Shown: piece after piece, positions 1 to 64,000 of the stretch
Layout of the letters: each line of letters starts with the position of its first letter
Position numbering within the stretch: the first letter of the stretch is position 1
Assembly (NCBI RefSeq): GCF_024700885.2
Contig: NZ_CP117016.1
Reading direction: 5' to 3' (one strand)
DNA length: 64,000 nt
From: Escherichia coli
GTDB taxonomy: Bacteria > Pseudomonadota > Gammaproteobacteria > Enterobacterales > Enterobacteriaceae
Position numbers and translations under genes: made by a program
The notes under the pieces: generated by a model
The model's input: the letters and a program-made list of their open reading frames with translations, nothing else
What the model was told of the DNA's origin: nothing
Databases searched by the model: none

Positions 1-806
1 GTAAGCTCCAGTGCCTGACATAACGCAGAAAAAAGCTTGTCATTACCACAACAAATAGTAATCGGCTTATCCTGAGTATCAAAAACATCAAAAGGTGCCA
101 TGTAGGGATGGCGATTTCCCAGGCGTTGTGGTGACTTCCCTGTCGCAATATATGCCATCAGACCATGCTCCAGAAAACTCAGCGTGGCATCAAACATCGC
201 TATATCGACATGCGCCCCTCTCTGGCTCTTTTCGCGGCCATAAAGTGCACTCACTATTCCGCTGAATAAATAGACACCGCCACATAAATCCGCAAGAGAG
301 GTACCCACGCGCACTGGCGGAGCATCAGGGTACCCTGTTTCCATCATTATCCCGCTCATTGCCTGAATAATGGTATCGTAGGCAGGAGCATCTTTTAACG
401 GACCGGTATGCCCGAAACCCGACGATGAAGCATATATGAGGCGCGGGTTGATTTCTTGTAACCTTTCCCATGAAAACCCCAGTTTTTCCATTGTACCTGG
501 GCGAAAATTCTCAGCTAATACATCCGCTTGTTTAAGCATATTTATAAATATGCTTTTATCGTGATCATTCTTTAAATCAAGAACCACACTCTCTTTGCCA
601 TGATTAATAAAACTGTAATAGAGTGACTGTCCATCCACATAGGGACCAAATGTGCGGGTATCATCACCATGACCTGGCGGCTCAACTTTAATTACCCTTG
701 CGCCCATATTACAAAGAAGTTGAGTTCCGAAAGGCCCATTAAGGACATGCGTCATATCGATAACTAATAAGCCTTCAAACGGCCCTTTACATTCATTATT
801 GGTCAT
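1..806 (-). CDS. yfdE: Acetyl-CoA:oxalate CoA-transferase (family III CoA-transferase); 5' part only, 3' end lies beyond the window start
   Basis: Minus-strand frame open to the window edge; N-terminus MTNNECKGPFEGLLVIDMTHVLNGP read from the ATG at 804-806; sits next to yfdV-oxc-frc. Confidence 0.8.
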   Translation of the reverse strand, partial: MTNNECKGPFEGLLVIDMTHVLNGPFGTQLLCNMGARVIKVEPPGHGDDTRTFGPYVDGQSLYYSFINHGKESVVLDLKNDHDKSIFINMLKQADVLAENFRPGTMEKLGFSWERLQEINPRLIYASSSGFGHTGPLKDAPAYDTIIQAMSGIMMETGYPDAPPVRVGTSLADLCGGVYLFSGIVSALYGREKSQRGAHVDIAMFDATLSFLEHGLMAYIATGKSPQRLGNRHPYMAPFDVFDTQDKPITICCGNDKLFSALCQALEL

Positions 807-820
807 TTGCTTATACCTTG

Positions 821-851
821 AAAAAAGCCGAAGGTGAAAAGACACTTCGGC
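821..851 (-). terminator. Putative rho-independent terminator downstream of yfdV
   Basis: GC stem gccgaag/cttcggc (827-833 / 845-851) followed on the minus strand by a T-run (complement of the A-run at 821-826). Confidence 0.45.
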
Positions 852-879
852 ATTTATGTAAAATCAATAACATGATTAA

Positions 880-1824
880 TTATGAAACCAGTCGACTGAC
901 ATAAATCCACAAGGGAGCCGTGACGACAAAACCCAGTACGCTCACAGCCAATGACGCTGTACCAGTGCGGGTGTAGACATTAAACCGACTGGCAATAATG
1001 ATTCCGGAGAATGCCGGCGGTAAAGCGCCTGCCAGTACCATCATCTGCAAATGTTCGCTGTTCAAATGACATGCCATACCAACGAGAAGCAGCGCCAGTG
1101 GCATCAGAATCAGCTTCAGGAAGGTGTTATAAGCAATTTCGGCACTGAACTCGAATTTATGTGCAGCCAGAGTCAACCCCGCAGCGAATACCGCTACCCC
1201 TGAGTTAGCCTTCGCAATCAGATTAAAGGTTGGGTCCCATGCTGCCGGAATTTTTACCCCAACCAACACCAGGATCGTTGCCAGAACAGGTGCCCATACT
1301 ACTGGCTCCTTTGCCGCAGAAATTAATGCGCTCAGATTACTATTCTTCTTACCATCCGCTCCTGAGGAAGGATTCAGCAAATACAGACCAATAGGAATAG
1401 TAATTGCGTTAACAATAATAGAAATAATTGCTACCACTAAACCTGTTGATACGGAATCACCATAAATAGGGTCGAGAACTGCAAACCCCAGGAATCCGAT
1501 GGTAGGTGAGCCTGCAATTAATGCACATACTGCTGCTTCTGCATGGGTACGTTTAAAAAATTTGTAGCAACCAAACCAGGAGAAAAAGAAACATCCGACA
1601 ATAACCACAAGTGATACAAGGGTCAGGCGAGTGTCCGCAAAAATCATTTCCCTGTTTGCCCGGGTAATAGAAACAAATAGGGCCGCAGGAAGAGCGTAGT
1701 TTAATACCAGTTTATTAAATGCCCGAGCTTGATCTTCTGAAAAAGTTTCTCGTCTGCCGCTAAAATAACCCAACAGCATGATTACGATAATAGGCAATAA
1801 ATCGCCAATAAAAAATGTTAGCAT
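880..1824 (-). CDS. yfdV: AEC-family (auxin efflux carrier-like) membrane transporter
   Basis: 314-aa polytopic membrane protein [21 protein letters not shown]; position between yfdE and oxc. Confidence 0.85.
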
Positions 1825-1892
1825 AATAGTATTTCCGATAAGGGTCCCCTCACCATCGATAATGAGTTGGCAAGAGGAGACGATGTCAGTAT

Positions 1893-3587
1893 TTAATTAC
1901 CAGCGACTTGTTTTGGGTTAAGTTTGGTAATATGGCCACTTTCAGTTCCTGCTGCAGGGTCGATGACCACATTAATAATGGTCGGTTTGCGCGACTGAAT
2001 ACCGGTAGTTAAAGCATGACGAAGTTCATCTGTCGTGGTGACGTTATAACCAACGCCACGAAACGCATCCATTAATTTGTCATACCTTGCATGGTGCAAT
2101 AGATCTGTTGGTGATGGTGCACCAGCGCCACTGAGATCAACACCGTCTCCTCTGTAGATGCCGCCATTATTAAAAATAACGATCGTCACCGGCAGGTTAT
2201 ATCGACAAATCGTTTCAATCTCCATCCCACTGAAACCAAAAGCACTATCACCTTCAATGGCGACAACCGGAGAACCAGAGGTCACGCTAGCACCGATGGC
2301 ATAGCCCATACCGATGCCCATGACACCCCAGGTGCCACAATCCAGACGACGACGTGGTTTATACATATCAATAATATTTCGTGCATTATCCAAGGTATTT
2401 GCCCCTTCATTAACTAAATAAATATCCTGGTTCTCACGCAATACATCGCGCACAGCACTCAATGCATTAAAGTAATTTAATGGTTGGGTATCTGTACTTA
2501 ACTTTTCATGCATTTTTTGCGCATTTTGCTGCTTGTGGATATTTAAAATATCGCGCCACACCAGCGGAGTCGTAAATGTGTTTTGTTTCAATTCTGCCAG
2601 CATACCTTGCATACTGGATGCAATATCGCCAACGACTGGCACAGCAATGGGGCGGTTGCTGTCAATTTCCTGCGGTTCAATATCCAGTTGAATAAACTGT
2701 GTATCTGCCGCCCATCCTTTTTTACCGTGCGCCAGTAACCAATTCAGTCGTGCACCAACAAGCATGACAACGTCAGCATTTGCCAGGGCAAACGAACGCG
2801 CAGCTGCCGCAGAAAGTGGATGCGTATCTTCCAGGATCCCTTTCGCCATAGACATTGGCAGGAATGGAATCTGGGCACTTTCAATAAATTCACGAAGCTG
2901 TTCATCAGCTTGTGAATACGCCGCGCCTTTGCCAAGGATAACTAATGGACGTTCAGCTTTTGCTAAAAGCGAAATTGCGCTAGTGACTGACTTCGGGCAT
3001 GGCAATAATGCTGGCGACGGATTTTCAACTTTAACAATCGTGGTTAACGCTTCGTCTTTTTCCATCGTCGCGGCCAGGACATTTGCTGGTAAATCAAGAT
3101 AAACTCCGCCAGGGCGACCCGATACTGAGACCCGGATAGCGCGTGCCAATGCAATGCCAAGATCCTGCGGCTGATTAACGCGGAATGCTGCTTTGGCATA
3201 CGGTTTTGCCGCATTCATTTGGTCCAGCTCTTCATAATCACCTTGCTGTAGGTCGACGATCGCGCGGTCGCTGGAGCCGCTAATCATGATCATCGGAAAA
3301 CCATTTACCGTTGCGTTGGCCAATGCGGTCAAACCATTGAGGAATCCTGGCGCAGACACTGTCAGGCAGATCCCCGGTTTTTGGGTAAGAAAACCGCTTG
3401 CCGCAGCGGCATAGCCTGCCGACTGCTCATGACGAAAACCAATATAACGAATGCCTTCCGCCTGGGCATGGCGCGCCATATCCGTCACAGGAATACCTAC
3501 AACACCATAAATAGTGTCAATATCATTCTGTTTTAATGCTTCAACGATGATATGCATACCATCTGTCATTTGAAGTTGATCTGACAT
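1893..3587 (-). CDS. oxc: Oxalyl-CoA decarboxylase (thiamine-diphosphate dependent)
   Basis: 564-aa ORF with TPP-enzyme fold motifs (GVVGIPV near the N-terminus, [15 protein letters not shown] near the C-terminus); adjacent to frc. Confidence 0.9.
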
Positions 3588-3640
3588 GATTAATAACCTC
3601 GAAATTTTTATAAATTGGGAGCCAGAAGCCCCCGTTAATA

Positions 3641-4891
3641 TCAGATGGCGTGGTTTTGCTTCATTGCAGCAATTTCATCGTCGCTATAACCCAGCTCCTG
3701 CAATACAGCAGCGGTATGTTCACCTAATAGCGGCGCAGCTTTAATATCCGGCGTAAAGGCAGAGAATTTCATTGGACAACCAACTGTCAGATATTTTCCA
3801 CGCAACGGTTGTTCCACTTCGACGACACTGCCACTTTGGCGCAAAGAGGGATCAAGTGAAATTTCTTTCATACTTAAAACCGGTGCGCAAGGAATATCAA
3901 ACTGAGTCAAATAGGCCACCGCTTCATGTTTATCAATAGTGACAGTGTATTTTTCGATTTCAGCAAAAATATCGAAAATATGTGGCTGTCGGGCATGGGC
4001 TGTACTGTATGCCGGATCGGTAATCCAATCTGGTTTGCCGATGGCTTTACAGGTGTTTTCCCAGTTTTGCTCCTGAATAGTGAAATAAATATAGGCGTTA
4101 GGATCGGTTTCCCAGCCTTTACATTTCAGGATCCAGCCAGGCTGACCGCCACCACCCGCATTACCTCCGCGGGGAACTGCATCACCAAATGTGCCATTCG
4201 GATACTGCGGGTATTCTTCCAGATAACCCAATTTATCGAGACGCTGCTGGTCGCGTAATTTCACGCGGCAAAGGTTCAATACGGCATCCTGCATTGACAT
4301 GGTAACTCGTTGACCACGCCCCGTTTTTTCGCGATGCAGCAAAGCAGCAAGTAAACCGATCAGCAAATGCATTCCGGTGTTGCTGTCACCCAACGCTGCA
4401 GCGCTTACCAGCGGCGGGCCGTCCCAAAAACCTGTAGTGGATGCCGCACCACCCGCTGCCTGAGCAACGTTTTCATAGGCTTTTACATTCACATAAGGCG
4501 AACACTCATCAAACCCTTTGATCGAACCAAAAATCAAACGTGGATTGATTTCTTGAATATGCTCCCAGGTGAAGCCCATGTGATCAATGGCCCCTGGATG
4601 AAAGTTCTCGACTAAGATATCAGCTTCGCGGATCAGCTTTTCCATTACCTCTTTGCCTTCCGCTGTTTTGGTATTTAATTCAATAGAACGTTTGTTACTG
4701 TTAAGCATGGTGAAGTAAAGCGCATCGATATCAGGAATATCTCGCAGCTGGTGACGCGTTACGTCACCAACGCCGGGACGTTCAATTTTAATGACGTCAG
4801 CGCCAAACCAGGCCAGCATTTGAGTACAAGATGGGCCAGATTGCACACCGGTGAAATCGAGAACTTTAATTCCTTGAAGTGGAGTTGACAT
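3641..4891 (-). CDS. frc: Formyl-CoA:oxalate CoA-transferase
   Basis: 416-aa ORF, N-terminus [43 protein letters not shown] typical of family III CoA-transferases. Confidence 0.9.
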
Positions 4892-5142
4892 AGCAATACC
4901 TATTAGTTAATTAAATATATGTTAATTTAGCGTTTATTTAAGGCATAACGCCCTCTATAAATAATCCGCAAAATATCGTCGTAGCTGCACTCGATATTTT
5001 TAAATTCCTGTATCAAGTGCTGAAAATCATTTCATCGCCACTTCCAATTCCTTTCTGCATGGTAAGTAGTGAGGACGAAAAGAAGAATATGATAAATATT
5101 GGTTCGCGGTAATCAGAGAGAGCCGCGACATTTGTGATGTTA

Positions 5143-5160
5143 TTCTTACAACTGTAAGAA
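5143..5160. promoter_or_regulatory. Candidate EvgA box: perfect 18-bp palindrome TTCTTACA-AC-TGTAAGAA, about 250 bp upstream of frc
   Basis: Exact 8-N2-8 inverted repeat read directly; matches the EvgA box consensus TTCPyTACA-N2-TGTAPuGAA as I recall it. Confidence 0.5.
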
Positions 5161-5403
5161 GCGCCGGTGATTTACAAGTAAGGGTATGATTACGCCTTTT
5201 AAAGCGTACCATAAAACATAACATAATAAATGATTTGTGATGACACGGGATTATTGCGGTTTACTTTGAGGAAGATAAAATGCGAGTTTATAGAACCGCG
5301 AGCGCCAAATAATTTTATGACCACAACCTGTCGTATTGTGGTCATAAAAAATTGTCGGCTGGAGGGAGTTAAATCCTTTACCTCAATATACTGCCTGTCA
5401 GCG

Positions 5404-6036
5404 TTAGTTCACAAACAGTGCTTCGCTATCGACGATGATTCCATCTTCCGCACCTTTAAGCGCCAGGTTTGCCTCGTAGTATTGCTTTTTATCAAGCAGT
5501 TTCTGCGCATCAGCAAGTGCATTACGAGTCTGTTTGAGCGGCATCAGATATTGGTTTTCCATTACGCCAACACCGGCCAGGCGCAGCTCTTCCATTGCGC
5601 CCTTTTTATCCCCTTTCGCCATTTTTTCGTTGGCAATTTTTATCGCGGCTTCTTTTTCGGGTGTCGCTACATAACTCTCAGAAATTCCGACAGATGCATT
5701 AATGACAATATATTGGTCATCATTGACATTGGTCTTTTTACCTGGCTTAGCGAACTTTGCCCATTCGGTACTGTCATCTGACAACAAAGCTGAAGCTTCA
5801 TTGGTCAGTTCTTTTGCCTTTTCCGGATCGCCATGAAACAGAGCCAGGCGCGCTACCTGCACGTCACGCATCGCATATAAACCTTGTTCAGAGATACGCT
5901 CTGCTGCTGCCGTTTTCTGGGTTTGCTGAACTTGCTGAGTTTGCTGTTGTGCCGCTACCGGTGCATTATCAGCCGCCCATACAGTTGAAGATGCCAGAAT
6001 TGCTGTGACCATCGTAGCCATAATTAAACGTTTCAT
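5404..6036 (-). CDS. yfdX: YfdX-family periplasmic protein (signal peptide, EvgA-regulon member)
   Basis: 210-aa ORF with N-terminal signal peptide [21 protein letters not shown]; position between frc and ypdI. Confidence 0.85.
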
Positions 6037-6133
6037 ACTTACCTCATTCTTTAACAGTTTTAGAAAACGCCGCCATCATATTGGGTGAGCATGAAATGAG
6101 AAATCAGAGAGCAACGGTCATTTTGAAAGGGTT

Positions 6134-6151
6134 ATCTTACAGTTGTAGTTA
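6134..6151. promoter_or_regulatory. Weak EvgA-box-like inverted repeat upstream of yfdX
   Basis: aTCTTACA-gt-TGTAGtta, about 13 of 16 positions match the consensus. Confidence 0.3.
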
Positions 6152-6171
6152 TTATCGCAAGAAGTATTTTA

Positions 6172-6189
6172 GTCTTACAATTGTAGGAA
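6172..6189. promoter_or_regulatory. EvgA-box-like inverted repeat upstream of yfdX
   Basis: gTCTTACA-at-TGTAGGAA, 15 of 16 positions match the consensus; about 140 bp upstream of the yfdX start. Confidence 0.45.
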
Positions 6190-6331
6190 TATGCTTCCTG
6201 TCGCAGAGAACTATTCTTATATACCACAAAGAGATGTCATTTATTATATCGATGTAAATACTGATTAATTAAATGTAAATACAGCCATAACATCGTAGGT
6301 TCTCAGTGAGCCATTCTCAGGATAACTTTCT

Positions 6332-6607
6332 ATGAAAGTAAACTTAATGCTTTTTAGCTTATTTTTATTGGTCTCTATTATGGCATGCAATGTTTTTGCA
6401 TTTTCCATTTCTGGTGGTGGAAGTGAGACGAGCTATAAAGAGACAGAAAAAACGTCAGTGATGACGACAACTCATTCTACAAAACTTCAGCCATCACAGG
6501 CGATTTTGTTTAAGATGAGAGAAGATGCGCTACCATTAAATCTCACAGAAGACATCACGCCCCCTTTTCCGACAAAGGCGAATTATCTTATTCATCCTGT
6601 GCGATAG
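6332..6607 (+). CDS. ypdI: Small putative lipoprotein
   Basis: 91-aa ORF with signal peptide and lipobox-like SIMAC motif; position matches ypdI. Confidence 0.65.
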   Translation: MKVNLMLFSLFLLVSIMACNVFAFSISGGGSETSYKETEKTSVMTTTHSTKLQPSQAILFKMREDALPLNLTEDITPPFPTKANYLIHPVR

Positions 6608-6683
6608 CGTCTGTCACATGGCAGGTGAACAATCATATCTGTTGATGATGTGAGCACCTGCCCAAATGATCCATCCTGAACTA

Positions 6684-6926
6684 CTACCGCCTGCCATACC
6701 CCACCATAAAGCGAATCATCAAGCCACAAGCCGGGGCAAGAAACATAAATATCCCCGTCACTAGTTCATTACCGCCTGTTAACCACATGGTGAAGTAGTA
6801 AATGAGTGCAGCGAGGATCACCATGCCGAAGAAAGAAGAGACCGCCGAGACCACGTTCAGTACCTGACCGATGTATCCGCTTACGCAGACAATACACAGG
6901 GCGAGAAACATCCATAAATAAATCAT
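6684..6926 (-). CDS. yfdY: Small inner-membrane protein (DUF2545-like)
   Basis: 80-aa ORF with two hydrophobic helices; position matches yfdY. Confidence 0.65.
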   Translation of the reverse strand: MIYLWMFLALCIVCVSGYIGQVLNVVSAVSSFFGMVILAALIYYFTMWLTGGNELVTGIFMFLAPACGLMIRFMVGYGRR

Positions 6927-7278
6927 AGCTCAACCTCCTGCCGCGCTAAAAAACCTGTAACTTCAGTCACTTTAATAGTAAGACAATCCTTAACCTCTGG
7001 CAATTTTTGCTAAGCATCAATGAAAACAGCATGTTAAATGCAAGACTGTTGCGTACGGAAAAATATTTACTTTGCACGATTAATAATCAGTAGCTGAAAG
7101 CAGTCAGCCAGTGATAAAGTACAGATACCGCATTCATGCTCCTCGTGGTTATGTCCTGACTAGTCTTTACACTCTTTACAGGAACCATTGTCGTACATGA
7201 TGGCCCAACCAATTGAGTGTACCGCTGTCGACATGGAATCTTCTGCGATACAACAATTCGTATCTACAGAAGGTAACT

Positions 7279-8199
7279 ATGTTTCCACAATGCAAATTTT
7301 CCCGCGAGTTTCTACATCCTCGCTACTGGCTCACATGGTTTGGGCTTGGTGTACTCTGGCTTTGGGTACAGCTTCCTTATCCTGTTCTCTGCTTTCTCGG
7401 CACGCGTATTGGCGCAATAGCGCGACCATTCCTGAAACGGCGTGAATCTATCGCCCGTAAAAACCTGGAACTTTGTTTCCCACAGCATTCTGCGGAAGAA
7501 CGCGAGAAGATGATTGCCGAAAACTTTCGTTCACTCGGCATGGCGCTGGTAGAAACCGGCATGGCGTGGTTCTGGCCCGACAGTCGCGTACGTAAATGGT
7601 TTGATGTTGAAGGGTTGGATAACCTTAAACGCGCACAAATGCAAAATCGCGGCGTAATGGTTGTCGGCGTCCATTTTATGTCGCTGGAACTGGGCGGCCG
7701 CGTGATGGGACTGTGCCAACCAATGATGGCTACCTATCGTCCACATAATAATCAGCTGATGGAATGGGTGCAGACCCGTGGGCGCATGCGCTCTAACAAA
7801 GCGATGATCGGCAGAAATAATCTGCGCGGCATTGTCGGTGCACTGAAGAAAGGTGAAGCGGTATGGTTTGCTCCCGATCAGGATTATGGTCGTAAAGGCA
7901 GCTCCTTCGCGCCGTTCTTTGCGGTGGAAAATGTCGCCACAACCAATGGTACGTATGTCCTTTCACGTCTCTCTGGCGCAGCCATGTTAACCGTAACGAT
8001 GGTAAGAAAAGCGGATTACAGCGGATATCGTTTGTACATCACCCCAGAGATGGAAGGCTACCCGGCAGATGAAAATCAAGCCGCTGCCTATATGAACAAG
8101 ATTATCGAAAAAGAGATCATGCGCGCACCGGAGCAGTACCTCTGGATCCACCGTCGCTTTAAAACGCGCCCGGTGGGAGAATCGTCGCTATACATTTAA
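7279..8199 (+). CDS. lpxP: Lipid A palmitoleoyl acyltransferase (cold-induced late acyltransferase)
   Basis: LpxL/LpxP-family ORF; six-frame ORF starts at 7213 but the ATG at 7279 (MFPQCKFSREF...) gives the expected 306 aa. Confidence 0.85.
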   Translation: MFPQCKFSREFLHPRYWLTWFGLGVLWLWVQLPYPVLCFLGTRIGAIARPFLKRRESIARKNLELCFPQHSAEEREKMIAENFRSLGMALVETGMAWFWPDSRVRKWFDVEGLDNLKRAQMQNRGVMVVGVHFMSLELGGRVMGLCQPMMATYRPHNNQLMEWVQTRGRMRSNKAMIGRNNLRGIVGALKKGEAVWFAPDQDYGRKGSSFAPFFAVENVATTNGTYVLSRLSGAAMLTVTMVRKADYSGYRLYITPEMEGYPADENQAAAYMNKIIEKEIMRAPEQYLWIHRRFKTRPVGESSLYI

Positions 8200-8554
8200 C
8201 AAACTGCTCTTACTCTTTCCCTCCTCAAATCAGCCATAATAACCTCATGGTTTTTATGGCTTTTTTCTTAAGGTTTTTTCCTTCGCTGAATCTCTAATTA
8301 TTACCGTCAGAAATTAAACTGTCGCCGATATGAGACACCTGTAAGTTACTAAAAGTAAATAAGAAAATGCCTCTTGTCTCGTTTCAGTTTTAGGCGTACA
8401 TTAGCGCCGTCTGGAGCAGTTTAGCTCAGAATTCTGGGGTGATGCCCACGGTAAAATACAGGACTTTTAAGGTCGTTTTGCCCGGTGTCAACTCACTGTA
8501 TCAGGTGTAATGAAGTCATTCAGGCGTAACAGTAATTACGCGGAGAGATGTAAA

Positions 8555-8626
8555 GTGAAATATTTCTTTATGGGCATTTCTTTTATGGTCATCGTTTGGG
8601 CCGGTACTTTTGCCCTGATGATCTAA
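8555..8626 (+). CDS. ypdK: Very small hydrophobic membrane protein, 23 aa
   Basis: GTG-initiated ORF encoding (M)KYFFMGISFMVIVWAGTFALMI, matching the K-12 small protein YpdK as I recall it. Confidence 0.5.
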   Translation: MKYFFMGISFMVIVWAGTFALMI

Positions 8627-8643
8627 AAGCAAACTGTGCAATG

Positions 8644-8679
8644 AAAAACAGGAGCCATCAGGCTCCTGTTTGCATTTTT
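8644..8679. terminator. Bidirectional rho-independent terminator between ypdK (+) and alaC (-)
   Basis: Stem aacaggagcc / ggctcctgtt (8647-8670) flanked by an A-run upstream and a T-run downstream. Confidence 0.55.
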
Positions 8680-8690
8680 GAGGTCGGTGT

Positions 8691-9929
8691 TTATTCCGCG
8701 TTTTCGTGAATATGTTTGCTGCTGGCGGGTAGTAAACCATCGGCACGGAACATCGCTTTAATCCCACGAATCGCCTGACGAATACGGTCGCGGTTTTCAA
8801 TCAGTGCAAAGCGAACATGCGTGTCGCCGTAGTCGCCAAAGCCAATCCCCGGAGAGACACAGACCTTCGCTTCGTTCAGCAGCTTCTTGGCAAATTCCAG
8901 CGAGCCCATGGCAGCATACGGTTCCGGGATTTTCGCCCAGACATACATCGAAGCCTTCGGCATTTCGACCATCCAGCCCGCTTCATGCAGCCCTTTTACC
9001 AGTACATCACGGCGGCGTTTGTACTGTTCAGCAATGTCGCGCACGCACTGTTGATCGCCCTCCAGCGCCGCAATCGCTGCCACCTGCAACGGCGTAAAGG
9101 TGCCGTAATCGTGATAGCTTTTAATACGTGCCAGCGCGCTGACCAGCGTTTTGTTGCCAACCATAAAGCCGATACGCCAGCCCGCCATGTTGTAGCTTTT
9201 CGACAGCGTAAAGAACTCGACCGCCACATCGCGTGCACCCGGCACCTGCATGATTGACGGCGCTTTCCAGCCATCGTAGACGATATCGGCATAGGCCAGG
9301 TCATGGACCACCAGCACATCGTAGCGTTTCGCCAGCGCCACAACCTTCTCAAAGAATTCCAGCTCCACGCATTGCGCGGTTGGATTCGACGGGAAGCCGA
9401 GGATCATCATCTTCGGTTTCGGATAACTTTCGCGAATGGCGCGTTCCAGTTCGTTGAAGAAATCGACACCTTCCACCAGCGGCACTGAGCGTACCTGCGC
9501 CCCGGCAATCACCGCGCCGTAAATATGAATCGGGTAGCTTGGATTAGGCACCAGTACAGTGTCACCATGATCCAGCGTCGCCAGCATCAGATGCGCCAGT
9601 CCCTCTTTCGAACCAATGGTGACGATGGCTTCTGATTCCGGGTCGATCTCGACGTCGTAGCGATCCTGATACCAGCGGGAAATGGCGCGACGTAACCGCG
9701 GAATGCCGCGTGAAGTAGAGTAACCATGCGTGTCCGGTCGCTGGGCCACCGTACATAATTTTTCGACGATATGCGGCGGAGTCGCACCGTCCGGGTTACC
9801 CATACTGAAATCGATAATATCTTCGCCGCGCCGACGCGCAGCCATTTTCAGTTCAGCGGTAATATTAAAAACGTAGGGCGGGAGACGATCAATGCGCGTA
9901 AAGCGACGTTCAAGGCGAGTGTCAGCCAT
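8691..9929 (-). CDS. alaC: Glutamate-pyruvate aminotransferase (PLP-dependent aminotransferase class I)
   Basis: 412-aa [51 protein letters not shown]; aminotransferase fold motifs. Confidence 0.9.
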
Positions 9930-10305
9930 AATTTCCTCAGATTAACGTTAGCGCCCGGACCGTCCGAGCGACGCTGCCACGATGGTGGCTGTTTTGAAAA
10001 TAGCCTGATTAATTTCTGTCTGTCCAGCGTTTTAGAACATTTTTATCAATGGCTTTAAATGAGGAACTCCACTTCAAAAACAGGAAATTTATCTGCGCTA
10101 ACAAGAAAATTACCACTCATTTTATTAACATTATAATTTCAATAAATTTACCAAGCAGATGTGCATTATCAAGAGATGCATTGCTAATACACCATTTATC
10201 TTTCAATCCCCTTTTAAAATTGTGGTTTTTCCTCAAAAACGGCCTGCTGGTCATCAGCCTTCAGGTTACCTATCATAGAGGTTTAATCCTTATTCAGAGT
10301 CACCC

Positions 10306-12003
10306 GTGCACGAAATATTCAACATGCTGCTGGCGGTCTTCGATCGGGCAGCGTTAATGCTTATCTGCCTGTTCTTTCTCATCCGTATCCGCCTGTTTCG
10401 CGAACTGTTGCACAAGTCGGCACACTCACCGAAAGAGCTGCTCGCCGTTACCGCCATTTTCTCGCTGTTCGCCCTGTTCAGCACCTGGTCCGGCGTTCCC
10501 GTAGAAGGCTCGCTGGTGAACGTACGTATTATCGCGGTGATGTCAGGCGGGATTCTTTTTGGCCCGTGGGTAGGCATTATTACCGGCGTGATCGCAGGTA
10601 TTCACCGGTATTTAATTGATATCGGCGGCGTGACGGCGATCCCCTGCTTTATCACCAGCATTCTGGCGGGTTGTATATCGGGCTGGATCAACCTGAAAAT
10701 CCCCAAAGCACAGCGCTGGCGCGTCGGTATTCTCGGCGGCATGTTATGTGAAACGTTGACCATGATTCTGGTGATTGTCTGGGCACCAACTACCGCGTTG
10801 GGGATCGATATCGTCTCTAAAATCGGGATTCCAATGATCCTCGGTAGCGTCTGTATCGGCTTTATTGTGCTGCTGGTGCAAAGCGTTGAGGGCGAAAAAG
10901 AGGCCAGCGCCGCGCGGCAGGCCAAGCTGGCGCTGGATATCGCCAACAAAACGCTGCCGCTGTTTCGCCATGTCAATAGCGAGTCATTACGCAAAGTTTG
11001 TGAAATTATCCGCGATGATATTCATGCCGATGCGGTGGCGATTACCAATACCGATCATGTGCTGGCCTATGTTGGCGTGGGTGAACACAACTATCAGAAT
11101 GGCGATGACTTCATTAGCCCGACTACCCGACAGGCGATGAATTACGGAAAAATCATCATTAAAAACAATGATGAAGCCCACCGCACACCAGAGATTCATT
11201 CCATGCTGGTGATCCCATTGTGGGAGAAAGGCGTTGTGACCGGAACACTGAAAATTTACTACTGCCACGCGCATCAGATTACGTCATCATTACAGGAAAT
11301 GGCGGTCGGTCTGTCGCAAATCATCTCCACGCAACTGGAGGTTTCACGCGCCGAGCAGCTACGTGAAATGGCAAATAAGGCAGAGCTTCGCGCCCTGCAA
11401 AGCAAAATTAATCCCCATTTCCTGTTTAACGCTTTGAACGCTATTTCATCGTCGATCCGTCTGAATCCGGATACCGCTCGCCAGCTGATCTTTAATCTGT
11501 CGCGTTATCTACGCTATAACATTGAATTAAAAGACGATGAGCAAATCGATATCAAAAAAGAGCTGTATCAAATTAAAGACTATATTGCCATTGAGCAGGC
11601 CCGCTTTGGCGACAAGCTGACGGTTATCTATGATATTGATGAAGAGGTGAATTGCTGCATTCCCAGCCTGCTGATCCAACCGTTGGTGGAGAACGCCATT
11701 GTCCACGGTATTCAGCCTTGCAAAGGTAAAGGCGTTGTCACCATCAGCGTTGCAGAGTGCGGTAATCGGGTACGCATTGCGGTGCGGGATACCGGGCACG
11801 GCATCGATCCAAAAGTCATTGAGCGGGTCGAAGCGAACGAAATGCCGGGCAATAAAATTGGCCTGCTGAATGTCCATCATCGCGTGAAGTTATTGTATGG
11901 CGAGGGACTGCATATCCGCCGTCTGGAACCAGGAACGGAAATTGCGTTTTACATTCCTAACCAACGCACCCCTGTCGCCTCACAGGCTACGTTATTGCTT
12001 TGA
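10306..12003 (+). CDS. ypdA: Sensor histidine kinase, LytS-type (multi-TM N-terminus plus HATPase)
   Basis: 565-aa ORF, GTG start; hydrophobic N-terminal half and C-terminal kinase motifs ([17 protein letters not shown]). Confidence 0.85.
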
Positions 12004-12017
12004 GCCGGAGTGATATT

Positions 12018-12752
12018 GTGAAAGTCATCATTGTTGAAGACGAATTCCTGGCACAACAGGAACTGAGCTGGCTAATTAAAGAGCACAGCCAGATGGAGAT
12101 TGTCGGCACCTTTGACGACGGTCTGGACGTGTTGAAGTTTTTGCAGCATAACCGCGTCGACGCCATTTTTCTGGATATCAATATTCCGTCGCTGGACGGT
12201 GTGTTGCTGGCGCAAAACATCAGCCAGTTCGCCCATAAACCGTTTATTGTGTTCATCACCGCGTGGAAAGAACATGCGGTAGAAGCGTTTGAACTGGAAG
12301 CGTTTGACTACATTCTCAAACCGTATCAGGAGTCACGCATTACCGGGATGCTGCAAAAACTGGAAGCGGCCTGGCAGCAACAGCAGACCAGCAGTACGCC
12401 TGCCACGACGGTAACGCGTGAGAATGACACCATTAATCTGGTGAAAGATGAGCGAATAATCGTCACGCCAATTAACGATATCTATTACGCCGAAGCGCAC
12501 GAGAAAATGACCTTTGTCTATACGCGGCGTGAATCCTACGTAATGCCGATGAACATTACCGAGTTTTGCAGCAAGCTGCCGCCATCGCATTTTTTCCGCT
12601 GCCATCGCTCATTTTGTGTCAATCTGAACAAAATCCGCGAGATCGAACCGTGGTTTAATAACACCTATATTCTGCGGCTGAAAGATCTGGATTTTGAAGT
12701 GCCAGTCAGCCGCAGCAAAGTTAAAGAATTCCGCCAGTTAATGCATCTTTAA
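12018..12752 (+). CDS. ypdB: LytTR-family response regulator
   Basis: Receiver domain MKVIIVEDEFLAQQEL plus LytTR output domain; GTG at 12018 gives the expected 244 aa (six-frame ORF starts at 12000). Confidence 0.85.
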   Translation: MKVIIVEDEFLAQQELSWLIKEHSQMEIVGTFDDGLDVLKFLQHNRVDAIFLDINIPSLDGVLLAQNISQFAHKPFIVFITAWKEHAVEAFELEAFDYILKPYQESRITGMLQKLEAAWQQQQTSSTPATTVTRENDTINLVKDERIIVTPINDIYYAEAHEKMTFVYTRRESYVMPMNITEFCSKLPPSHFFRCHRSFCVNLNKIREIEPWFNNTYILRLKDLDFEVPVSRSKVKEFRQLMHL

Positions 12753-12764
12753 TCGGGAACTTTC

Positions 12765-13622
12765 ATGAAAGCACCAGGCTTGCCCGCCGATCAACAATTT
12801 TTCGCCGATCTGTTCAGCGGCCTGGTGCTTAACCCGCAACTACTGGGGCGCGTCTGGTTTGCCAGCCAGCCTGCCTCGTTACCGGTGGGCAGTTTATGTA
12901 TTGATTTTCCCCGTCTGGATATCGTGCTGCGCGGCGAATACGGCAATCTGCTGGAAGCAAAGCAGCAACGTATGGTTGAAGGAGAAATGCTGTTTATTCC
13001 AGCGCGCGCGGCTAATTTACCGATCAACAACAAACCGGTGATGCTGTTAAGCCTGGTGTTCGCACCGACCTGGCTTGGGTTATCGTTTTACGATAGCCGT
13101 ACCACGTCGTTGTTGCATCCTGCTCGCCAGATCCAACTTCCCAGCCTGCAACGCGGCGAAGGTGAAGCAATGCTTACTGCCCTCACCCATCTTAGCCGTT
13201 CGCCGCTGGAGCAGAATATCATTCAGCCGCTGGTGTTAAGTTTGCTGCATCTTTGCCGCAACGTGGTGAATATGCCGCCGGGTAATTCGCAGCCGCGCGG
13301 AGATTTTCTTTATCACAGCATTTGTAACTGGGTTCAGGATAATTATGCCCAGCCGCTCACCCGTGAGAGCGTGGCGCTGTTTTTTAATATCACGCCCAAT
13401 CATCTGTCAAAACTGTTTGCGCAGCATGGAACAATGCGTTTTATCGAATATGTGCGTTGGGTGCGAATGGCGAAGGCGAGGATGATTTTGCAGAAATATC
13501 ATCTGTCGATTCATGAAGTGGCGCAGCGTTGCGGCTTTCCGGACAGCGACTATTTTTGTCGCGTCTTCCGGCGTCAGTTTGGCCTGACGCCAGGAGAGTA
13601 CAGCGCCCGTTTTCAGGGCTAA
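12765..13622 (+). CDS. ypdC: AraC-family transcriptional regulator
   Basis: 285-aa ORF with C-terminal AraC-type HTH (YVRWVRMAKARMILQKYHLSIHEVAQRCGFPDSDYFCRVFRRQFGLTPGEY). Confidence 0.8.
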   Translation: MKAPGLPADQQFFADLFSGLVLNPQLLGRVWFASQPASLPVGSLCIDFPRLDIVLRGEYGNLLEAKQQRMVEGEMLFIPARAANLPINNKPVMLLSLVFAPTWLGLSFYDSRTTSLLHPARQIQLPSLQRGEGEAMLTALTHLSRSPLEQNIIQPLVLSLLHLCRNVVNMPPGNSQPRGDFLYHSICNWVQDNYAQPLTRESVALFFNITPNHLSKLFAQHGTMRFIEYVRWVRMAKARMILQKYHLSIHEVAQRCGFPDSDYFCRVFRRQFGLTPGEYSARFQG

Positions 13623-13624
13623 CG

Positions 13625-16120
13625 TCAGAAGGTTAATTCTGTTTCCAGCAGCGTCAGGATGCTTTGTGCATCTTGCGCGGCGAACAGCGACTGGCGGAAG
13701 TTTTTATTCACCAGTTTGCGCGCCAGCTGCGAGAAGACTTTCACATGGTTCATCCCTTCGTTAGCACCCAACGTCAGCATGATCACCAGTTCGACTTCGC
13801 CCATTTCTGACTGCCAGTCAACCGGTTTCACCAGCCGGGCAATGCTGATACTGGAATGACGGATCCACTGAGATTTGGTGTGCGGGATCGCTACGCCAAA
13901 ACCAACGCCGGTGGTAACAATCTCTTCCCGTTGCCAGACATCCTCTTCCAGCTCGAACGGATGTTCAGTGCGCCCGTTAACGCCGAGGTTACCGCACAGG
14001 AACTGGATCGCCTGCTCTTTATTGCTAAAGGCCTGATCAACGAAGATATTCTCCAGCGCCAGCAGCGGGCGAACGTCTTCTTCCGGCGTAAAGGCGGTGA
14101 GTAACGCTTCAATCTCCTGCGCGCTGCGACATTCACACGCCTGACGCGCCAGTTCCCGACACGCCTCGCTATCCAGTTGACGAAGCTGGCTTTTCACCGC
14201 CGGAATGCGCGGGCTACTCATACTCAGCTCATCCAAGCCCAGCCCAAGCAGTAGCGGCAGATAACGACTTTCACCGCCCAGTTCACCGCAAATACCTACC
14301 CATTTTCCGCGCTGATGCGCAGTGGTAATAATCTGCTGCAACATGCGCAGGAACGATGGCGTAATCGGGTTATACAGCGGCGATACGCGCGGGTTATTAC
14401 GATCGACCGCATACAGATACTGGGTCATATCGTTAGAACCGATACTGAAGAAATCGACCTCATCGCAGAAGTGGTCGATGATGTAGCACACCGACGGCAC
14501 TTCCACCATGATACCCAGCGTAATCGTCTCTGCATGACGCAGGCCATCGCGCTTAAGCTCAACGATCGCTTTTTGGATCTCGCCCTTCACCCATAAGATC
14601 TGATCGAGGCTGTGAACCATTGGGATCATCAACTGGGCGTTGCCGAAACTGGCGGCGCGCAAAATGGCCCGCAGTTGAGTGCGGAACAGGCCAGCAAATT
14701 CCGGGTAAATACGTACCGCGCGATAGCCGAGGAACGGGTTCTCTTCCTGGGGAATGTTGAGATAAGGAATGCTTTTATCGCCGCCGATGTCCATCGTGCG
14801 GAAGATAATCGGCTTGTCGCCCGCTGCCAGTAGCACCTGCTGGTAGGCTTCAAATTGCTCCTGCTCGTCCGGCGCGCTGTCGCGATCCATATAGAGCATT
14901 TCGGTACGGAACAGCCCGACGCCTTCCGCGCCGTTGGCAAACGCGCCAGGCGCTTCCAGAGCGGTGCCAATATTCGCCGCGATATCAATGCGCTTGTTAT
15001 CACGGGAATAGGCCAGCTGCGCGGCAGCCTGCGCCTGCTGCTGCTGACGTTTATCTGCCAGCGTCTGCGCAACCTGATAATAACCGCTCACCGCGTCATC
15101 AGGATTAATCGCCAGCACGCCGCACTGGGCGTCAAGCACTGCCGGTTGCCCGGCATAGCGCGCGATCGCATCCAGCGGCAAGCCACTTAGTACCGGGATC
15201 GCCGAGGCGCGGGCCAGAATCAGGGTATGCGAGGTGCGCCCGGTTTTCTCCAGAATCATGCCCGCAAGATTTTTTAAATCGAGGCTCAAAAACTGGCTTG
15301 GGGTTAAATCCTCGGCCACCAGAATAGTCGGTTTTTCCAGCACCAGATTGTTGCGCGGCTTCAGTTCCGGCCAGGTGATATGCAGCAACTGTTCGCTGAT
15401 ATCGCGAATGTCGCTGACCCGCTCGCGCAGATAATCGCTGGCAGAAGCAGATAGTTTGGCGCAAACCTGCTCCATATTGCTGATGATCGCCGCCCCCAGT
15501 CCCTGATGCTGTTCTGCCATAAGGCGACGGATATTGCCTGCAAATTCATCATCCTGAATCAGCGACAAATGGGCGCTGAGGATAGTTTTGCTTTCGCCGT
15601 CACGCTCGCGCAGTTGCTGGTTCAGTTGCTCGGCAAGCGTTGCCAGGCTGTGCTCCAGCCGGGTGGAGTCTTGCGCACTGGCCGGGATTGCCCGATAACT
15701 GTCGAGGCTGTCGCTCTGTAACAGGGTCAGCGTACCCACGCCGACGCCGCTTGCCAGCACATTGCCGTACAGTAAATCAGGATTCAGACGGCTTAATGAA
15801 CGCGGCAGCGGATGCGCCGTCAGTTCTACCTGCGTTGGCTGGACGCTGTCGCTGTCGATAAAGCGCACCTGGATGTACTCTTCCAGCACGCGCCGCGCCT
15901 GCTCTTCATCGCTGCCGCTAATGTTCAGGCTGCAACTGTCATTAAATAGGGTGCCGGTGCCAATCAGCGCCAGCGAGCTTTTCGCATCTGCCTTTGCGTT
16001 CTGGCGATGGTTGATGAAGGTGATTTCGCTTTGCCACTGGCTGCACTGTTCTTTAAGTTCCCACGCCGGACGAGCATGCAGACCGTTAGGCAGAGGACAG
16101 AGAAATTGAATCGTTAGCAT
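13625..16120 (-). CDS. fryA: Multiphosphoryl transfer protein of a fructose-like PTS (HPr, Enzyme I and IIA domains fused)
   Basis: 831-aa ORF; N-terminal HPr-like domain, central PEP-utilising Enzyme I region (GGRTSHTLILARA), C-terminal IIA-like domain. Confidence 0.85.
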   Translation of the reverse strand: MLTIQFLCPLPNGLHARPAWELKEQCSQWQSEITFINHRQNAKADAKSSLALIGTGTLFNDSCSLNISGSDEEQARRVLEEYIQVRFIDSDSVQPTQVELTAHPLPRSLSRLNPDLLYGNVLASGVGVGTLTLLQSDSLDSYRAIPASAQDSTRLEHSLATLAEQLNQQLRERDGESKTILSAHLSLIQDDEFAGNIRRLMAEQHQGLGAAIISNMEQVCAKLSASASDYLRERVSDIRDISEQLLHITWPELKPRNNLVLEKPTILVAEDLTPSQFLSLDLKNLAGMILEKTGRTSHTLILARASAIPVLSGLPLDAIARYAGQPAVLDAQCGVLAINPDDAVSGYYQVAQTLADKRQQQQAQAAAQLAYSRDNKRIDIAANIGTALEAPGAFANGAEGVGLFRTEMLYMDRDSAPDEQEQFEAYQQVLLAAGDKPIIFRTMDIGGDKSIPYLNIPQEENPFLGYRAVRIYPEFAGLFRTQLRAILRAASFGNAQLMIPMVHSLDQILWVKGEIQKAIVELKRDGLRHAETITLGIMVEVPSVCYIIDHFCDEVDFFSIGSNDMTQYLYAVDRNNPRVSPLYNPITPSFLRMLQQIITTAHQRGKWVGICGELGGESRYLPLLLGLGLDELSMSSPRIPAVKSQLRQLDSEACRELARQACECRSAQEIEALLTAFTPEEDVRPLLALENIFVDQAFSNKEQAIQFLCGNLGVNGRTEHPFELEEDVWQREEIVTTGVGFGVAIPHTKSQWIRHSSISIARLVKPVDWQSEMGEVELVIMLTLGANEGMNHVKVFSQLARKLVNKNFRQSLFAAQDAQSILTLLETELTF

Positions 16121-16144
16121 AACCGCTCCGGGTTAATCAGGAGA

Positions 16145-17182
16145 TCATCTGAAATCCGTCAGTTGAACAACCGTCTCACGCGTAAGACGTTGAATAAGGG
16201 CAGATAAAAGTTGCTGCATCTGCAAAATGTCGCGACAATCGGCAATCGATGCCGCGCAATGTCCGTGGCGGGTGGCAGGCCCCATCACCACTGTGGGTAC
16301 GCCAGTGCCGGTTAAGTGCACCGCCCCACCGTCCGTGCCACCGTTGCTGAACATATCCGCCTGCAACGGCACGCCAATTTCTGCCGCCACGGTTTCAATC
16401 CACGCGGTAAGTTTTGGCGGCGCAATCAGCGATTTATCGCTTAACACCAGCATCGGGCCGTTACCAATCTGACGATGGTTAGCCGCGCCATAATCAAAGT
16501 TTTTCGCCCAGCAGGCGGTATCAAGCACAATGGCGACATCCGGCGACACCGCGCGGGTGGCAGTTTGCCCGCCGCGTAATCCCACCTCTTCGCTGGAGCT
16601 GGCCACCAGCCACACTTCCGCAGGCAGTTCGGCATCATGCAGCTCACGTAGTAACGTCACCAGCAGATAGCAACCGAGGCGGTCATCAAAGGCTTTCCCC
16701 ATCACTCGCTGGTGGGGTAGAACCTGAAAAGTGGTATCGAAGGTGACGCGATCGCCTGGACGAATTCCCGCCTGCATCACTTCGTCATACGAGCGCGCGC
16801 CAATGTCCACGCGCATGGCGCTAACATCATTCCCCTGCCGGTCGTCGTCAAGCAGGCCTGGAATTTTGCACTCTTCACGGGTGGTGATGCGCACCGGCTG
16901 CAGCTGGCGGGCAGCCATGCGCACATTGCCAACCGGCAGCACGTCAATAGCCCCTTCGCGGGAGATGCTGCGCACCATAAATCCCACTTCATCCATATGC
17001 GCACAGATCATCACCTTCGGACCTGTCGACTCATTGAGTCGGATCAGCACCGATCCCAGCCCATCAAATCGCACTTCTTTTTGCAGGCGATCCGCTTCTT
17101 CCAGCAGGATCTGCCGTACTTCCTGTTCCGAGGAGGCGATCGCATCTGCCTCGCTCAACGCTTTTAATAGCGATAAATCCAT
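16145..17182 (-). CDS. ypdE: M42-family aminopeptidase
   Basis: 345-aa ORF with peptidase M42-like motifs; embedded in the fry operon. Confidence 0.8.
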
Positions 17183-18267
17183 TATGCCTCTCCCGTGAGC
17201 AACACTGTTTTCGGCATGGCGTAGAGCACTTCTGCTCCTTGCGGGGTAACCAGCACAACATCTTCGATGCGCACGCCCCCTTGCCCTGGCAAATAAATCC
17301 CCGGCTCCACGGTCAGCAACATGCCTGGCTGTAGCGTCGTGGTGTCCCGCGGTGAAAAACGCGGATCTTCATGGACTTCAATGCCGATAGCGTGACCGGT
17401 GTTATGACCGAAATAGTCGCCATAACCTGCTTCTGTAATGACCCGGCGCGCGGCGTCGTCAACCTGCTGGCAGCGCACGCCGGGGCGAATTGCAGAGATT
17501 GCTGCGAGCTGTGCTTGCAGGACAATCTGATAGACGTTAAACAGCGGGTGGGATTCGGCACTTACCCCTTCGCCATTCACCAGCAAGGTGCGCGTCATAT
17601 CAGAGCAGTAGCCCTGATACAGCGCACCAAAATCAAGAGTGACAAACTCGCCCGCTGCAACAATCTTGTCGCTGGCTTTACCGTGCGGCAGCGCGCCACG
17701 CCAGCCGCTGGCGACAATGGTATCGAAAGAGGCTTTTTCTGCGCCCTGCTGGCGCATAAACCACTCCAGTTCAGCGGCTATCTCGCGCTCGCTCATCCCC
17801 GCCTGAATAAAGCGGCGAATATGCTCAGCACCGCGATCGGCAATCCCACAGGCGAGGCGGATTTTCTCCACCTCCTCTGGCGTTTTGATTTGCCGCAGCA
17901 CATCCGGCGTGGCGCTAACCAGTTTCGCATTGAGTTCAGACTGCCAGCGGTGCGCGGTTTCCCAACTCACCTGCTGGCCTTCAAAACCGAGCGTTTGCAA
18001 CTGCTCATCGGCAATGATTTGATTGACGATAGTGGTAAGCGTGTTCGTCGCGTCAAGCAAATGCAGCTGGTAGCCTTGCGTGCGGGCTTCTACATCCGCG
18101 TAGTAGCGCGAATCCACCAGAATGTGCGCACTTACACGGCTAATCACCACATAGCCTGATCCGGTGGAGATCCCCAGATGCGGCTGTTTGTTCTGCCGTG
18201 AGGAGAGAAGCACCGCATCCAGTTGTTGCGCCTTAAGCCAGTCGCGCAGCGAAGCGAGTAATGTCAT
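17182..18267 (-). CDS. ypdF: Xaa-Pro aminopeptidase (M24 family)
   Basis: 361-aa ORF with M24 motifs ([13 protein letters not shown]); stop overlaps the ypdE start. Confidence 0.8.
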
Positions 18268-18281
18268 CAGGATTGTCCTTC

Positions 18282-19529
18282 TTACAGGCTATCGATTAAC
18301 AATTTGCCTTTACGGAACATCATCAGACGCAGGAACACCACCATCAGCGCAGTAATGACTGCCCCCAGCGCGATCCCCGCCATGTAGACGCCGAGGTTAG
18401 TGACCAGTGGCCATGCCCAGATAGCGGATTCCGGGAACCATTGCACTGCGCCCAGCCAGACTGCAGCGGTTGAGCCGACAATCGCGCCAACCATATAGGA
18501 CGGAATGGCGGTGATGGGACTTTCCAGTGCAAACGGAATCGCACCTTCACTGATCCCCATAAAGGCAAGGAACATGGCGGTTTTACCCTGCGGATAAAGC
18601 TGAGCGTTGAACAGGCGTTTGCCGGTTAAACGACGGTCAATAATGGTCGCCAGACCCAGACCAATCGGCGGAATAACAATAGCGATGGAACGTGCGGTGA
18701 CCGGTAATACGTGGTCCGTGGTAAAGCTGAAGGCAACGAAACCTGCGGCTTTGTTGATCGGGCCACCAAGGTCGATTGCTGTCGCCGCGGCGATCCCCAT
18801 CGCATACATTAGCGCGCCCTTCTCACCTGCGGCAGTCAGCACGGCACGAATACCGCCGTTGATCCAGCCACCAAAGGGGGTGATGACGTAGTACATCGCC
18901 AGCATGACAAAAATGGCGGAAAGAATCGGTAGCAAAAATGTGGTTTTGAACGCTAACAGGAAATCCGGTAACTGGATTTTCTGGTTCATCCACTTCACAA
19001 GGTAACCCGCAACGATAGAAATAATCAGGGCACCAATGAAGGTGGACGGCACCGGCGAAGAGGTCGCCCATTGCATCGTGCTGGGATCGAAGTTCAGCAG
19101 TTGCGTCGGCTGGGTAGACATCAAGCCGCCGATAAAACCAGCCGGGAACGCCAGTTTGCCACCGATAGAGTTCGCCACAAATGCAGCAAACATCGGAATG
19201 GCGAAACCAAACAACACGCCGCCGAAGGATTGCGACAGCCAGGCAAATTTCAGTAAGGAAAGGTCGAAACCGGAGAATTTCCCGCTATTAAGAGCATCCA
19301 TGATGCCGATATCAGCAGGAATTTTAAGCCAGCTATAAGCAATCAGCTGGCTGAAAGCGAGGATCACACCACCCATAATTAAGGTCGGCACCATGCGTGA
19401 AATCCCTGACATCACATGCTGCGGGAGTTCACCCCAGAAGCTGCTTTTAGAGGCCTGCGGATTCTTAACTGCCGCTGCCGCACCGGATGCGCCAGGCACA
19501 ACGGTTGCACTGCGTTTTTTAATGGCCAT
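18282..19529 (-). CDS. fryC: PTS fructose-like permease IIC component
   Basis: 415-aa polytopic membrane protein with EIIC-Fru-type sequence. Confidence 0.85.
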
Positions 19530-19550
19530 AACAATTATCCCTGTCGAATA

Positions 19551-19877
19551 TTACTGTTGTTCAGAGGCAATCATCTCTTCGATTTCTTTGATGATGCCCG
19601 CAGCGTTTTTAATTGCGTCCTGCAAAGTGATTTCATAAACGTCGCGTGATTCGAAACGTTCGTTATCTTCCGGGGTAACCGCCACGGAGTGGATGATGAT
19701 GGTCGCTTCGGCGATATCCTGCGCGGTCAGGCGATTCTGGATGCCGTCCGCGCCCTGAGTTTCAATTTTCACTTCATAGCCTGCTTCCACCGCCGCTTCT
19801 TCCAGCGCCTGGGCTGCCATAAAGGTGTGAGCCAGACCCATCGGGCAGGCACATAAAGCAATCAGTTTCTTACTCAT
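19551..19877 (-). CDS. fryB: PTS fructose-like IIB component
   Basis: MSKKLIALCACPMGLAHTF with the IIB phosphocysteine motif; internal ATG at 19877 gives 108 aa (six-frame ORF extends to 19928). Confidence 0.8.
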   Translation of the reverse strand: MSKKLIALCACPMGLAHTFMAAQALEEAAVEAGYEVKIETQGADGIQNRLTAQDIAEATIIIHSVAVTPEDNERFESRDVYEITLQDAIKNAAGIIKEIEEMIASEQQ

Positions 19878-20049
19878 CGTTAATTCCTCGTTCAGTGATA
19901 GTTGACGAGTGAAATTATGAACGTGCAAAACAAATCGCCGTTACCAGACAAATAATGCATTTACTGGAGAATTAATCCCGCTGTACGGAAGTGTGACGCA
20001 GGTCGGCCTTGTGAGGAGGACACAAAGAAAAATTGAATTAACTGTATGA

Positions 20050-20082
20050 TTTAAAAGATTATCGGGAGAGTTACCTCCCGAT
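20050..20082 (-). terminator. Putative terminator downstream of glk
   Basis: Stem tatcgggag / ctcccgata (20059-20082) followed on the minus strand by a T-rich tract. Confidence 0.4.
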
Positions 20083-20096
20083 ATAACAGGAAGGAT

Positions 20097-21062
20097 TTAC
20101 AGAATGTGACCTAAGGTCTGGCGTAAATGTGCACCGGAACCGAGAAGACCCGGATTGTCATGGACGATGAGATACACCGGAATATCATGGACATATTCTT
20201 TAAAGCGCCCTTTATCTTCAAATGCGGCACGGAAACCAGAGGCTTTGAAGAACTCAAGGAAGCGCGGCACGATACCACCCGCAATAAACACGCCGCCAAA
20301 TGTCCCGAGATTGAGCGCCAGATTGCCGCCAAAACGGCCCATAATGACGCAAAACAGCGACAACGCGCGGCGGCAATCGGTGCAGCTGTCAGCCAGCGCA
20401 CGTTCGGTAATATCTTTTGGCTTGAGATTTTCTGGCAGGCGGTTGTCGGCTTTCACAATCGCGCGATACAAATTCACCAGCCCAGGACCAGAAAGCACGC
20501 GCTCTGCCGAAACATGACCAATTTCTGCACGCAGTATTTCGAGGATAATGCCCTCTTCTTCACTATTCGGCGCAAAATCAACGTGACCGCCTTCGCCTGG
20601 CAAGCTTACCCAACGCTTATCGACATGGACCAGATGCGCAACCCCAAGCCCCGTTCCGGCACCGTAAACCGCAATAGGCTTACCTTCGACCGGTTCTGCG
20701 CCACCAAACTGAATCAGATGCTCTTTTTTCAGCATCGGGATCGCCATCGATACAGCGGTAAAATCGTTAATAATTTCCAGATGGCTAAAACCGAGATTCT
20801 TTTTCATTTCGGCAATTGAGAACGCCCAGGTATGGTTGGTCATTGCCACCCAGTCACCGGTAATTGGGCAAGCAATGGCAATACAGCCGTCTTTCACCTC
20901 GACCTTATGTTCTTCAAGATAAACGCGAATGACCGCTTCGAGGCTGGGGTAATCAAGCCCTGAATAGGTCTTAGCCTGCGAGATTTCACCACTGGCAATA
21001 TCACACAGAGCAAGACGTGCGTTGGTGCCGCCCACATCACCGACTAATGCATACTTTGTCAT
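20097..21062 (-). CDS. glk: Glucokinase
   Basis: 321-aa [27 protein letters not shown]/glucokinase ATP-binding motif. Confidence 0.9.
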
Positions 21063-21265
21063 TCTTCAACTGCTCCGCTAAAGTCAAAATAATTCTTTCT
21101 CACACTGTAAATACCTGGGGGCATAACAACAACGCCGGAAAGGCAGGCTCCCTGTAAATATCGATCTGGGTCACACAATTACTTTATCGTTTCAGCACCA
21201 ATTGCAGCGATGCCTTTTTGCAAGCTGGGCAAACTAAGTATCTGACCCCGCATAAGGAATAGAAC

Positions 21266-22522
21266 ATGCTCCATCCGCGAGCCAGAACCATGTTGTTATT
21301 ATCGCTCCCCGCCGTGGCAATTGGGATTGCGTCCAGTCTTATTCTGATTGTGGTGATGAAAATCGCCTCGGTATTACAGAATTTGCTCTGGCAACGACTG
21401 CCGGGAACTCTGGGGATAGCTCAGGATTCACCTTTCTGGATCATCGCCATATTAACGCTAACAGGTATTGCGGTGGGGTTGGTTATCCGTTTCAGCCAGA
21501 GGCATGCTGGACCAGACCCCGCCTGTGAACCGCTGATCGGCGCACCGGTTCCGCCCTCTGCGCTACCTGGACTTATCGTAGCATTAATTCTCGGTCTTGC
21601 TGGCGGCGTCAGCCTGGGGCCGGAACATCCGATCATGACCGTCAATATCGCCCTTGCGGTTGCCATTGGCGCTCGTCTGTTACCGCGCGTCAACCGAATG
21701 GAGTGGACTATTTTAGCCTCTGCCGGCACCATCGGCGCGCTGTTTGGCACACCTGTTGCGGCGGCGTTGATATTTTCGCAAACCTTAAATGGCAGTAGTG
21801 AAGTTCCGCTATGGGATCGTCTTTTTGCGCCATTAATGGCGGCAGCAGCTGGTGCACTTACTACCGGATTATTTTTCCATCCCCATTTTTCACTGCCCAT
21901 TGCGCATTACGGACAAATGGAAATGACCGATATTCTCAGCGGTGCAATTGTCGCGGCGATTGCCATCGCAGCAGGGATGGTCGCCGTATGGTGCTTACCA
22001 CGGTTGCACGCGATGATGCATCAAATGAAAAATCCGGTGCTCGTGCTGGGTATTGGCGGATTTATTCTCGGTATTCTGGGGGTTATTGGTGGACCAGTTT
22101 CGCTGTTTAAAGGGCTGGATGAGATGCAGCAGATGGTGGCAAATCAGGCTTTCAGCACCAGCGATTACTTTTTGCTGGCGGTAATTAAACTTGCCGCCCT
22201 GGTCGTTGCTGCCGCCAGTGGCTTTCGCGGTGGGCGAATCTTCCCGGCAGTGTTTGTCGGCGTGGCATTAGGGTTGATGCTGCATGAGCACGTTCCCGCC
22301 GTTCCAGCAGCAATAACCGTTTCCTGCGCTATTCTCGGCATCGTGCTGGTGGTAACACGCGATGGCTGGTTAAGTCTTTTTATGGCGGCAGTCGTTGTAC
22401 CCAATACCACATTGCTACCGCTGCTCTGTATCGTCATGCTTCCGGCATGGCTGTTATTAGCAGGTAAGCCGATGATGATGGTCAATCGTCCGAAGCAACA
22501 GCCACCCCACGATAACGTTTAG
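21266..22522 (+). CDS. yfeO: Putative ion-channel membrane protein (ClC-like)
   Basis: 418-aa highly hydrophobic ORF; position between glk and ypeC. Confidence 0.75.
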
Positions 22523-22636
22523 CAAAAAATGCTCTCCTTTATGATTTAAGAGTTATGGCGATGATACGGGGCTTTACCTCCCCGTAATATTGCGTTAACA
22601 GGCCGCTGACGGCTTCGATCGTGAAGGAGAATAACA

Positions 22637-22963
22637 ATGTTCAGGTCACTGTTTCTGGCGGCCGCCCTGATGGCATTTACCCCGCTTGCGGCAAACGCAG
22701 GTGAAATCACCCTACTGCCATCAATCAAATTACAAATTGGCGATCGCGATCATTACGGTAATTACTGGGACGGTGGTCACTGGCGCGACCGTGACTACTG
22801 GCATCGCAATTATGAATGGCGTAAGAACCGCTGGTGGCGTCATGATAATGGCTACCATCGTGGCTGGGATAAGCGTAAAGCGTATGAGCGTGGCTATCGT
22901 GAAGGCTGGCGCGATCGTGACGATCATCGTGGAAAAGGCCGCGGACATGGACATCGCCATTAA
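22637..22963 (+). CDS. ypeC: Secreted small protein rich in Arg, Asp, His, Trp and Tyr (DUF2502-like)
   Basis: 108-aa ORF with signal peptide [21 protein letters not shown] and a repetitive charged/aromatic C-terminus. Confidence 0.7.
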
Positions 22964-22987
22964 ACACATTCGCCAATGGAGCACAAT

Positions 22988-23005
22988 GCCTGATGCGACG
23001 CTAGT
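22988..23005. repeat. Left half of a REP/palindromic unit interrupted by the IS insertion
   Basis: gcctgatgcgacgctagt; together with 24438-24459 it reconstitutes a REP of the same type as the intact copy at 46393-46428. Confidence 0.6.
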
Positions 23006-23047
23006 TGAACTGCACCCCAAATGTTGGACATAATCTGACATCTGAAG

Positions 23048-23578
23048 GTGCAGTTTATGAAACATTCATTTGAAGTAAAACTTGCCGCTGTAAATCATTA
23101 CCTGGCCGGTCATGCAGGCATCATTTCTACGGCAAAACTCTTTCAACTTTCTCACACCAGCCTCTCACACTGGATTAATCTTTTTCTTCTTCACGGTCCT
23201 CGGGCACTGGATTGCAGACACAAGCGTAGCTATTCTCCTGAAGATAAACTTTGCGTGGTTCTTTATGCTCTCGGGCATTCTGAGTCTCTACCCCGGGTAG
23301 CTGCCCGGTTTAACATTCCCAGCCACAACACGGTTAAAAACTGGATAAAAGGCTACCGCAAATCTGGTAATGAGGCCTTTATCAGGCGCAGGAAGGAGAA
23401 AAGCATGACCCGTTCTGATGATACCCATGAAAACGAGGCAAACATGACGCCGGAAGAGATGAAGAATGAGCTGCGTTATCTTCGCGCAGAAAATGCATAT
23501 CTGAAAGCCATGCAGGAGCATCTCCTGGAAAAAAAGCGCCAGGAGCTGGAGAAAAAACGAAAGTCATCCGGAGCCTGA
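23048..23578 (+). CDS. IS3-family transposase OrfA (HTH DNA-binding part)
   Basis: 176-aa ORF with HTH and leucine-zipper-like C-terminus; A6C slippery run at 23552-23558 near its 3' end. Confidence 0.8.
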   Translation: MQFMKHSFEVKLAAVNHYLAGHAGIISTAKLFQLSHTSLSHWINLFLLHGPRALDCRHKRSYSPEDKLCVVLYALGHSESLPRVAARFNIPSHNTVKNWIKGYRKSGNEAFIRRRKEKSMTRSDDTHENEANMTPEEMKNELRYLRAENAYLKAMQEHLLEKKRQELEKKRKSSGA

Positions 23579-23682
23579 GGTGCGGACACTGCCAGCCTGA
23601 CCTGTTAAAGGCTGCAGGGCTGGCCAGAAGCACGCTGTACTACCAGCTGTCACTGCAGAAGGCTAAGGACAAGTATGCTGAT

Positions 23683-24535
<853 letters not shown>

Positions 24536-24540
24536 TTGAA

Positions 24541-25788
<1,248 letters not shown>

Positions 25789-25791
25789 CTA

Positions 25792-25813
25792 AAACATAGC
25801 CTTTGCTATGTTT
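25792..25813 (-). promoter_or_regulatory. MntR operator palindrome in the mntH leader
   Basis: AAACATAGC-N4-GCTATGTTT perfect inverted repeat 13-34 nt upstream of the mntH ATG, between the likely -10 and the SD. Confidence 0.6.
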
Positions 25814-25828
25814 CATGCTATGCTAAAC

Positions 25829-25845
25829 GATAATGATTATCAAAT
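25829..25845 (-). promoter_or_regulatory. Fur box in the mntH promoter
   Basis: GATAATGATTATCAAAT closely matches the Fur consensus GATAATGATAATCATTATC. Confidence 0.5.
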
Positions 25846-26114
25846 TCATTTAAATGGGTTGTGGTGATTTCTCTGATAGACCAGGATTATGACTACGAAA
25901 AGATTGATGACTTGAATGTTATGGTTATGTTTAATGTTAGCACATTTACATAACTTTCAGCTTTCATACACAACATAGCAGAAATGTATGACAGCTCACT
26001 ATTTTTGAAGCTTGTCACAGGACGTCATTATAGTGTGTGTCAGATCTCGTTTTCCTTAACCATGTTACATAGAATGTGCACGGAAATTTAACCTGCCTCA
26101 TATTTGGAGCAAAT

Positions 26115-27317
26115 ATGGACCGCGTCCTTCATTTTGTACTGGCACTTGCCGTTGTTGCGATTCTCGCACTGCTGGTAAGCAGCGACCGCAAAAAAATTCG
26201 TATCCGTTATGTTATTCAACTGCTTGTTATCGAAGTGTTACTGGCGTGGTTCTTCCTGAACTCCGACGTTGGTTTAGGCTTCGTGAAAGGCTTCTCCGAA
26301 ATGTTCGAAAAACTGCTCGGATTTGCCAACGAAGGGACTAACTTCGTCTTTGGTAGCATGAATGATCAAGGCCTGGCATTCTTCTTCCTGAAAGTGCTGT
26401 GCCCAATCGTCTTTATCTCTGCATTGATCGGTATTCTCCAGCACATTCGCGTGTTGCCGGTGATTATCCGCGCAATTGGTTTCCTGCTCTCCAAAGTCAA
26501 CGGCATGGGCAAACTGGAATCCTTTAACGCCGTCAGCTCCCTGATTCTTGGTCAGTCTGAAAACTTTATTGCCTATAAAGATATCCTTGGCAAAATCTCC
26601 CGTAACCGTATGTACACCATGGCAGCAACGGCGATGTCCACCGTGTCGATGTCCATCGTTGGTGCATACATGACCATGCTGGAACCGAAATACGTCGTTG
26701 CAGCGCTGGTACTGAACATGTTCAGCACCTTTATCGTGCTGTCGCTGATCAACCCTTACCGTGTTGATGCCAGCGAAGAGAACATTCAGATGTCCAACCT
26801 GCACGAAGGTCAGAGCTTCTTCGAAATGCTGGGTGAATACATTCTGGCAGGTTTCAAAGTTGCCATTATCGTTGCCGCAATGCTGATCGGCTTTATCGCC
26901 CTGATCGCCGCGCTGAACGCACTGTTTGCTACCGTGACTGGCTGGTTTGGCTACAGCATCTCCTTCCAGGGCATCCTGGGCTACATCTTCTATCCGATTG
27001 CATGGGTGATGGGTGTTCCTTCCAGTGAAGCACTGCAAGTGGGCAGTATCATGGCGACCAAACTGGTTTCCAACGAGTTCGTTGCGATGATGGATCTGCA
27101 GAAAATTGCTTCCACGCTCTCTCCGCGTGCTGAAGGCATCATCTCTGTGTTCCTGGTTTCCTTCGCTAACTTCTCTTCAATCGGGATTATCGCAGGTGCA
27201 GTTAAAGGCCTGAATGAAGAGCAAGGTAACGTGGTTTCTCGCTTCGGTCTGAAACTGGTTTACGGCTCTACCCTGGTGAGTGTGCTGTCTGCGTCAATCG
27301 CAGCACTGGTGCTGTAA
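26115..27317 (+). CDS. nupC: Nucleoside:H+ symporter (CNT family)
   Basis: [36 protein letters not shown] at 26115 gives the expected 400 aa (six-frame ORF starts at 26076). Confidence 0.85.
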
Positions 27318-27327
27318 AACCATACAT

Positions 27328-27358
27328 AAAAAAGCCGGGGATCATTCCCCGGCTTTTT
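27328..27358. terminator. Bidirectional rho-independent terminator between convergent nupC and yfeA/pdeA
   Basis: aaaaaa-GCCGGGGA-tcat-TCCCCGGC-tttttt. Confidence 0.65.
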
Positions 27359-27366
27359 TACGCCTG

Positions 27367-29556
27367 TTAATCAGCTAATGGCTGCGGGCGACCAATCAAA
27401 TACCCTTGCAGATATTGCACCCCGAGCTTATGCAATAGCGCCTGCTGCTGTTGCGTCTCGACAAACTCCGCGACCACACTCAATGACTTCGCTTTCGCCA
27501 GATCGGTAATTGATCTCACAATCATCGCATCCAGCGTATTCGTGACGATATCTTTCACAAAGACACCATCAATTTTGATGATATCAGCCTGCAAACGCTT
27601 TAACCGTTCGTAGTTGGCATAGCCGGTGCCAAAGTCATCAATCGCAATCCGGAAGCCAAACTTATGCAGTTGCTCGATGTTGTACATGCTGCTTTCTGCG
27701 TTAGAAAACGCCTGCTCCTCGGTGATCTCAAGAATGACCGCCTGCGGGGAGATGTGATAACGCTTAAACAGACGAATAATCCGCCCGGCAATATTCTTTT
27801 GCAGCAGCGTGAGCGGCATTAAATTGACTGAAAAGCGCGGACCTTTTTTGTCGCAAGGGTGTGTTGCCAGCCACTTCAACAAGGATTCCAGCACTTGCAA
27901 ATCAAAACGCGCGCTAAGGTTAAACTGAGCAATAAGGGGCAGAAACTTATCCGGGGTCATAATGCCGCCGTCATATTTCAGTCGCGCGAGGATTTCATCA
28001 TAACCTTCACCCTCTTTGTTGCGAATTGGCTGGGCGTAGAGCAGCAAATCCCCCTGATCTAACGCCGTGCGAATGGTATTCAGCAATAGCACCTGTTTAG
28101 TGGTCTGCCCGGAAACCATCTCCTCTCTGCTATCCAGCGCCAGCACATGATGATGTGCACAGGATTGCTCCGCCAGCCAGCTTAACTGCCCCAACAAGGG
28201 TTGCAGGGTTTCCTGATTTCCATCAAAACGCCCCCAGGCAGCACCATAGCCCATATCCAGCCCGGTATTGTTCCAGTGAATTTGCCGACTATTCAGGATG
28301 TTAACCATATGCTGGAGTCGCCCTTCCGTTTCCGGCCCGCTCAGCACTAACAGCAGTTCACTACCCGGCAATTGATACAACTTTTCGTTTTCCTGCATCA
28401 ACGGCAGCAGCGTACGGTAAATTGATCGGATACAGTGAACGCGCATCATTAAGCCGTAATGACGACTCATAAACTCAAGATTATCAATGCGCAGGCAGCA
28501 AAAACTCTTGCCCGCCTCTTGCTCCGGCGCTTGTTCTAACGCACGAAAGTTGGGTAGGAGCGTTAACGGATCGGTCAGCGCCTGCAAATGCCAGCGGCGA
28601 TTAAGCCATTCACTGCGATGATAAATGCGCACCATATAGAGCAGGCAAACGCTAAAGGAAATCAGCACCGCGAGAATAAATGCCAGCGAATATTCGGTTT
28701 CCACCCCTTGCAAAAAGTTCTGGTTGTAATTCAGAAGGCAAAGCGTTGAAACAGCCCAGGTGAGATTTAAAAACGGATAGCGGAGCTTACCGACCCCGAG
28801 GGTAAAGATAATGAAGAAAACGGGCACCAGGTAACCGGCAATAAAGTCATTTTCATACGGTGTGCACAGCAGAAGTAGCAGCACGCTTAACGCTGCCAGC
28901 CAGCTTAAGGTAAATGCGCGTTTCTCTTTGCCCAACGACGGAGCGATATCCCTGCGCCACAATATCTGCGCAAAGTGGGGACTTACAATCATGCGAGTGA
29001 GATAGTAGAAAAGCATGTTGTAAATCAGCACAGCGGTGAAAAGGCTTAGTAAATCAACGACTGTGAAAATGGCATCCGCATCGCCGAAAAAGGTGGATAT
29101 CTTTAGCGGGAAATCAAAAAAGCTCCCCACAAGATACATGCTGCATTTGATGCCGATCGGCGTCACCAAACCAAGCCAGAAAAGACGTTGCCAGACATAT
29201 CGGCTGGTCAATCCATAACGCCAACGCGTCCCCAGCTGCCAGCGTAATATTGCGCAGGCACACAACACCACAAACGTCTGGCTGCCGAGCATGACCGCGG
29301 TCTGTAAAAAAGAGAGATGAAAGTTCCACAGATTGGTGCAAAACATCCCGCATAAAACGGGAACGACACCGCGCCAGCCAAAGATAAACAAGATTGACAG
29401 CATTACGCACAGTGGCATCCACGCCAGAAAGATATAACTGGAATGGATAATGGCAAGTGGCGAAATAAAACGGGATAGCTGAATAAGTACCACGGTGAGC
29501 GTAAACGCTAGTGTGAATATCTTGATATTTTTTATCAGGTTATGCTCCACAAACAT
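27367..29556 (-). CDS. pdeA: Membrane-anchored c-di-GMP phosphodiesterase (EAL domain with degenerate GGDEF)
   Basis: Multi-TM N-terminus, C-terminal EAL motifs; internal ATG at 29556 gives the expected 729 aa (six-frame ORF extends to 29616); also known as yfeA. Confidence 0.8.
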   Translation of the reverse strand: MFVEHNLIKNIKIFTLAFTLTVVLIQLSRFISPLAIIHSSYIFLAWMPLCVMLSILFIFGWRGVVPVLCGMFCTNLWNFHLSFLQTAVMLGSQTFVVLCACAILRWQLGTRWRYGLTSRYVWQRLFWLGLVTPIGIKCSMYLVGSFFDFPLKISTFFGDADAIFTVVDLLSLFTAVLIYNMLFYYLTRMIVSPHFAQILWRRDIAPSLGKEKRAFTLSWLAALSVLLLLLCTPYENDFIAGYLVPVFFIIFTLGVGKLRYPFLNLTWAVSTLCLLNYNQNFLQGVETEYSLAFILAVLISFSVCLLYMVRIYHRSEWLNRRWHLQALTDPLTLLPNFRALEQAPEQEAGKSFCCLRIDNLEFMSRHYGLMMRVHCIRSIYRTLLPLMQENEKLYQLPGSELLLVLSGPETEGRLQHMVNILNSRQIHWNNTGLDMGYGAAWGRFDGNQETLQPLLGQLSWLAEQSCAHHHVLALDSREEMVSGQTTKQVLLLNTIRTALDQGDLLLYAQPIRNKEGEGYDEILARLKYDGGIMTPDKFLPLIAQFNLSARFDLQVLESLLKWLATHPCDKKGPRFSVNLMPLTLLQKNIAGRIIRLFKRYHISPQAVILEITEEQAFSNAESSMYNIEQLHKFGFRIAIDDFGTGYANYERLKRLQADIIKIDGVFVKDIVTNTLDAMIVRSITDLAKAKSLSVVAEFVETQQQQALLHKLGVQYLQGYLIGRPQPLAD

Positions 29557-29763
29557 GAGTACACTACTCTCACTGATCGGGGTTTTCAGGCACACAAATA
29601 ATAAGTTTATTCGCATCGCGAAGCAAACAGGGGCCAGCCTGTTGCCGATTTTTCATCCAATGATGCTTTCACCAGGCGGCGCTAACCCGGACGTAGACTG
29701 TATTACAAAAGCGGCAAAAAGCAGAGACAAAAAACCCCCGCTTTACAGCGAGGGTTTGAAATT

Positions 29764-29839
<76 letters not shown>

Positions 29840-29878
29840 ACGATGCGTTTACGTACCAAATTTGCTGGGTGCAAAATT

Positions 29879-29954
<76 letters not shown>

Positions 29955-29986
29955 GTCACGTAAAGCTTGACGAGTTGACGGGCGGC

Positions 29987-30015
29987 ATCATATGAATTCC
30001 GCCCGAATGTGTCAA
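29987..30015 (-). promoter_or_regulatory. Putative sigma-70 promoter of the alaW-alaX tRNA operon
   Basis: On the minus strand TTGACA-17 nt-TATGAT followed by a GC-rich discriminator (gccgccc), about 30 nt upstream of the mature tRNA 5' end. Confidence 0.45.
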
Positions 30016-30174
30016 CGGCAAATTGCAACGTGTAGTTTCAATCGCTGAAAAATCAGGCAAATGAACAATTTTGGAAAACCGCTCGCATTCAGTAGTTATT
30101 CATGTCACGGTTTCCTGTAAAGTGGTGTTATAAAATGAACGACTAATAGACCCACATACATTCAGGGAATTGTT

Positions 30175-30534
30175 ATGTTCAAGGAGAGGATGACACCAGA
30201 TGAACTTGCCAGACTGACCGGCTATAGCCGCCAGACCATTAATAAATGGGTACGCAAGGAAGGCTGGACAACGTCACCAAAACCTGGCGTCCAGGGTGGC
30301 AAAGCCCGACTGGTTCACGTCAATGAACAGGTTCGTGAATATATTCGCAATGCTGAACGTCCAGAAGGTCAGGGAGAAGCGCCTGCCCTGTCTAGTGATG
30401 CGCCGCTTGAAGTGTTGCTGGTGACACTGGCGAAAGAGATGACGCCAGTTGAACAAAAACAGTTTACATCCTTGCTTCTGCGGGAAGGGATTATCGGATT
30501 ATTACAACGCTTAGGGATTCGCGATAGCAAATAA
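30175..30534 (+). CDS. yfeC: Small putative DNA-binding protein
   Basis: 119-aa ORF (start may be the internal MTPDELARL); paralogous to the next ORF (shared ELA..G....QTINKW/RWIREKGW and GG(K/R)ARL motifs). Confidence 0.7.
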   Translation: MFKERMTPDELARLTGYSRQTINKWVRKEGWTTSPKPGVQGGKARLVHVNEQVREYIRNAERPEGQGEAPALSSDAPLEVLLVTLAKEMTPVEQKQFTSLLLREGIIGLLQRLGIRDSK

Positions 30535-30535
30535 T

Positions 30536-30928
30536 ATGAAAAGATTACGCAATAAAATGACCACCGAAGAACTGGCTGAATGCCTCGGTGTGGCTAAACA
30601 AACTGTTAACCGTTGGATCAGAGAAAAAGGCTGGAAAACGGAAAAATTTCCTGGCGTGAAAGGCGGTCGTGCCAGACTTATTCTGGTCGATACGCAAGTT
30701 TGCGAGTTTATTCAGAACACGCCTGCGTTCCATAACACACCAATGTTGATGGAAGCTGAAGAGAGAATTGCTGAATACGCTCCTGGAGCACGCGCCCCGG
30801 CGTATCGACAAATCATCAGCGCAATAGACAACATGACTCACAGTGAGCAGGAAAAAGTTGCGCAATTTTTGTCACGCGAAGGAATTCGCAATTTCCTCGC
30901 CCGTCTCGATATTGACGAATCAGCATAA
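30536..30928 (+). CDS. yfeD: Small putative DNA-binding protein, paralogue of YfeC
   Basis: 130-aa ORF MKRLRNKMTTEELAECLGVAKQTVNRWIREKGWKTEKFPGVKGGRARL. Confidence 0.7.
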   Translation: MKRLRNKMTTEELAECLGVAKQTVNRWIREKGWKTEKFPGVKGGRARLILVDTQVCEFIQNTPAFHNTPMLMEAEERIAEYAPGARAPAYRQIISAIDNMTHSEQEKVAQFLSREGIRNFLARLDIDESA

Positions 30929-30978
30929 ATAAAAAACGGCAGGGGTATCTCTCCTGCCGTTTATCTTTTATGCGCTAA

Positions 30979-32394
30979 TTACTGCTGATTTTCGCGTTCA
31001 GCAATAAAAGCCAGCGCTTTGTTGATACGCTCGATACTGCGGGTCTTACCAATTGCGTGAACGGTAACATCCAGTGCTGGAGACTGCCCCGCACCGGTTA
31101 CGGCGACACGCAGCGGCATACCAACTTTACCCATACCCACTTCCAGCTCATCCGCCGTCGCCTGAATAGCGTGATGAACGTTTTCAGCGGTCCAGTCAGT
31201 AATCGCAGTCAGTTTGTCACGAACCACTTCCAGCGGCTGACGCGCAACCGGACGCAGATGTTTTTTCGCGGCGTCGGCATCGAACTCAGTAAAATCTTCG
31301 TAGAAATAGCGGCAGCTCTGTGCCATCTCTTTCAGCGTCTTGCAGCGTTCACCCAGTAGTTTCACCAGATCAGCCAGCTGCGGGCCGTTACGGGTATCGA
31401 TATTTTCCTGCTCAATGTGCCACTGTAAGTGAGTAGCAACATACTCCGGCGGCAGCGCGTTAATGTAGTGATGGTTCAGCCACAGCAGCTTGTCGGTGTT
31501 GAACGCACTGGCAGATTTGCTGACGGCATTCAGAGTGAAGTATTTGATCATCTCTTCACGAGTGAAGATTTCCTGATCGCCGTGGGACCAGCCCAGACGC
31601 ACCAGATAGTTCAGCAGTGCTTCGGGCAAATAACCGTCATCACGATACTGCATTACGCTGACCGCCCCGTGACGTTTGGACAGTTTTTTACCGTCATCGC
31701 CGTTGATCATAGAAACGTGCGCGTAAACCGGTACCGGCGCTTTCAGGGCTTTAAGAATGTTGATCTGGCGTGGCGTGTTGTTGATATGGTCTTCGCCACG
31801 GATAACATGGGTGATTTCCATATCCCAGTCGTCAACCACCACACAGAAGTTATAGGTTGGGGAACCATCGGTACGGCGAATGATCAGATCATCCAGCTCC
31901 TGGTTGCTGAACTCGATCGGGCCACGGATCTGATCGTCAAAAACAACAGAACCTTCCTGCGGGTTAGCAAAACGTACAACGCACGGTTCATCATCAGCAT
32001 GATGCTCATGGCTGTGGCGGCAGCGACCGTCATAACGCGGCTTCTCACCTTTCGCCATTTGCTCTTCGCGCAGCGCTTCCAGGCGCTCTTTAGAGCAATA
32101 GCATTTATAAGCAGTGCCCTCTTCCAGCATCTGATCGATCACCGCGTTGTAGCGATCAAAACGTTTGGTCTGGTAGTACGGACCTTCATCCCACTCCAGG
32201 CTCAGCCAGTTCATGCCATCCATAATGGCTTCGATAGCTTCCGGCGTGGAACGCTCAAGATCGGTGTCTTCAATACGCAGCACGAACTCACCGCCGTGGT
32301 TACGTGCAAAAAGCCAGGAGTAAAGAGCAGTACGCGCGCCGCCAACGTGCAGATAGCCTGTTGGGCTTGGCGCGAAGCGAGTTTTGATTTTCAT
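30979..32394 (-). CDS. gltX: Glutamyl-tRNA synthetase
   Basis: 471-aa [34 protein letters not shown] with HVGG (HIGH-type) and KLSKR (KMSKS-type) class I motifs. Confidence 0.9.
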
Positions 32395-32607
32395 GAAATG
32401 GCCTTACGTTTAGAAAGATGCCGACAACCGGCAAATCCTGGAAAAATTGAGTGGGCGATATTCTATCACTCCCGCCTGATTCCTCAATGTAGTTCGGGTT
32501 GCAACCTTACGCATTATTGTTTTCGTTGACAAATTGCGCAACACGGTCTGTTTTGCGATCATCTTGCTTAAATTTACGACGAACGAACAATTTCTTTAGA
32601 AAATGCG

Positions 32608-32635
32608 TTGACTCATTTTGAACTCTCCCTATAAT
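32608..32635 (+). promoter_or_regulatory. Putative sigma-70 promoter of the valU-valX-valY-lysV tRNA operon
   Basis: TTGACT (32608-32613), 16-nt spacer, TATAAT (32630-32635), GC-rich discriminator, about 17 nt upstream of the first tRNA. Confidence 0.55.
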
Positions 32636-32652
32636 GCGACTCCACACAGCGG

Positions 32653-32728
32653 GGGTGATTAGCTCAGCTGGGAGAGCACCTCCCTTACAAGGAGGGGGTC
32701 GGCGGTTCGATCCCGTCATCACCCACCA
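32653..32728 (+). tRNA. valU: tRNA-Val (anticodon TAC)
   Basis: GGGTGATTAGCTCAGCTGGGAGAGCACCTCCCTTACAAGGAGGGGGTCGGCGGTTCGATCCCGTCATCACCCACCA. Confidence 0.9.
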
Positions 32729-32772
32729 ACTACTTTATGTAGTCTCCGCCGTGTAGCAAGAAATTGAGAAGT

Positions 32773-32848
32773 GGGTGATTAGCTCAGCTGGGAGAGCACC
32801 TCCCTTACAAGGAGGGGGTCGGCGGTTCGATCCCGTCATCACCCACCA
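32773..32848 (+). tRNA. valX: tRNA-Val (anticodon TAC)
   Basis: Identical 76-nt copy. Confidence 0.9.
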
Positions 32849-32894
32849 CTTTCTCGCCAGCTAAATTTCTTGTAAAAATGTGAAGTACCGAAGT

Positions 32895-32970
32895 GGGTGA
32901 TTAGCTCAGCTGGGAGAGCACCTCCCTTACAAGGAGGGGGTCGGCGGTTCGATCCCGTCATCACCCACCA
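32895..32970 (+). tRNA. valY: tRNA-Val (anticodon TAC)
   Basis: Identical 76-nt copy. Confidence 0.9.
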
Positions 32971-32974
32971 CTTC

Positions 32975-33050
32975 GGGTCGTTAGCTCAGTTGGTAGAGCA
33001 GTTGACTTTTAATCAATTGGTCGCAGGTTCGAATCCTGCACGACCCACCA
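32975..33050 (+). tRNA. lysV: tRNA-Lys (anticodon TTT)
   Basis: GGGTCGTTAGCTCAGTTGGTAGAGCAGTTGACTTTTAATCAATTGGTCGCAGGTTCGAATCCTGCACGACCCACCA, 4 bp after valY. Confidence 0.9.
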
Positions 33051-33054
33051 ATGT

Positions 33055-33081
33055 AAAAAAGCGCCCTAAAGGCGCTTTTTT
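33055..33081 (+). terminator. Rho-independent terminator of the tRNA operon
   Basis: aaaaaa-GCGCC-ctaaa-GGCGC-tttttt. Confidence 0.7.
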
Positions 33082-33082
33082 G

Positions 33083-33206
33083 CTATCTGCGATACTCAAA
33101 GATTCGAACCTGCAGCAGGTTCGAGTTGAGCGCAGCGAAACAACGGAGCCGCTCGCGGCGACGGCCCGAAGGGCGAGCGAAGCGAGTCATCCTGCACGAC
33201 CCACCA
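33083..33206. repeat. Scrambled tRNA-Lys-derived fragments ending in a second copy of the tRNA 3' end
   Basis: gattcgaacctgc (33101-33113) is the reverse complement of the lysV T-arm; gcaggttcga (33115-33124) is a direct T-arm fragment; atcctgcacgacccacca (33189-33206) duplicates lysV 33033-33050. Confidence 0.6.
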
Positions 33207-33213
33207 ACAATGT

Positions 33214-33240
33214 AAAAAAGCGCCCTAAAGGCGCTTTTTT
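33214..33240 (+). terminator. Second, duplicated copy of the tRNA-operon terminator
   Basis: Same aaaaaa-GCGCC-ctaaa-GGCGC-tttttt hairpin following the duplicated tRNA 3' end. Confidence 0.6.
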
Positions 33241-33273
33241 ACTATATGCGGTTTGTAAGATTGATTTTTCTTC

Positions 33274-33300
33274 TCAAGTTCCTTGTTCTTCTGCCGATAT
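33274..33300 (+). promoter_or_regulatory. Candidate sigma-28 (FliA) promoter upstream of the FlxA-like ORF
   Basis: TCAAGTTC-N11-GCCGATAT against the sigma-28 consensus TAAAGTTT-N11-GCCGATAA; about 30 nt upstream of the ATG. Confidence 0.45.
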
Positions 33301-33328
33301 TACCTCGTACAGTGACGAGGACTGAACA

Positions 33329-33670
33329 ATGGCCACTATCTCTTCAACTTCAATTCCTTCCATACAAACACAGAGTAGTAACAGGGCATCAGAAGGTAGC
33401 GATGTTGCTTCACAAATTGCGCGGATAAGTCAGCAAATCATCAAACTCACTCAACAAATTAAAGAGATTGCAGACACTAGCGGCAGTGCTGAAGACAAGC
33501 AAAAACAGGCCGAATTGATTCAGCAGCAAATCACCCTACTGGAAACACAACTGGCGCAGTTGCAGAGACAGCAGGCAGAAAAAGCGCAGGAGAAAGAGCA
33601 GCGTTTGTCTCTGAATGCATCCCTTCCAAATCCTGTTGAAAAAACGACTCATATCGATATCTATATCTGA
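33329..33670 (+). CDS. FlxA-like small coiled-coil protein (Gln/Glu-rich, conserved ...THIDIYI C-terminus)
   Basis: 113-aa ORF with SD GAGGA 7 nt upstream; heptad-like Q/L/E repeats ([29 protein letters not shown]); resemblance to FlxA is from memory, not alignment. Confidence 0.45.
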
Positions 33671-34587
33671 TACAGCGGATCCCCTTCCCGCCCAGCCATT
33701 AGCGCACGGCCCTGGTCTCGTACCACGTCCCATAACGCTTCAGCGGCGGTGGAAAGTGAACGGTTCTTCCTGCGCACCAGCATCAACTGGCGTTCAACCA
33801 CCGGCGTAATGCGCTTTACCACCAGTGGGCTACCTTCAGGCAATGGTAGCGCCAGTGCGGGAAGAATACTGATGCCGATGCCTGCGGCTACCATCGGGAA
33901 CAGCGTCGCCGGATGTCCAATCTCCTGCACAATATTCACCTGAATACCATTGCGCGCCAGCGCTGCGTCAATCAGCGGTCGGCTGCCTGACGCGTAATCC
34001 TGCAACACCAATTTCGCTCCCTGTAATGCCTGCCAGGGTACATAATCTTCCACGGCCAAAGCGCTATCGCGATGGCAAAGCAGAAAGAAAGGCTCGGAAA
34101 GAATCGCTTCACATTGCAGATCGCCCACTGGGCCTGGATCGATGACGATGCCAAAGTCGACATCTCCCTGACGAATACTTTCCATCACCCACTGCTGCGG
34201 ACGATCGTGCAGGACAAACTGAATATCTGGATAGCGGCGATGGCTTTCAGCAATGCATTGCGGAATAAGATGCGCGGAAATGGTCTGGCTGGCAGCGACC
34301 CGAACTTTTCCGCTCAGTTGTTGCCCCATACGCCCGGTATCGCGCAACGTGCTGTTAAGTTCATCCAGCAGTCGCTCAAGACGCAAAGCCAACTGCTGCC
34401 CTGCATCTGTAAGCACCACTTCACGCGTGGTTCTGTCCAGCAGGCGAACACCAGTATGATTTTCCAGCTCCTTCACACTGTGACTTACTGCCGACTGGCT
34501 CAGGCCGATACGCTCTCCTGCACGACTAAAACTTTTCTCCTGCGCTACTGTGACGAAAACCTTTAATTGTTTTAAAGAATAATTCAT
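33661..34587 (-). CDS. yfeR: LysR-family transcriptional regulator
   Basis: 308-aa ORF with N-terminal LysR HTH ([38 protein letters not shown]); divergent from yfeH. Confidence 0.8.
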
Positions 34588-34676
34588 CTGTTTTCTTCAT
34601 GAATGGATGCAATAAATCAATTTTATTTCTCAAACTGGAAGAAGCACAATAGAACCATCGATCATCTGGAGTCTTT

Positions 34677-35675
34677 ATGAAACTTTTTCGTATCCTCGAT
34701 CCTTTCACCTTAACCCTGATCACGGTGGTGTTGCTGGCCTCTTTCTTTCCGGCCAGAGGCGATTTCGTCCCCTTCTTTGAAAATCTGACCACCGCAGCGA
34801 TTGCCCTGCTGTTTTTTATGCACGGCGCGAAGTTGTCGCGTGAGGCGATTATTGCTGGCGGTGGTCACTGGCGACTGCATTTGTGGGTAATGTGCAGCAC
34901 TTTCGTGCTGTTTCCGATTCTGGGTGTACTGTTTGCCTGGTGGAAACCGGTAAATGTCGACCCGATGCTCTACTCCGGTTTTCTCTACTTGTGCATTCTC
35001 CCGGCTACCGTGCAGTCTGCAATCGCCTTTACTTCAATGGCGGGCGGTAACGTCGCGGCAGCAGTTTGTTCTGCGTCAGCATCCAGCCTGTTGGGGATTT
35101 TCCTTTCACCATTGCTGGTTGGTCTGGTGATGAATGTTCACGGTGCGGGAGGCAGCCTTGAGCAGGTCGGTAAAATTATGCTGCAATTGCTGCTGCCGTT
35201 TGTATTGGGGCATCTTTCCCGGCCGTGGATTGGTGACTGGGTGTCGCGCAATAAAAAATGGATTGCGAAAACTGACCAGACGTCCATTCTGTTGGTGGTT
35301 TATACAGCGTTCAGCGAAGCCGTCGTTAATGGTATCTGGCATAAAGTTGGCTGGGGATCATTGCTGTTTATCGTGGTGGTCAGCTGCGTTCTTCTGGCTA
35401 TCGTGATTGTAGTTAACGTCTTTATGGCACGCCGACTGGGCTTCAATAAGGCAGATGAAATTACTATCGTCTTTTGTGGTTCGAAAAAGAGTCTGGCAAA
35501 TGGCATCCCGATGGCAAACATTCTTTTCCCCACATCGGTGATCGGTATGATGGTGCTGCCTCTGATGATTTTCCATCAGATCCAATTGATGGTCTGTGCG
35601 GTGCTGGCGCGTCGATACAAACACCAGACCGAACAGTTACAGGCGCAGCAGGAAAGCCGCGCCAATAAAGCTTAA
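34677..35675 (+). CDS. yfeH: Bile acid:sodium symporter (BASS) family membrane protein
   Basis: 332-aa polytopic membrane ORF. Confidence 0.8.
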   Translation: MKLFRILDPFTLTLITVVLLASFFPARGDFVPFFENLTTAAIALLFFMHGAKLSREAIIAGGGHWRLHLWVMCSTFVLFPILGVLFAWWKPVNVDPMLYSGFLYLCILPATVQSAIAFTSMAGGNVAAAVCSASASSLLGIFLSPLLVGLVMNVHGAGGSLEQVGKIMLQLLLPFVLGHLSRPWIGDWVSRNKKWIAKTDQTSILLVVYTAFSEAVVNGIWHKVGWGSLLFIVVVSCVLLAIVIVVNVFMARRLGFNKADEITIVFCGSKKSLANGIPMANILFPTSVIGMMVLPLMIFHQIQLMVCAVLARRYKHQTEQLQAQQESRANKA

Positions 35676-35890
35676 AGAGGACGCTTCAGGGGCTGGACCA
35701 GTTGCGTCAGCCCCTCAGTTTTAATCAGCAGCGTGATTTGCATTAGCTCACCGAGCTTCCCTGCCGGGAACTCATCTTTGCGGGCAAACCACAGAAGATA
35801 CTCCTCCGGCAGGTCGATTAAGCGACGCCCTTTGTATTTGCCAAACGGCATTATCGTATTGGCTATTTCAATCAGCTGCTCTTTTTCCAT
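35672..35890 (-). CDS. ypeB: Small conserved protein (DUF3820-like) immediately downstream of ligA
   Basis: Internal ATG gives 72 aa (MEKEQLIEIANTIMPFGKYKGRRLIDLPEEYLLWFARK...); start is 1 nt after the ligA stop. Confidence 0.6.
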   Translation of the reverse strand: MEKEQLIEIANTIMPFGKYKGRRLIDLPEEYLLWFARKDEFPAGKLGELMQITLLIKTEGLTQLVQPLKRPL

Positions 35891-35891
35891 C

Positions 35892-37916
<2,025 letters not shown>

Positions 37917-37923
37917 TCAATGC

Positions 37924-37947
37924 TAAAAACCCCCGACAAGCGGGGGT
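37924..37947 (-). terminator. Putative terminator downstream of zipA
   Basis: Stem cccccg / cggggg with a T-run on the minus strand (complement of aaaaa at 37925-37929). Confidence 0.4.
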
Positions 37948-37977
37948 TCGAAGAGGAGTTAATTTGCCTTAAGTGTA

Positions 37978-38976
37978 TCAGGCGTTGGCGTCTTTGACTT
38001 CGCGGATGATGTCCTGGTACTCGCGCAATTTCTGCGGAGTCATCATACGGCGCTGATCGTCAAGCACTACACCGCCCACTTCATCGGCAATATGCTGCGC
38101 AGATTGCAGCATCAGCTTGAAGTTCTGCAGCTCGTCACCGTAAGACGGTACCTGCATAAAGATAGTGACACCCGGAGTAGTGAAATCCTTCATTTCAGGA
38201 TCAAAGGTTCCCGGTTTCACCATATTCGCCAGGCTGAATAACGCCGGGCCGCTGCCATCCGGGCTAAGATGACGATGGTAAATATTCATATCGCCAAAAA
38301 TGAAGCCCGCTTGTTGAATGCTGTTAAGAAGCAGTTCACCGTTTAGCTCGCTACCGTGATGCGCCGCGACGTTCATGATAATCACCGCTTCTTTACGCTT
38401 CGGTTTATCCATAACTGGAGCCGGTTCCGCTACAGGCTCAGGCTGTGGTACCGCTACGGGTTCTGCAGGCTGGAAAGCCTGTTGTGCCGGTTGCGGTGCT
38501 GAATGCACTGGCTGCGGCGCTGACGCGACTTGTGGCGAAACTGGCTGCTGCAACGGCTGTTCAGGCTGCGGCTGATAGGCAGGCTGCTGCACGGGTTGCT
38601 GCACCGGCTGCGCTGGACGCGGAGCATGTTGCGGCGGTACCTGCGCTTCAGGCGGCTGCTGGACCGGTTGACGCGGCTGCGCAGACGCATAAGGCGGTTG
38701 GTACTGGTGTTGCGGCGACGGACGAGCAGCCTCATGCTCCTGGGCGTTAGCCGGGGCATGATTCACGCGGTGAACACGAACCTCACCAACGCCCTCATCA
38801 TCTTCGACATCCTCGTCATAAGAATCGTCGTCACGTTTTGACTTCATTCGTTTTAATGGCCGATCGCGGAACATAGAAGATCGTTCTTTACGGCTGGTCC
38901 AGAAACCATGTACCAGTAAAGCGATTATGGCGATCGCGCCAACAATGATTAATATCAGACGCAAATCCTGCATCAT
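37978..38976 (-). CDS. zipA: Cell division protein ZipA (FtsZ membrane anchor)
   Basis: [34 protein letters not shown]-terminal anchor, long P/Q-rich linker, C-terminal FtsZ-binding domain; six-frame ORF extends to 39027. Confidence 0.85.
38415..38766 (-). repeat. Low-complexity Pro/Gln-rich linker-coding repeats within zipA
   Basis: Repeated QPVQQP / PQPEQP / APQP units in protein and matching short GC-rich nucleotide repeats. Confidence 0.6.
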
Positions 38977-39205
38977 TATATTCTCTGTTGTTCTAACACC
39001 TTGCCACCACGGCAAACATTTACTCACTAAGAGTATTTGCCGATTACCTCAAGTGCAAGTGCACTATTAACTTTCACAGCACAAAGATAGATGAAATCGT
39101 GCTTTTTGCTGTTTTTTCGAACATATCCTAACTGTCCATTGCGCAATTACCCGGTAAAATACGCAGAATTTTCCTGGGATTGGTCAAAAGGAGCTCATCC
39201 TGATT

Positions 39206-39967
39206 ATGGTTTCATCATTCACATCTGCCCCACGCAGCGGTTTTTACTATTTTGCGCAAGGCTGGAAGCTCGTCTCGCAACCTGGGATTCGGCGTTTCGT
39301 TATTTTACCGCTGCTGGTCAATATTTTGTTGATGGGGGGCGCATTCTGGTGGCTCTTTACGCAACTCGATGTCTGGATCCCGACTCTCATGAGTTATGTT
39401 CCGGACTGGTTACAATGGCTGAGCTATCTGTTGTGGCCTCTGGCAGTCATCTCCGTGCTGTTAGTGTTTGGCTATTTCTTCTCAACGATTGCTAACTGGA
39501 TTGCCGCTCCGTTTAACGGTTTATTGGCTGAACAACTGGAAGCACGATTGACTGGCGCTACACCGCCAGATACCGGGATTTTCGGTATCATGAAAGATGT
39601 GCCGCGAATCATGAAACGCGAATGGCAAAAATTTGCGTGGTATCTGCCGCGCGCAATTGTATTGCTAATTCTTTACTTCATCCCTGGTATTGGGCAAACC
39701 GTCGCGCCGGTACTGTGGTTCCTGTTTAGCGCCTGGATGTTAGCCATCCAGTATTGCGATTACCCCTTCGATAACCACAAAGTGCCGTTTAAAGAGATGC
39801 GCACCGCCCTGCGCACACGCAAAATCACCAATATGCAGTTTGGTGCTTTAACCAGCCTGTTTACGATGATCCCTCTGCTTAATCTGTTCATCATGCCCGT
39901 TGCCGTTTGTGGTGCGACGGCGATGTGGGTCGATTGCTATCGCGATAAACACGCGATGTGGCGGTAA
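39206..39967 (+). CDS. cysZ: Sulfate transporter CysZ
   Basis: 253-aa membrane ORF; adjacent to cysK. Confidence 0.85.
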
Positions 39968-40151
39968 CAATCTACCGGTTATTTTGTAAACCGCTTGTGT
40001 GAAACAGGGGTGGCTTATGCCGCCCCTTATTCCATCTTGCATGTCATTATTTCCCTTCTGCATATAGATATGCTAAATCCTTACTTCCGCATATTCTCTG
40101 AGCGGGTATGCTACCTGTTGTATCCCAATTTCATACAGTTAAGGACAGGCC

Positions 40152-41123
40152 ATGAGTAAGATTTTTGAAGATAACTCGCTGACTATCGGTCACACGCCGC
40201 TGGTTCGCCTGAATCGCATCGGTAACGGACGCATTCTGGCGAAGGTGGAATCTCGTAACCCCAGCTTCAGCGTTAAGTGCCGTATCGGTGCCAACATGAT
40301 TTGGGATGCCGAAAAACGCGGCGTGCTGAAACCAGGCGTTGAACTGGTTGAACCAACCAGCGGTAATACCGGGATTGCACTGGCCTATGTCGCTGCCGCT
40401 CGCGGTTACAAACTTACCCTGACCATGCCAGAAACCATGAGTATTGAACGCCGCAAGCTGCTGAAAGCGTTAGGTGCAAACCTGGTGCTGACCGAAGGTG
40501 CTAAAGGCATGAAAGGCGCAATCCAAAAAGCAGAAGAAATTGTCGCCAGCAATCCAGAGAAATACCTGCTGCTGCAACAATTCAGCAATCCGGCAAACCC
40601 TGAAATTCACGAAAAAACCACCGGTCCGGAGATCTGGGAAGATACCGACGGTCAGGTTGATGTATTTATTGCTGGCGTTGGGACTGGCGGTACGCTGACC
40701 GGCGTCAGCCGCTACATTAAAGGCACCAAAGGCAAGACCGATCTTATCTCTGTCGCCGTTGAGCCAACCGATTCTCCAGTTATCGCCCAGGCACTGGCTG
40801 GTGAAGAGATTAAACCTGGCCCGCATAAAATTCAGGGTATTGGCGCAGGTTTTATCCCGGCTAACCTCGATCTCAAGCTGGTCGATAAAGTCATTGGCAT
40901 CACCAATGAAGAAGCCATTTCTACCGCGCGTCGTCTGATGGAAGAAGAAGGTATTCTTGCTGGTATCTCTTCTGGAGCAGCTGTTGCTGCGGCGTTGAAA
41001 CTACAAGAAGATGAAAGCTTTACCAACAAGAATATTGTGGTTATTCTACCGTCATCGGGTGAGCGTTATTTAAGCACCGCATTGTTTGCCGATCTCTTCA
41101 CTGAGAAAGAATTGCAACAGTAA
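40152..41123 (+). CDS. cysK: Cysteine synthase A (O-acetylserine sulfhydrylase A)
   Basis: 323-aa ORF with the PLP-binding lysine motif ([11 protein letters not shown]). Confidence 0.9.
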
Positions 41124-41144
41124 TGCCAGCTTGTTAAAAATGCG

Positions 41145-41173
41145 TAAAAAAGCACCTTTTCAGGTGCTTTTTT
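41145..41173 (+). terminator. Rho-independent terminator after cysK
   Basis: aaaaa-AGCACC-ttttca-GGTGCT-ttttt. Confidence 0.6.
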
Positions 41174-41506
41174 GTGGCCTGCTTCAAACTTTCGCCCCTC
41201 CTGGCATTGATTCAGCCTGTCGGAACTGGTATTTAACCAGACTAATTATTTTGATGCGCGAAATTAATCGTTACAGGAAAAGCCAAAGCTGAATCGATTT
41301 TATGATTTGGTTCAATTCTTCCTTTAGCGGCATAATGTTTAATGACGTACGAAACGTCAGCGGTCAACACCCGCCAGCAATGGACTGTATTGCGCTCTTC
41401 GTGCGTCGCGTCTGTTAAAAACTGGCGCTAACAATACAGGCTAAAGTCGAACCGCCAGGCTAGACTTTAGTTCCACAACACTAAACCTATAAGTTGGGGA
41501 AATACA

Positions 41507-41764
41507 ATGTTCCAGCAAGAAGTTACCATTACCGCTCCGAACGGTCTGCACACCCGCCCTGCTGCCCAGTTTGTAAAAGAAGCTAAGGGCTTCACTTCTG
41601 AAATTACTGTGACTTCCAACGGCAAAAGCGCCAGCGCGAAAAGCCTGTTTAAACTGCAGACTCTGGGCCTGACTCAAGGTACCGTTGTGACTATCTCCGC
41701 AGAAGGCGAAGACGAGCAGAAAGCGGTTGAACATCTGGTTAAACTGATGGCGGAACTCGAGTAA
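41507..41764 (+). CDS. ptsH: Phosphocarrier protein HPr
   Basis: 85-aa [32 protein letters not shown] with active-site His15 context. Confidence 0.95.
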
Positions 41765-41808
41765 TTTCCCGGGTTCTTTTAAAAATCAGTCACAAGTAAG
41801 GTAGGGTT

Positions 41809-43536
41809 ATGATTTCAGGCATTTTAGCATCCCCGGGTATCGCTTTCGGTAAAGCTCTGCTTCTGAAAGAAGACGAAATTGTCATTGACCGGAAAAAAAT
41901 TTCTGCCGACCAGGTTGATCAGGAAGTTGAACGTTTTCTGAGCGGTCGTGCCAAGGCATCAGCCCAGCTGGAAACGATCAAAACGAAAGCTGGTGAAACG
42001 TTCGGTGAAGAAAAAGAAGCCATCTTTGAAGGGCATATTATGCTGCTCGAAGATGAGGAGCTGGAGCAGGAAATCATAGCCCTGATTAAAGATAAGCACA
42101 TGACAGCTGACGCAGCTGCTCATGAAGTTATCGAAGGTCAGGCTTCTGCCCTGGAAGAGCTGGATGATGAATACCTGAAAGAACGTGCGGCTGACGTACG
42201 TGATATCGGTAAGCGCCTGCTGCGCAACATCCTGGGCCTGAAGATTATCGACCTGAGCGCCATTCAGGATGAAGTCATTCTGGTTGCCGCTGACCTGACG
42301 CCGTCCGAAACTGCACAGCTGAACCTGAAGAAGGTGCTGGGTTTCATCACCGACGCGGGTGGCCGTACTTCCCACACCTCTATCATGGCGCGTTCTCTGG
42401 AACTGCCTGCTATCGTGGGTACCGGTAGCGTCACCTCTCAGGTGAAAAATGACGACTATCTGATTCTGGATGCCGTAAATAATCAGGTTTACGTCAATCC
42501 AACCAACGAAGTTATTGATAAAATGCGCGCTGTTCAGGAGCAAGTGGCTTCTGAAAAAGCAGAGCTTGCTAAACTGAAAGATCTGCCAGCTATTACGCTG
42601 GACGGTCACCAGGTAGAAGTGTGCGCTAACATTGGTACGGTTCGTGACGTTGAAGGTGCAGAGCGTAACGGCGCTGAAGGCGTTGGTCTGTATCGTACTG
42701 AGTTCCTGTTCATGGACCGCGACGCGCTGCCCACTGAAGAAGAACAGTTTGCTGCTTACAAAGCAGTGGCTGAAGCGTGTGGCTCGCAGGCGGTTATCGT
42801 TCGTACCATGGACATCGGCGGCGACAAAGAGCTGCCATACATGAACTTCCCGAAAGAAGAGAACCCGTTCCTCGGCTGGCGCGCTATCCGTATCGCGATG
42901 GATCGTAAAGAGATCCTGCGCGATCAGCTCCGCGCTATCCTGCGTGCCTCAGCTTTCGGTAAATTGCGCATTATGTTCCCGATGATCATCTCTGTTGAAG
43001 AAGTACGTGCACTGCGCAAAGAGATCGAAATCTACAAACAGGAACTGCGCGACGAAGGTAAAGCGTTTGACGAGTCAATTGAAATCGGCGTAATGGTGGA
43101 AACACCGGCTGCCGCAACAATTGCACGTCATTTAGCCAAAGAAGTTGATTTCTTTAGTATCGGCACCAATGATTTAACGCAGTACACTCTGGCAGTTGAC
43201 CGTGGTAATGATATGATTTCACACCTTTACCAGCCAATGTCACCGTCCGTGCTGAACTTGATCAAGCAAGTTATTGATGCTTCTCATGCTGAAGGCAAAT
43301 GGACTGGCATGTGTGGTGAGCTTGCTGGCGATGAACGTGCTACACTTCTGTTGCTGGGGATGGGTCTGGACGAATTCTCTATGAGCGCCATTTCTATCCC
43401 GCGCATTAAGAAGATTATCCGTAACACGAACTTCGAAGATGCGAAGGTGTTAGCAGAGCAGGCTCTTGCTCAACCGACAACGGACGAGTTAATGACGCTG
43501 GTTAACAAGTTCATTGAAGAAAAAACAATCTGCTAA
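41809..43536 (+). CDS. ptsI: PTS Enzyme I (phosphoenolpyruvate-protein phosphotransferase)
   Basis: 575-aa ORF with [13 protein letters not shown] phosphohistidine motif. Confidence 0.95.
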
Positions 43537-43576
43537 TCCACGAGATGCGGCCCAATTTACTGCTTAGGAGAAGATC

Positions 43577-44086
43577 ATGGGTTTGTTCGATAAACTGAAA
43601 TCTCTGGTTTCCGACGACAAGAAGGATACCGGAACTATTGAGATCATTGCTCCGCTCTCTGGCGAGATCGTCAATATCGAAGACGTGCCGGATGTCGTTT
43701 TTGCGGAAAAAATCGTTGGTGATGGCATTGCTATCAAACCAACTGGAAACAAAATGGTCGCGCCTGTAGACGGCACCATTGGTAAAATCTTTGAAACCAA
43801 CCACGCGTTCTCTATCGAATCTGATAGCGGCGTTGAACTGTTCGTCCACTTCGGTATCGACACCGTTGAACTGAAAGGCGAAGGCTTCAAGCGTATTGCT
43901 GAAGAAGGTCAGCGCGTGAAAGTTGGCGATACTGTCATTGAATTTGATCTGCCGCTGCTGGAAGAGAAAGCCAAGTCTACCCTGACTCCGGTTGTTATCT
44001 CCAACATGGACGAAATCAAAGAACTGATCAAACTGTCCGGTAGCGTAACCGTGGGTGAAACCCCGGTTATCCGCATCAAGAAGTAA
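43577..44086 (+). CDS. crr: PTS glucose-specific Enzyme IIA (EIIA-Glc)
   Basis: 169-aa [42 protein letters not shown]. Confidence 0.95.
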
Positions 44087-44095
44087 TTCTTGCCG

Positions 44096-44129
44096 CAGTG
44101 AAAAATGGCGCCCATCGGCGCCATTTTTT
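44096..44129. terminator. Bidirectional rho-independent terminator between crr and pdxK
   Basis: aaaaa-TGGCGCC-catc-GGCGCCA-tttttt. Confidence 0.6.
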
Positions 44130-44982
44130 ATGCTTCCGCCAGCGGCGGCAAAATCAATTCATCGCTCTCATGCTGCTGGGTGTAGCGCATCACTTCCAGT
44201 ACGCGCAACCCCGCACGGTGCACCGCATCGTTTAACGCCTTCCCTTTCAGCAAACCACTGATAAGCTGAGCACAAAACAGGTCGCCAGTCCCTTTCAGGT
44301 CAGTTTTAACCCGTGAATGGGAAATGACATTCACGCTGTCGGCACTGACCACCACCACCACCTGCATCTCCTGATTTTCTTCGTTACCGGAGGCGCTGGT
44401 AATCACCACCCATTTTAATGTGTCTGAAAGCAGACTTTTTGCGGCAGCAATGGCACTGTCGAGATCGCGGCAATTTTTACCGGTCAGGATTTCCAGCTCA
44501 AAGATATTGGGGGTAATTCCCTGCGCCAGCGGCAGTAAATATTGTCGATACGCCTCGGGAAGGTCAGGTTTGACATAAATTCCGCTATCAATATCGCCAA
44601 TCACCGGATCGACCATGATCAATAGGTCAGGATGGTCTTTGCGTAGCGCAGTCATCCACTCGGCAAGGATTTTGATTTGCGATGCCGTTCCCATATAGCC
44701 CGTGGTTACAGCTCGAAGTTGGCGCAGCGCATCACGCTCCTGAAGCGCACGCAAATAGCCGCTAAACCATTCGTCCGGAATCGCACCACCGTAGAAAGTG
44801 TCATAATGCGGCGTATTGCTCAGCAATACCGTCGGCACGGCAAAGACATTCAGGCCGTTCTGTTTGATAGCAGGCACGGCAATGCTGTTGCCTACGCTGC
44901 CGTACACTACCTGCGACTGCACGGCGACGATATCCGCCTGCAATGCCCTGCTCTTATCGTTAAACAACAACAAACTACTCAT
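44128..44982 (-). CDS. pdxK: Pyridoxal/pyridoxine/pyridoxamine kinase
   Basis: 284-aa ribokinase-superfamily [36 protein letters not shown]. Confidence 0.8.
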
Positions 44983-44995
44983 TTAATTTTTTCTC

Positions 44996-45061
<66 letters not shown>

Positions 45062-45086
45062 CACAAAACAAGGATAAGGTAATTCA

Positions 45087-45455
45087 ATGAAGAAAATCAT
45101 TTGTCTGGTCATTACGCTGCTAATGACACTCCCCGTTTACGCGAAGTTAACTGCCCATGAAGAAGCCCGTATCAACGCCATGCTGGAGGGATTAGCACAG
45201 AAAAAGGATTTGATATTTGTGCGTAACGGCGATGAACACACCTGTGATGAAGCGGTTTCCCACCTGCGTCTGAAGCTCGGCAACACGCGCAACCGCATTG
45301 ACACCGCCGAGCAGTTTATTGATAAGGTGGCCTCGTCGTCATCGATTACCGGGAAGCCGTATATCGTGAAGATGCCCGGTAAAAGCGATGAGAACGCACA
45401 ACCTTTTTTACATGCGCTAATTGCGCAGACGGATAAAACAGTGCCTGCGCAATAA
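45087..45455 (+). CDS. yfeK: Small periplasmic protein of unknown function
   Basis: 122-aa ORF with signal peptide [19 protein letters not shown]. Confidence 0.65.
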
Positions 45456-45457
45456 TC

Positions 45458-46369
45458 TTAAATCCCTGCCCCCTGACTAAAATGCTCTTCCCCAAACACC
45501 CCGGTAGAAAGGTAGCGATCGCCACGATCGCAGATGATCGCTACCACCACCGCACCGGGGTTAGCCTTTGCCACGCGCAGTGCTCCGGCAACCGCGCCGC
45601 CGGAGCTGACGCCACAGAATATTCCTTCCCGCACTGCCAGTTCGCGCATGGTGTTTTCTGCATCGCGCTGATGAATATCCAGCACCTCATCCACCAGCGA
45701 AGCGTTGAAAATCCCCGGCAGATATTCCGCAGGCCAGCGGCGAATGCCGGGAATGCTACTGCCCTCTTCCGGCTGCAGGCCAACAATGGTCACCGGTTTG
45801 GATTGTTCGCGCATAAAGCGTGAAACGCCGGTGATAGTGCCGGTTGTTCCCATGCTGGAGACAAAATGGGTAATGCGCCCGCCAGTTTGCTGCCAGATTT
45901 CCGGCCCGGTGGTGGTGTAATGGGCGAAGGGATTATCAGGATTATTGAACTGATCGAGCAGCTTTCCTTCACCACGATTCGCCATCTCCAGCGCCAGATC
46001 GCGCGCACCTTCCATGCCCTGTTCTTTAGTGACCAGAATTAGCTCCGCGCCGTAGGCACGCATCGCCGCACGGCGTTCCTGGCTCATGTTGTCGGGCATC
46101 AGCAATTTCATGCGATAGCCTTTAAGCGCGGCAATCATTGCCAGCGCAATGCCGGTGTTACCACTGGTGGCTTCGATTAAGACATCACCCGGTTTAATTT
46201 CCCCGCGCTTTTCCGCCTCGACGATCATCGAAAGCGCCGCACGATCTTTCACCGAACCTGCCGGGTTATTGCCTTCCAGTTTTAACCACACTTCACTGCC
46301 GTTATCCGGCCCCATTCGCTGCAACTTCACCAGAGGCGTATTGCCTATTGTTTGTTCTAATGTACTCAC
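45458..46369 (-). CDS. cysM: Cysteine synthase B (O-acetylserine sulfhydrylase B)
   Basis: (V)STLEQTIGNTPLVKLQRMGPDNGSEVWLKLEGNNPAGSVKDRAA; GTG at 46369 gives 303 aa (six-frame ORF extends to 46447). Confidence 0.85.
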   Translation of the reverse strand: MSTLEQTIGNTPLVKLQRMGPDNGSEVWLKLEGNNPAGSVKDRAALSMIVEAEKRGEIKPGDVLIEATSGNTGIALAMIAALKGYRMKLLMPDNMSQERRAAMRAYGAELILVTKEQGMEGARDLALEMANRGEGKLLDQFNNPDNPFAHYTTTGPEIWQQTGGRITHFVSSMGTTGTITGVSRFMREQSKPVTIVGLQPEEGSSIPGIRRWPAEYLPGIFNASLVDEVLDIHQRDAENTMRELAVREGIFCGVSSGGAVAGALRVAKANPGAVVVAIICDRGDRYLSTGVFGEEHFSQGAGI

Positions 46370-46392
46370 GATCTCTATCCATACGTGGTGTT

Positions 46393-46428
46393 GCCTGATG
46401 CGACGCTTGCGCGTCTTATCAGGCCTAC
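46393..46428. repeat. REP (palindromic unit) between cysM and cysA
   Basis: GCCTGATGCGACGCTTGCGCGTCTTATCAGGCCTAC. Confidence 0.7.
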
Positions 46429-46502
46429 AGGTTACAAACCTTGCCATTAAAAAGCCCGGATCGCGGGAAGCGCCTCCGGGCGTTTAACATTCACTCAACC
46501 TA

Positions 46503-47600
46503 TCAGGCGCTTTGTGCGAGAGCAAGTTCCTCATCTCGGGTTTCGATACGCTCGTCGCCGTTATACAGCCGCGCATGTTGCAGACCAACGAATAAACGCT
46601 CGCCACGCTGCGGGGCATCGTCGCCATGCATCACAACCGTCAGCGCTTCGTTGTACCACCCCAGCGGCTGCACGACTAATTGGGTGTAGTGGCCTTTCGG
46701 GCTGGCTTCCAGTACCTGTACCGGCAGCGGCGAATCGAGGCTGGTACGGCGGCTGATATCCACTTCCCACGGACGCAGGAAGAGATCCACTGGCCCCTGA
46801 TACGCAGGTGTATAGCCCAGCGGCCAGCGATGTGCGCCAACATGGAACTGCCCGCCGCGAATGGTTCCCTGCAGGCGGTTCACTTCGCCCATAAATTCGA
46901 GTACAAAACGGGTCGCTGGTTCACGCCATACCTGGTCCGGTGCATCAGCCTGCTCGATATTGCCCTGGCTCATCACCACTACACGATCGGCTACTTCGGT
47001 CGCTTCTTCCTGATCATGGGTCACAAACACGCTGGTGAATTTCAGCTCTTCATGTAACTGACGCAGCCAGCGACGCAACTCTTTACGCACCTGCGCATCC
47101 AGCGCGCCAAACGGTTCATCAAGCAGCAGAATTTGCGGTTCTACAGCCAGCGCGCGCGCCAGTGCCACACGCTGTTTCTGGCCGCCGGAAAGCTGTGCTG
47201 GATAACGATCCGCCAGATGGGCAAGCTGCACCATCTCCAGCAATTTTGTCACTTTCGCTTTGATCGCCGCCGCATTCGGGCGCTCGCGACGCGGTAGCAC
47301 CGTCAGGCCGAAAGCGATATTGTCGAACACCGTCATATGGCGGAACAGCGCATAGTGCTGGAACACGAAACCAACTTTACGATCGCGCGCATGCAGGCGG
47401 CTGACGTCGGTGCCGTGGAAGCGAATATGCCCGCTGGTTTGATGCTCCAGCCCGGCGATAATCCGCAGCAGCGTGGTTTTCCCGGAACCAGACGGCCCCA
47501 GCAATGCGACCATCTGACCAGAAGGAATATCCAGTGAGATATCGTTCAGCACCTGGGTGCGACCAAAAGACTTCTTAATATTGGCAATCTCAATGCTCAT
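46503..47600 (-). CDS. cysA: Sulfate/thiosulfate ABC transporter ATP-binding protein
   Basis: 365-aa ORF with Walker [10 protein letters not shown] and ABC signature LSGGQKQR. Confidence 0.9.
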
Positions 47601-48465
47601 GATGTTCCTCCTGCTGCGCGCGTTTTTCCTGATTCTCCAGACGCCACTGCAACATACTCTTTAAAAACAGGGTGATAATCGCCATCAGCGTCAACAACGC
47701 GGCAGCGGTAAAGGAGCCGACGGTGTTGTAGTCCTGCTCAAGCAATTCAATCTGTAACGGCAGCGAAAGTGTTTCGCCGCGAATCGAGCCGGAAACCACC
47801 GACACCGCACCAAACTCGCCAATCGCGCGGGCGTTGGTCAGCACCACGCCATAAAGCAGCGCCCAGCGGATGTTCGGCAGCGTGACGCGGCGAAACATCT
47901 GCCAGCCAGACGCGCCAAGCAAAATTGCCGCTTCGTCTTCCTGGCTGCCCTGGCTTAACATCACCGGCACCAGCTCACGCACCACAAACGGACACGTCAC
48001 GAAGATGGTGACCAGCACCATTCCCGGCCAGGAGAACATAATTTGCAGATTATGTTCATCCAGCCAGCCACCGAGCGGGCCGTTAGAGCCGTAGAACAGC
48101 AGATACACCAGACCGGCAACCACCGGCGACACGGCAAACGGAATGTCCAGCAGCGTCAGCAGCAACTGGCGTCCAGGGAAGTTAAAGCGCGTCACCAGCC
48201 AGGCCAGCAGAATGCCGAACACCAGGTTTACCGGTACGGCAATCAGCGCGATCATCACCGTCAGCCAGATGGCGTGCAGCATGTCCGGATCGGCCAGATT
48301 CTGTAAAACCGGCATCAGCCCTTTGCTGAACGCCTGTACGAAGATATAAATCATCGGCACCAGCAGGATGAACGCCGATACCAGCATCCCGATGCCAATC
48401 AGAAACCATTTGCCCCAGTTAATCGGGCGCGCGTCATAACGCTTCAATTGGGTAACTTCCGCCAT
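47590..48465 (-). CDS. cysW: Sulfate/thiosulfate ABC transporter permease
   Basis: 291-aa permease ORF; start overlaps cysU stop. Confidence 0.9.
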
Positions 48466-49298
48466 TAATGACCTACCACACGCCGACCAAAGCGACTTTG
48501 CAGAGTGTTAATTGAGAACAGCAGCAGCAGGGATGCCGCGAGGATCACCGAAGCAATCGCGCTCGCCGCCGGGTAATCAAACTCCTGCAAGCGCACAAAA
48601 ATCATCAGCGACGTCACTTCCGTCTTCCAGGCGATGTTCCCGGCGATAAAAATCACCGCGCCAAACTCACCAAGACTACGAGTAAACGACAGCGCCACGC
48701 CCGCCACCAGCGCCGGAGAAAGTTCCGGCAGCACCACTTTGCAGAAACTCTGCCAGCGCGTTGCACCAAGCGTTTCTGCCGCTTCTTCATATTCCGGGCC
48801 TAACTCTTCCAGCACCGGCTGCACGGTACGCACCACAAACGGAATACTGGTAAAAGCCATCGCCACCGCAATCCCCAGCCAGGTATAGGTAACTTTGATA
48901 TCAAACTTCGCCAGCCATTCACCGTAAAAACCGTTCACGGAAAAGAGCGAGGCCAGCGTTAAACCGGCGACTGCCGTTGGCAGCGCAAAGGGTAAATCCA
49001 TCAGCGCATCAAGCAGCGTGCGGCCCGGAAAGCGATAACGGGTTAAGATCCACGCCATCAGCAGGCCGAAAACGCCGTTAAAAATTGATGCCACAAACGC
49101 CGACAGCAGCGTCACTTTGTAGGCCGCGACCACTTGTGGGTTGGTGATCACCTCCCAGTACTGCGCCCAGCTCATCTGAGCCAGCTGCATCACCAGCGCG
49201 GAGAGCGGCAGCAGCAAAATAAGGCACACAAACAGCAGACTGGTGCCGAGGCTTAAGGTAAAGCCCGGCAGCACGCGTCTTGATGAAACTGCAAACAT
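48465..49298 (-). CDS. cysU: Sulfate/thiosulfate ABC transporter permease
   Basis: 277-aa permease ORF; start overlaps cysP stop. Confidence 0.9.
   Translation of the reverse strand: MFAVSSRRVLPGFTLSLGTSLLFVCLILLLPLSALVMQLAQMSWAQYWEVITNPQVVAAYKVTLLSAFVASIFNGVFGLLMAWILTRYRFPGRTLLDALMDLPFALPTAVAGLTLASLFSVNGFYGEWLAKFDIKVTYTWLGIAVAMAFTSIPFVVRTVQPVLEELGPEYEEAAETLGATRWQSFCKVVLPELSPALVAGVALSFTRSLGEFGAVIFIAGNIAWKTEVTSLMIFVRLQEFDYPAASAIASVILAASLLLLFSINTLQSRFGRRVVGH

Positions 49299-64000: not shown

What the first reader, a model, noticed from the sequence alone, without database searches (positions are those of the whole stretch)
5143..5160. Perfect EvgA-box palindrome upstream of frc
TTCTTACA-AC-TGTAAGAA is an exact 18-bp inverted repeat matching the EvgA box consensus as I recall it. 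It lies between the yfdX stop and the frc start, suggesting direct EvgA control of frc-oxc-yfdV-yfdE in addition to read-through from yfdX.
Basis: partly seen in the sequence, partly recalled or inferred. Interest (0 to 1): 0.35.

Follow-up and report, generated by a model that had tools for sequence, protein, structure and literature searches.

The report
Known EvgA binding site upstream frc
The palindrome is real and is the already described binding site through which the acid-response regulator EvgA switches on the E. coli oxalate-degradation genes frc-oxc-yfdV-yfdE, so the finding is correct but ordinary.

Summary
The window is E. coli chromosome (yfdV, oxc, frc, yfdX on the minus strand). 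TTCTTACA-AC-TGTAAGAA sits exactly at 5143-5160. That is 251 nt upstream of the frc ATG and 243 nt downstream of the yfdX stop.

A perfect 8-N2-8 palindrome is itself expected about once per 64 kb. What is not chance is the zero-mismatch fit to TTCYTACA-N2-TGTARGAA. I found the same motif (≤2 mismatches) upstream of yfdX, safA, ydeP, yegR and emrK/evgA, and nowhere else in about 91 kb scanned.

At least 5363 of the 5407 E. coli genomes carrying this spacer have the box unchanged. It is also retained upstream of frc in Yersinia vastinensis. That species carries the whole emrKY-evgAS-yfdEVUWX island, with an EvgA 94% identical to K-12's. Neutral sites there are only about 55-60% identical.

Papers read here state that EvgA binds inverted repeats upstream of both yfdX and yfdWUVE, and that it binds the frc promoter.

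Verdict: observation confirmed, interpretation supported, already known. The exact transcription start and the role of a conserved 34-nt block downstream of the box remain inferred.

The parts
5143..5160 (-). EvgA box, 18-bp inverted repeat. It reads TTCTTACAGTTGTAAGAA on the transcribed (minus) strand. Perfect match to TTCYTACA-N2-TGTARGAA.
   Evidence: Invariant in 10 diverse E. coli. The exact 30-mer is present in 4326 + 1037 genomes. Identical in K-12.
5109..5142 (-). Conserved 34-nt block directly downstream of the box (TAACATCACAAATGTCGCGGCTCTCTCTGATTAC). It is a probable promoter-proximal element. Its function is not established: it could hold secondary EvgA contacts, an RNA polymerase alpha-subunit contact, or a -35 region.
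   Evidence: 31 of 34 positions are identical between E. coli and Yersinia vastinensis, although the spacer overall is 54% identical. It is invariant in the E. coli sample up to position 5124.
5107..5112 (-). Candidate -35 hexamer TTACCG (inferred).
   Evidence: This is the only promoter-like pair downstream of the box that recurs in all five aligned sequences.
5084..5089 (-). Candidate -10 hexamer TATTCT, with a 17-nt spacer (TATTAT in Y. vastinensis). It predicts a start near 5077, which puts the box centre near -74.5. An E. coli-only alternative is CTGATT-16-TATCAT (5116-5089), with a start near 5082 and the box centre at -69.5. All of this is inferred.
   Evidence: with coordinates read.
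3641..4891 (-). frc (yfdW), formyl-CoA:oxalate CoA-transferase. First gene of the regulated unit.
1893..3587 (-). oxc (yfdU), oxalyl-CoA decarboxylase.
880..1824 (-). yfdV, putative transporter. yfdE follows and runs towards the window start.
5404..6036 (-). yfdX, the upstream gene, which has its own EvgA box.
5313..5349 (-). Terminator-like hairpin after yfdX: a 14-15 bp stem followed by UUAUUUGG. It would separate yfdX transcription from frc.
   Evidence: Free energy -25.4 kcal/mol, z = -4.96. A compensatory A-U to G-C change occurs in strain WP2. Conserved in Y. vastinensis.
6172..6189 (-). Sister EvgA box upstream of yfdX (TTCCTACAATTGTAAGAC on the minus strand, 1 mismatch). A weaker match lies at 6134-6151.

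Best explanation
The 18-bp palindrome is the operator for a dimer of the NarL/FixJ-type response regulator EvgA. When the sensor kinase EvgS is activated (mild acid, alkali metals), phosphorylated EvgA binds the two half-sites TTCTTACA / TGTAAGAA. It then activates a weak sigma-70 promoter just downstream that drives frc-oxc-yfdV-yfdE. This promoter is separate from the EvgA-activated yfdX promoter, whose transcripts are largely stopped by the hairpin at 5349-5313. What is inferred: the position of the promoter (candidate -35 at 5112-5107 and -10 at 5089-5084, start near 5077, box centre about -70 to -75, 5' leader about 185 nt); whether activation goes through RNA polymerase contact, through additional weaker EvgA dimers on the conserved 34-nt block, or through relief of H-NS silencing; and how much read-through from yfdX contributes.
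For: The exact consensus match is at 5143-5160. The same motif, with at most 2 mismatches, lies upstream of yfdX, safA, ydeP, yegR and in the emrK/evgA spacer of K-12. No other such match occurs in about 91 kb scanned, where about 0.08 would be expected by my calculation. The box is invariant in 10 diverse E. coli, while 55 of 543 spacer columns vary and three polymorphic sites lie within 6 nt upstream of the box. At least 5363 of 5407 genomes carry the box exactly. In Yersinia vastinensis the frc box keeps 15 of 16 half-site positions while both spacer bases differ. The box plus 34 nt downstream is the best-conserved part of a spacer that is 54% identical overall; frc third codon positions are 61% identical. 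That species also has evgS, an EvgA 94% identical to K-12's, and boxes at yfdX and evgA/emrK. Literature: EvgA binds inverted repeats upstream of yfdX and yfdWUVE (PMC3720670). EvgA binds the frc promoter region strongly (PMC8147483). frc/oxc are the most induced genes in evgS-constitutive mutants (PMC4283999). yfdX, frc, yfdV and oxc are among the top acid-induced genes (PMC10746267).
Against: No transcription start site for frc could be found in the held literature, and the primary papers could not be read. The simple promoter scan found no sigma-70-like site on the minus strand between the box and frc. My candidates score only 5.4-6.5 bits. RpoD genomic SELEX places a predicted constitutive promoter (TTTATA-18-AATAAT in K-12, equivalent to window 5279-5250) upstream of the box rather than downstream. 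To my knowledge, box mutagenesis was done for ydeP and safA-ydeO but not for frc (from memory).
Confidence: 0.9

Rival explanations
1. Mechanistic variant: EvgA bound at the box acts mainly by displacing or counter-silencing H-NS on the AT-rich yfdX-frc spacer. That would free a promoter RNA polymerase can already use, rather than recruiting the polymerase.
For: The spacer is 37% G+C against 51% for the window. Shimada et al. 2014 list an RpoD holoenzyme SELEX peak in the yfdX-frc spacer and flag it 'HNS'. The box appears to lie about 70-75 bp upstream of the best conserved promoter candidate.
Against: Nothing here tests H-NS binding at this site. The strong conservation of the 34 nt between the box and the candidate -35 suggests specific protein-DNA or protein-protein geometry rather than simple displacement.
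Confidence: 0.2
2. The site is used by another GerE/NarL-family regulator (for example RcsB, alone or with GadE) instead of EvgA.
For: The proximal half-site contains TAAGAAT, which from my memory resembles half of the RcsAB box. RcsB regulates yfdX in Klebsiella pneumoniae (PMC6394985).
Against: The whole 18-mer matches the motif shared by all six EvgA direct-target regions. It travels together with evgA into Yersinia vastinensis. Papers report EvgA binding.
Confidence: 0.04
3. It is a chance palindrome with no function.
For: About one perfect 8-N2-8 palindrome is expected per 64 kb, and the window has another at 536-553.
Against: An exact consensus match is expected about 6e-5 times per window (my calculation). 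The box is conserved across E. coli and in another genus while neutral sites have diverged.
Confidence: 0.01
4. It acts at the RNA level, as a hairpin in yfdX read-through transcripts (attenuator, processing site or terminator).
For: The arms can pair as a 7-bp stem with a 4-nt loop.
Against: Free energy is only -6 kcal/mol with z = -1.76, and 11 of 200 shuffles fold as well. No U-run follows. In Y. vastinensis the T-to-C change in one arm is not compensated in the other. There is no Rfam match.
Confidence: 0.02

Closest known systems
EvgA-binding inverted repeats at ydeP, safA-ydeO, yegR, emrK/evgA and yfdX of E. coli K-12 (Masuda & Church 2002/2003; Itou et al. 2009)
   Same: All share the 18-bp architecture TTCYTACA-N2-TGTARGAA. 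All lie upstream of an EvgA-induced operon. The half-site nearest the gene is GTAAGAA-like in frc, safA, ydeP and emrK. The distance to the ATG (251 nt) is similar to ydeP's (243 nt).
   Different: The frc site is the only one of the six with zero mismatches and perfectly symmetric arms. At yfdX the box overlaps a -35-like TTGTAA with an extended -10, TGcGATAAT. At frc no such promoter follows the box directly.
BvgA binding sites at Bordetella pertussis fha/ptx promoters (BvgA is the homologue EvgA was named after)
   Same: The regulator family is the same (NarL/FixJ receiver plus GerE helix-turn-helix). From my memory, those promoters have a high-affinity inverted repeat well upstream of -35, with lower-affinity dimers filling the gap to the polymerase. 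The frc box appears to be centred about -70 to -75, with a conserved block between it and the -35.
   Different: The half-site sequence differs. Secondary EvgA sites at frc are not demonstrated: the best candidate (ATCACA-AA-TGTCGC, 20 bp downstream of the box centre) matches only 8 of 16 positions and loses its TGT in Y. vastinensis (read).
RcsB / RcsAB box and NarL heptamers (other GerE-family operators)
   Same: Short AT-rich inverted repeats bound by a dimer. A TAAGAAT-like half-site is shared (from memory).
   Different: Spacing and the second half differ, and the full 18-mer does not fit those consensus sequences.

Membership tests
EvgA box (EvgA operator) | 18-bp inverted repeat matching TTCYTACA-N2-TGTARGAA | tested here: met
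   0 mismatches at 5143-5160.
EvgA box (EvgA operator) | Same motif present at the other directly EvgA-activated promoters and not elsewhere | tested here: met
   Matches with at most 2 mismatches lie upstream of yfdX, safA, ydeP, yegR and emrK/evgA. No other such match occurs in the 64-kb window plus 27 kb of K-12.
EvgA box (EvgA operator) | Lies upstream of an operon induced by EvgA overproduction or EvgS activation | tested here: met
   The position was checked here. Induction is taken from papers read here: PMC4283999, PMC3720670 and PMC10746267.
EvgA box (EvgA operator) | EvgA protein binds the sequence | not testable with these tools
   Binding is reported in the literature: PMC3720670 figure legend citing Masuda & Church 2003, and PMC8147483. 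The primary papers are not held.
EvgA box (EvgA operator) | Site is conserved under selection and co-inherited with evgA | tested here: met
   At least 5363 of 5407 E. coli genomes carry it exactly. It is kept in Y. vastinensis together with evgAS. No box is present at frc in the Providencia, Moellerella or Klebsiella sp. BIGb0407 loci; whether those genomes lack evgA was not checked.
EvgA box (EvgA operator) | Mutating the box lowers EvgA-dependent expression of the downstream gene | not testable with these tools
   From memory, this was done for ydeP and b1500-ydeO (Masuda & Church 2003). I know of no such test for frc.
Intrinsic terminator / structured RNA element | Stable hairpin beyond shuffled controls, followed by a U-run or matching an RNA family | tested here: not met
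   Free energy -6 kcal/mol, z = -1.76. No Rfam match.
BvgA-type multi-dimer activator promoter | Additional lower-affinity regulator sites at about 22-bp spacing between the primary site and -35 | tested here: inconclusive
   A conserved 34-nt block exists, but only a weak half-site resemblance was read from the sequence.

The most novel reading that the evidence does not exclude
The frc operator is the single perfect-consensus EvgA site, and so presumably the highest-affinity one. Together with the equally conserved 34-nt block downstream, it could form a BvgA-like promoter in which a far-upstream primary dimer (centre about -70 to -75) nucleates further EvgA binding or counter-silences H-NS. 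This regulator-plus-operator module has also moved as one island (emrKY-evgAS-yfdEVUWX) into Yersinia vastinensis, which conflicts with the review statement that EvgS/EvgA is confined to E. coli and Shigella.
Probability: 0.3. Interest if true: 0.3.

Novelty: already known. Interest (0 to 1): 0.1.

Why it matters
It confirms that a text-only reader can recover a genuine, experimentally described operator, but it adds nothing new about E. coli regulation. The EvgA-frc link explains why the oxalate-decarboxylation (proton-consuming) genes are among the most strongly acid-induced genes. The small additions from this work are three. The frc site is the only perfect one of the six EvgA boxes. A 34-nt block next to it is as conserved as the box and has no assigned function. 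The whole module, binding sites included, occurs in a Yersinia species.

Tried and rejected
- **Primary papers:** Masuda & Church 2002 and 2003 and Fontenot 2013 are not held.
- **Text searches:** 'EvgA box', 'TTCYTACA' and '18 bp inverted repeat' found nothing. No published frc transcription start was found.
- **RNA and small ORFs:** Rfam at a permissive threshold on 4800-6400 gave only a sub-threshold miRNA hit on the yfdX terminator hairpin. Small ORFs in the spacer (20-65 aa) look unconvincing and were not pursued. An RNA hairpin role for the box was rejected.
- **yfdX-like promoter geometry:** at yfdX the box overlaps the -35. I rejected this arrangement for frc because no -10-like hexamer follows at 15-19 nt.
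- **Plus-strand promoter:** a promoter-like site at 5198-5227, which could make the palindrome bidirectional, was not pursued. The region is polymorphic in E. coli and not conserved in Y. vastinensis.
- **Genome-collection scan:** the scan with an Frc N-terminal codon pattern returned no E. albertii, E. fergusonii or E. marmotae locus. Conservation within the genus Escherichia beyond E. coli therefore could not be examined.

Full report
**Observation**

The window is E. coli chromosome. It is 100% identical to strain CFSAN061763 over the spacer and 97.1% identical to K-12. On the minus strand it carries yfdV (880-1824), oxc (1893-3587), frc (3641-4891) and yfdX (5404-6036). Names come from the RefSeq annotation of the homologous K-12 region and from translations.

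TTCTTACAACTGTAAGAA occupies exactly 5143-5160. It has two perfectly complementary 8-nt arms and a 2-nt spacer. It lies 251 nt upstream of the frc ATG and 243 nt downstream of the yfdX stop.

**Is it more than chance?**

As a bare palindrome, no. Shuffles give 1.02 +/- 1.03 perfect 8-N2-8 palindromes per window. The window has two, the other at 536-553.

As a match to a specific motif, yes. It has no mismatch to TTCYTACA-N2-TGTARGAA. The only other matches in the window with up to 3 mismatches are at 6172-6189 (1 mismatch) and 6134-6151 (3 mismatches). Both lie upstream of yfdX.

I fetched the K-12 regions of the other operons that the literature calls direct EvgA targets and scanned them:

| Region | Sequence | Mismatches | Box end to ATG (nt) |
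|---|---|---|---|
| frc | TTCTTACAACTGTAAGAA | 0 | 251 |
| yfdX | GTCTTACAATTGTAGGAA | 1 | 135 |
| safA | TTCTTACAGCTGTAGGCA | 1 | 111 |
| yegR | TTCCTACATAAGTAGGAA | 1 | 106 |
| ydeP | TTCTTACAGGTGTAGGCT | 2 | 243 |
| emrK/evgA spacer | TTCTTACGCCTGTAGGAT | 2 | 173 (emrK) / 224 (evgA) |

No other match with 2 or fewer mismatches occurs in the roughly 91 kb scanned, where I calculate about 0.08 by chance. The frc site is the only perfect one.

**Conservation within E. coli**

- The spacer is present in 5407 of 5426 complete genomes.
- A 30-mer centred on the box is exact in 4326 genomes.
- The same box with an alternative upstream flank (TGACAC instead of CGGCGC) is exact in a further 1037 genomes. 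Together that is at least 5363 of 5407.
- In an alignment of ten diverse strains, 55 of 543 columns vary and three of them fall within 6 nt upstream of the box. The box and the next 20 nt are invariant.
- A divergent E. coli-labelled genome (L014) changes only one spacer base of the box.

**Conservation beyond E. coli**

A collection scan with a degenerate Frc N-terminal codon pattern returned 17 loci. Only three carry a box upstream of frc:

- L014, the divergent E. coli-labelled genome.
- Yersinia vastinensis: TTCTTACACGCGTAAGAA, 259 nt from the ATG.
- Erwinia sp. ErVv1: ATCCTACAGATGTAGGAT, 220 nt from the ATG.

The Providencia, Moellerella and Klebsiella sp. BIGb0407 loci have none.

Y. vastinensis carries the complete island arsRBC-yfdX-frc-oxc-yfdV-yfdE-evgS-evgA-emrKY. 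Its EvgA is 94% identical to K-12 EvgA. It also has boxes upstream of yfdX and in the evgA/emrK spacer.

Between E. coli and Y. vastinensis, Frc is 97% identical. frc third codon positions are only 61% identical, and the yfdX-frc spacer is 54% identical overall. Against that background:

- The box keeps 15 of 16 half-site positions, while both spacer bases differ.
- The 52 nt from 5160 to 5109 are the best-conserved part of the spacer (80-95% in 20-nt windows).
- The longest exact run is 20 nt, at 5149-5130.

This is the pattern expected of a dimer operator whose central two bases are not read.

**Surroundings**

Fifty-five nt after the yfdX stop is a hairpin (5349-5313, minus strand). It has a 14-15 bp stem, free energy -25.4 kcal/mol and z = -4.96, and it is followed by UUAUUUGG. 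It is conserved in Y. vastinensis. In strain WP2 it shows a compensatory A-U to G-C change. It is therefore probably a terminator, which fits frc having its own promoter.

Downstream of the box, one promoter-like pair recurs in all aligned sequences: TTACCG (5112-5107), a 17-nt spacer, then TATTCT (5089-5084). In Y. vastinensis the pair is ATTACA-18-TATTAT. It predicts a start near 5077, a box centre near -74.5 and a leader of about 185 nt. An E. coli-only alternative, CTGATT-16-TATCAT, would give -69.5. These candidates are weak (5.4-6.5 bits) and are inferences.

RpoD genomic SELEX reports a polymerase-binding peak in this spacer, flagged as H-NS-associated. Its predicted promoter (TTTATA-18-AATAAT in K-12, equivalent to window 5279-5250) lies upstream of the box. 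The spacer is AT-rich, 37% G+C.

No Rfam family, convincing small ORF or significant RNA structure is associated with the box.

**Literature**

- PMC3720670 states that EvgA activates the yfdXWUVE genes. [quoted passage not shown] - PMC4283999 finds frc and oxc to be the most induced genes in constitutive evgS mutants. It finds EvgA sites only at genes already known to be EvgA-regulated.
- PMC10746267 lists yfdX, frc, yfdV and oxc among the top acid-induced genes.

From my memory of the Masuda & Church 2003 abstract, AlignACE found the 18-bp inverted repeat in six upstream regions of seven directly regulated operons. Gel shifts showed EvgA binding to all six, and mutagenesis was done at ydeP and b1500-ydeO. 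The paper itself is not held.

**Mechanism**

The best-supported explanation (confidence 0.9) is that the palindrome is the EvgA dimer operator of a separate, EvgA-dependent frc-oxc-yfdV-yfdE promoter. Read-through past the yfdX hairpin would be a secondary route.

It remains open how the bound dimer activates from about 70-75 bp upstream. Three options are direct contact with RNA polymerase, nucleation of further EvgA dimers over the conserved 34-nt block (as its homologue BvgA does), or counter-silencing of H-NS.

Chance, another GerE-family regulator and an RNA-level role are each unlikely, for the reasons given under rival explanations.

**Novelty and score**

The finding is correct and already known, so interest is low. 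The modest additions are:

- The frc box is the only perfect EvgA box.
- The conserved 34-nt block next to it has no assigned function.
- The whole EvgAS module, with its operators, is present in Yersinia vastinensis. The review PMC9496106 says the system is not found outside E. coli and Shigella.

Noticed in passing
window 6134-6189 (minus strand): The yfdX upstream region holds a 1-mismatch EvgA box (6172-6189) whose gene-proximal half contains a -35-like TTGTAA. It is followed after 18 nt by an extended -10, TGcGATAAT (ending at 6151). So at yfdX the box overlaps the -35, unlike at frc. A weaker 3-mismatch box lies at 6134-6151, 38 bp downstream. The arrangement is conserved in Yersinia vastinensis (L026 1633-1700).
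   Followed up: partly
window 5109-5121 and 6101-6112 (minus strand): Both EvgA-controlled regions share the motif CTCTCTGATT(A/T): TCTCTCTGATTAC downstream of the frc box and GCTCTCTGATTT downstream of the yfdX box. TCTGATT is kept at both places in Y. vastinensis. No function is assigned, and an 11-mer shared by two such regions has roughly a 4% chance by my estimate.
   Followed up: partly
window 5161-5166: E. coli has two main haplotypes directly upstream of the box: CACCGGCGC in 4326 genomes and CACTGACAC in 1037 genomes, as sampled in SF-173, M24 and AVS0282. The second creates a -35-like CTGACA that pairs, across a 19-nt spacer containing the EvgA box, with TAACAT. This is probably chance and was not tested.
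   Followed up: partly
L030-L032 (Yersinia vastinensis and related records), 6.4-21.2 kb: The complete island arsRBC-yfdX-frc-oxc-yfdV-yfdE-evgS-evgA-emrKY occurs in three different flanking contexts. EvgA is 94% and Frc 97% identical to E. coli's. This suggests horizontal transfer, and it conflicts with the review statement that EvgS/EvgA occurs only in E. coli and Shigella (PMC9496106).
   Followed up: partly
L033 (Erwinia sp. ErVv1) 9763-9780: A perfect palindrome ATCCTACA-GA-TGTAGGAT (2 mismatches to the EvgA consensus) lies 220 nt upstream of a frc-oxc-yfdV-yfdE cluster. The cluster has no yfdX and no evgAS within 10 kb, and it sits next to a P4-like element (Ogr/Delta, AlpA, D5-type primase). 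It is unknown whether an EvgA-like regulator exists elsewhere in that genome.
   Followed up: no
window 4930-4942 and 4895-4914 (minus strand): Conserved islands in the presumed frc leader are shared with Y. vastinensis: CTTAAATAAACGC and the ribosome-binding region TTATTAAC.AATAGGTA.TGCTATG. The 13-mer has no assigned role.
   Followed up: no
window 5250-5279 (minus strand): In K-12 this stretch reads TTTATA-18-AATAAT, the 'constitutive' RpoD promoter predicted for frc by genomic SELEX (PMC3946193). It lies upstream of the EvgA box. In this window the -35-like hexamer is TTTATC.
   Followed up: partly
window 29764-29954 and 32653-33206: tRNA clusters: two tRNA-Ala(GGC) on the minus strand; three tRNA-Val(UAC) plus tRNA-Lys(UUU) on the plus strand, followed by an RtT element (33081-33206, 51.6 bits).
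   Followed up: no
window 536-553: The only other perfect 8-N2-8 palindrome in the window is GCATATTTATAAATATGC. By K-12 synteny it falls downstream of yfdV, in the stretch where yfdE lies (not annotated here). Its significance is unexamined.
   Followed up: no

Follow-up and report, generated by a model that had tools for sequence, protein, structure and literature searches.

Paired EvgA boxes upstream of Escherichia coli yfdX: geometry, conservation, and variation in copy number

The closest characterised homologue of EvgA is BvgA, of Bordetella. Promoters activated by BvgA, e.g., those of fha and ptx, are acted upon by phosphorylated dimers of a NarL/FixJ-type protein, and do so by way of inverted, heptad-type repeats which are found well upstream of a promoter having a poor -35 element, often with several sites per promoter. 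In these regards they are like the yfdX promoter of Escherichia coli. BvgA dimers bind cooperatively, at about 22-bp intervals, and do so down to the -35. The yfdX promoter is different in this respect, as it instead has a 38-bp interval between its two good sites, and beyond these nothing recognisable as a site extends to the -35.

The other targets of EvgA, i.e., frc, safA-ydeO, ydeP, yegR, and emrKY/evgAS, share with yfdX an inverted repeat of the form TTCYTACA-N2-TGTARGAA, with core CYTACA, that is positioned 100-270 bp upstream of the start codon. These genes also, as with yfdX, are acid induced, and have in common a regulator and genomic neighbourhood. Only yfdX, however, has two such boxes (no more than three mismatches, 38 bp apart), with the other EvgA promoters possessing one each. 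Indeed, in some strains the yfdX box unit is amplified to three or four copies, versus the single box of other EvgA promoters. In Klebsiella pneumoniae, yfdX (encoding a periplasmic acid-stress chaperone) is controlled by a NarL/FixJ regulator as well, but there the regulator is RcsB and the proposed element is KMRGAWTMWYCTGS (PMC6394985), and a Klebsiella-like yfdX locus is without EvgA-type boxes.

For E. coli, EvgA is stated to bind inverted repeats upstream of both yfdX and yfdWUVE (PMC3720670, legend to Fig. 2, there citing Masuda & Church 2003), YfdX expression is given as increasing about 1000-fold upon EvgA overproduction (PMC6339873), and PyfdX is described as being directly activated by EvgA~P. 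yfdX, that is, already is an established, direct EvgA target. The original prediction, which had assigned yfdX to the EvgA acid-resistance regulon on the strength of two repeats found upstream of it, therefore is correct but ordinary, as it restates published knowledge. Support for that assignment comes from the literature, from motif statistics, from a weight matrix, from a phylogenetic footprint, and from co-occurrence with evgS.

The window, meaning here the whole stretch of E. coli DNA that was analysed, is 64,000 nucleotides in length. Its region from 5300 to 6700 is 100% identical to the chromosome of E. coli MLI114 and is found in 5,420 of 5,426 complete E. coli genomes. Gene names and coordinates are those of the RefSeq annotation of the MLI114 record, as expressed in window coordinates. 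Found on the minus strand are yfdV (880-1824), oxc (1893-3587), frc (3641-4891), the regulated gene, yfdX (5404-6036; 210 amino acids, YfdX family, ATG at 6036), and yfdY (6684-6926), with ypdI (6332-6607) instead on the plus strand. At the left edge of the window is yfdE, with evgS/evgA directly past yfdE and outside of the window. Both boxes lie within the 295-bp divergent spacer separating yfdX and ypdI.

The 18-bp EvgA consensus, which we take to be TTCYTACA-N2-TGTARGAA (TTCYTACANNTGTARGAA) after Masuda & Church 2003 and Itou et al. 2009, has 16 specified positions. The distal box, 6172-6189, reads GTCTTACA-AT-TGTAGGAA (or TTCCTACA-AT-TGTAAGAC in yfdX orientation), and has one mismatch to this consensus, so that the predicted match at 15 of 16 positions holds. 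The proximal box, 6134-6151, reads ATCTTACA-GT-TGTAGTTA (in yfdX orientation, TAACTACA-AC-TGTAAGAT), and has three mismatches, i.e., it matches at 13 of 16. Separating the two is a 20-bp linker, 6152-6171, with box and linker together forming a 38-bp unit. The boxes jointly occupy the interval 98-153 bp upstream of the yfdX ATG, with the distal box at 136-153 bp and the proximal box at 98-115 bp, and an earlier description of them as 100-150 bp upstream of yfdX accordingly was right.

Within these boxes are core units of CTTACA-N2-TGTAG, at 6136-6148 (CTTACAGTTGTAG) and 6174-6186 (CTTACAATTGTAG), where the spacer, RT, is 2 bp in length. Two units had been predicted for exactly this location but as separated by N4, and it is only the location which stands, since CTTACA-N4-TGTAG has no matches in the window even with one mismatch permitted. 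CTTACA-N2-TGTAG, by contrast, has exactly two matches across the 64 kb, versus 0.01 expected from dinucleotide shuffles. The distance from box centre to box centre is 38 bp, or 3.6 helical turns, such that two dimers would not be found on the same face of the DNA, and simple cooperative binding consequently is not obvious.

Window sites with no more than three mismatches to the consensus number three, versus 0.53 expected, and no shuffle reached three. The third of these sites, at 5143-5160, is upstream of frc and has no mismatches. This perfect EvgA box, TTCTTACAACTGTAAGAA, is found in the yfdX-frc spacer and is the top-scoring site of the whole window, representing a separate promoter of the same regulon.

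This consensus was checked by scanning 46 kb of K-12 DNA around genes reported as EvgA-regulated, again allowing up to three mismatches. Boxes were found 112-129 bp upstream of the safA start codon (one mismatch), 244-261 bp upstream of that of ydeP (two mismatches), 107-124 bp upstream of that of yegR (one mismatch), within the emrK/evgA spacer (two mismatches), and 252-269 bp upstream of the frc start codon (no mismatches), along with the two yfdX boxes, these at 136-153 and 98-115 bp upstream (one and three mismatches, respectively). The sole other site of this quality in the scan was a three-mismatch match within ydeO.

A palindromic weight matrix, as trained on four EvgA-promoter sites, all outside of the window, was used to score 63,983 window positions. 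As these training sites were picked using the consensus, the result depends on that consensus, though not on the window. The frc box ranks first (23.5 bits), the distal yfdX box second (20.3 bits), and the proximal box third (14.9 bits), with the next-best score in the window being 12.0 bits. The best score in shuffled windows averages 13.4 bits, with a maximum of 20.0. The distal box is highly significant by itself, while the proximal box, taken alone, is only modestly above what chance supplies in 64 kb. What makes the latter significant is its conservation, together with its 38-bp distance from the distal box.

A promoter scan supplies a candidate sigma-70 core promoter for yfdX at 6102..6075 of the minus strand, consisting of a -35 of TTCTCA (6102..6097), a 16-bp spacer, and a -10 of TATGAT (6080..6075). 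Overlapping or abutting this weak -35 is a block, CTCTGATTT (6101-6109, minus strand; about -41 to -33), that is invariant among E. coli, Yersinia, and Buttiauxella and which may be a contact region for RNA polymerase or activator. Roggiani et al. employed a PyfdX-yfp fragment which responds to pH and EvgS and whose end is described as being the start site mapped by Itou 2009. The primers for that reporter map uniquely to the window, to 6065-6085 of the plus strand and 6593-6611 of the minus strand, so that the functional fragment spans 6065-6611, with both boxes inside it and its end 10 nt past TATGAT. That end point places the yfdX start site at about 6066-6069, with the G at 6068 the likely start, as based on the reporter primer in combination with the -10 match. 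Given such a start, the boxes would be centred at about -74.5 (proximal) and about -112.5 (distal). Upstream, class-I-like positions such as these, ahead of a poor -35, are typical of an activator-dependent promoter. In strains whose EvgS is responsive, the PyfdX reporter itself is reported to be 8- to 60-fold up at pH 5.7.

A minus-strand promoter match of TTGTAA-18-GATAAT, which is found inside of the boxes, was rejected, having no support from the reporter end point, and probably is seen because an EvgA half-site resembles a -35. A structured RNA is likewise unsupported, as a scan of 4800-7300 identified no Rfam family, and the boxes are upstream of the inferred start site.

The yfdX promoter is a standard reporter for EvgS/EvgA, and correct placement of its boxes is useful annotation rather than new biology. 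What is added in that regard is corrected geometry, i.e., the N2 spacer, the 38-bp spacing, and centres that are found near -74.5 and -112.5.

The yfdX/ypdI spacer varies to an unusual degree, and in 1,135 genomes it is 90-95% identical to the window. Twelve E. coli strains, as sampled across that identity range, were aligned. Among the specified positions of the two boxes, 2 of 32 columns are variable, versus 3 of 4 columns for the 2-bp box centres, 8 of 20 for the linker between boxes, 39 of 142 on the ypdI side (6190-6331), and 7 of 69 between box and start site (6065-6133). Variation at specified box positions is limited to 6150 and 6172, each an outermost position and each already off consensus. 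Distal half-sites, that is, are invariant save for outermost position 6172, with a variable 2-bp centre, and the proximal core, CTACA-N2-TGTAAGA, likewise is invariant, with both of its centre bases variable. Comparing box positions with the centre, linker, and upstream columns, Fisher p = 0.002, a value that is indicative only, given the phylogenetic relatedness of the strains and their selection for diversity. This pattern of variation in half-sites versus centres is what would be expected as the footprint of a dimer-binding inverted repeat. The analysis also adds a clean phylogenetic footprint, one showing selection on both boxes. The ypdI gene, like the adjoining half of the spacer (6190-6331), is unusually variable, with 12 of its first 60 coding columns differing among these same strains.

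Beyond E. coli, yfdX loci were taken from GTDB representatives and from metagenome or genome contigs, and then were scanned using the weight matrix, the sample being a small one of nine taxa. Wherever an evgS-type kinase gene adjoins, i.e., in E. coli, Yersinia, Buttiauxella, and Dryocola, there is a box whose centre precedes the yfdX ATG by 105-113 bp. No box of at least 9 bits is found upstream of yfdX in Salmonella, Hafnia, and Edwardsiella, whose flanks do not carry evgAS, and the same is true of the Klebsiella-like yfdX-frc locus, also without evgAS in its flanks. The E. coli locus has two boxes along with adjacent evgS/evgA. In the island seen in Yersinia alsatica and Yersinia vastinensis, the order is yfdX-frc-oxc-yfdV-yfdE followed by evgS on the opposite strand, and the boxes present are a proximal one, a degenerate distal one that keeps the 38-bp spacing, and a strong one at frc. 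In Buttiauxella species gadB-hdeB-hdeD is followed by divergent yfdX, with the gene for an EvgS-like kinase coming next, on the opposite strand, and the box reads TTCTGACA-TA-TGTAAGAC. In Dryocola the order is hdeD, divergent yfdX, and then evgS-evgA on the opposite strand, with a box again present.

Alignment across these genera runs without a gap from the proximal box through the CTCTGATTT block, which is invariant, to the -10 (TAT..TG), and box-to-promoter geometry therefore is conserved. Of the pair, it is the proximal box which appears, from such alignment, to be the ancient one. YfdX as encoded by the Yersinia island is 83-84% identical to that of E. coli, and the island adjoins an integrase, IS1, and arsBC. 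The block looks like a horizontally acquired island that has retained the frc EvgA box (one mismatch) along with a weakened proximal yfdX box. In both Buttiauxella and Dryocola, where yfdX is convergent with an evgS/evgA-like pair, a TCTGACA-N2-TGTAAGA box is found in the shared hdeD/yfdX spacer, and this single EvgA-type site may serve the hde genes in addition to yfdX.

The preferred reading, to which we assign a probability of approximately 0.88, is that both repeats are sites for EvgA~P dimers and together make up the upstream activating region of a yfdX promoter whose -35 is weak. EvgS/EvgA would here be serving as an acid-sensing phosphorelay, encoded adjacent to the yfdX locus, with EvgA a NarL/FixJ-type response regulator. 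At mildly acidic pH, EvgS would phosphorylate EvgA, and EvgA~P then would fill both the distal box (at about -112.5), presumably of high affinity, and the weaker proximal box (at about -74.5). From these upstream, class-I-like sites, EvgA~P would recruit or stabilise RNA polymerase, with yfdX turned on as a result. Motifs, their excess, their conservation, co-occurrence with evgS, and promoter geometry are contributions of the present analysis to this reading, while EvgA dependence and direct activation are contributions of the literature; the contributions of individual boxes and the contact with RNA polymerase are what we infer. As EvgA boxes, the repeats combine a consensus match, residence in the promoter of an EvgA-dependent gene, conserved half-sites with a free centre, and co-occurrence with evgAS.

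A possible though doubtful elaboration, one which is compatible with dual EvgA~P sites serving yfdX, is a division of labour in which the proximal box is responsible for yfdX, and the distal box serves divergent ypdI, either mainly or in addition. In that case the distal box would act as a class-II-like site, located about 43.5 bp ahead of a ypdI start which would itself follow a candidate -10 of TATTCT (6212-6217). The distal box indeed is nearly midway between the two ATGs, 144 bp from that of yfdX and 152 bp from that of ypdI; in a transcriptome obtained with glutathione, which is acidifying, ypdI is 5.5-fold up together with yfdX (9.8-fold), yegR, ydeO, and emrK (PMC5811628); and in Buttiauxella, which is without ypdI, only the equivalent of the proximal box is well conserved. 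The promoter scan nevertheless calls no plus-strand promoter at this location, that transcriptome was the only co-expression data set found, no start-site data came to light for ypdI, and the Yersinia vastinensis island, also without ypdI, still has a degenerate distal box. Were it instead only the distal box that functions, then the proximal, 13-of-16 box would serve no purpose, being a copy that is either decayed or fortuitous. Its three mismatches, and a score of 14.9 bits that is inside the range of best shuffle scores (mean 13.4, maximum 20), are as such a box should look. We nonetheless consider this unlikely, as the proximal core is invariant in the 12 E. coli strains even as its centre bases and the adjacent linker vary, and its position, about 105-113 bp from the ATG and gap-free to the -10, is kept in Yersinia, Buttiauxella, and Dryocola.

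The repeats might, alternatively, be sites not for EvgA but for another NarL/FixJ regulator such as RcsB. The half-sites TAAGA/TCTTA resemble the halves of an RcsB box, and in K. pneumoniae RcsB gives gel shifts on PyfdX (hdeD-yfdX intergenic DNA), with rcsB deletion lowering promoter activity (PMC6394985). The RcsB element KMRGAWTMWYCTGS, however, has but one two-mismatch match here, at 6184-6197 and over the distal box, and 64 such matches in the window versus 41 expected, while TAAGA-N4-TCTTA has 16 window matches versus 15 expected; neither element, that is, is convincingly above background in this region. The half-site arrangement, CTTACA-N2-TGTAAG, is instead that of other EvgA-regulated promoters, and yfdX induction in E. 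coli is attributed by the literature to EvgA, which together leave a regulator other than EvgA highly improbable. Least probable, to the point of being negligible, is that the boxes are short palindromes which have arisen by chance. In favour of chance are the AT-richness of intergenic DNA and a proximal box that by itself is near to chance level, but against it are two exact matches to 11 specified bases versus 0.01 expected, the footprint along with conservation across genera, and presence of the motif at every other EvgA-regulated promoter examined.

Two boxes are not universal in E. coli. In 3 of 40 sampled genomes the spacer is 333 bp rather than 295 bp, and in strain 00-3076 a 38-bp tandem duplication has given rise to a third, hybrid box, ACTACA-AT-TGTAAGAC. 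A 38-nt query placed over the hybrid junction, which genomes with two boxes cannot seed, identifies three-box alleles in 414 of 5,426 complete genomes (~7.6%). One strain, IBS28, has four boxes (L025, 198-324), with hybrid boxes of the same sequence and a strict 38-bp period. The 38-bp box unit behaves, that is, as a small variable-number tandem repeat, with two boxes present in most strains. Ancient duplication as origin of the two-box state itself finds no evidence, as the units have nothing in common beyond the box. The residual novelty of this locus is its copy-number polymorphism along with the possibility that the distal box works in both directions, neither of which is described in the literature searched. 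Copy number could contribute to strain differences in EvgA-dependent output, differences which so far have been attributed to EvgS variation, and the observation of such copy-number variation among natural isolates is the third addition of the analysis. More speculatively, and with the balance of likelihood rather against it, the copy number of the 38-bp repeat, in combination with any use that ypdI may make of the distal box, could adjust the gain of the acid response mediated by EvgA from one lineage to another. Elsewhere in the same spacer, 50-80 bp upstream of the ypdI start codon, is a direct repeat, ATGTAAATAC, at 6253-6261 and again at 6274-6282, i.e., 21 bp apart, and this repeat is mostly conserved among the 12 E. 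coli strains.

Follow-up and report, generated by a model that had tools for sequence, protein, structure and literature searches.

The ypdK locus

The window analysed here is a stretch of 64,000 nucleotides of the Escherichia coli contig NZ_CP117016.1 (RefSeq assembly GCF_024700885.2). Between the genes lpxP and alaC it carries a small GTG-initiated open reading frame, ypdK, together with a predicted promoter, a predicted structured leader and an intrinsic terminator hairpin (Table 1). The ORF reads GTG AAA TAT TTC TTT ATG GGC ATT TCT TTT ATG GTC ATC GTT TGG GCC GGT ACT TTT GCC CTG ATG ATC TAA and encodes a peptide of 23 residues, MKYFFMGISFMVIVWAGTFALMI. The hydropathy of this peptide (GRAVY 1.73; 2.12 for the best 19-residue window; K2 as the sole charged residue) fits the prediction of one transmembrane helix. 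The lpxP-ypdK-alaC arrangement, the GTG start and the length are common to the window and to ypdK of K-12 MG1655 (b4680; NC_000913.3, 2496921..2496992; YP_002791250.1), and the two ORFs are identical at 72/72 nucleotides. The NCBIfam equivalog NF033437 recognises the peptide with 57.5 bits (cutoff 30; E 9.4e-16), residues 1-23 aligning with profile positions 1-23, and a Pfam search with the peptide returned no family. The preliminary description of this DNA, made from its letters, had reported a GTG-initiated ORF of 23 codons encoding a single transmembrane helix and had proposed a match to K-12 YpdK. The 23 sense codons between the GTG and the TAA are as described, the hydropathy prediction agrees with a single helix, and the proposed match is borne out by the nucleotide identity and the family score.

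As a gene, ypdK is already known and catalogued. PMC3009722 attributes 18 small membrane proteins to Hemm et al. 2008 and counts ypdK among them. The E. coli genomes in RefSeq carry WP_010723117.1, ‘membrane protein YpdK’, at the same coordinates, and the CDS annotated in strain 746 coincides exactly with that of Table 1. A 501-nt query around the ORF is matched, with 97-100% identity, in 5422/5426 complete E. coli genomes, with ‘ypdK: membrane protein YpdK’ annotated under the match in all sampled E. coli records; the exact peptide is on record under that name on at least 1000 contigs, and the median copy number is one place per genome. Confirmation of ypdK therefore adds little as far as the gene itself is concerned, and its value is that of a quantitative case for validating a 23-codon ORF from sequence alone.

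Table 1. Features of the ypdK locus, in window coordinates
Feature	Coordinates	Strand	Remarks
lpxP	7279..8199	+	upstream flank
Conserved upstream dyad and A-rich region	8320..8350		conservation
ACACCTGTAAGTT, matching the FabR core motif ACAnnTGTnnnnT proposed for the Salmonella region (PMC4804515)	8335..8347		about -74..-62
ACACCTGT	8335..8342		within the FabR core-motif match
Predicted -35 hexamer TTGTCT (conserved CTTGT)	8374..8379	+	conservation
Invariant block GGCGTACATTAGCGCCGTCTGG	8393..8414	+	at least 90% identity over 55 Enterobacteriaceae sequences
GGCGTACA	8393..8400		start of the invariant block
GCGTACA, fabA/fabB-type half-site	8394..8400		at -15
Predicted -10 hexamer TACATT	8397..8402	+	inside the invariant block GGCGTACATTAGCGCCGTCTGG
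Predicted hairpin H1, 5'-proximal (UCUGGAGC...GCUCAGA)	8410..8430	+	from +2 of the predicted transcript; per-sequence folding
Invariant palindromic single-stranded block CAGAATTCTGAG	8427..8438	+	conservation
Predicted helix H2, 5' arm (GGGGTGATGC; GAGGTGATGC in most genera)	8436..8445	+	SD-like; consensus fold, pair counts
Predicted helix H2, 3' arm (GTGTCAACTC; GCATCAGCTC or TTTCACCTC in other genera)	8485..8494	+	anti-SD-like; consensus fold, pair counts
Predicted hairpin H3, GCGTAA-CAGTAA-TTACGC	8524..8541	+	8524..8529 pairs with 8536..8541; ends directly at the SD
Shine-Dalgarno core GGAGA	8542..8546	+	GGAG (8542..8545) ends 9 nt before the GTG; CGGAG invariant in the leader alignment
ypdK CDS	8555..8626	+	GTG start, 23 codons, TAA at 8624..8626; predicted single-pass membrane peptide
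Intrinsic terminator hairpin	8646..8680		A-run before, T-run after; between the convergent ypdK and alaC stop codons
alaC	8691..9929	-	downstream flank, convergent

Conservation and coding capacity

Conservation was assessed by AlaC-anchored synteny at 80 Enterobacterales loci, one per species, with a local tblastn search for YpdK. A YpdK-like ORF convergent to alaC is present in 75/80 species, which belong to the Enterobacteriaceae, the Erwiniaceae and Serratia, while at the five other loci, one of them a contig end, a relaxed motif search found no ypdK. In all of these species (75/75) the ORF starts with GTG, and 74/75 have GGAG at a distance of 6-10 nt before this codon. The length of the ORF is 23 codons in 55 species; in the other 20 it is 24, owing to an additional E, K or A. 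Conservation of the frame in relatives had been chosen beforehand as the check on which the ORF should stand or fall; both the frame and the GTG/SD signal turned out to be conserved there, and the ORF stands.

Among 69 distinct nucleotide versions of the ORF, entropy at codon positions 1, 2 and 3 amounts to 0.57, 0.19 and 1.13, respectively. Residues Y3, M6, G7, S9, G17, T18 and F19 are invariant and W15 and M22 nearly so, yet all four synonymous codons are used for each of G7, S9, G17 and T18. The in-frame pN/pS, pooled, is 0.276; for the +2 sense frame the value is 2.08, and for the antisense frames 1.83, 0.45 and 2.65. That the antisense frame with mirrored codon positions also stays below 1 (0.45) is expected from mirroring, so that dN/dS by itself leaves the strand undecided, which is settled instead by the invariant GTG and the SD sequence. 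Openness of the frame was dropped as a coding test, since over the same 69 nt the +2 sense frame is open in 75/75 species and one antisense frame in 71/75. What places the ORF above chance is the frame-specific substitution pattern combined with the conserved start and SD signals. Judged by these comparisons, the ypdK frame is to be regarded as protein-coding and under purifying selection across at least three families.

Two other readings of the frame were weighed against this one. Short ORFs are plentiful here (56 of 20 aa or more overlap the 3.5 kb around ypdK) and two further frames of the block are mostly open, which would suit a chance, untranslated ORF lying in a conserved non-coding terminator or UTR region; set against the frame-specific substitutions, the invariant GTG and SD sequence, a length that stays fixed at 23-24 codons and the match to the NCBIfam equivalog, this explanation is effectively refuted on the comparative evidence. 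The other reading concerns the start. Since 8510..8626 is listed as one ATG-initiated ORF in the window, the true product of ypdK could be a longer peptide of 38 aa (MKSFRRNSNYAERCKV-KYFF...), but this is very improbable: 30/75 species have an in-frame stop codon two codons ahead of the GTG, only a minority carry an upstream ATG in this frame, and at no conserved position, the extension runs over hairpin H3 and the SD sequence, and the GTG start is the one annotated in both RefSeq and K-12.

A minimal start-stop, ATGTAA, lies between the SD sequence and the GTG in E. coli (8548..8553). In most other genera the ATG is kept at this place (GGAGnGATGA), out of frame and with no immediate stop.

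Genomic context

The convergent stop codons of ypdK and alaC are separated by a median of 54 nt. The preliminary description had placed a terminator hairpin downstream of the ORF, and one is indeed found at 8646..8671, 19 nt past the ypdK stop, with an 11 bp stem and a 4 nt loop followed by GCATTTTT. A hairpin of at least 6 bp occurs in 73/73 species with a normal gap, and 44 distinct 5' arms are found among the species, which indicates that the terminator is conserved in position and variable in sequence; it is probably bidirectional and shared by the two genes.

The upstream side of ypdK is far less constant. The gene lpxP is the upstream neighbour in only 17/75 species, so that the original placement of the ORF between lpxP and alaC is valid for no genera other than Escherichia, Citrobacter, Salmonella and Enterobacter. 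Within the Enterobacteriaceae more than 25 unrelated genes are found upstream of ypdK, always at a distance of at least ~250-400 nt. On the loci compared, alaC and not lpxP is the evolutionarily stable neighbour.

In all 19 Erwiniaceae (19/19), ypdK is located 100-210 nt downstream of, and on the same strand as, genes for a DHA2 MFS-like permease and an EmrA/HlyD-like adaptor (e.g. L063 4557..7208), both of which score under the EmrAB equivalog cutoffs. The idea that YpdK could be an accessory subunit of an EmrAB-like pump in this family was downgraded to a lead, because ypdK carries a separate promoter block in these species and has no such pump beside it in the Enterobacteriaceae.

Several individual loci deserve mention. 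In E. coli NCTC9040 a copy of IS1A is inserted between ypdK and alaC (L002 3495..4192), where it disrupts the shared terminator region and leaves the ypdK ORF intact. In Kluyvera genomosp. 1 (L017 4636..6131; also L021) a class A beta-lactamase-like ORF lies directly upstream of ypdK and divergent from it; it comprises 322 aa from a TTG or 291 aa from the first ATG, and a 159-aa ORF follows it. The locus presumably resembles the chromosomal context of the CTX-M progenitor genes, in which case these genes would have been mobilised from the chromosomal surroundings of the ypdK-alaC junction. The contig labelled Pseudomonas resinovorans DSM 21078 (L081), with an AlaC 91% identical to that of E. 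coli and no ypdK, is probably a contaminant or a mislabelled Enterobacterales contig. Finally, a GTDB representative labelled E. coli SCPM-O-B-8794 (L003) has a leader ~33 nt shorter than that of the window (119 vs 152 nt from the -10 hexamer to the GTG) and an LpxP of only 95% identity; it may come from a divergent Escherichia lineage.

Predicted promoter

A segment of about 280 nt preceding the GTG accompanies ypdK whichever gene lies next to it. In this segment the conserved CTTGT is found 17-18 nt upstream of TACATT, and 54/55 Enterobacteriaceae, as well as Serratia, carry the pattern TTGnnn-N17/18-TACATT, which turns up in 25/1500 shuffles. A strict regular expression found no such promoter in the Erwiniaceae (0/19), but its apparent absence was overturned by a relaxed -10 block, GTAnATT[AG]G, which is located 120-150 nt upstream of the GTG in 17/19 of them. 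A consensus promoter scan is silent at this place, because only 8/12 positions match.

A tiling array has recorded a plus-strand transcript running from 148 nt upstream of the ypdK start (~8407) into the ORF (PMC3009722, supplementary file 3), and the abundance of the ypdK transcript rises ~2-fold after UV (log2FC +1.06; PMC3009722). Conservation and this low-resolution transcript boundary together suggest that a sigma70-type promoter (-35 TTGTCT, -10 TACATT, GC-rich discriminator) would direct a transcription start near 8409. The product would be a monocistronic ypdK RNA of ~270 nt with a leader of ~146 nt.

The sole consensus promoter-like match in the intergenic region lies on the minus strand at 8297..8325 (GCGACA-17-AATAAT). 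Both of its hexamers fall within blocks conserved across genera (TGTCGCC and ATTTATTAC). The regulatory region of ypdK could conceivably give rise to a divergent transcript as well, but conservation stops near 8280. The sequence TCAGCTCTCTATA(A/C)TCAG was considered as a sigmaS-like -10 element and dropped as the main reading, since the covariation assigns this stretch to H2 as its 3' arm; a second, internal promoter is conceivable. A sigmaS ChIP-seq paper that names lpxP concerns the yfdY/lpxP promoter and not that of ypdK.

Predicted leader structure

A consensus structure of the leader was obtained by RNAalifold from 28 leaders and evaluated by pair counting. In its helices 95.8% of cells are paired, against 86.8 ± 1.0% in shuffles (0/500), and 36 cells carry double-sided changes, against 13.2 (0/500), all counted on the same alignment of related sequences from which the structure was taken; with slid partners, 28-55% of cells are paired. 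As predicted from this alignment and from the folding of single sequences, three elements would form in the leader: a hairpin at the 5' end, a helix between distant segments and a hairpin directly next to the SD sequence.

The long-range helix H2 has 96.4% of its cells paired and contains covarying pairs, e.g. AU13/UG8/UA5. Its arms resemble SD (GAGGUGAU) and anti-SD (UCACCUC) sequences, a similarity that is suggestive at the sequence level. Among distinct Enterobacteriaceae leaders, 47/50 have a hairpin of 4-7 bp that corresponds to H3 and ends 0-2 nt ahead of GGAG; its stem sequences are of many different kinds, and double-sided changes are seen at every counted pair. H3 is found in only 3/16 Erwiniaceae/Serratia leaders. 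The MFE structure of the E. coli leader contains both H2 and H3. A hairpin of at least 4 bp within the first 30 nt, corresponding to H1, is predicted in 50/51 distinct sequences with a mean z of -1.2, but its stems are variable and its support is weaker than that of H2 and H3. In the Erwiniaceae, CGATCC at the leader's 5' end has its complement in GGGATCG, located just upstream of the SD sequence. No claim is made for a hairpin enclosing the start codon in E. coli, which relies on G-U pairs and whose 5' arm differs in other genera.

An Rfam scan of 7000..10500 at E<=1 returned no leader family; its sole hit was a sub-threshold match to plastid psbJ over the ORF and the terminator (23.5 bits vs a gathering threshold of 65.6). 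The conserved promoter, the structured leader and the phylogenetic breadth of ypdK are not described in the annotations or the literature searched, and the leader is a candidate for a cis-regulatory RNA of a new family that precedes the gene of a small protein.

Possible link to FabR

[quoted passage not shown] The authors considered regulation ‘unlikely’, since ddg and yfdZ are convergent (PMC4804515). The name ypdK has 0 occurrences in that paper, which holds no expression result for the gene (PMC4804515), and the literature search found no paper linking FabR to ypdK. An autonomous ypdK promoter between the two flanking genes may, as a hypothesis, explain the Salmonella FabR ChIP peak.

The FabR core motif occurs in only 12/56 species (44/2240 shuffles), and its centre near -70 is an unusual place for a repressor site. 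The heptamer GCGTACA exactly reproduces the left half-site of the fabA and fabB operators and is found at -15 in 39/56 species (14/2240 shuffles); part of it coincides with the -10 hexamer, and this overlap could by itself account for the conservation of the heptamer. A PWM built from three validated 18-bp operators did not detect the canonical 18-bp FabR palindrome (fabA AGCGTACACGTGTTAGCT, fabB GGCGTACAAGTGTACGCT) in the ypdK promoter region: the best score in this region of the window is 4.0 bits, compared with 23-27 for the training sites, and across 55 species the mean best score is -0.9, compared with -0.7 in shuffles.

On this evidence, regulation of ypdK by FabR is a tentative proposal with the odds against it. 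The same doubtful standing attaches to a broader scheme, in which ypdK would be the missing target of the orphan FabR site, YpdK would belong to the unsaturated-fatty-acid and membrane-homeostasis regulon with fabA, fabB and trhA/yqfA, and the gene would further be controlled by the ~146-nt structured leader with its SD/anti-SD-like helix. The link would, if true, resolve a ChIP peak that was dismissed on account of the convergent flanking genes. It would also provide a physiological context for YpdK in membrane lipid unsaturation. The gene beside ypdK in E. coli, lpxP, is that of the cold-induced palmitoleoyl transferase.

Nature of the ypdK product

No reported function of YpdK was found in the literature searched. 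By analogy with other small membrane proteins and the positive-inside rule, the single lysine K2 would place the N-terminus on the inside, and the helix of the peptide would pack, within the membrane, either against a second copy of YpdK or against some larger membrane protein. The helical-wheel conservation moment is not significant (2248/10000 permutations reach it); conservation is not confined to one face of the helix, and therefore no single packing interface is indicated.

The extreme shortness and hydrophobicity of YpdK, the ~146 nt structured leader with a weak predicted start-codon hairpin in E. coli, and the modest UV induction of the transcript, like that of tisB and dinQ, could together point to a type I toxin-like peptide comparable to Ibs, ShoB, TisB or DinQ, whose mRNA the leader would keep silent until processed. 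Type I toxin loci are patchy and multicopy, however, while ypdK has a median of one copy per genome, is vertically inherited at one syntenic position in three families (75/80 species) under purifying selection, and thus does not behave as a type I toxin–antitoxin locus. The 54-nt gap to alaC is filled by the terminator and leaves no room for an antisense RNA gene, the SD sequence is unpaired beside H3 and not sequestered by a conserved helix, and in a by-eye look at the conserved promoter alignment no LexA-type CTGT-N8-ACAG box was apparent. A toxin is hence quite improbable. Improbable too, if not to the same degree, is that a ~270-nt regulatory RNA, of dual function or acting as a sponge, would be the main functional product and the peptide secondary. 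The leader is as deeply conserved as the ORF, with covariation-supported helices and invariant single-stranded blocks such as CAGAATTCTGAG, which would suit such an RNA, but selection in the ORF operates at the protein level, as seen from the invariant residues encoded by all synonymous codons and from the pN/pS of 0.28 against 2.08 in the +2 frame; moreover, the RNA matches no Rfam family, and target complementarity was not identified.

The reading preferred here is that this DNA contains a genuine protein-coding gene, ypdK (b4680), which forms an autonomous conserved unit and would encode a 23-residue single-helix inner-membrane peptide; we assign it a probability of about 0.88.

Comparison with known systems

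Characterised small modulators of the inner membrane include AcrZ, KdpF, CydX, MgrB and MgtS, which act on AcrB, KdpABC, CydAB, PhoQ and MgtA, respectively. YpdK shares with such proteins a single hydrophobic helix, a length of less than 50 residues and a short ORF that is missed by gene callers, together with the conservation of small and polar residues within that helix (G7, S9, G17 and T18 in YpdK). It differs from them in that its context suggests no partner and that ypdK forms no operon with a membrane complex in the Enterobacteriaceae.

The ypdK mRNA resembles those of tisB, dinQ, shoB and zorO in encoding a short hydrophobic peptide, in having a leader of ~150 nt with stable helices and in being UV-responsive. 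Unlike these, ypdK is single-copy, syntenic and vertically inherited, no antitoxin RNA locus is apparent beside it, and sequestration of the SD sequence is not conserved.

As for the FabR-controlled promoters of fabA, fabB and yqfA/trhA, the ypdK promoter shares with them the ACAnnTGT core, and with fabA and fabB the left half-site GCGTACA and a -35 element of the TTGT type (TTGTTC in fabA/fabB). In fabA and fabB the 18-bp palindrome fills the spacer between the -35 and -10 elements, whereas no full palindrome is detectable at ypdK, where the core motif is located near -70 and the half-site over the -10 hexamer.

Follow-up and report, generated by a model that had tools for sequence, protein, structure and literature searches.

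The fry operon of Escherichia coli: a fructose-family PTS with two embedded aminopeptidases that may serve the uptake of sugar-peptide conjugates

Why a sugar transporter should be encoded together with two aminopeptidases is the question raised by the locus described here. E. coli, the best-studied bacterium, has several orphan PTS systems, of which Fry is one, and the presence of peptidases with sugar transporters has so far been without explanation. The locus lies on the minus strand at positions 13625-19877 of the window (the whole stretch of 64,000 nucleotides of E. coli DNA that was analysed) and is the long-known fryBC-ypdFE-fryA operon. The locus is 100% identical to sequenced E. coli strains, and the annotation of the identical RefSeq record gives the same genes (fryB, fryC, ypdF, ypdE and ptsP, the last being fryA). 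No defined substrate, inducer or transport activity for Fry was found in open-access papers or bioRxiv, and therefore the view of an earlier note on this DNA, that the substrate is still undefined, stands. A 2023 review gives fryB and fryC merely as 'fructose-like' (PMC10305011). It is proposed here, with a probability of roughly 0.5, that Fry imports a glycosyl-amino acid or glycopeptide which is then trimmed in the cytoplasm.

The operon, its products and its promoter

All five genes named in the earlier note (fryA-ypdE-ypdF-fryC-fryB) are present as open reading frames where it had placed them, with Pfam and RefSeq in agreement. The order it gave is the plus-strand listing; on the minus strand, which carries the operon, fryB comes first, and transcription runs fryB>fryC>ypdF>ypdE>fryA. 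The features of the locus are as follows.

12765..13622, plus strand: ypdC, AraC-family regulator and candidate activator of the fry operon (HTH_18 and HTH_AraC)
13625..16120, minus strand: fryA (ptsA), last gene, fused HPr-Enzyme I-IIA(Fru) phosphoryl-transfer protein (Pfam domains)
16145..17182, minus strand: ypdE, predicted cytoplasmic M42 (TET-type) aminopeptidase (PF05343, 288 bits)
17182..18267, minus strand: ypdF, cytoplasmic M24B metallo-aminopeptidase of the Xaa-Pro type (Creatinase_N and Peptidase_M24, PF01321 and PF00557)
18282..19529, minus strand: fryC, PTS Enzyme IIC membrane permease, the component that determines substrate specificity (PF02378)
19551..19877, minus strand: fryB, PTS Enzyme IIB of the fructose family, first gene (open reading frame; PF02302, 71 bits; TIGR00829)
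19914..19919, minus strand: -10 hexamer CATAAT of the putative fryB promoter, conserved in 19/19 aligned Enterobacterales upstream regions
19940..19968, minus strand: 29-nt block TCCAGTAAATGCATTATTTGTCTGGTAAC, putative activator (YpdC) site, a phylogenetic footprint from E. coli to Hafnia and Serratia
19988..20004, minus strand: conserved GA-N6-TCACAcTTC block from the Enterobacterales alignment, CRP-like with one good half
20060..20083, minus strand: glk terminator hairpin (10-bp stem, then a T-run), upstream boundary of the fry transcription unit

The tight packing that had been described is borne out, with intergenic gaps, read from the sequence in the order of transcription, of 21, 14, -1 and 24 nt. 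The reported overlap of the ypdE start with the ypdF stop is a single base, the last A of the ypdF stop TAA being the first base of the ypdE ATG (gcaTAATGgat), and the two genes are predicted from this TAATG junction to be translationally coupled. Conservation, also claimed in the earlier note, is extensive: the fry genes are carried by 5414 of 5426 complete E. coli genomes (99.8%), and dN/dS for the five genes against their Citrobacter, Salmonella, Kluyvera and Enterobacter orthologues is 0.01-0.16 (0.03-0.07 for IIB and IIC), which indicates purifying selection and therefore real conserved genes and not chance ORFs. Broken copies occur sporadically among the related loci described below, namely of ypdE in locus L005 and of fryA in locus L013.

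As judged from its sequence, the fry PTS is self-contained and PEP-dependent, with Enzyme I, HPr and IIA all furnished by FryA, the IIB by FryB and the permease by FryC, and the predicted catalytic residues are intact in FryA, FryB, YpdF and YpdE. The HPr, Enzyme I and EIIA_2 domains of FryA lie at residues 6-84, 119-650 and 687-826 (Pfam), with the active-site histidines H15 in GLHARPA, H298 in GRTSHTLILAR and H747 in GVAIPHT. The HPr domain scores 54 bits to PF00381, the Enzyme I part 505 bits to TIGR01417 (cut-off 341.7) and the IIA part 110 bits to PF00359 and 141.6 bits to TIGR00848 (cut-off 103.5). Over the whole of Enzyme I, FryA is 39% identical to PtsI, its H298 corresponding to PtsI H189 and the cysteine of its ICGELGG motif to PtsI C502. 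FryB, whose ATG is preceded by the ribosome-binding site GAGGAA, falls within IIB(Fru) with 92.2 bits to TIGR00829 (cut-off 76.85), and its phospho-Cys11 lies in CACPMGLAHTFMAA, a CP(T/M)G(I/L)AHT-type motif; C11 and H17, among other residues of FryB, are invariant in 77 homologues. FryC scores 51.9 bits to Pfam PTS_EIIC (PF02378, cut-off 30.7) and 157.3 bits to TIGR01427 (PTS_IIC_fructo), just below the cut-off of 157.55, and has 131 residues that are invariant across 80 homologues. Its assignment as an equivalog of FruA, FrwC, FrvB or MngA was rejected (scores 99, 138, 88 and 103 bits against cut-offs of 793, 426, 806 and 763, respectively), the MngA model fitting FryC no better than other fructose-family models do.

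Pfam also confirms the two peptidase families named earlier, Peptidase_M42 for YpdE and Peptidase_M24 for YpdF. YpdF scores 817 bits to the equivalog model NF007310 (cut-off 393) and has a crystal structure (5CNX) titled 'Aminopeptidase YpdF'; in 64 homologues its ligand set D212, D223, H292, E321 and E335 does not vary, and neither do H195 and H299. YpdE scores 680 bits to NF007421 (cut-off 412), is represented by the structure 1YLO from Shigella, and has H62, D166, E198, E199, D221 and H308 invariant in 49 homologues. Zheng and colleagues are said to have found in 2005 that, on ordinary peptides, YpdE is a broad aminopeptidase and YpdF a Xaa-Pro aminopeptidase. A role in vivo is suggested for YpdE, since in the mouse bladder a UTI89 strain with ypdE deleted loses out in competition (competitive index 0.30; PMC8767336).

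The putative fryB promoter has a good -10 hexamer and no recognisable -35, the absence of which caused the -10 to be missed by a consensus scan. The 29-nt block, which occurs once within the window, abuts the -35 position and holds TCCAGTAA and TCTGGTAA, 20 nt apart. The GA-N6-TCACAcTTC block, whose centre lies some 92 nt upstream of the inferred start of transcription, resembles a CRP site, the CRP consensus being TGTGA-N6-TCACA. This apparent architecture of -10, missing -35 and 29-nt block fits dependence on an activator, and the lack of a -35 is proposed as the reason that the operon is silent in the laboratory. The candidate activator is YpdC (HTH_18, 72.5 bits), whose gene is convergent with fryA with the stop codons 2 bp apart. 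It adjoins fryA in 30 Enterobacterales loci, many of them lacking ypdAB, and ypdC is thus inherited together with the fry operon even where ypdAB is absent. An AraC-family gene next to the operon and a conserved block abutting the -35 might point to activation of the araBAD/rhaBAD type, but ChIP-exo detected no binding of YpdC at any site in the conditions it covered (PMC8464067). Expression would probably need YpdC together with an inducer, and perhaps CRP.

Gene order across 80 related loci

Loci with FryC homologues of 50-100% identity were compared, 80 in total. The M24 gene directly follows that of IIC (IIB-IIC-M24) in 57 of them, with M42 present as well in 46, and the sequence of these genes never varies. 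From the Enterobacterales to the Clostridia and Erysipelotrichia the arrangement IIB-IIC-M24-M42 is retained; in the latter two groups, identity to the E. coli proteins is 56-66% for IIC, about 45% for M24 and 40-49% for M42. The IIC-M24-M42 part persists with different regulators (AraC, PRD/Mga-type or LacI) and with either form of phospho-relay, the fused FryA or a stand-alone IIA. Linkage of the transporter and the peptidases across phyla is an observed feature of these loci. Other close M42 relatives of YpdE also lie inside PTS operons, between the IIA and IIB genes.

Further genes recur in this neighbourhood. A MalY/PatB-type PLP beta-lyase comes next after the peptidases in 26 loci (TIGR04350, 340-357 bits), an arrangement seen in the Clostridia and Erysipelotrichia, the best solved relative of these C-S lyases being E. 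coli MalY, and the cluster of PTS, M24 (with or without M42) and MalY/PatB lyase is defined here as a family. In locus L067 the lyase directly follows IIC without a peptidase, and in an Enterobacterales metagenome-assembled genome (locus L036) a MalY orthologue follows fryA. A Sapep/PepV-like M20 dipeptidase is added in 12 loci, and a class I phosphomannose isomerase (PMI) lies nearby in six, representing about three independent lineages. The PatB/MalY lyase is absent from the fry operon in E. coli and in most of the Enterobacterales loci examined. Apparent 'PatB' matches at a distance of 6-9 kb in loci of Escherichia, Citrobacter, Pseudocitrobacter and Salmonella lie outside the operon, and at least the one in E. 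coli is alaC, an ordinary aminotransferase.

In the IIC tree the peptidase/lyase operons are interleaved with fourteen sister loci, whose IICs are 51-62% identical to FryC and which have a MngB-like alpha-mannosidase of family GH38. GH38 was never found together with a peptidase or lyase among the 80 loci, was absent at fry from every Enterobacterales locus examined, and no glycosidase of any kind occurred in the peptidase/lyase-type operons of the set. Neither a SIS-domain deglycase nor a fructosamine kinase was among the recurrent neighbour families of the 80 loci.

What Fry may import

The occurrence of both aminopeptidases beside the same transporter in distant gut bacteria suggests a sugar-linked amino acid or peptide and not plain fructose. 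The natural substrate would thus probably not be free fructose but a conjugate, possibly mannose-based, of a sugar with an amino acid or a short peptide. FryB and FryC would import the conjugate and phosphorylate its sugar, and YpdF, acting on Xaa-Pro bonds, and YpdE, with its broad range, would release amino acids at the free N-terminus. Outside the Enterobacteriaceae, the MalY/PatB-type lyase that relatives encode directly after the peptidases may take off the final Cys or Ser through beta-elimination. LmbF provides an enzymatic precedent for PLP-dependent beta-elimination of S-glycosyl-L-cysteine (PMC11794154). Lacking a lyase in its operon, E. coli may depend for this step on MalY or some other enzyme acting in trans. 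Several points count against this proposal. The E. coli operon has neither lyase nor glycosidase, which leaves the last step without an assigned enzyme, and mannose as the sugar is drawn from the six PMI-linked loci and the GH38 sister systems. PatB/MalY enzymes are also promiscuous, with cystathionase and cysteine desulfhydrase activities and, in L. sakei, racemase activity, and the lyase could therefore simply detoxify released cysteine. The lack of YpdC binding in ChIP-exo and the unremarkable score of FryC to the MngA model weigh on the same side. In addition, gene neighbourhood cannot separate O-, S- or N-linked conjugates.

Several known systems offer partial parallels. In MngAB (a PTS for 2-O-alpha-mannosyl-D-glycerate with GH38) and in the Listeria-type IIA-IIB-IIC-GH38 systems, a fructose-family PTS also imports a glycoside, the 6-phospho-glycoside being split in the cytoplasm; Fry, however, has peptidases in place of a glycosidase, and FryC is not an MngA equivalog. 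Bacterial import of sugar-amino acid conjugates is exemplified by frl of E. coli and by fra and gfr of Salmonella, with uptake by a PTS in the case of gfr. Unlike Fry, these use kinases and SIS-domain deglycases, and the gfr PTS belongs to the mannose family; no deglycase was found at or near fry in the 80 loci. FrvX and SgcX are the other two M42 proteins of E. coli, encoded in the PTS operons frvABXR and sgc. These are likewise cryptic, have no known substrate and contain an embedded M42 peptidase; Fry differs in having an M24B peptidase besides, as well as an EI-HPr-IIA fusion of its own. In total, E. coli has three M42 enzymes (Dutoit et al., PMC3511314).

A bolder extension, which is held only tentatively and is doubtful as a whole, makes Fry the enterobacterial branch of an undescribed cross-phylum PTS pathway. 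Here peptide trimming (M24, M42, M20) would be followed by MalY/PatB beta-elimination, which in place of a glycosidase would break the sugar-aglycone bond, E. coli supplying MalY in trans. Substrates could then be alpha-mannosyl-Ser/Thr/Cys conjugates from yeast, Bacteroides or host glycoproteins, and the products a sugar 6-phosphate (or thio-sugar), pyruvate and ammonia. 

Two further known systems resemble Fry or its relatives in part. The malXY operon of E. coli pairs a PTS permease (the IIBC protein MalX) with a beta-C-S lyase of the same family (MalY), but MalX is of the glucose family and there are no peptidases. MalXY, too, has no known natural substrate. In Staphylococcus hominis, Cys-Gly-3M3SH is reportedly taken up by a peptide transporter and processed by a dipeptidase and then a PatB C-S lyase. 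The Fry-like clusters outside E. coli share with this pathway the action of an M20 dipeptidase and a PatB-family lyase on a cysteine conjugate, and their M20 enzyme scores 217 bits to the Cys-Gly-3M3SH dipeptidase model; the S. hominis pathway, however, involves no PTS and no sugar, and E. coli Fry has no M20 or PatB gene.

The best-surviving alternative is that FryABC moves a simple ketose, hexose or polyol, with ypdF and ypdE as housekeeping passengers. Every PTS part is indeed of the fructose family, lyase and glycosidase are both missing from the operon in E. coli, and both peptidases reportedly act on ordinary peptides. This explanation is rather unlikely given the IIC-M24-M42 order held between phyla at 40-66% protein identity despite changes of regulator and relay, the predicted ypdF-ypdE coupling, and the mutual exclusion of peptidase/lyase sets and GH38 among close IIC relatives.

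An aminoacyl-amino-sugar, for example Cys-GlcN from bacillithiol or mycothiol turnover, is an improbable substrate. The aminopeptidases, for which a free alpha-amine is all that is needed, would release the sugar phosphate, and the lyase would only degrade the freed cysteine, MalY/PatB enzymes having cysteine desulfhydrase activity. This would account for E. coli managing without a lyase and agrees with the lack of a glycosidase in the peptidase/lyase operons. No fructose-family IIC, however, is known to accept glucosamine derivatives; mannose is favoured by the PMI linkage and by the GH38 sister systems, and L067 has the lyase without a peptidase.

There is similarly little likelihood that the operon is an evolutionary remnant, acquired horizontally from Firmicutes, deprived of its lyase and now silent and functionless in E. 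coli. Horizontal transfer is suggested by the identity of FryC to clostridial proteins (56-66%), and the lyase missing in E. coli yet found after fryA in L036, the sporadic broken copies and the little or no laboratory expression reported would all be compatible with decay. Against this stand the near-universal retention in E. coli, dN/dS well below 1 for all five genes, the conserved promoter blocks and the bladder fitness defect of the ypdE deletion. Equally improbable is a regulatory phospho-relay, in which FryA, as an Enzyme I paralogue like PtsP or DhaM, would signal to YpdC, the peptidases or other targets: a dedicated EI-HPr-IIA fusion despite ptsHI-crr 22 kb away within the same window, the lack of a known growth substrate and the fitness gained by an in-frame fryA deletion in prolonged LB culture (PMC5364489) speak for it, but IIB and IIC are complete, with the invariant IIC residues and low dN/dS given above, and the Firmicute versions have only stand-alone IIA and PRD regulators, which are typical of catabolic PTS operons.

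Import of a sugar conjugate followed by peptide trimming thus remains the preferred reading. Purifying selection acts on the fry operon, which is core to E. coli, and ypdE has a part in colonisation of the bladder. That the same transporter is paired in some loci with a GH38 mannosidase and in others with M24/M42 peptidases and a MalY-like lyase narrows the search from a 'fructose-like sugar' to a short list of candidates that can be synthesised, namely glycosyl-Ser/Thr/Cys and short glycopeptides. Two puzzles of E. coli, that of Fry and that of MalY, are connected by it as well. Were the lyase pathway true, MalY would gain its long-sought physiological role and, if confirmed, lyase-based glycopeptide harvesting would extend to gut Clostridia, C. 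difficile and the Enterobacteriaceae.

Layout and identity of the fry operon

Window positions 13625-19877 are filled by five co-directional minus-strand ORFs (ORF listing), presented here with their Pfam domains and with junctions read from the sequence.

Genes of the fry operon, first gene first
fryB, minus strand, 108 aa, PTS_IIB; 21 nt to fryC
fryC, minus strand, 415 aa, PTS_EIIC; 14 nt to ypdF
ypdF, minus strand, 361 aa, Creatinase_N and Peptidase_M24; one-base overlap with ypdE (TAATG)
ypdE, minus strand, 345 aa, Peptidase_M42; 24 nt to fryA
fryA, 13625-16120, minus strand, 831 aa, HPr (6-84), Enzyme I (119-650) and EIIA_2 (687-826)

This is an already known feature which the earlier note identified correctly: the operon is real and its gene names are right according to the ORF listing, RefSeq and Pfam, it carries an M42 (YpdE) and an M24 (YpdF) peptidase, and its junctions bear out the tight packing described. 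The gene set, written in that note from fryA to fryB, also stands, with the correction that on the minus strand fryB is the first gene, while the reported overlap of the ypdE start with the ypdF stop exists and measures one base. RefSeq names the genes fryB, fryC, ypdF, ypdE and 'ptsP', the last being fryA (ptsA) mislabelled by the PGAP pipeline and a naming trap for automated readers; ptsP is properly the name of EI-Ntr, encoded elsewhere on the chromosome.

RefSeq places ypdA-ypdB-ypdC on one side of the operon and glk on the other, the latter ended by a hairpin and T-run at 20083-20060, so that fry has its own upstream region. No Rfam RNA families were found in 9000-24000. The window also holds ptsH, ptsI and crr of the general PTS, at 41507-44086 and approximately 22 kb from fry; PtsI shares 39% identity with the Enzyme I domain of FryA. 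Between ypeC and mntH, at 23048-24405, lies IS1397, an IS3-family element with two frameshifted ORFs. Strain 1190 has it at the same place, and it is probably a strain-specific insertion. Several complete E. coli genomes are 100% identical over a 7.5-kb stretch, at least 80% of which is present in 5414 of 5426 complete genomes, nearly always at 95-99% identity.

Gene context of FryC homologues

A scan of FryC against one genome per species gave 80 loci, at each of which ORFs were called and compared with E. coli proteins and the remaining ORFs clustered; neighbour families that rarely recurred (c69, c70, c101-c130 and others) were dropped as not conserved. Of the 80, 37 are Enterobacterales-type loci, among them Escherichia, Citrobacter, Kluyvera, Salmonella arizonae/diarizonae, Enterobacter, Lelliottia, Pluralibacter, Hafnia and Serratia, and each of these with a sufficiently long contig retains all of fryB-fryC-ypdF-ypdE-fryA. 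FryC homologues of 50-66% identity were also found in Clostridia, Erysipelotrichia, Negativicutes and Fusobacteria.

Further gene arrangements at FryC-homologue loci (lyase, MalY/PatB-type PLP beta-lyase; GH38, MngB-like alpha-mannosidase)
16 loci (Enterocloster, Hungatella, Ruminococcaceae, Caproiciproducens, Breznakia): PRD/Mga-type regulator, IIA, IIB, IIC, M24, M42, lyase
9 loci (C. difficile, Geosporobacter, Caloramator, Pelosinus, Lucifera and others): (M20), regulator, IIA, IIB, IIC, M24, lyase
4 loci (Rahnella): LacI, M20, IIB, IIC, M24
1 locus (Streptobacillus, L067): IIC with the lyase directly after it
14 loci (various, with Hungatella, Leptotrichia, Sebaldella and others): IIA, IIB, IIC, GH38

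By TIGR04350 (340-357 bits, cut-off 340) the Fry-linked lyase belongs to the PatB family of C-S lyases, and among solved structures its closest relative is MalY of E. coli, to which the C. asparagiforme protein scores 330 bits. The M20 protein of Fry-like loci is a Sapep/PepV-like Mn-dipeptidase. E. coli loci also have matches to 'PatB' some 8 kb from fryC; these were discarded, the gene being alaC, which encodes a generic aminotransferase. In L036, an Enterobacterales MAG, fryA is followed by a MalY orthologue (596 bits). A MalI-like repressor was considered for the region after it; Pfam gives NicO and DUF1007 instead, so that fry is not simply a replacement of malX there. At the same locus (L036:1-21000), ypdC precedes the fry genes in the same orientation. 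Also encoded upstream are an Ldh_2 dehydrogenase, an ABC ATPase, a second M24 and two M20 peptidases, and the whole resembles a larger island for the use of peptides or conjugates. One locus labelled Chryseobacterium sp. 18061 (CACSKA010000002.1) is a typical Enterobacteriaceae fry-ypdC locus, with FryC 74% and FryA 76% identical to E. coli, and the label probably reflects contamination or a mislabelled assembly.

The linkage of PTS, M24 and M42 is thus kept across phyla, through swaps of regulator (AraC, PRD/Mga, LacI) and of phospho-relay (fused FryA or stand-alone IIA), and its survival of phylum transfer and of these replacements argues strongly for one pathway. M42 genes with products 37-44% identical to YpdE also lie between PTS IIA and IIB genes of other families, namely the lactose/cellobiose and EIIA_2 types (L082:873-2582 and L084:582-2428), so the M42-PTS association is wider than the Fry clade; the contexts of the three distant M42 representatives came from short contigs only.

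Proposed substrate of the Fry system

A full-text search of the open-access literature found no defined fry substrate, and within that limit the earlier note's view of the substrate as still undefined is supported; a 2023 review enters fryB and fryC merely as 'fructose-like' (PMC10305011). From gene context, we give a probability of about one half to a glycosyl-amino acid or glycopeptide. In GH38-type relatives of FryC a cytoplasmic GH38 splits the phospho-glycoside, whereas in the Fry type its position is taken by peptidases and a beta-lyase, most simply read as a sign of a sugar-amino acid or sugar-peptide substrate. In none of the 80 loci does GH38 occur together with the peptidases or lyase, and the peptidase/lyase operons encode no glycosidase and stop right after the lyase. 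In a neighbour-joining tree of IIC the GH38-linked and peptidase/lyase-linked transporters are interleaved. A PTS for a plain sugar, with the peptidases as passengers, would agree with the family assignment, but is at odds with both the conserved PTS-peptidase linkage and this exclusivity, and we consider it unlikely.

With a glycosyl-amino acid or glycopeptide as substrate, the imported conjugate would have its peptide trimmed from the N-terminus, and the last residue on the sugar would be removed by beta-elimination. Dipeptidase followed by PatB is the order of the staphylococcal Cys-Gly-3M3SH pathway, a logic shared by the Fry-like loci outside E. coli. LmbF sets a precedent for PLP-dependent beta-elimination of S-glycosyl-L-cysteine (PMC11794154). 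As to the sugar, mannose is the leading guess, on the thin grounds of the GH38 sister systems, whose enzyme is most similar to the mannosylglycerate hydrolase MngB (616 bits, under the equivalog cut-off), and of a class I phosphomannose isomerase 2.5-4.5 kb away in six peptidase/lyase loci (about three independent lineages).

The lyase gene is absent from the E. coli operon, so that the peptidases may suffice there, the step may be supplied in trans by MalY or a different enzyme, or the pathway may be incomplete. An aminoacyl-amino-sugar would account for E. coli managing without a lyase; it conflicts with the hints of mannose and with the Streptobacillus locus, and appears improbable.

Expression, ypdC and selection on the operon

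A sigma-70 consensus scan upstream of fryB gave nothing convincing (7 matches against 5.6 expected). Phylogenetic footprinting, by alignment of 19 Enterobacterales upstream regions, identified three conserved elements.

Conserved elements upstream of fryB
19919-19914, minus strand: CATAAT, putative -10, about 36 nt before the fryB ATG
19968-19940, minus strand: 29-nt block TCCAGTAAATGCATTATTTGTCTGGTAAC, ending at the -35 position and containing TCCAGTAA and TCTGGTAA, 20 nt apart
20004-19988, minus strand: GA-N6-TCACAcTTC, resembling a CRP site with one good half and its centre near -92

With a conserved -10, no -35 and an adjoining conserved block that bears repeats, the predicted fryB promoter has the arrangement typical of an AraC-family class II activator. 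Expression of fry would then need YpdC and an inducer, which would explain its silence in the laboratory. YpdC showed no binding sites in ChIP-exo under the conditions used (PMC8464067), and Cpx activation mildly raised ypdF and fryA (PMC2731931). The table of the latter study has ypdC as third gene of a transcription unit ypdA-ypdB-ypdC (window 10306-13622). In Enterobacterales loci ypdC is usually convergent at the fryA end, also in many genomes without ypdAB nearby; it therefore goes with fry rather than with the two-component system that senses pyruvate, and seems to belong functionally with fry. The stop codons of ypdC (plus strand) and fryA (minus strand) are 2 bp apart at 13622-13625, where no terminator-like hairpin for either transcript was found, so each must run antisense into the other gene and mutual interference between regulator and operon is possible. 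In other Enterobacterales the distance is 1-4 bp, or the genes even overlap.

The phosphoryl-transfer residues of FryA (H15 in GLHARPA, H298 in GRTSHTLILAR, aligned with PtsI H189, the EI cysteine, and H747 in GVAIPHT) and C11 of FryB are intact. The metal ligands of YpdF (D212, D223, H292, E321, E335) are invariant in 64 homologues and those of YpdE (H62, D166, E198, E199, D221, H308) in 49, and crystal structures exist for YpdF (5CNX) and Shigella YpdE (1YLO). Zheng et al. in 2005 reportedly found YpdE to be a broad aminopeptidase and YpdF a Xaa-Pro aminopeptidase that also has limited Met-aminopeptidase activity. YpdE is recognised as a characterised M42 aminopeptidase, one of three M42 enzymes in E. 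coli (PMC3511314). Pairwise dN/dS against Citrobacter, Salmonella diarizonae, Kluyvera, Pseudocitrobacter, Superficieibacter and Enterobacter was 0.015-0.04 for fryB, 0.03-0.07 for fryC, 0.06-0.14 for ypdE, 0.05-0.15 for fryA and 0.11-0.16 for ypdF, with glk at about 0.03 for comparison. The operon is cryptic in expression only, with no decay. Split genes were seen in Escherichia sp. MOD1-EC7003 (ypdE, L005:12348-13303), Citrobacter amalonaticus S646 (fryA, L013:13411-15896) and a Ruminococcaceae MAG (IIC, L081:10001-11187), which could be real pseudogenes or assembly errors.

A purely regulatory phospho-relay would fit the private Enzyme I in FryA, yet the strongly conserved permease of the operon makes such a role improbable. 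An in-frame fryA deletion improved fitness in prolonged LB culture (PMC5364489). That fry is a functionless remnant, as its missing lyase and likely horizontal origin might suggest, is improbable in the face of its retention, of selection and of the mouse bladder, where a UTI89 ypdE deletion was outcompeted (competitive index 0.30; PMC8767336). The cross-phylum pattern narrows the old fry question to a few substrates that can be tested, and ties it to MalY.

Follow-up and report, generated by a model that had tools for sequence, protein, structure and literature searches.

A sigma-70 promoter with candidate MntR, Fur, and OxyR sites upstream of mntH in Escherichia coli

Control of the manganese importer gene mntH by MntR, Fur, and OxyR is a standard example that ties manganese import to iron status and peroxide stress. 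Promoters of mntH in E. coli K-12 and Salmonella Typhimurium are reportedly the subject of studies by Patzer & Hantke in 2001, Kehres et al. in 2000 and 2002, and Ikeda et al. in 2005. MntR of E. coli and Salmonella acts at an inverted repeat in the mntH promoter (PMC3327659). Mn-MntR and Fe-Fur repress the gene independently of each other, and separate sites of MntR, Fur, and OxyR are present in its promoter (PMC8632737). In addition, an mntH-lacZ fusion is repressed by Fur (PMC4676285). The MntR/Fur architecture of mntH is already known, and we take control by MntR, Fur, and OxyR from the literature; the exact transcription start, the steric mechanism, and the coordinates of the OxyR site were inferred in this study.

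Besides mntH, the established targets of MntR in the literature are mntS and mntP. A palindrome scan of the K-12 mntS-mntR region places the box of rybA/mntS, AGATATAGCACAGGCTATATTA, across the 5' end of the transcript. For K-12 mntP, the scan places two boxes, GAATTTAGCCAAAGCTATGTTT and AGACATAGCTTAGGCTATATTA, ~360-420 bp upstream of the CDS. The boxes of mntH, mntS, and mntP have the common core ATAGC-N4-GCTAT and A/T-rich outer arms. Like the mntS box, that of mntH overlaps the 5' end of its own transcript, although for mntH this end is predicted. The mntP boxes differ in their distance from the CDS, which fits activation, the role described in the literature, and not repression. The mntH box alone is a perfect palindrome, whereas those of mntS and mntP have 3-4 mismatches.

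The mntH locus described here is in a 64,000-nucleotide stretch of E. coli DNA, hereafter the window. The list of open reading frames and the annotation of matching genomes identify the DNA around the promoter as the divergent mntH-nupC intergenic region of E. coli. The ATG of mntH is at 25779 on the minus strand, so that upstream corresponds to higher coordinates; nupC is on the plus strand and begins at 26076. The encoded protein is identical to K-12 MntH at 410 of 412 residues, and matching E. coli genomes carry the annotation mntH for the gene. A 401-bp region that includes the promoter is matched in 5424 of 5426 complete E. coli genomes. Relative to K-12, the locus is the same, the palindrome, -10, -35, and Shine-Dalgarno are identical, and the order of elements is shared: OxyR, Fur with -35, -10, MntR with +1, and Shine-Dalgarno (table 1).

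Table 1. Features in and around the mntH control region, with positions in the window
Feature	Position	Strand	Description or basis
mntH CDS	24541-25779	minus	Intact, 412 aa, Nramp-family Mn2+/H+ importer; open reading frame list and K-12 comparison
Shine-Dalgarno	25786-25790	minus	AGAGG, 6 nt before the mntH ATG; read from sequence
Candidate MntR operator	25792-25813		Perfect palindrome AAACATAGC-AAAG-GCTATGTTT (mntH strand), overlaps predicted +1; exact match, conservation, and literature
Predicted transcription start	25807-25809 (~25808)	minus	6-8 nt past -10; deduced from promoter scan
-10 hexamer	25815-25820	minus	TAGCAT; promoter scan
ypeD remnant	25823-25849	minus	8 codons versus 29 in K-12; ATG at 25849, stop TAG at 25825-25823
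Candidate Fur box	25828-25847	minus	19-mer GAATTTGATAATCATTATC (25847-25829) and 7-1-7 core TGATAATCATTATCG (25842-25828)
-35 hexamer	25838-25843	minus	TTGATA, inside Fur box; promoter scan, 17-bp spacer
Putative OxyR site	25854-25890	minus	ATAATCCTGGTCTAT-CAGAGAA-ATCACCACAACCCAT, directly upstream of -35; position and conservation
Second intergenic inverted repeat	25959-25996		nupC side; 12-nt arms AGCTTTCATACA / TGTATGACAGCT, 14 nt between

We consider it very likely that this region is the known mntH control region of E. coli, consisting of a sigma-70 promoter and two sites for metal-dependent repressors. In a promoter scan, TTGATA-17 bp-TAGCAT was the sole sigma-70-like promoter on the mntH strand of the region. 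Conservation was evaluated in 80 Enterobacteriaceae loci, with one genome per species and MntH identities of 88-99%; the set includes, among other genera, Escherichia, Citrobacter, Salmonella, Enterobacter, Klebsiella, Kluyvera, Buttiauxella, Atlantibacter, Kosakonia, and Raoultella. An alignment of the 200 bp preceding the mntH ATG was compared to the window. Mean identities are 1.0 for the -35 hexamer, 0.955 for the palindrome, 0.93 for the -10 hexamer, and 0.87 for the Fur 19-mer, and they range from 0.42 to 0.59 in intergenic DNA further upstream. The Shine-Dalgarno AGAGG is conserved at a frequency of at least 0.9 across the 80 species.

The mntH-nupC intergenic region contains just two short inverted repeats. 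The palindrome is the promoter-proximal one, and the other is on the nupC side at a distance of 150 bp. Read on the plus strand, AAACATAGC-CTTT-GCTATGTTT is matched exactly and is the sole match at up to 3 mismatches in the 64-kb window, with 0.04 expected; no further match is present in the window even at up to 4 mismatches. It starts one base past the -10 hexamer, spans the predicted +1, and stops one base before the Shine-Dalgarno, and hence is located, as the original prediction had it, between the -10 and the ribosome-binding site of mntH. That prediction also described the palindrome as an element of the leader. This is accurate as to its position between the -10 and Shine-Dalgarno, but because the palindrome overlaps the predicted +1, it is better described as a start-site operator than as a leader element.

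Across species, all 80 loci have the palindrome upstream of mntH, and in 79 of these it is 9-13 nt from the ATG. Its 5' arm AAACATAGC does not vary, and 79 of the 80 loci retain the AAAG spacer. The 3' arm varies at three positions only, yielding the forms GCTATGTTT, GCTATATTT, GCTATATCT, GCTATATTA, and GCTATATCA. A full-text literature search for the half-site AAACATAGC returned unrelated papers only. The palindrome combines a match to the MntR box, a location at the promoter and start of a manganese-homeostasis gene, and conservation at the level of sequence, and assignment of 25792-25813 as the MntR operator is supported on these grounds.

If fully transcribed, a perfect inverted repeat of 9 bp around a 4-nt loop could also fold, and the palindrome could in principle be an RNA hairpin in the 5' leader of mntH that acts as an attenuator, stabilizer, or metal-sensing element instead of a DNA operator. 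Manganese riboswitches precede manganese transporter genes in some bacteria, and yybP-ykoY is mentioned for mntP in the literature. However, compensatory changes are absent at every pair (covariation score of 0), and the three pairs that vary do so only by breaking, for example from C-G to C-A in 27 of 38 distinct sequences. The AAAG loop is conserved as strongly as the stem, and since the predicted start is within the 5' arm, only ~5 bp could form. The predicted fold of the leader is no better than that of shuffled sequence (z = 0.23), an Rfam search yielded no family match (best E = 2.8, with a score well under the gathering cutoff), and a scan of the promoter region for a terminator found none, with no T-run after the palindrome. 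Conservation of the sequence of arm and spacer, without compensatory variation, instead indicates a site bound by a protein. A cis-acting leader RNA is barely credible as an explanation and was rejected for lack of covariation, lack of an Rfam match, and a fold no better than that of shuffles. The palindrome is therefore best regarded as a candidate MntR operator on DNA.

Exactly 15 bp (25814-25828) separate the palindrome from a second motif. The 13-mer GATAATGATTATC is matched exactly at 25829-25841, with 0.07 matches expected at up to one mismatch, and this agrees with the original prediction of a Fur-type string ~15 bp further upstream. The span of 25792-25845 that was assigned to the two motifs contains both strings, but it stops 2 bp short of the end of the 19-bp Fur box, which extends to 25847. 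This 19-mer, GAATTTGATAATCATTATC, matches the Fur consensus GATAATGATAATCATTATC at 16 of 19 positions and is unique in the 64-kb window, where 0.01 are expected. The 7-1-7 form of the Fur site, TGATAATnATTATCA, is matched at 25828-25842 with one mismatch. The box covers the -35 TTGATA and 10 bp of the 17-bp spacer. In this respect mntH resembles classical Fur boxes at sigma-70 promoters, such as those of fepA-fes, fhuA, and cir, which have an array of GATAAT-type hexamers, or a 7-1-7 inverted repeat, over the -35 and spacer. It differs from these in being a small cluster (two walkers, 25 bp in K-12) and in having the site of a second metal-dependent repressor 15 bp downstream.

Of the Fur clusters, 83% overlap a promoter (Chen et al. 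2007, PMC2189734). An alternative is that the Fur-like sequence is only an AT-rich -35 and spacer, and that iron controls mntH indirectly or from another site. Consistent with this, the best-conserved part of the box, TTGATA, is the -35 hexamer, whose conservation is expected from the promoter alone, and the mntH site is listed with neither a footprint nor a gel shift in the table of Chen et al. (2007, PMC2189734). However, conservation extends into the spacer, where the ATCATT-TC portion of the box is found at frequencies of at least 0.8 across species; it counts in favor of a Fur site because a promoter alone imposes little constraint on these positions. The quality and uniqueness of the 16/19 match likewise argue against a fortuitous resemblance. 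Moreover, in K-12, the information-theory model of Fur identifies an mntH cluster of two sites in 25 bp, the strongest of which, at 19.9 bits, has position -56 relative to the start codon (Chen et al. 2007, PMC2189734). In the window, -56 corresponds to 25835, the central base of the GATAATGATTATC 13-mer. Finally, ChIP-exo and expression data from nine E. coli strains include mntH in the core Fur regulon (PMC10164565). We thus regard an incidental AT-rich promoter sequence as very unlikely. The match to the consensus, overlap with promoter elements, and coincidence with the published K-12 model site support 25828-25847 as the Fur box of mntH. Together, the motif matches, conservation in 80 loci, the K-12 Fur model site at -56, and the literature bear out the dual manganese/iron control that was originally read from the DNA. 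A reading of raw sequence thus recovered a textbook regulatory architecture, and beyond that the recovery is of little importance.

Conservation of the region could alternatively reflect selection on a small protein rather than on binding sites for regulators. In K-12, ypeD (b4819) is annotated across exactly the same DNA; it has 29 codons and continues through both operators from a start that precedes the mntH ATG by 70 nt. According to the literature, K-12 ypeD is detected by ribosome profiling with translation from its ATG, and homologues occur in Salmonella and Citrobacter. The ypeD ATG (25849) is upstream of the predicted mntH start, and translation from it in K-12 therefore implies an additional, upstream transcript. 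In the window, though, the intact 29-codon frame is absent, as G to A at 25824 changes codon 9 from TGG to TAG and leaves 8 codons. Over the 80 loci, the frame and length of ypeD also shift (8, 11, 23, 24, 25, 29, or 31 aa), or the ATG is absent, while the DNA motifs are fixed. The conserved residues of YpeD are merely translations of the Fur box (NLIIIL) and the MntR box (KHSKGYV), and the DNA sites hence account for its apparent conservation. Coding constraint on ypeD is highly improbable as the cause of conservation and was rejected because its frame and length are unstable over the 80 loci. The cross-genus footprint thus shows that this annotated small ORF is not conserved as a protein, and we continue to interpret the conserved stretch as sites for Fur and MntR.

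OxyR is probably a third input to the promoter, one that the original prediction did not include. The 25854-25890 segment matches the OxyR consensus (ATAGnTnnnAnCTAT-N7-ATAGnTnnnAnCTAT; four ATAG-type elements with 10-bp spacing) at 13 of 20 positions, but this score is shared by 11 places in the window and alone is not discriminating. In the tetrad form of the site, the segment matches at 12 of 16 positions, as does only one other place in the window. Over the same alignment columns, the cross-species consensus matches the OxyR consensus at 15 of 20 positions, and a conserved island, CTATCAGAGAAATCA, is located within the putative site at 25879-25865. The putative site abuts the -35 hexamer, stopping 10 bp short of it at 25854. 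On the basis of its position and conservation, and not its match to the consensus, the segment is probably the OxyR site reported in the literature for the mntH promoter.

The locations of these sites relative to promoter elements suggest how each regulator could act. When manganese is plentiful, a dimer of Mn2+-MntR would occupy 25792-25813, covering the start point and the first ~17 transcribed bases. MntR at the start point would be expected to block initiation by, or escape of, RNA polymerase. When iron is plentiful, Fe2+-Fur would occupy 25828-25847, covering the -35 and half of the spacer, and would keep polymerase off the promoter. Repression by MntR and Fur is independent, and the 15-bp gap between their non-overlapping sites fits with this. 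Under peroxide stress, oxidized OxyR most likely activates the promoter from ~25854-25890.

Relative to that of K-12, the promoter in the window has two substitutions, C to A at 25831 and G to A at 25824, the latter located in the promoter spacer and creating the stop codon in ypeD. K-12 and 78 of 80 other species have a C at 25831. The A in the window raises the match of the Fur box to the consensus to 16/19, compared to 15/19 in K-12, and completes a GATAAT-C-ATTATC dyad. Because C is found at this position in 78 of the 80 other species, the perfect dyad is a derived allele. Its distribution is narrow, with the exact 63-bp promoter sequence present in 26 of 5426 complete E. coli genomes. It is possible, though in our judgment unlikely, that this rare allele (A at 25831 and A at 25824) alters regulation in its lineage, such that mntH is repressed by iron more tightly than in K-12 and YpeD is also abolished. 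If so, either YpeD is dispensable or its "conservation" is a by-product of overlapping operator DNA. A rare natural allele with a better Fur box could also provide a natural test of operator strength.

Other features of the locus were observed on both sides of mntH. On the nupC side, the second intergenic inverted repeat is a short way upstream of a promoter-like sequence, with its -35 at 26005 and its -10 ending at 26034, and may be a CRP/CytR-type site for nupC. The immediate neighbor of nupC, which ends at 27317, is pdeA/yfeA (27367-29616, minus strand), with 27318-27366 between them; K-12 MG1655 has a copy of IS186 between nupC and pdeA/yfeA that is absent from the window. On the other side, an inserted IS3-family element (~23000-24430, plus strand) separates ypeC from the 3' end of mntH. 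The element has two transposase ORFs, 23048-23578 and 23683-24405, and is annotated as IS1397 in matching genomes. A few E. coli genomes with the same 401-bp mntH promoter region share this insertion.

Follow-up and report, generated by a model that had tools for sequence, protein, structure and literature searches.

The 49-bp spacer that separates nupC from the convergent pdeA (yfeA) is very probably an ordinary shared terminator that carries an unoccupied IS186 target, in an Escherichia coli lineage mostly without IS186, the insertion found at this position in K-12 being the derived condition. The spacer was analysed within a stretch of 64,000 nucleotides of one E. coli genome (hereafter the window), to which coordinates refer unless stated otherwise.

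The nupC-pdeA spacer and its predicted terminator

The gene nupC, encoding a nucleoside:H+ symporter, is located on the plus strand at 26115..27317 (stop codon TAA at 27315-27317), and pdeA, encoding a putative c-di-GMP phosphodiesterase, on the minus strand at 27367..29556 (stop codon at 27367-27369). Both ORFs are annotated in MG1655 (b2393 and b2395, respectively) as well as in strain NA3664, a 100%-identical genome, whose RefSeq annotation gives the same limits for both genes (window 26115-27317 and 27367-29556). The ORF ends and this annotation agree with the gap of 49 bp (27318..27366) given for the two genes in the original prediction. Downstream of pdeA, a tandem pair of tRNA-Ala genes (alaX/alaW) was observed at 29767-29954; K-12 has the same pair and the pig isolate ETEC4068 has three (L005 5936-6241).

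The spacer reads aaccatacat-AAAAAA-GCCGGGGA-TCAT-TCCCCGGC-TTTTTT-acgcctg, and folding together with a consensus scan predicts a bidirectional intrinsic-terminator hairpin at 27327..27360. Its stem of 15 bp comprises an 8-bp GC core (27334-27341 paired with 27346-27353), closed by the 4-nt loop TCAT (27342-27345) and flanked by an A6 tract (27328-27333) and a T6 tract (27354-27359). The folding energy is -25.0 kcal/mol (z -7.9) for the plus-strand RNA of the spacer, which forms the 15-bp stem, and -30.8 kcal/mol (z -7.5) for the minus-strand RNA, and on neither strand did any of the 200 dinucleotide-preserving shuffles fold as well (0/200). Terminator-like sites were returned by the consensus scan on both strands, the plus-strand match consisting of a trimmed 5-bp stem only. 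On each strand the stem-loop is followed by T6, the sequence hallmark of an intrinsic bidirectional terminator, and the stem lies 9 nt from the nupC stop and 6 nt from the pdeA stop on the opposite strand, as expected between convergent stops. Given the A-tract and the T-tract, RNA made in either direction would carry a U-run behind the hairpin. An Rfam scan of the window returned tRNAs and RtT only, with no match inside the spacer.

Intrinsic bidirectional terminators are a common feature of convergent gene pairs, and the spacer is best described as an ordinary shared intrinsic terminator of nupC and pdeA, with a predicted activity in vivo. The earlier description of a “clean bidirectional terminator” is thus fair for the anatomy (hairpin, A6/T6 and folding on both strands), while termination in the cell has the standing of a prediction. 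That the hairpin is no terminator, and has been kept merely as a chance palindrome or a protein-binding site, is hardly credible: the trimmed stem of the plus-strand match speaks for it, but against it stand the 15-bp stem with its 8-bp GC core, 4-nt loop and A6/T6 tracts between convergent stops, folding far better than shuffles on both strands, the retention of the spacer in ~82% of genomes (at 96.5-100% identity among the matches listed), and the occurrence of the same hairpin core between A- and T-runs in unrelated bacteria.

IS186 target motif in the stem

The published target of IS186, described by Lee et al. (2016, PMC5009759) and also given in PMC6925257, is 5'-GGGG(N6/N7)CCCC-3'. Because this motif is palindromic the element inserts in either orientation (PMC5009759; PMC6925257), and the motif is rare: the E. 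coli genome examined by Lee et al. contains only 54 sites. The spacer is a natural target for IS186 because the stem happens to contain GGGG-N6-CCCC: a motif scan placed this preferred target, unoccupied, at 27337..27350 (GGGGATCATTCCCC). Within it, the junctions of occupied alleles identify the 10 bp that are duplicated on IS186 insertion and that are present as a single copy in the window (GGATCATTCC, 27339..27348). The stem site was the only GGGG-N6-CCCC match in the 64-kb window, in which the N7 version (GGGG-N7-CCCC) had no match. As shuffled sequences gave a mean of 0.56 matches, one match in 64 kb is by itself unsurprising, and what gives the match weight is not its rarity but that IS186 has inserted at this very point in K-12.

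In MG1655 all three copies (IS186A, B and C; 3/3) lie in a GGGG-N6-CCCC site and are flanked by a GG-N6-CC duplication of 10 bp. GGGG-N6-CCCC is the sequence recognised by the IS4-family transposase of IS186. When the element inserts in the stem, this enzyme makes cuts spaced by 10 bp about the middle of the palindrome, so that GG-N6-CC is duplicated and the hairpin split.

The same locus in K-12 MG1655

The annotation of MG1655 (NC_000913.3) lists IS186C with insL3 (b2394) between nupC and pdeA, which confirms the IS186 copy that the original prediction places between nupC and yfeA of K-12. According to the junctions, this element of 1339 bp lies inside the hairpin between two directly repeated copies of 10 bp (GGATAATTCC); IS186 itself is bounded by a 23-bp terminal inverted repeat (CATAAGCGCTAACTTAAGGGTTG). 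When IS186C and one of the duplicates are removed from the MG1655 sequence, aaaaaagccggggataattccccggttttttt is obtained, a hairpin homologous to that of the window. The comparison with K-12, proposed earlier as a check, accordingly finds an IS at the junction that interrupts the same hairpin. The restored K-12 hairpin and that of the window differ by two substitutions, in the loop (TAAT in K-12, TCAT in the window) and in the last base of the stem (T and C, respectively). Where K-12 has the 1339-bp element between two copies of the 10-bp GG-N6-CC target, the window has no element and a single copy.

As the IS186C junctions of K-12 retain only a 4-bp residual stem, with a folding z of ~0 relative to shuffles and no terminator-like site at either junction, residual terminators at these junctions were rejected, and the predicted shared terminator is retained in the window and lost in K-12. 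A further hairpin (GCCGGAAAGGGAGCTCCGGC) followed by a T-run was observed inside IS186C (L001 4043-4062) on the minus strand, the strand of K-12 pdeA read-through. This terminator-like hairpin within the element might stand in for the split terminator of K-12.

State of the site across E. coli

The state of the site was counted in 5,426 complete E. coli genomes, the intact state being defined by an end-to-end match to a 199-bp probe across the spacer and the IS186 states by junction probes. The site was intact in about 4,440 of the 5,426 genomes (~82%). According to the junction probes, IS186 was present in the K-12 orientation in 472 genomes (473 by a chimeric query composed of the site flanks and IS186) and in the opposite orientation in 465, giving a total of 937 occupied genomes (~17%); by subtraction, about 46 genomes show other states. 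The median genome of the whole collection has no IS186 match.

The intact state prevails among the genomes and, judged by target-duplication logic combined with its frequency, is the pre-insertion (ancestral-type) one, K-12 being derived. The empty site described in the original prediction is therefore real, with a single undisturbed target; the comparison from which it was described needs to be turned round, as the empty site is the usual state in E. coli and K-12 the one that has changed.

Contigs were also scanned with the hairpin (AAAAAGCCGGGGATNATTCCCCGGYTTTTT) in relation to outgroup polarity, which returned two look-alikes in unrelated MAGs and one E. coli contaminant contig, and no outgroup information. 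The hairpin core AAAAAGCCGGGGATNATTCCCCGGCTTTTT is found in MAGs labelled Alphaproteobacteria and Verrucomicrobiae (L008 983-1012 and L009 676-705) in unrelated contexts, and these look-alikes are apparently convergent terminator-like hairpins. The contig NZ_VLXZ01000152.1 (L010; 289 bp, coverage 1.4) belongs to an assembly of Alkalicoccobacillus porphyridii and matches window 27167-27455 at 98.6% identity. Its site is empty and its haplotype is the K-12-like one with TAAT, and the contig is almost certainly E. coli contamination.

One of these other states, an insertion of another kind, was observed in the same spacer of pig ETEC4068, where IS200C (L005 about 2791-3495) is located at a position homologous to window about 27329/27330. 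This element sits in the A-tract directly 5' of the hairpin, which it leaves intact.

Recurrent insertion of IS186

Five occupied alleles were sampled and read, namely those of MG1655, EC22, GPEC403-625, KK19-02 and strain 53. In all five (5/5) an IS186 of 1339 bp occupies the identical position and is flanked by a 10-bp duplication, and these IS186 sequences differ from IS186C at 0-1 of the 1339 bp. MG1655 (plus orientation, loop TAAT) represents the reference flank haplotype and EC22 (minus orientation, loop TAAT) has flanks identical to it, whereas GPEC403-625 (minus orientation, loop TCAT) has the flank haplotype of the window; KK19-02 and strain 53 (both plus orientation, loop TCAT) carry a third and a fourth flank haplotype, respectively. 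The duplicated sequence follows the same division, with GGATCATTCC flanking IS186 in GPEC403-625, KK19-02 and strain 53, and the sequence given above for MG1655 representing the K-12/EC22 allele.

The presence of both orientations and of four flank haplotypes among only five alleles implies at least four independent IS186 insertions at the same position. Because of this recurrence at one position, the nupC-pdeA terminator is a natural IS186 hotspot. The near-identity of the IS186 copies, the near-equal numbers of the two orientations and the at least four haplotypes indicate that insertion has been recent and repeated.

One may ask whether this repeated capture has been kept by selection, a split terminator changing how pdeA (c-di-GMP turnover) or nupC is expressed or read through. 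The data that can be cited for selection are the presence of IS186 in ~17% of genomes, with near-equal numbers of the two orientations and four or more haplotypes represented, together with the IS200C insertion in pig ETEC, and we consider a role of selection unlikely.

History of the empty site in the window lineage

The terminal inverted repeat of IS186 was not found in the 64-kb window, with up to 3 mismatches allowed. The source genome was covered over these 64 kb, and its IS186 content elsewhere is judged by complete genomes that are nearly identical to it, including three with IS186. The closest relatives were taken as the 24 complete genomes that are 100% identical to the window over 4.5 kb of distant window sequence, and their IS186 copies were counted as places per record with a chimeric query in which this 4.5 kb was joined to IS186. 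In 21 of the 24 the flank was the only match, i.e. no chromosomal IS186 was present. The remaining three, the chicken isolates VTB96933v, GPEC856 and GPEC403-625 (H240, H241 and H244), have 4-5 chromosomal copies each. The nupC-pdeA site is occupied in a single one of the 24 genomes, GPEC403-625, with flanks identical to those of the window, and this insertion is recent. The distribution suggests that IS186 has recently been introduced into a chicken-isolate sub-lineage of an otherwise IS186-free clade, in which a burst followed.

Since the lineage is mostly without IS186 (21 of the 24 closest relatives), the site in the window has most likely never been occupied, as opposed to occupied and restored. 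The alternative of precise excision holds that IS186 was once present here as in K-12 and was later lost, restoring the single 10-bp target. Precisely excised and never-occupied sites look alike in sequence, and IS186 is active in a sub-branch, as the 4-5 chromosomal copies of GPEC403-625, VTB96933v and GPEC856 illustrate. However, 21 of these 24 relatives have no chromosomal IS186 and all but one of the 24 have the site intact, which speaks against an excision, as does the rarity of such events, one being recorded in a mutation-accumulation study summarised in PMC5009759. The window sequence also shows no scar or imperfect duplication, and we regard excision as very improbable.

Allelic replacement, in which an occupied allele was exchanged for an empty one by homologous recombination with DNA of another strain, has an equally slight chance of being correct. 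E. coli recombines often and the flank haplotypes around the site are mosaic among strains, but some 24 other genomes with an empty site share the window flanks at 100% identity, along 3.1 kb and along 25 kb more, and no breakpoint is apparent near the site. A site that has never been occupied thus remains the preferred reading.

IS1397 and the IS complement

The original prediction also proposed, from the site discussed here and from an IS1397 copy elsewhere in the window, that the IS complement differs from that of K-12. This holds at both loci: IS186 is missing from nupC-pdeA, and IS1397, a member of the IS3 family with orfA/orfB and a programmed frameshift, is found between ypeC and mntH at 23005-24437, as delimited by its junctions and by the annotation of relatives. 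Near-identical genomes annotate window 23057-24405 as “IS3-like element IS1397 family transposase” with a programmed frameshift. The element interrupts the loop of a REP (palindromic unit) sequence and is bordered by a 3-bp duplication, TAG, at 23002-23004 and 24438-24440. The specificity of IS1397 for REP sequences is known, and the insertion in the window agrees with it. At ypeC-mntH, K-12 has an uninterrupted REP unit (gcctgatgcgacgcTAGtgcgtcttatcaggc) and no IS1397. In a survey of 2006, which covered the enterobacterial genomes available at that time and K-12 among them, CFT073 was the only one reported to carry IS1397 (PMC1525189). The window represents a non-K-12 lineage with a different IS content.

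Implications and comparison with known systems

The finding is correct but ordinary: IS186C of K-12, the IS186 motif, its orientation-independence and terminators of this kind were already known. A full-text search of the literature gave no paper naming IS186 together with nupC, and the small addition made here is a population-scale view of the terminator as a recurrent natural target of IS186 and, occasionally, of IS200C. It is K-12, not the window genome, that is derived at nupC-pdeA, and the comparison consequently says something about K-12 rather than about the window genome. Users of K-12 as a reference for the annotation of the nupC and pdeA 3' ends, or of their terminator, should know that the terminator is split there. 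Data sets obtained in K-12 are likewise uninformative on termination by this hairpin, because it is split in that strain.

Compared with the bidirectional Rho-independent terminators of convergent genes, the spacer presents the same GC stem-loop, the same A- and T-tracts and the same position between two stops, its function being predicted here from the sequence. Compared with published IS186 targets, the site is an exact match to the N6 form of the motif; natural genomes carry the element there in either orientation, and the middle of the 10-bp duplication is that of the palindrome. Published IS186 hotspots (the lon promoter, reportedly recognised as such by SaiSree et al. in 2001, menC and fimA) come from laboratory lines, whereas the nupC-pdeA hotspot is a terminator hairpin occupied across natural isolates.

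Follow-up and report, generated by a model that had tools for sequence, protein, structure and literature searches.

The interval between the tRNA gene lysV and the regulator gene yfeR is very probably the site of a two-allele polymorphism of the core chromosome of Escherichia coli, at which the strain studied here carries the minority allele; the FlxA-like gene that forms this allele would be the older occupant of the site, and recombination in the flanks would be the route by which the alleles are swapped. The stretch analyzed, called the window below, comprises 64,000 nucleotides of contig NZ_CP117016.1. The features on which the argument depends are listed in Table 1.

Two alleles between one pair of breakpoints

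From about 29.7 to 38 kb, the window corresponds to the E. coli gltX-ligA core region, with yfeH (an SBF-like transporter), ypeB and ligA to the right of yfeR. The valU-valX-valY-lysV operon is the conserved left flank of a variable interval, and yfeR is its conserved right flank. Between the end of lysV (33050) and the stop codon of yfeR (from 33661) there are 610 bp, in agreement with the 0.6 kb or so given by an earlier reading of the letters made without database searches (hereafter the sequence-only reading). The same reading had given the K-12 order as lysV followed by xapR, xapB, xapA and yfeN before yfeR. The annotation of K-12 MG1655 (NC_000913.3) bears this out: it runs lysV, xapR, xapB, xapA, yfeN, yfeR, yfeH, ypeB, ligA, so that yfeR does not adjoin lysV, and the lysV-yfeR gap amounts to 4,601 bp.

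The whole-locus alignment to K-12 MG1655 that the sequence-only reading had proposed gave two collinear blocks around a swapped segment (blastn). Window positions 29723-33263 are collinear with positions 1-3539 of the K-12 locus (L001) at 98.1% identity, up to 210 bp past lysV, and positions 33660-37930 with L001 7930-12200 at 98.3%, starting at the yfeR stop codon. Between these blocks, 4,390 bp of K-12 (L001 3540-7929) correspond to only 396 bp of the window. The left breakpoint lies about 20 bp past the terminator that ends lysV/RtT, and the right breakpoint falls exactly on the stop codon of yfeR, K-12 homology resuming at 33660/33661. Searches of the 64-kb window with the K-12 block and its four proteins (blastn, tblastn) detected no xap/yfeN homology at the DNA or protein level, the sole match being that of XapR to its LysR paralogue YfeR (28%); the absence of the xapR-xapB-xapA-yfeN block, as first noticed by eye, is thus confirmed. 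Residual homology between the two alleles, sought as an explanation for the junction, was limited to a 13-nt chance match. As another gene fills the site, the difference is a replacement and not a clean deletion. The same xap-less structure recurs at 100% identity in many complete genomes, which excludes an assembly artefact, and the xap-less interval is a structural fact that involves no statistical signal.

Table 1. Features at the lysV-yfeR interval, in window coordinates.
Feature	Position	Strand	Basis and remarks
gltX	30979-32394	-	left of the tRNA operon
valU-valX-valY-lysV tRNA operon	32653-33050	+	ARAGORN and Rfam tRNA matches; same order as in the K-12 annotation
lysV	32975-33050	+	last gene of the tRNA operon (ARAGORN)
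Terminator-like GC-rich hairpin with T-run, AAAAAAGCGCC-CTA-AGGCGCTTTTTT	33055-33081	+	read off the sequence, directly 3' of lysV
RtT repeat unit	33081-33206	+	Rfam RF00391, 51.6 bits against a gathering score of 45, E = 8.7e-09
Second terminator-like hairpin copy	33212-33242	.	terminator scan match on the minus strand, 14-pair stem
Allele-specific segment, 396 bp, 43.9% GC	33264-33659	.	blastn breakpoints against L001 3539/7930
Predicted sigma-28 (FliA)-type promoter, TCAAGTTC-N11-GCCGATAT	33274-33300	+	pattern match, 55 nt before the ATG
FlxA-like gene, 113 aa, predicted coiled-coil, C-terminal IDIYI	33329-33670	+	PF14282, E = 4.8e-15
yfeR, 308-aa LysR regulator	33661-34587	-	ORF list, Pfam PF00126 and PF03466, K-12 annotation

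The contents of the 610 bp were correctly described beforehand as a duplicated tRNA end and a FlxA-like ORF, which are a second copy of the lysV 3' end (33189-33241 with the terminator) and an ORF of 113 aa. The first of these belongs to an RtT unit, which matched RF00391 over its full length (model positions 1-130) and above the membership threshold. This unit begins 31 nt past lysV and ends in ATCCTGCACGACCCACCA, the last 18 nt of lysV (33189-33206 being a copy of 33033-33050); it is thus placed downstream of a tRNA gene whose own 3' end it repeats. The label given to the site by PGAP in matching genomes is 'RtT sRNA'. The hairpin directly after lysV has an identical element in K-12, and the second hairpin copy closes the RtT unit.

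The sequence-only reading had counted the duplicated tRNA end as part of the strain-specific segment. This attribution does not hold, because the RtT unit, with its duplicated lysV end, also stands at this position in K-12 (47.3 bits), and the duplication is therefore no part of the difference between the window and K-12. Also, the unit is missing in the B strain T7Express, EDL933, E24377A and LF82, where the gap shrinks to 451-452 bp (B, EDL933, E24377A) or 4,447 bp (LF82), the gaps with the unit present being 610 bp (window) and 4,601 bp (K-12). With junction-specific queries, it was found in 379 of 1,307 genomes carrying the FlxA allele and in 1,911 of 4,066 carrying the xap allele. The RtT unit is a separate polymorphism, which varies independently of the xap/FlxA state, and it would most likely be gained or lost when the two copies of the tRNA 3' end and terminator recombine unequally.

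Distribution of the alleles and the lineage question

The survey covered 5,426 complete E. coli genomes, the main counts being taken at a coverage of at least 80% and the window's 398-bp segment serving as the query for the FlxA-like allele. The K-12 xap/yfeN block was present in 4,066 genomes (4,099 with any match) and the FlxA-like segment in 1,307 (1,316 with any match). Of the 5,426 genomes, 5,373 have one of these two alleles, whose breakpoints are identical, and the two any-match sets sum to 5,415, about 99% of the genomes, with an overlap that is at most minimal, so that the states exclude each other almost completely. The xap blocks of E. coli sort into two classes, one at least 99% identical (n = 2,434) and one 90-95% identical (n = 1,642), and these haplotypes differ by 7%. 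The FlxA-like allele is carried by O157:H7 EDL933, O55:H7, E24377A and the BL21-type B strain T7Express, and the xap allele by K-12, O111:H11 and LF82. Other variants seen at the site were IS insertions (H31) and an expanded nucleoside cluster in cryptic Escherichia (L008). One genome (HH97) had been considered as an intermediate, as it gave 84% partial matches to both alleles; it contains scrambled, error-laden copies with long poly-T and is likely an assembly artefact.

That E. coli strains differ in their xapABR content has been published before. One pan-genome study reported xapB/xapR in about 51% of phylogroup A, 45% of B1, 100% of C and 0% of B2, D and E (PMC9602453). We doubt the figure for B2, since LF82 has a 93%-identical xap block, and the published 0% probably reflects clustering thresholds.

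Absence of the xap block had been taken to place this strain outside the K-12 lineage. We measured divergence in 12 kb of flanking sequence (gltX to lysV plus yfeR to ptsI), where K-12 differs by 0.37% from E. coli B, 0.53% from E24377A (FlxA allele), 0.85% from EDL933 and 1.52% from LF82 (xap allele). The argument from the missing genes fails on the B strain, which has the same FlxA-like allele as the window although its flanks lie 0.37% from those of K-12. Indeed, K-12 and B are identical over about 8.5 kb to the left of lysV, and to the right they show 3 differences in the first 155 bp of yfeR and then 0 for 2.5 kb, yet their alleles are different; the three differences in yfeR are not allele-linked. 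Both alleles also occur within another pair of close relatives, O111:H11 and E24377A. Since K-12 and B are nearly identical in the flanks and carry different alleles, the allele is no lineage marker. As the swap is confined to the interval, crossovers would have fallen very close to the breakpoints, which points to an exchange by recombination with no import tract visible. The separation of the window from K-12 is shown by other observations: its flanks diverge by 1.2-1.6% from all five references (1.2% from K-12), and along 24 kb it matches about 22 genomes at 100% identity, several of O166:H15 among them, hence an O166:H15-type lineage. The window contains no Clermont marker genes.

The FlxA-like gene and its predicted sigma-28 promoter

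The FlxA-like ORF matched Pfam PF14282 with 55.9 bits, well over the gathering cut-off of 26.3, along profile positions 4-82 of 101, and RefSeq genomes annotate a 'FlxA-like family protein' at the site. The family is small: an exhaustive HMMER search of 1.84 billion representatives gave 88 clusters at E up to 0.001. The last 10 bp of the gene overlap the 3' end of yfeR, and the same 10-bp overlap was seen in five further loci (L005, L016, L017, L020, L021). A phage origin found no support in a tblastn search of 50,697 phage records, which returned no match.

Syntenic orthologues place this gene at the lysV site in at least five genera. In Pseudocitrobacter faecalis, an orthologue 86% identical occupies the interval between the lysV operon and yfeR; those of Enterobacter roggenkampii and Yokenella regensburgei are 54% and 47% identical, respectively, and that of Cedecea colo is 50% identical, in a genome where yfeR and yfeH are missing and the gene abuts ypeB-ligA. 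Three contigs (L016, L018, L020) also show the same arrangement of the FlxA-like gene beside the valU..lysV operon. The comparison with P. faecalis gave a dN/dS of 0.13 and a dS of 0.52 for the FlxA-like gene, with dS values of 0.74 for yfeR and 0.83 for gltX in the flanks. These values indicate that the gene is under purifying selection, with a dS comparable to that of its neighbors. Divergence between the window and P. faecalis is even, at 10-17% per 200 bp, so that the FlxA allele behaves like the flanks.

Upstream of the gene, the predicted promoter fits the FliA pattern TAAAGTTT-N11-GCCGATAA at a suitable distance, and this pattern has 1 match in the 64-kb window versus 0.05 expected by chance. 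The promoter of K-12 flxA, TAAAGATT-N11-GCCGATAG, has the same geometry. FliA sites of the same layout are reported for flgKL (TCAAGTCC...GCCGATAA) and motA (...GCCGATAT), and the flxA gene of the K-12 Qin prophage is an experimentally established FliA target of unknown function (PMC4183435). The element is kept, at -54 to -56 relative to the start codon, in Pseudocitrobacter, Enterobacter and other syntenic orthologues, the Cedecea version being TAACATTT-N11-GCCGATAA; in B and E24377A, the -10 element is ACCGATAT, not GCCGATAT. Judging from promoter sequence and conservation, the FlxA-like gene is probably controlled by FliA. A hairpin in the 5' UTR (CCUCGU-N6-ACGAGG, over the Shine-Dalgarno) was considered as a regulator and rejected, as it folds no better than shuffled sequences (z = -0.84).

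Origin of the two states and comparison with known systems

A YfeR-based contig scan, which needed exact 8-residue matches and had E. albertii, E. fergusonii and Salmonella outside its sample, yielded 7 loci. Both states occur in Pseudocitrobacter: P. vendiensis shows yfeR-yfeN-xapA-xapB-xapR-lysV and P. faecalis yfeR-flxA-like-lysV; these alleles share the E. coli junctions, and each is collinear with its E. coli counterpart. The xap block stands at the site also in Citrobacter sp. MGH106 (xapA-xapB-xapR, without yfeN) and in a cryptic Escherichia only 88-91% identical to K-12, where an enlarged block includes an extra nucleoside symporter and a deoxyribosyltransferase-like gene. Given its presence at the site in these organisms and in P. 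vendiensis, both alleles are old.

Divergence along the xap block is uneven. K-12 and P. vendiensis show 51-58 differences per 300 positions in xapR and in the 3' end of yfeR, but in the 3' half of xapB the counts fall to 5/300 and 9/299; across xapB-xapA, LF82 differs less from P. vendiensis (12-13/300) than from K-12 (23-26/300). The block thus looks like a mosaic exchanged between genera, and xapR-xapA, sporadic in its distribution, has been classed as a case of repeated horizontal transfer (PMC2395238). The high divergence of xapR between K-12 and P. vendiensis, the same as that of the flanks, is compatible with a long residence. Since FlxA-like synteny is wide, the xap block mosaic and the divergence of the FlxA allele flank-like, we think it probable from these distribution and divergence patterns that the FlxA-like gene is the older occupant in the Enterobacteriaceae and that the xap/yfeN module came later as a replacement. 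The direction implied by the sequence-only reading, a K-12 block lost from this strain, is probably the reverse of what happened, the FlxA-like gene being present at the site in so many genera.

We propose the following scheme for E. coli. The first allele, that of K-12 and about 75% of genomes, is a 4.4-kb nucleoside module made of the activator XapR, the xanthosine/H+ symporter XapB, the xanthosine phosphorylase XapA, and YfeN; the second, that of the window and about 24% of genomes, spans 0.4 kb and has just one small gene, of the FlxA family, behind a predicted FliA (sigma-28)-type promoter. Because the breakpoints are identical and the alleles scattered, as judged from named reference strains, we infer that lineages exchange the alleles through homologous recombination within the conserved sequences on either side, the tRNA operon and yfeR, and that site-specific integration would not be the route. 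The xap/yfeN module itself would have moved between genera after replacing the FlxA-like gene.

The alternative that survives best, although we regard it as improbable, is a long-lived balanced polymorphism, in which niche-dependent selection would have kept both alleles since before the split of Escherichia and Pseudocitrobacter with little horizontal movement. The occurrence of both alleles in both genera with identical junctions agrees with it, as does the flank-like collinearity of each pair at about 85%. However, parts of the xap block are only 1.7-3% divergent between genera, compared with 17-18% in the flanks, and this argues for transfer, as do the 7% that separate the E. coli xap haplotypes; moreover, the scatter of alleles among near-identical E. 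coli backgrounds needs recent exchange. A broader speculation, which we find rather doubtful, combines exchange with selection: the site would be an ancient cassette site of the Enterobacteriaceae where an ancestral, FliA-controlled FlxA-like gene has been replaced repeatedly, across genera, by the xap/yfeN module, and where niche-dependent selection keeps both at intermediate frequency in E. coli and Pseudocitrobacter, a motility-regulon gene and purine-nucleoside scavenging being mutually exclusive alternatives.

tRNA genes are classic targets of genomic islands, and the flank of lysV had been called a replacement hotspot. Replacement stands, as a different gene occupies the site; the hotspot does not, with two cargos, no integrase and no flanking repeats. 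That islets were inserted at lysV by a recombinase and left the duplicated lysV 3' end as an att scar has, in our view, very little probability. A direct repeat of the lysV 3' end does exist and GC is below average in both alleles (43.9% in the FlxA-like segment and 47.4% in the xap allele, against 51.2% in the window), but the repeat brackets only the 126-nt RtT unit, which lies to the left of both alleles and is also found in K-12, and the right breakpoint is the stop codon of a protein gene, with no tRNA repeat. No integrase or recombinase was found between gltX and ligA in the window, K-12, B, EDL933, E24377A or LF82, nor did any direct repeats (attL/attR) bound the variable segment. In place of many alternative cargos, the site holds two in 99% of genomes, with one breakpoint pair. 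Equally hard to credit is a simple deletion of xapR-xapB-xapA-yfeN from a K-12-like ancestor that left the FlxA-like ORF at the scar as junk or a by-product. In its favor, most E. coli have the xap allele, which is also found at the site in Citrobacter and Pseudocitrobacter, and the window segment is short and AT-rich; but its 396 bp are without homology to the xap block and so hold no remnant of it, its ORF is a Pfam FlxA member under purifying selection across genera, and promoter and syntenic position are kept in Enterobacter, Yokenella, Cedecea and Pseudocitrobacter.

Two alleles exchanged through their flanks, the reading that we prefer, make this an ordinary and common presence/absence polymorphism of limited importance, in which the K-12 arrangement is not the default. 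It carries a warning, namely that xap absence is unsuitable as a lineage marker, and it makes the duplicated tRNA end an RtT unit and no integration scar. As YfeN is a Tsx-family nucleoside channel, the K-12 block is a coherent functional unit of outer-membrane channel, inner-membrane symporter, phosphorylase and activator. Going by what is established about the xap regulon, the strain of the window is predicted to be without XapA/XapB-dependent uptake or cleavage of xanthosine, and O157:H7 and B/BL21-type carriers are likewise predicted to be without XapA and XapB, which bears on work on the metabolism of xanthosine, nicotinamide riboside and nucleoside analogues. Also, the strain is predicted to have one extra gene of the late flagellar regulon; the conserved sigma-28 promoter suggests one likely further member of the flagellar regulon in carrier strains.

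The xapABR xanthosine regulon of E. coli K-12 was described by Seeger, Poulsen and Dandanell (1995), as cited in PMC9602453 and PMC2395238. In K-12, this module sits at exactly the lysV site where the window is without xapA, xapB, xapR and yfeN. The published reports do not say what fills the site in its place, where exactly the breakpoints fall, or that yfeN belongs to the swapped unit. RefSeq annotation of a 'FlxA-like family protein' and an 'RtT sRNA' at the site predates our analysis, which adds where exactly the breakpoints lie, that the RtT unit varies on its own, that synteny extends across genera along with a conserved predicted sigma-28 promoter, and which polarity is likely.

Like tRNA-associated genomic islands, the locus has variable DNA beside a tRNA gene and a GC content below that of its surroundings; unlike them, it has no integrase and no bounding att repeats, and it consists of two fixed alleles of 0.4 and 4.4 kb. 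The RtT repeats of the tyrT operon (RF00391) share with the present unit its position after a tRNA gene and its ending in a copy of the tRNA 3' end plus terminator, but here the unit follows lysV, is single, and is polymorphic in its presence among E. coli. Among known systems, the window's gene is comparable to flxA of the K-12 Qin prophage, a member of the same family (PF14282) with 45% protein identity over the coiled-coil core, the same end (T)IDIY(I/V) and a shared promoter architecture (8-nt -35 element, 11-nt spacer, GCCGATAn). The K-12 gene lies in a cryptic prophage, whereas the FlxA-like gene described here is chromosomal and syntenic across genera beside the tRNA operon.

Mosaic structure of the xap block

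The interval between lysV and yfeR holds either the xap block (xapR-xapB-xapA-yfeN) or the FlxA-like gene, and our data indicate that the xap block is a mosaic between genera. The K-12 interval was compared with those of LF82 and of Pseudocitrobacter vendiensis, both of which carry the xap allele. Between E. coli K-12 and P. vendiensis the 3′ half of xapB diverged by only 1.7-3%, and xapR and yfeR by approximately 17-19%. Also, xapB-xapA of LF82 was nearer to P. vendiensis than to K-12.

We also detected a third, bigger version of the locus in a record labelled E. coli SCPM-O-B-8794. The record is 88-91% identical to K-12, but its xapB-xapA reach only 77%. Two extra genes lie between yfeN and xapA: one encodes a nucleoside:H+ symporter (PF03825), and the other resembles nucleoside 2-deoxyribosyltransferase genes (PF05014).

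The HH97 interval, taken from a genome recorded as "complete", most likely constitutes a misassembly: the FlxA-like region appeared as scrambled, error-rich partial copies, and the interval also contained a 200-bp fragment resembling xapB and long stretches of poly-T.

Coordinates of the features in the window and in the compared loci
Feature	Locus	Position	Remark
valX	window	32773-32848	
valX counterpart	LF82 (L013)	9669-9744	middle tRNA-Val copy
RtT unit	window	33081-33242	
5′ UTR hairpin CCUCGU-N6-ACGAGG	window	33303-33320	takes in Shine-Dalgarno GAGGA of the FlxA-like gene
FlxA-like gene/yfeR overlap	window	33661-33670	10 bp
Compared interval	K-12 (L014)	13329-18900	
Enlarged locus	SCPM-O-B-8794 (L008)	10966-17560	
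lysV-yfeR interval	HH97 (L002)	8300-9520	
IS200/IS605 tnpA/tnpB pair	EDL933 (L011)	6117-7758	between yfeD and gltX
yfeR	EDL933 (L011)	10399-11325	annotated pseudogene, internal stop

The repeat after lysV and the neighbouring tRNA genes

The RtT unit, a repeat that follows lysV, was found at this site with the FlxA-like allele in 379 of 1,307 genomes and with the xap allele in 1,911 of 4,066. Its presence or absence is thus independent of the allele. This suggests that the tRNA 3′ end and terminator, which occur here in two copies, recombined unequally and that the unit was gained or lost in this way.

In LF82, a single A-to-G substitution changed the anticodon of the valX counterpart from TAC to TGC, the remainder being identical to valX of the window. 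The gene is therefore called tRNA-Ala by ARAGORN and RefSeq; it is an Ala anticodon on a Val-type body. In the EDL933 assembly compared here, only 1 of the 2 tRNA-Ala(GGC) genes is present. An IS3-like IS1397 transposase is annotated in genomes identical to the window, within the stretch matching positions 22000-46000.

The FlxA-like gene and its junction with yfeR

The stem of the hairpin in the 5′ UTR of the FlxA-like gene is kept in P. faecalis, and the fold of this hairpin was no better than that of shuffled sequence (z = -0.84).

The FlxA-like gene and yfeR are convergent and overlap at their ends, an arrangement kept in Pseudocitrobacter, Enterobacter, Yokenella and further contigs. Antisense read-through from the FlxA-like gene into yfeR may occur. 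No terminator lies between the two genes in the window, whereas in K-12 a hairpin separates yfeN and yfeR.

Follow-up and report, generated by a model that had tools for sequence, protein, structure and literature searches.

Between a tRNA operon and the regulator gene yfeR of some Escherichia coli chromosomes lies a small reading frame whose product resembles FlxA, a protein usually associated with the Qin prophage, and whose start is preceded by what looks like a sigma-28 promoter. What is this gene, does the motif ahead of it serve flagellar class-3-type transcription, and did the gene arrive on a mobile element or has it belonged to the chromosome all along? We addressed these questions in a window of 64,000 nucleotides (the whole stretch of DNA that was analysed), which is the E. 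coli chromosome surrounding gltX. Our main reading, to which we assign a probability of roughly 0.8, is that this is a genuine FlxA-family (PF14282) gene with its own predicted sigma-28 class-3-type promoter, that it would be an ancestral chromosomal gene, and that K-12 FlxA would be its phage-borne paralogue. The features on which the argument turns are as follows.

30979-32394, minus strand: gltX
32653-33050, plus strand: three tRNA-Val genes and one tRNA-Lys gene (valU-lysV operon)
33081-33206, plus strand: RtT-like repeat separating lysV from the promoter (Rfam RF00391 at 51.6 bits, gathering score 45), context lying outside the gene
33214-33240, plus strand: terminator-like hairpin GCGCC-CTAAA-GGCGC with a T-run, a second copy of the lysV terminator
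33264-33659, plus strand: haplotype-specific segment of 396 bp, comprising the promoter and the ORF minus its last 11 nt
33274-33281, plus strand: -35 element TCAAGTTC of a sigma-28 (FliA) promoter, predicted from sequence
33293-33300, plus strand: -10 element GCCGATAT of the predicted sigma-28 promoter, 11 nt past the -35 element
33307-33328, plus strand: predicted 5' UTR, its start placed about 7 nt beyond the -10 element
33317-33321, plus strand: Shine-Dalgarno sequence GAGGA, 7 nt ahead of the ATG
33329-33670, plus strand: FlxA-like CDS with an ATG start, 113 aa, RefSeq WP_000201404.1
33661-34587, minus strand: yfeR, encoding a LysR-family regulator and convergent on the FlxA-like gene

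Beyond yfeR follow yfeH, then ypeB and ligA. A preliminary description of this DNA had pointed to the 113-aa frame, its good Shine-Dalgarno sequence and its ...THIDIYI ending, all of which are present at 33329-33670; its 3' end overlaps that of yfeR by 10 nt. The description had also called the gene unannotated, which is incorrect: PGAP lists it as 'FlxA-like family protein' under the accession given above, and Sakai has it as flxA, ECs_3279. A literature search under ECs3279 and the presumed BL21 locus tags retrieved no paper on this gene. The locus itself, taken as a 651-bp query, matches several RefSeq chromosomes at 100% identity, that of strain 1190 among them. Upstream, the first copy of the lysV terminator stands at about 33055-33081, blastn identifies 33033-33093 and 33189-33250 as a repeat pair, and the RtT-like repeat is the 'RtT sRNA' of the RefSeq annotation.

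Resemblance to FlxA, as first proposed, is borne out by profile search. Against Pfam, hmmscan assigns residues 15-92 of the protein to FlxA (PF14282) with an E-value of 6.2e-15 (55.6 bits), the remaining matches being weak coiled-coil noise, and BLASTP aligns it to K-12 FlxA at 45% identity over 74 aa (E 2e-13). NCBIfam offered weak coiled-coil noise alone, with no family-specific model matched. The FlxA family is small: a word-indexed protein search found just 8 relatives, and the exhaustive HMMER search used in its place, over 1.8 billion representatives, found 88 FlxA-like representatives at E <= 1e-3. Within a 28-sequence family alignment, I37, Q67, L71 and Y112 are nearly invariant together with the terminal IDIYI, and the sequences run from a conserved MTTI-type start, through a variable S/T/G-rich stretch and a Q/E/K/L-rich core, to a C-terminal G-x-N-x-P...IDIYI. 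The window protein (12.5 kDa, pI 5.35, with 19 Q, 14 I, 14 S and 9 E among its 113 residues) has the layout that defines the family, namely about 110 aa, an S/T-rich N-terminus, a helical core and a C-terminal IDIY[IV]. It does not share the prophage location of the type member, which resides in Qin, but that location characterizes the type member and is no requirement for membership.

Structural modeling is consistent with a simple architecture. The AlphaFold2 model (mean pLDDT 68) contains helices at residues 23-49 and 54-97, arranged as a hairpin, and disorder at residues 1-21 and 98-113. A Foldseek comparison of this model with the PDB returned no match at E <= 0.001; the best match (E 0.27), to the type III secretion stalk protein CdsO, and the many generic helical hairpins ranked behind it were set aside as uninformative. 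Searching by sequence among solved structures yielded nothing but designed coiled coils and compositional matches. Comparison of the family profile with the flagellar proteins FlgM and FlgN by hhalign detected no relationship, with probabilities of 0.04% and 0.7%, respectively.

The second question concerns the promoter, for which the preliminary description had claimed a close sigma-28 consensus match about 30 nt upstream. The motif, TCAAGTTC-N11-GCCGATAT, lies on the same strand as the gene with its -10 box ending 28 nt before the ATG, and it agrees with the consensus TAAAGTTT-N11-GCCGATAA, including the 11-nt spacer, at 13 of 16 positions; the -35 element departs from TAAAGTTT at two positions. 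By itself this agreement is not significant: with up to three mismatches to the 16-base consensus allowed, one site was found where 0.51 is expected per 64 kb, and at least one appeared in 42 of 100 shuffles. The consensus was therefore replaced by a position weight matrix derived from the 52 sites that Fitzgerald et al. 2014 list in their Table 2 as bound by FliA in ChIP-seq (PMC4183435). Scored with this matrix, the window site reaches 18.8-19.0 bits, the highest value anywhere on the two strands (127,946 positions; second best, 14.1-14.4), and it outscores 85% of the training sites in a leave-one-out comparison. In 300 first-order Markov simulations, equal-scoring sites averaged 0.03 for a window and 2.3e-5 for an upstream region of 100 nt. 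The close match thus stands when measured by the ChIP-seq-derived matrix, and its boxes are conserved across genera, as set out below.

It could nevertheless be argued that the motif is inert or a chance occurrence, and that the gene is transcribed from a sigma-70 promoter or by read-through from valU-lysV. The weakness of the consensus match taken by itself would fit such a reading, as would the strong tRNA operon 280 nt upstream on the same strand, and many FliA-bound sites in K-12 are without transcriptional effect (Fitzgerald et al. 2014, PMC4183435), so that binding would not prove regulation. Against this, the matrix score tops the window where only 0.03 such sites are expected, no sigma-70-like site was found in 33243-33328, and two terminator hairpins stand between lysV and the promoter, of which that at 33214-33240 would shield the FlxA-like promoter from tRNA-operon read-through. 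Most tellingly, at 59 or more of the 62 loci the boxes keep a fixed distance while their surroundings have diverged. Taken together, these observations make an inert motif very improbable. All FliA mapping has been done in K-12, a strain without this locus; FliA binding and FliA-dependent expression are predicted for the window site.

The leader was also inspected for structure. A 5' UTR hairpin (CCTCGT/ACGAGG, 33303-33320) that would sequester the Shine-Dalgarno sequence has a folding energy of -8.6 kcal/mol and a z of -2.4 in the window, but was rejected as a conserved regulatory structure: across genera it is not conserved (mean z -0.43), and it is largely lost (mean z -0.02) from an RNA that begins where transcription is expected to start. 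The placement of that site at 33307 rests on the usual geometry of sigma-28 promoters.

The strongest evidence for both gene and promoter comes from comparison across genera. One genome per species was surveyed, with a 10-sequence alignment as the seed for the locus search since the 28-sequence alignment was too diverse for this use, and 62 loci were recovered from more than 15 genera of Enterobacteriaceae, among them Pseudocitrobacter, Kluyvera, Pluralibacter, Enterobacter, Cedecea, Siccibacter, Lelliottia, Trabulsiella, Kosakonia, Atlantibacter, Citrobacter, Superficieibacter, Dryocola, Huaxiibacter and Phytobacter. Essentially all 62 share one slot: gltX, the tRNA-Val/Lys genes, sometimes xapR-xapB-xapA, the FlxA-like gene, yfeR, yfeH, ypeB and ligA. 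When the FliA matrix was run over the 150 nt upstream of each gene, 57 of the 62 loci yielded a site scoring 11.5-23 bits whose end lies 26-36 nt from the called ATG, a further two did so once a mis-called or frameshifted start was corrected, and one has sigma-28 boxes with a 12-nt spacer. The motif was not found at the other two, in Kosakonia sp. S29 and Phytobacter ursingii, whose genes are a variant with a poly-Ser insertion; the link between gene and promoter is therefore not absolute.

Anchoring 58 distinct upstream regions from other genera on the motif reveals an invariant GCCGATA and a strongly conserved TCAAG, with almost no information in the spacer and flanks. This pattern of boxes kept amid diverged surroundings is a classic phylogenetic footprint. 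Positions scoring at least 13 bits are rare across all loci (76 of 864,120) and are mostly these promoters. Even three far more distant homologues, at 33-36% identity, lie in the interval from gltX to ligA, each preceded by a motif at a distance of 27-33 nt. The protein, too, is under purifying selection between genera, the window gene having a dN/dS of 0.13-0.18 against Pseudocitrobacter faecalis, and its divergence parallels that of its neighbor yfeR, both being about 87% identical to their counterparts in that species.

The arrangement with yfeR invites a different view of what the promoter is for. Its main output could be an antisense transcript into yfeR that couples yfeR/yfeH to motility, with the small protein secondary. 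No plus-strand terminator was found between the two genes, and with their tails overlapping by 10 nt, transcripts must enter yfeR; moreover, the tail-to-tail order, with an overlap or a gap of up to about 30 nt, is kept wherever yfeR occurs, which is at nearly all 62 loci. Yet five loci without yfeR (L019, L021, L028, L031 and L056) retain both the FlxA-like gene and its promoter, and purifying selection on the protein between genera, together with its conserved terminal motifs, speaks for the product itself. We therefore regard a primarily antisense role as improbable, and continue to view the promoter as that of a protein-coding gene.

How did the gene come to lie here? The preliminary description had placed it at a tRNA-associated variable site, as a strain-variable member of the flagellar regulon. 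Variability is indeed pronounced, since a survey of 5426 complete E. coli genomes finds the FlxA-like segment in 1317 and yfeN at the same position in 4090, these two haplotypes covering nearly all of them. Insertion at such a site, on the other hand, does not withstand comparison: occupancy of the same slot at 62 loci spread over more than 15 genera identifies an ancestral gene, and it is the K-12-type haplotype that is without it. By blastn, homology between the window and K-12 stops at 33263 and restarts at 33660, which delimits the haplotype-specific segment of 396 bp; its K-12 counterpart is a 4.39-kb xapR-xapB-xapA-yfeN stretch. In Enterobacter, Citrobacter, Lelliottia and Atlantibacter the FlxA-like gene comes after xapRBA, and E. 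coli MLI104K2 holds remnants of both the FlxA-like gene and xapB (a pseudogene) side by side, from which it follows that the ancestor probably carried xapRBA and the FlxA-like gene together. The window gene would accordingly represent the ancestral chromosomal FlxA gene of Enterobacteriaceae, situated between valU-lysV (or xapRBA) and yfeR. We also considered whether E. coli had acquired the cassette horizontally and rejected this, since cassette and neighboring yfeR have diverged in parallel from their counterparts in other genera.

A related proposal is that the gene is a moron derived from a prophage or island and integrated beside tRNA-Lys, much as K-12 flxA resides in Qin. Its position directly downstream of lysV is suggestive in this respect, as is the nearby duplication of the lysV 3' end and terminator, and the sole characterized member of the family is prophage-borne. 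However, the duplicated lysV tail, which lies upstream of the specific segment, is part of the RtT-like repeat and is present in K-12 as well; the 396-bp segment contains the promoter and ORF only, with no integrase or other phage gene as a sign of mobility; and synteny at this position extends over more than 15 genera, the divergence of the gene following that of yfeR. The phage comparisons are equally instructive. The window protein found no match by tblastn in 50,697 phage records, whereas K-12 FlxA does match a phage, occurring identically in PhiR42_1, and against phrog_11044 the window protein scores merely 1.6e-9 where K-12 FlxA scores 1.8e-71. A moron is thus exceedingly improbable at this locus, and the ancestral chromosomal reading is retained. 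By the same comparisons K-12 FlxA would be a phage-borne paralogue of the chromosomal gene, and the only FlxA that K-12 has.

Within E. coli the gene tells a less settled story. Among nearly all 1317 carriers it is 95-100% identical, and the ORF is full length in 1307, but dN/dS between E. coli alleles is 0.46-0.65, with differences mostly non-synonymous; pairwise comparison of Sakai, BL21 and KSC64 gives 0 synonymous and 3-5 non-synonymous changes. Sakai carries D110G within the near-invariant IDIYI motif, and BL21 and KSC64 have ACCGATAT as their -10 box, a G-to-A change. These allele changes, combined with the gene's loss from three quarters of genomes, suggest that it is weakly constrained within E. 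coli, although the counts are small. They also lend themselves to the view that the gene is intact but in the course of being lost from E. coli under relaxed selection, a reading compatible with our preferred explanation; the gene, functional in other genera, may then have ceased to matter, promoter and ORF alike, in many E. coli strains. Absence from about 76% of complete genomes and the degraded remnant beside the xapB pseudogene in MLI104K2 point in the same direction. The substitutions at issue are nevertheless tiny in number, at 8-10 per pair; most carriers keep the whole ORF; the window allele has both GCCGATAT and IDIYI intact; and ACCGATAA-type -10 boxes are functional at ycgR and fliDST (PMC4183435). 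On balance, ongoing loss seems to us rather unlikely.

The B lineage presumably also lacks part of the fli region, in which case the FlxA-like gene would be silent there.

If the promoter operates as predicted, its place in the flagellar hierarchy can be sketched. In a flagellated carrier cell, FlhDC would turn on fliA; completion of the hook-basal body would be followed by export of FlgM and release of FliA-RNA polymerase, which would then bind TCAAGTTC-N11-GCCGATAT, FliA dependence in vivo being presumed here. A short-leader mRNA would begin about 7 nt after 33300, some 22 nt before the ATG. With a FliA-driven start, we propose, the 12.5-kDa protein would be made alongside flagellin, the chemotaxis proteins, YcgR and PdeH.

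What the product might do is a matter for more speculative consideration. Our preferred, though speculative, idea is that FlxA proteins, like FlgM, could be late substrates of the flagellar type III export apparatus. Residues 1-21 of the window protein have pLDDT below 50 in the AlphaFold2 model and are rich in S, T, N and Q; of the first 30 residues, 20 are S, T, N, Q, G or A and 3 are charged, a composition akin to that of FliD, FliC and FlgK. Circumstantial data on the K-12 paralogue, on which this speculative idea rests, could be read likewise. K-12 FlxA has been quantified in culture supernatant, where the other most-enriched E. coli proteins were FlgK, FliD, FliC, FlgL and FlgM, although cytoplasmic CheY, which tells against the idea, appears on the same list (PMC6391000). 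At 42 C the export apparatus fails, class-3 promoters fall to 2%, and flxA is singled out as a gene whose protein and mRNA change in opposite senses (PMC6551532). Such discordance would fit an export substrate retained in the cell, if the direction of change is the one that we suppose. Alternatively, the protein may function in the cytoplasm as a helical-hairpin regulator or adaptor. A bolder proposal, which we consider doubtful but worth stating, is that FlxA is an unrecognized ancient core member of the sigma-28 regulon of Enterobacterales, fixed between gltX and ligA, that its product may be a second FlgM-like protein, small, exported late through the flagellar type III apparatus and having an extracellular or regulatory role, and that K-12 FlxA could be a phage-captured copy that has kept its host-type promoter.

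Parts of this picture were already in place: the gene is annotated, the FlxA family is known, and its type member is a known FliA target. New here are the predicted promoter assignment for this orthologue group, the deep conservation and synteny that the comparisons indicate, and the recognition that K-12 appears to carry the phage-borne paralogue only. The flagellar regulon was mapped in K-12, which is without the locus, and about a quarter of E. coli genomes, including those of O157:H7 and the B/BL21 lineage, therefore hold an extra probable class-3 gene that is unlisted. FlxA, usually called a Qin prophage protein, emerges as a family with a fixed chromosomal position and a sigma-28 promoter as far as it can be traced, and this joint retention argues for a real, selected flagellar role. 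Export, if true, would enlarge the set of substrates of a secretion system that is among the most thoroughly studied, and a 113-aa protein behind a single promoter would make a simple handle for testing it. In practical terms the gain is modest: this would be an ordinary but under-described member of the flagellar regulon, lost from K-12.

Comparison with the late flagellar export substrates brings out several likenesses. FlgM is small, acidic (pI 5.30) and sigma-28-driven; the window protein has nearly the same pI (5.35) and a predicted sigma-28 promoter, although it has no sequence homology to FlgM. The N-terminus of FliD, MASISSLGVGSG, is S/T/N/Q-rich, charge-poor and disordered, as is that of the window protein.

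The closest relative with experimental data is K-12 FlxA (b1566), a member of the same Pfam family encoded in the Qin prophage. It has 110 aa to the 113 of the window protein, and both share the S/T-rich N-terminus, the Q/E/K/L-rich helical core and the C-terminal IDIY[IV]. Their promoters are likewise alike in plan: that of K-12 flxA, TAAAGATT-N11-GCCGATAG, ends 23 nt from the ATG, and that of the window gene, with the same N11 spacing, 28 nt from it, the -35 box containing TAAAG in the former and TCAAG in the latter. The K-12-type gene is at least 99% identical in 1197 of its 1200 E. coli carrier genomes; the window gene, unlike K-12 flxA, is chromosomal, syntenic across genera and without a phage match. 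K-12 flxA is reportedly dispensable for motility. The gene is considered poorly characterized (Ide and Kutsukake 1997, as cited elsewhere). FliA dependence has been established experimentally for K-12 flxA alone, which ranks with the most FliA-dependent genes known: it has a FliA ChIP peak and an expression level of 280 that drops to 2 when fliA is deleted (PMC4183435), and an earlier array study recorded a 28-fold drop.

Among promoters bound by FliA in the ChIP-seq study, those of modA (-35 TCAACTTC, -10 GCCGATATT, whole site TCAACTTCCTGCTTTTCCTGCCGATATT) and flgKL (-35 TCAAGTCC, -10 GCCGATAAT, whole site TCAAGTCCGGCGGGTCGCTGCCGATAAT) closely resemble the boxes in the window (PMC4183435). 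The whole window site, TCAAGTTCCTTGTTCTTCTGCCGATATT, has the spacing and -10 core of these two class-3 promoters, and all three share a TCAAG-type -35 element.

Two forms of the locus occur in E. coli, one seen at window positions 33264-33659 and the other at positions 3540-7929 of the K-12 comparison locus (L005). The first is a 396-bp cassette bearing the FlxA-like gene (1317 of 5426 E. coli genomes), and the second is a 4.39 kb xapR-xapB-xapA-yfeN segment (4090 of 5426). Nearly all of the genomes have one form or the other, so the FlxA-like gene and the xanthosine-utilisation genes hardly ever occur together in E. coli, although they do so in Enterobacter, Citrobacter and Atlantibacter. A third, degraded haplotype exists in E. 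coli MLI104K2 (L003 2412-3154), where an xapB fragment with a frameshift precedes part of the FlxA-like gene, the latter with 79-88% identity to the window. This haplotype may well be what is left of an ancestral layout in which xapB and the FlxA-like gene stood side by side.

Alleles also differ among E. coli strains. The -10 box of the FlxA-like promoter reads ACCGATAT in BL21(DE3) and KSC64 in place of GCCGATAT, while codon 110 in Sakai yields IGIYI instead of the near-invariant C-terminal IDIYI; both changes hit functionally critical positions.

Upstream, the tail of the tRNA-Lys gene lysV is duplicated:

33033-33093, lysV 3' end with terminator hairpin, first copy
33189-33250, the same, second copy, about 155 nt downstream
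33081-33206, RtT-like repeat (Rfam RF00391, 51.6 bits)

The two copies flank the RtT-like repeat on both sides. This layout is not haplotype-specific, as K-12 has it too.

At its 3' end, the FlxA-like gene meets the convergent yfeR tail to tail, a layout kept across genera; its final 10 nt, which include the stop codon, are shared with the 3' end of yfeR (33661-33670). Given this overlap, and that no plus-strand terminator was found there, sigma-28 transcripts from the FlxA-like promoter should, judging from the sequence, run antisense into yfeR. Upstream of the start codon, the Shine-Dalgarno sequence would be masked by a predicted 6-bp hairpin at 33303-33320 (-8.6 kcal/mol, z -2.4; CCTCGT-acagtg-ACGAGG). 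The hairpin is shared by the window and Pseudocitrobacter and not conserved in other genera, and transcription probably begins downstream of its 5' arm.

One lineage encodes FlxA-like proteins of 127-128 aa with a poly-Ser insertion:

L037 3902-4288, Kosakonia sp. S29
L065 3875-4258, Phytobacter ursingii

The sigma-28 motif is absent upstream of both genes, but some 85 nt ahead of the ATG there is a sequence resembling TATAAT, which suggests promoter replacement in this lineage.

The tRNA surroundings of the gene are likewise variable. In Trabulsiella odontotermitis strain 01 (L041 3196-4802), tRNA-Val and tRNA-Lys genes flank it, with neither yfeR nor yfeH nearby; in Klebsiella sp. BIGb0407 (L055 2040-3336), the entire Val-Val-Val-Lys tRNA cluster upstream is tandemly duplicated.

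After the FlxA-like promoter, the next-best FliA-matrix matches in the window score 13.4-14.4 bits:

44093, minus strand
40862, plus strand
15077, minus strand

Weak FliA sites inside genes, as reported for K-12, have scores in this range.

Follow-up and report, generated by a model that had tools for sequence, protein, structure and literature searches.

A four-residue in-frame length polymorphism in the Pro/Gln-rich linker of ZipA in Escherichia coli

The C-terminal linker of FtsZ and the Pro/Gln-rich linker of FtsK are disordered and variable in length. For ZipA, the closest described protein is that of E. coli K-12, whose 328 aa are divided into a periplasmic segment (residues 1-6), a membrane helix (7-28), a charged domain (29-85), a Pro/Gln domain (86-185) and a globular FtsZ-binding domain (186-328) (PMC6904479). 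The linker is described there as a flexible, intrinsically unstructured tether (PMC6904479, citing Ohashi et al. 2002), and the same paper itself questions how freely the linker can move. A literature search for natural length polymorphism of the zipA linker found this domain description and no paper on the polymorphism. ZipA, its disordered tether and a 332-aa RefSeq allele are already known or catalogued, and the result that we describe here is one expected of a low-complexity spacer.

We analysed a 64,000-nt stretch of E. coli DNA (NZ_CP117016.1), hereafter called the window, in which zipA lies on the minus strand (Table 1). Translation from an ATG-ATG start at 38976 to a stop at 37978 gives a protein of 332 aa that begins MMQDLR. 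The gene has 100% DNA identity with the annotated 332-aa zipA of strain 1190 (WP_001469417.1). Pfam ZipA_C (PF04354) matches at aa 198-321 (E=3.2e-46; 156.8 bits, cut-off 23), placing the protein in the ZipA family, and the window protein is also matched by full-length ZipA in the PDB (9iue, E=1.4e-212) and, over aa 189-332, by chains 1f46, 1f47 and 1f7w. Among the open reading frames of the window and in all annotated loci fetched, cysZ lies divergent from zipA and ligA lies downstream, which is the conserved enterobacterial position. In a four-protein alignment the N-terminal 85 aa were identical in the window, K-12, EM10-18-28 and 1190 proteins; this identity to K-12 ZipA points to the same arrangement in the window protein: a single N-terminal transmembrane anchor, then a charged region, then a Pro/Gln-rich one. 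The FtsZ-binding domains of the window and K-12 proteins align as identical throughout, from which we predict that window ZipA is required for division and binds the C-terminal peptide of FtsZ.

Table 1. Features of zipA in the window (positions are those of the whole stretch).
Feature	Position	Strand	Evidence
zipA CDS (cell division protein ZipA), 332 codons + stop	37978..38976	-	translation, DNA identity, Pfam, PDB, gene order
N-terminal membrane anchor (aa 1-28) and charged domain (aa 29-85)	38722..38976	-	PMC6904479 limits
Pro/Gln-rich disordered linker, aa 86-189	38410..38721	-	PMC6904479 limits moved onto the window protein; composition; indels
VQQP unit 1, GTGCAGCAACCC on the coding strand	38593..38604	-	K-12 lacks it; DNA alignments, breakpoint analysis
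VQQP unit 2, GTGCAGCAGCCT on the coding strand	38581..38592	-	in both alleles
C-terminal globular FtsZ-binding domain, aa 190-332	37981..38409	-	Pfam PF04354, PDB chains; no length variation

Several other open reading frames were considered at the locus and set aside. The list of open reading frames gives 349 aa for zipA, extending to an in-frame GTG 17 codons upstream of the ATG-ATG, and we rejected this GTG as the start codon, the annotated homologues fetched at the DNA level beginning with MMQDLR. Two public ZipA proteins of 349 aa proved to be true 17-aa linker duplications, not N-terminal extensions. Three frames of about 100 codons that run across the linker (38445..38750 and 38530..38841 on the plus strand, 38454..38759 on the minus strand) were not regarded as genes. 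Open frames of this kind follow from the stop-poor CAG/CTG/GCN composition of the region, and their translations are low-complexity strings of Ala, Leu and Arg.

Beyond zipA, positions 17978-58979 of the window are 99.976% identical to strain 1190, with seven substitutions and one 3-nt indel. That indel, the only one in these 41 kb, is an additional GTG within a (GTG)5 run at 44349-44363 in pdxK (44128..44982, minus strand), which gives a PdxK of 284 aa (QVVVVVS) in the window versus 283 aa in strain 1190; the change, of one codon and in frame, is recent and of slippage type. In a copy of the IS3-family element IS1397, annotated in strain 1190, at about 23060-24410 between mntH and ypeC, four of the seven substitutions (23596, 23790, 23875 and 23898) lie clustered, which suggests that the IS copies differ, that gene conversion has occurred between copies or that the assembly is noisy here. 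Two tRNA clusters around gltX, one of two tRNA-Ala(GGC) genes (29764-29954) and one of three tRNA-Val(UAC) genes and a tRNA-Lys(UUU) gene (32653-33050), are the normal E. coli arrangement; the RtT sRNA is annotated beside the Val/Lys cluster in strain 1190.

The preliminary description of this stretch gave ZipA as 332 aa against 328 aa in K-12, and both lengths agree with our data: the zipA gene of K-12 MG1655 is 987 nt long and encodes 328 aa, the length also of the full-length PDB chain and of the protein in PMC6904479. It further judged the Pro/Gln-rich linker the probable site of the difference, and protein and DNA alignments bear this out. The window and K-12 proteins differ by a single gap of 4 aa (12 nt), VQQP, and by three substitutions, in which the window has R120 for H, S152 for P and V176 for A; all of these changes lie within the linker. 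In the window protein the gap falls at residues 123-126 and can equally be placed up to 125-128. The interval that had been proposed for the linker, 38415-38766, contains the indel but corresponds to aa 71-187, so that it takes in about 15 residues of the charged domain and misses the last two of the linker. Composition sets the linker apart from the rest of the protein, with 29.8% Pro and 25.0% Gln (55% together) compared with 4.4% and 4.8% in the remainder of ZipA; its DNA is 65% GC and consists mostly of CAG and CCG codons.

At the DNA level, the window allele belongs to a two-unit class, in which GTGCAGCAACCC and GTGCAGCAGCCT stand side by side at 38581-38604. The coding strand reads CAGCCG-GTGCAGCAACCC-GTGCAGCAGCCT-GCC in the window and CAGCCG-GTGCAGCAGCCT-GCC in K-12. 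The two units are identical at 10 of 12 nt, and both differences are synonymous third positions. In breakpoint analysis, every point in an 8-nt stretch of identity, GTGCAGCA, is an equally good place for the ends of the 12-nt indel.

To establish how common each form is, we searched 5,426 complete E. coli genomes with whole-gene and 150-nt junction queries. The whole-gene query matched 5,425 of them, and the sampled matches, a few excepted, measured 999 nt or 987 nt. (One genome had no match, and two of the 5,428 zipA matches lay on records typed as plasmids.) The two-unit junction, taken as at least 95% identity to the 150-nt query, was found in 2,383 records. Matches of 90-95% and 80-90% identity numbered 2,961 and 82 (about 3,043 records), and those sampled all had one unit; 70 further records, in which the match spanned under 80% of the query, carried larger indels. 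The window allele is thus one of two major forms, with roughly 44% of genomes two-unit and 55% one-unit. Two units occur in O157:H7, Nissle (EcN) and JJ1887, and one unit in K-12 and in O111:H8 and O22:H8 strains.

Rarer alleles are also stable within lineages. An allele of 309 aa, with a 23-aa deletion in the linker, has the same sequence (100% identity over 300 nt) in 22 complete genomes, among them that of an O25:H4 strain, and this identity indicates that it is stably, clonally inherited. Those genomes are mostly from human isolates, the allele occurs in 1,861 blocks of a public contig index, and it may serve as a lineage marker. The zipA locus is not hypervariable: two alleles cover almost all genomes, and the less frequent ones are stable within their lineages.

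Across Escherichia, a homologue search of public data returned ZipA clusters of 295 to 375 aa. We counted indels by hand in an alignment of 120 cluster representatives with the window and K-12 proteins, plus two alleles from complete genomes. The Pro/Gln linker, which makes up 31% of the protein, held 28 of 32 distinct indel events (binomial p about 7e-11, the events being not fully independent and their placement somewhat ambiguous in low-complexity sequence). Three events fell in the charged domain (gain of EDV, loss of EDV and gain of E), and one was an odd 16-aa insertion in a metagenome protein. No indel was seen in the membrane helix among the aligned Escherichia ZipA proteins, and no internal indel in the FtsZ-binding domain among the 120 representatives. 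All intact zipA alleles differ by multiples of 3 nt and remain in frame.

The linker contains several families of degenerate direct repeats, spaced mostly at multiples of three nucleotides, and every junction that we checked at the DNA level lay at a short in-phase direct repeat (4-9 nt) or a tandem duplication, an identity that is partly expected by chance in a low-complexity region. The 309-aa allele is a 69-nt deletion between 9-nt direct repeats, GCGCAGCCG. Two alleles have deletions between the 8-nt direct repeats CAGCAGCC, namely that of 308 aa (60 nt, from a one-unit, K-12-type parent) and that of 295 aa (111 nt, relative to the 332-aa form), while a 303-aa allele (75 nt, likewise from a one-unit, K-12-type parent) has the 4 nt CAGC at its junction. 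Gains take the form of tandem copies: the 349-aa allele is a perfect 51-nt tandem duplication, and the 354-aa allele has three copies of a 39-nt unit (2 x 39 nt gained).

These junction sequences suggest slippage as the mutational mechanism. The linker DNA, rich in GC, offers short, in-phase, degenerate direct repeats of CAG and CCG codons (CAGCAGCC, GCGCAGCCG and GTGCAGCA among them), whose misalignment, by replication slippage or short-homology recombination, would occasionally delete or duplicate the DNA in between. Only in-frame indels would survive, since zipA is essential and the FtsZ-binding domain lies downstream, and a wide range of lengths would be tolerated because the tether is disordered. 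By this route the lineage that contains K-12 would have lost one VQQP unit through a 12-nt deletion, giving 328 aa, and the window would have kept both.

The preliminary description had also called the nucleotide repeats of the linker prone to slippage. One 12-nt unit has indeed changed, with 8 nt of identity at the junction, but the repeats are short and degenerate direct repeats and do not form a tandem array: Tandem Repeats Finder, run over 37900-39100 with a minimum score of 30, reported no array. When the codons of the linker were shuffled, 4,033 of 20,000 shuffles (20%) matched the adjacent 12-nt pair, so the pair is not significant alone, and it is comparison with other genomes, not repeat statistics, that establishes the VQQP indel as real. 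Nor does the locus behave as a phase-variable simple-sequence locus, having two 12-nt units that match at 10 of 12 positions, no array, and alleles that are stable and in frame.

What the length variation means for the cell can be approached from its range. In nature the tether is shorter by as many as 37 residues in some alleles and longer by as many as 43 in others, which supports the view that the Pro/Gln domain is a spacer under weak constraint as to its exact length, and the four-residue difference between the window and K-12 proteins is presumably functionally neutral. A selective reading would hold instead that lineages tune the tether to envelope geometry, cell width or the properties of the FtsZ ring, and that the alleles are adaptive. 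Fixation of alleles within lineages, the dominance of two length classes in the species and the bounded natural span (295-375 aa) can be cited for it, but neutral clonal inheritance predicts lineage stability equally well, tolerance of so wide a span of lengths points to weak constraint, and a disordered chain is little altered by four residues in the 104 of the linker (3.8% of its length). With length showing no link to phenotype in the present data, we regard selection on linker length as unlikely. There is a similarly slim chance that tether length, over the series from 295 to 375 aa, of which some members are fixed in successful lineages (the 309-aa allele of O25:H4-type genomes, for example), tunes Z-ring placement or dynamics, cell size or tolerance of envelope stress; if so, the alleles would be a ready-made natural experiment on the length that the membrane tether of FtsZ requires. 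ZipA alleles are in any case possible lineage markers or starting material for experiments on tether length.

Outgroups bear on which of the two common forms came first. In E. albertii and E. marmotae, whose ZipA proteins have 331 and 330 aa respectively, QPVQQP precedes QPV(P/Q)Q(S/P), which makes two units; at the DNA level the first unit in each species shares with window unit 1 the codon CAA for its second Gln. The presence of two units in both species indicates that K-12 lost a unit and not that the window strain gained one. By parsimony, then, two units are most likely ancestral, and the 328-aa form of K-12 would be a derived 12-nt deletion. On this polarity the two-unit form of E. coli would also have lost CAGCCA (QP), which is found between the outgroup units. 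We infer a single origin for the K-12-type deletion, with recurrent loss or spread by recombination as possible alternatives.

The opposite polarity, in which K-12 has the ancestral state and the extra 12 nt are a recent duplication in the lineage of the window strain, could draw on the adjacency of the two units and their identity at 10 of 12 nt. Yet the two synonymous differences between the units imply that any duplication is old, both units are present in 2,383 records of diverse lineages that include O157:H7, Nissle (EcN) and JJ1887, and the two outgroup species are two-unit and have the CAA codon in common with window unit 1. We therefore consider a recent duplication very unlikely. If instead the two-unit form is ancestral, the laboratory reference K-12 probably carries a derived, shorter ZipA.

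That the length difference is an artefact, whether of a GC-rich repeat wrongly sequenced or assembled or of a different call of the start codon, is almost certainly wrong: in a complete-genome record of strain FCI17, zipA is indeed frameshifted, with garbled bases precisely at the VQQP repeat, and the ORF call does reach 349 aa from the upstream GTG, but the window allele is identical to that of an independently assembled genome and common to thousands more, and the aligned N-termini are identical with the gap internal. The FCI17 gene (NZ_CM172722.1, locus 301-1294) is 994 nt long, is annotated as a frameshifted pseudogene and has GGCGCCC at the VQQP repeat; since zipA is essential in K-12, its frameshift is probably an assembly error. 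The window zipA is normal and intact, and its length difference is a common polymorphism, not an error, a pseudogene or a novelty of one strain. We are confident in reading it as ordinary zipA, present as the common long allele in a strain of E. coli that is almost the same as the canine isolate 1190.

Set beside described systems, the window protein is closest to known forms of ZipA. It is a member of the class of the RefSeq 332-aa allele (WP_001469417.1, strain 1190; of equal length in O157:H7, EcN and JJ1887), from which it shows no difference. K-12 ZipA (328 aa; WP_001300494.1; 9iue; 1F46/1F47) has the same gene position and domain order and is 99% identical, but it has one VQQP unit where the window protein has two and differs by the three linker substitutions. 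Like contingency loci and VNTRs, the zipA linker acquires indels at repeated DNA in whole repeat units; it differs from them in having no long perfect tract, in being stable within lineages and in showing no on/off switching. The linkers of FtsZ and FtsK belong to proteins different from ZipA and are alike by analogy only; the ZipA tether may be compared to both as a low-complexity, flexible spacer between a domain and its anchor or partner, tolerant of change in sequence and length.
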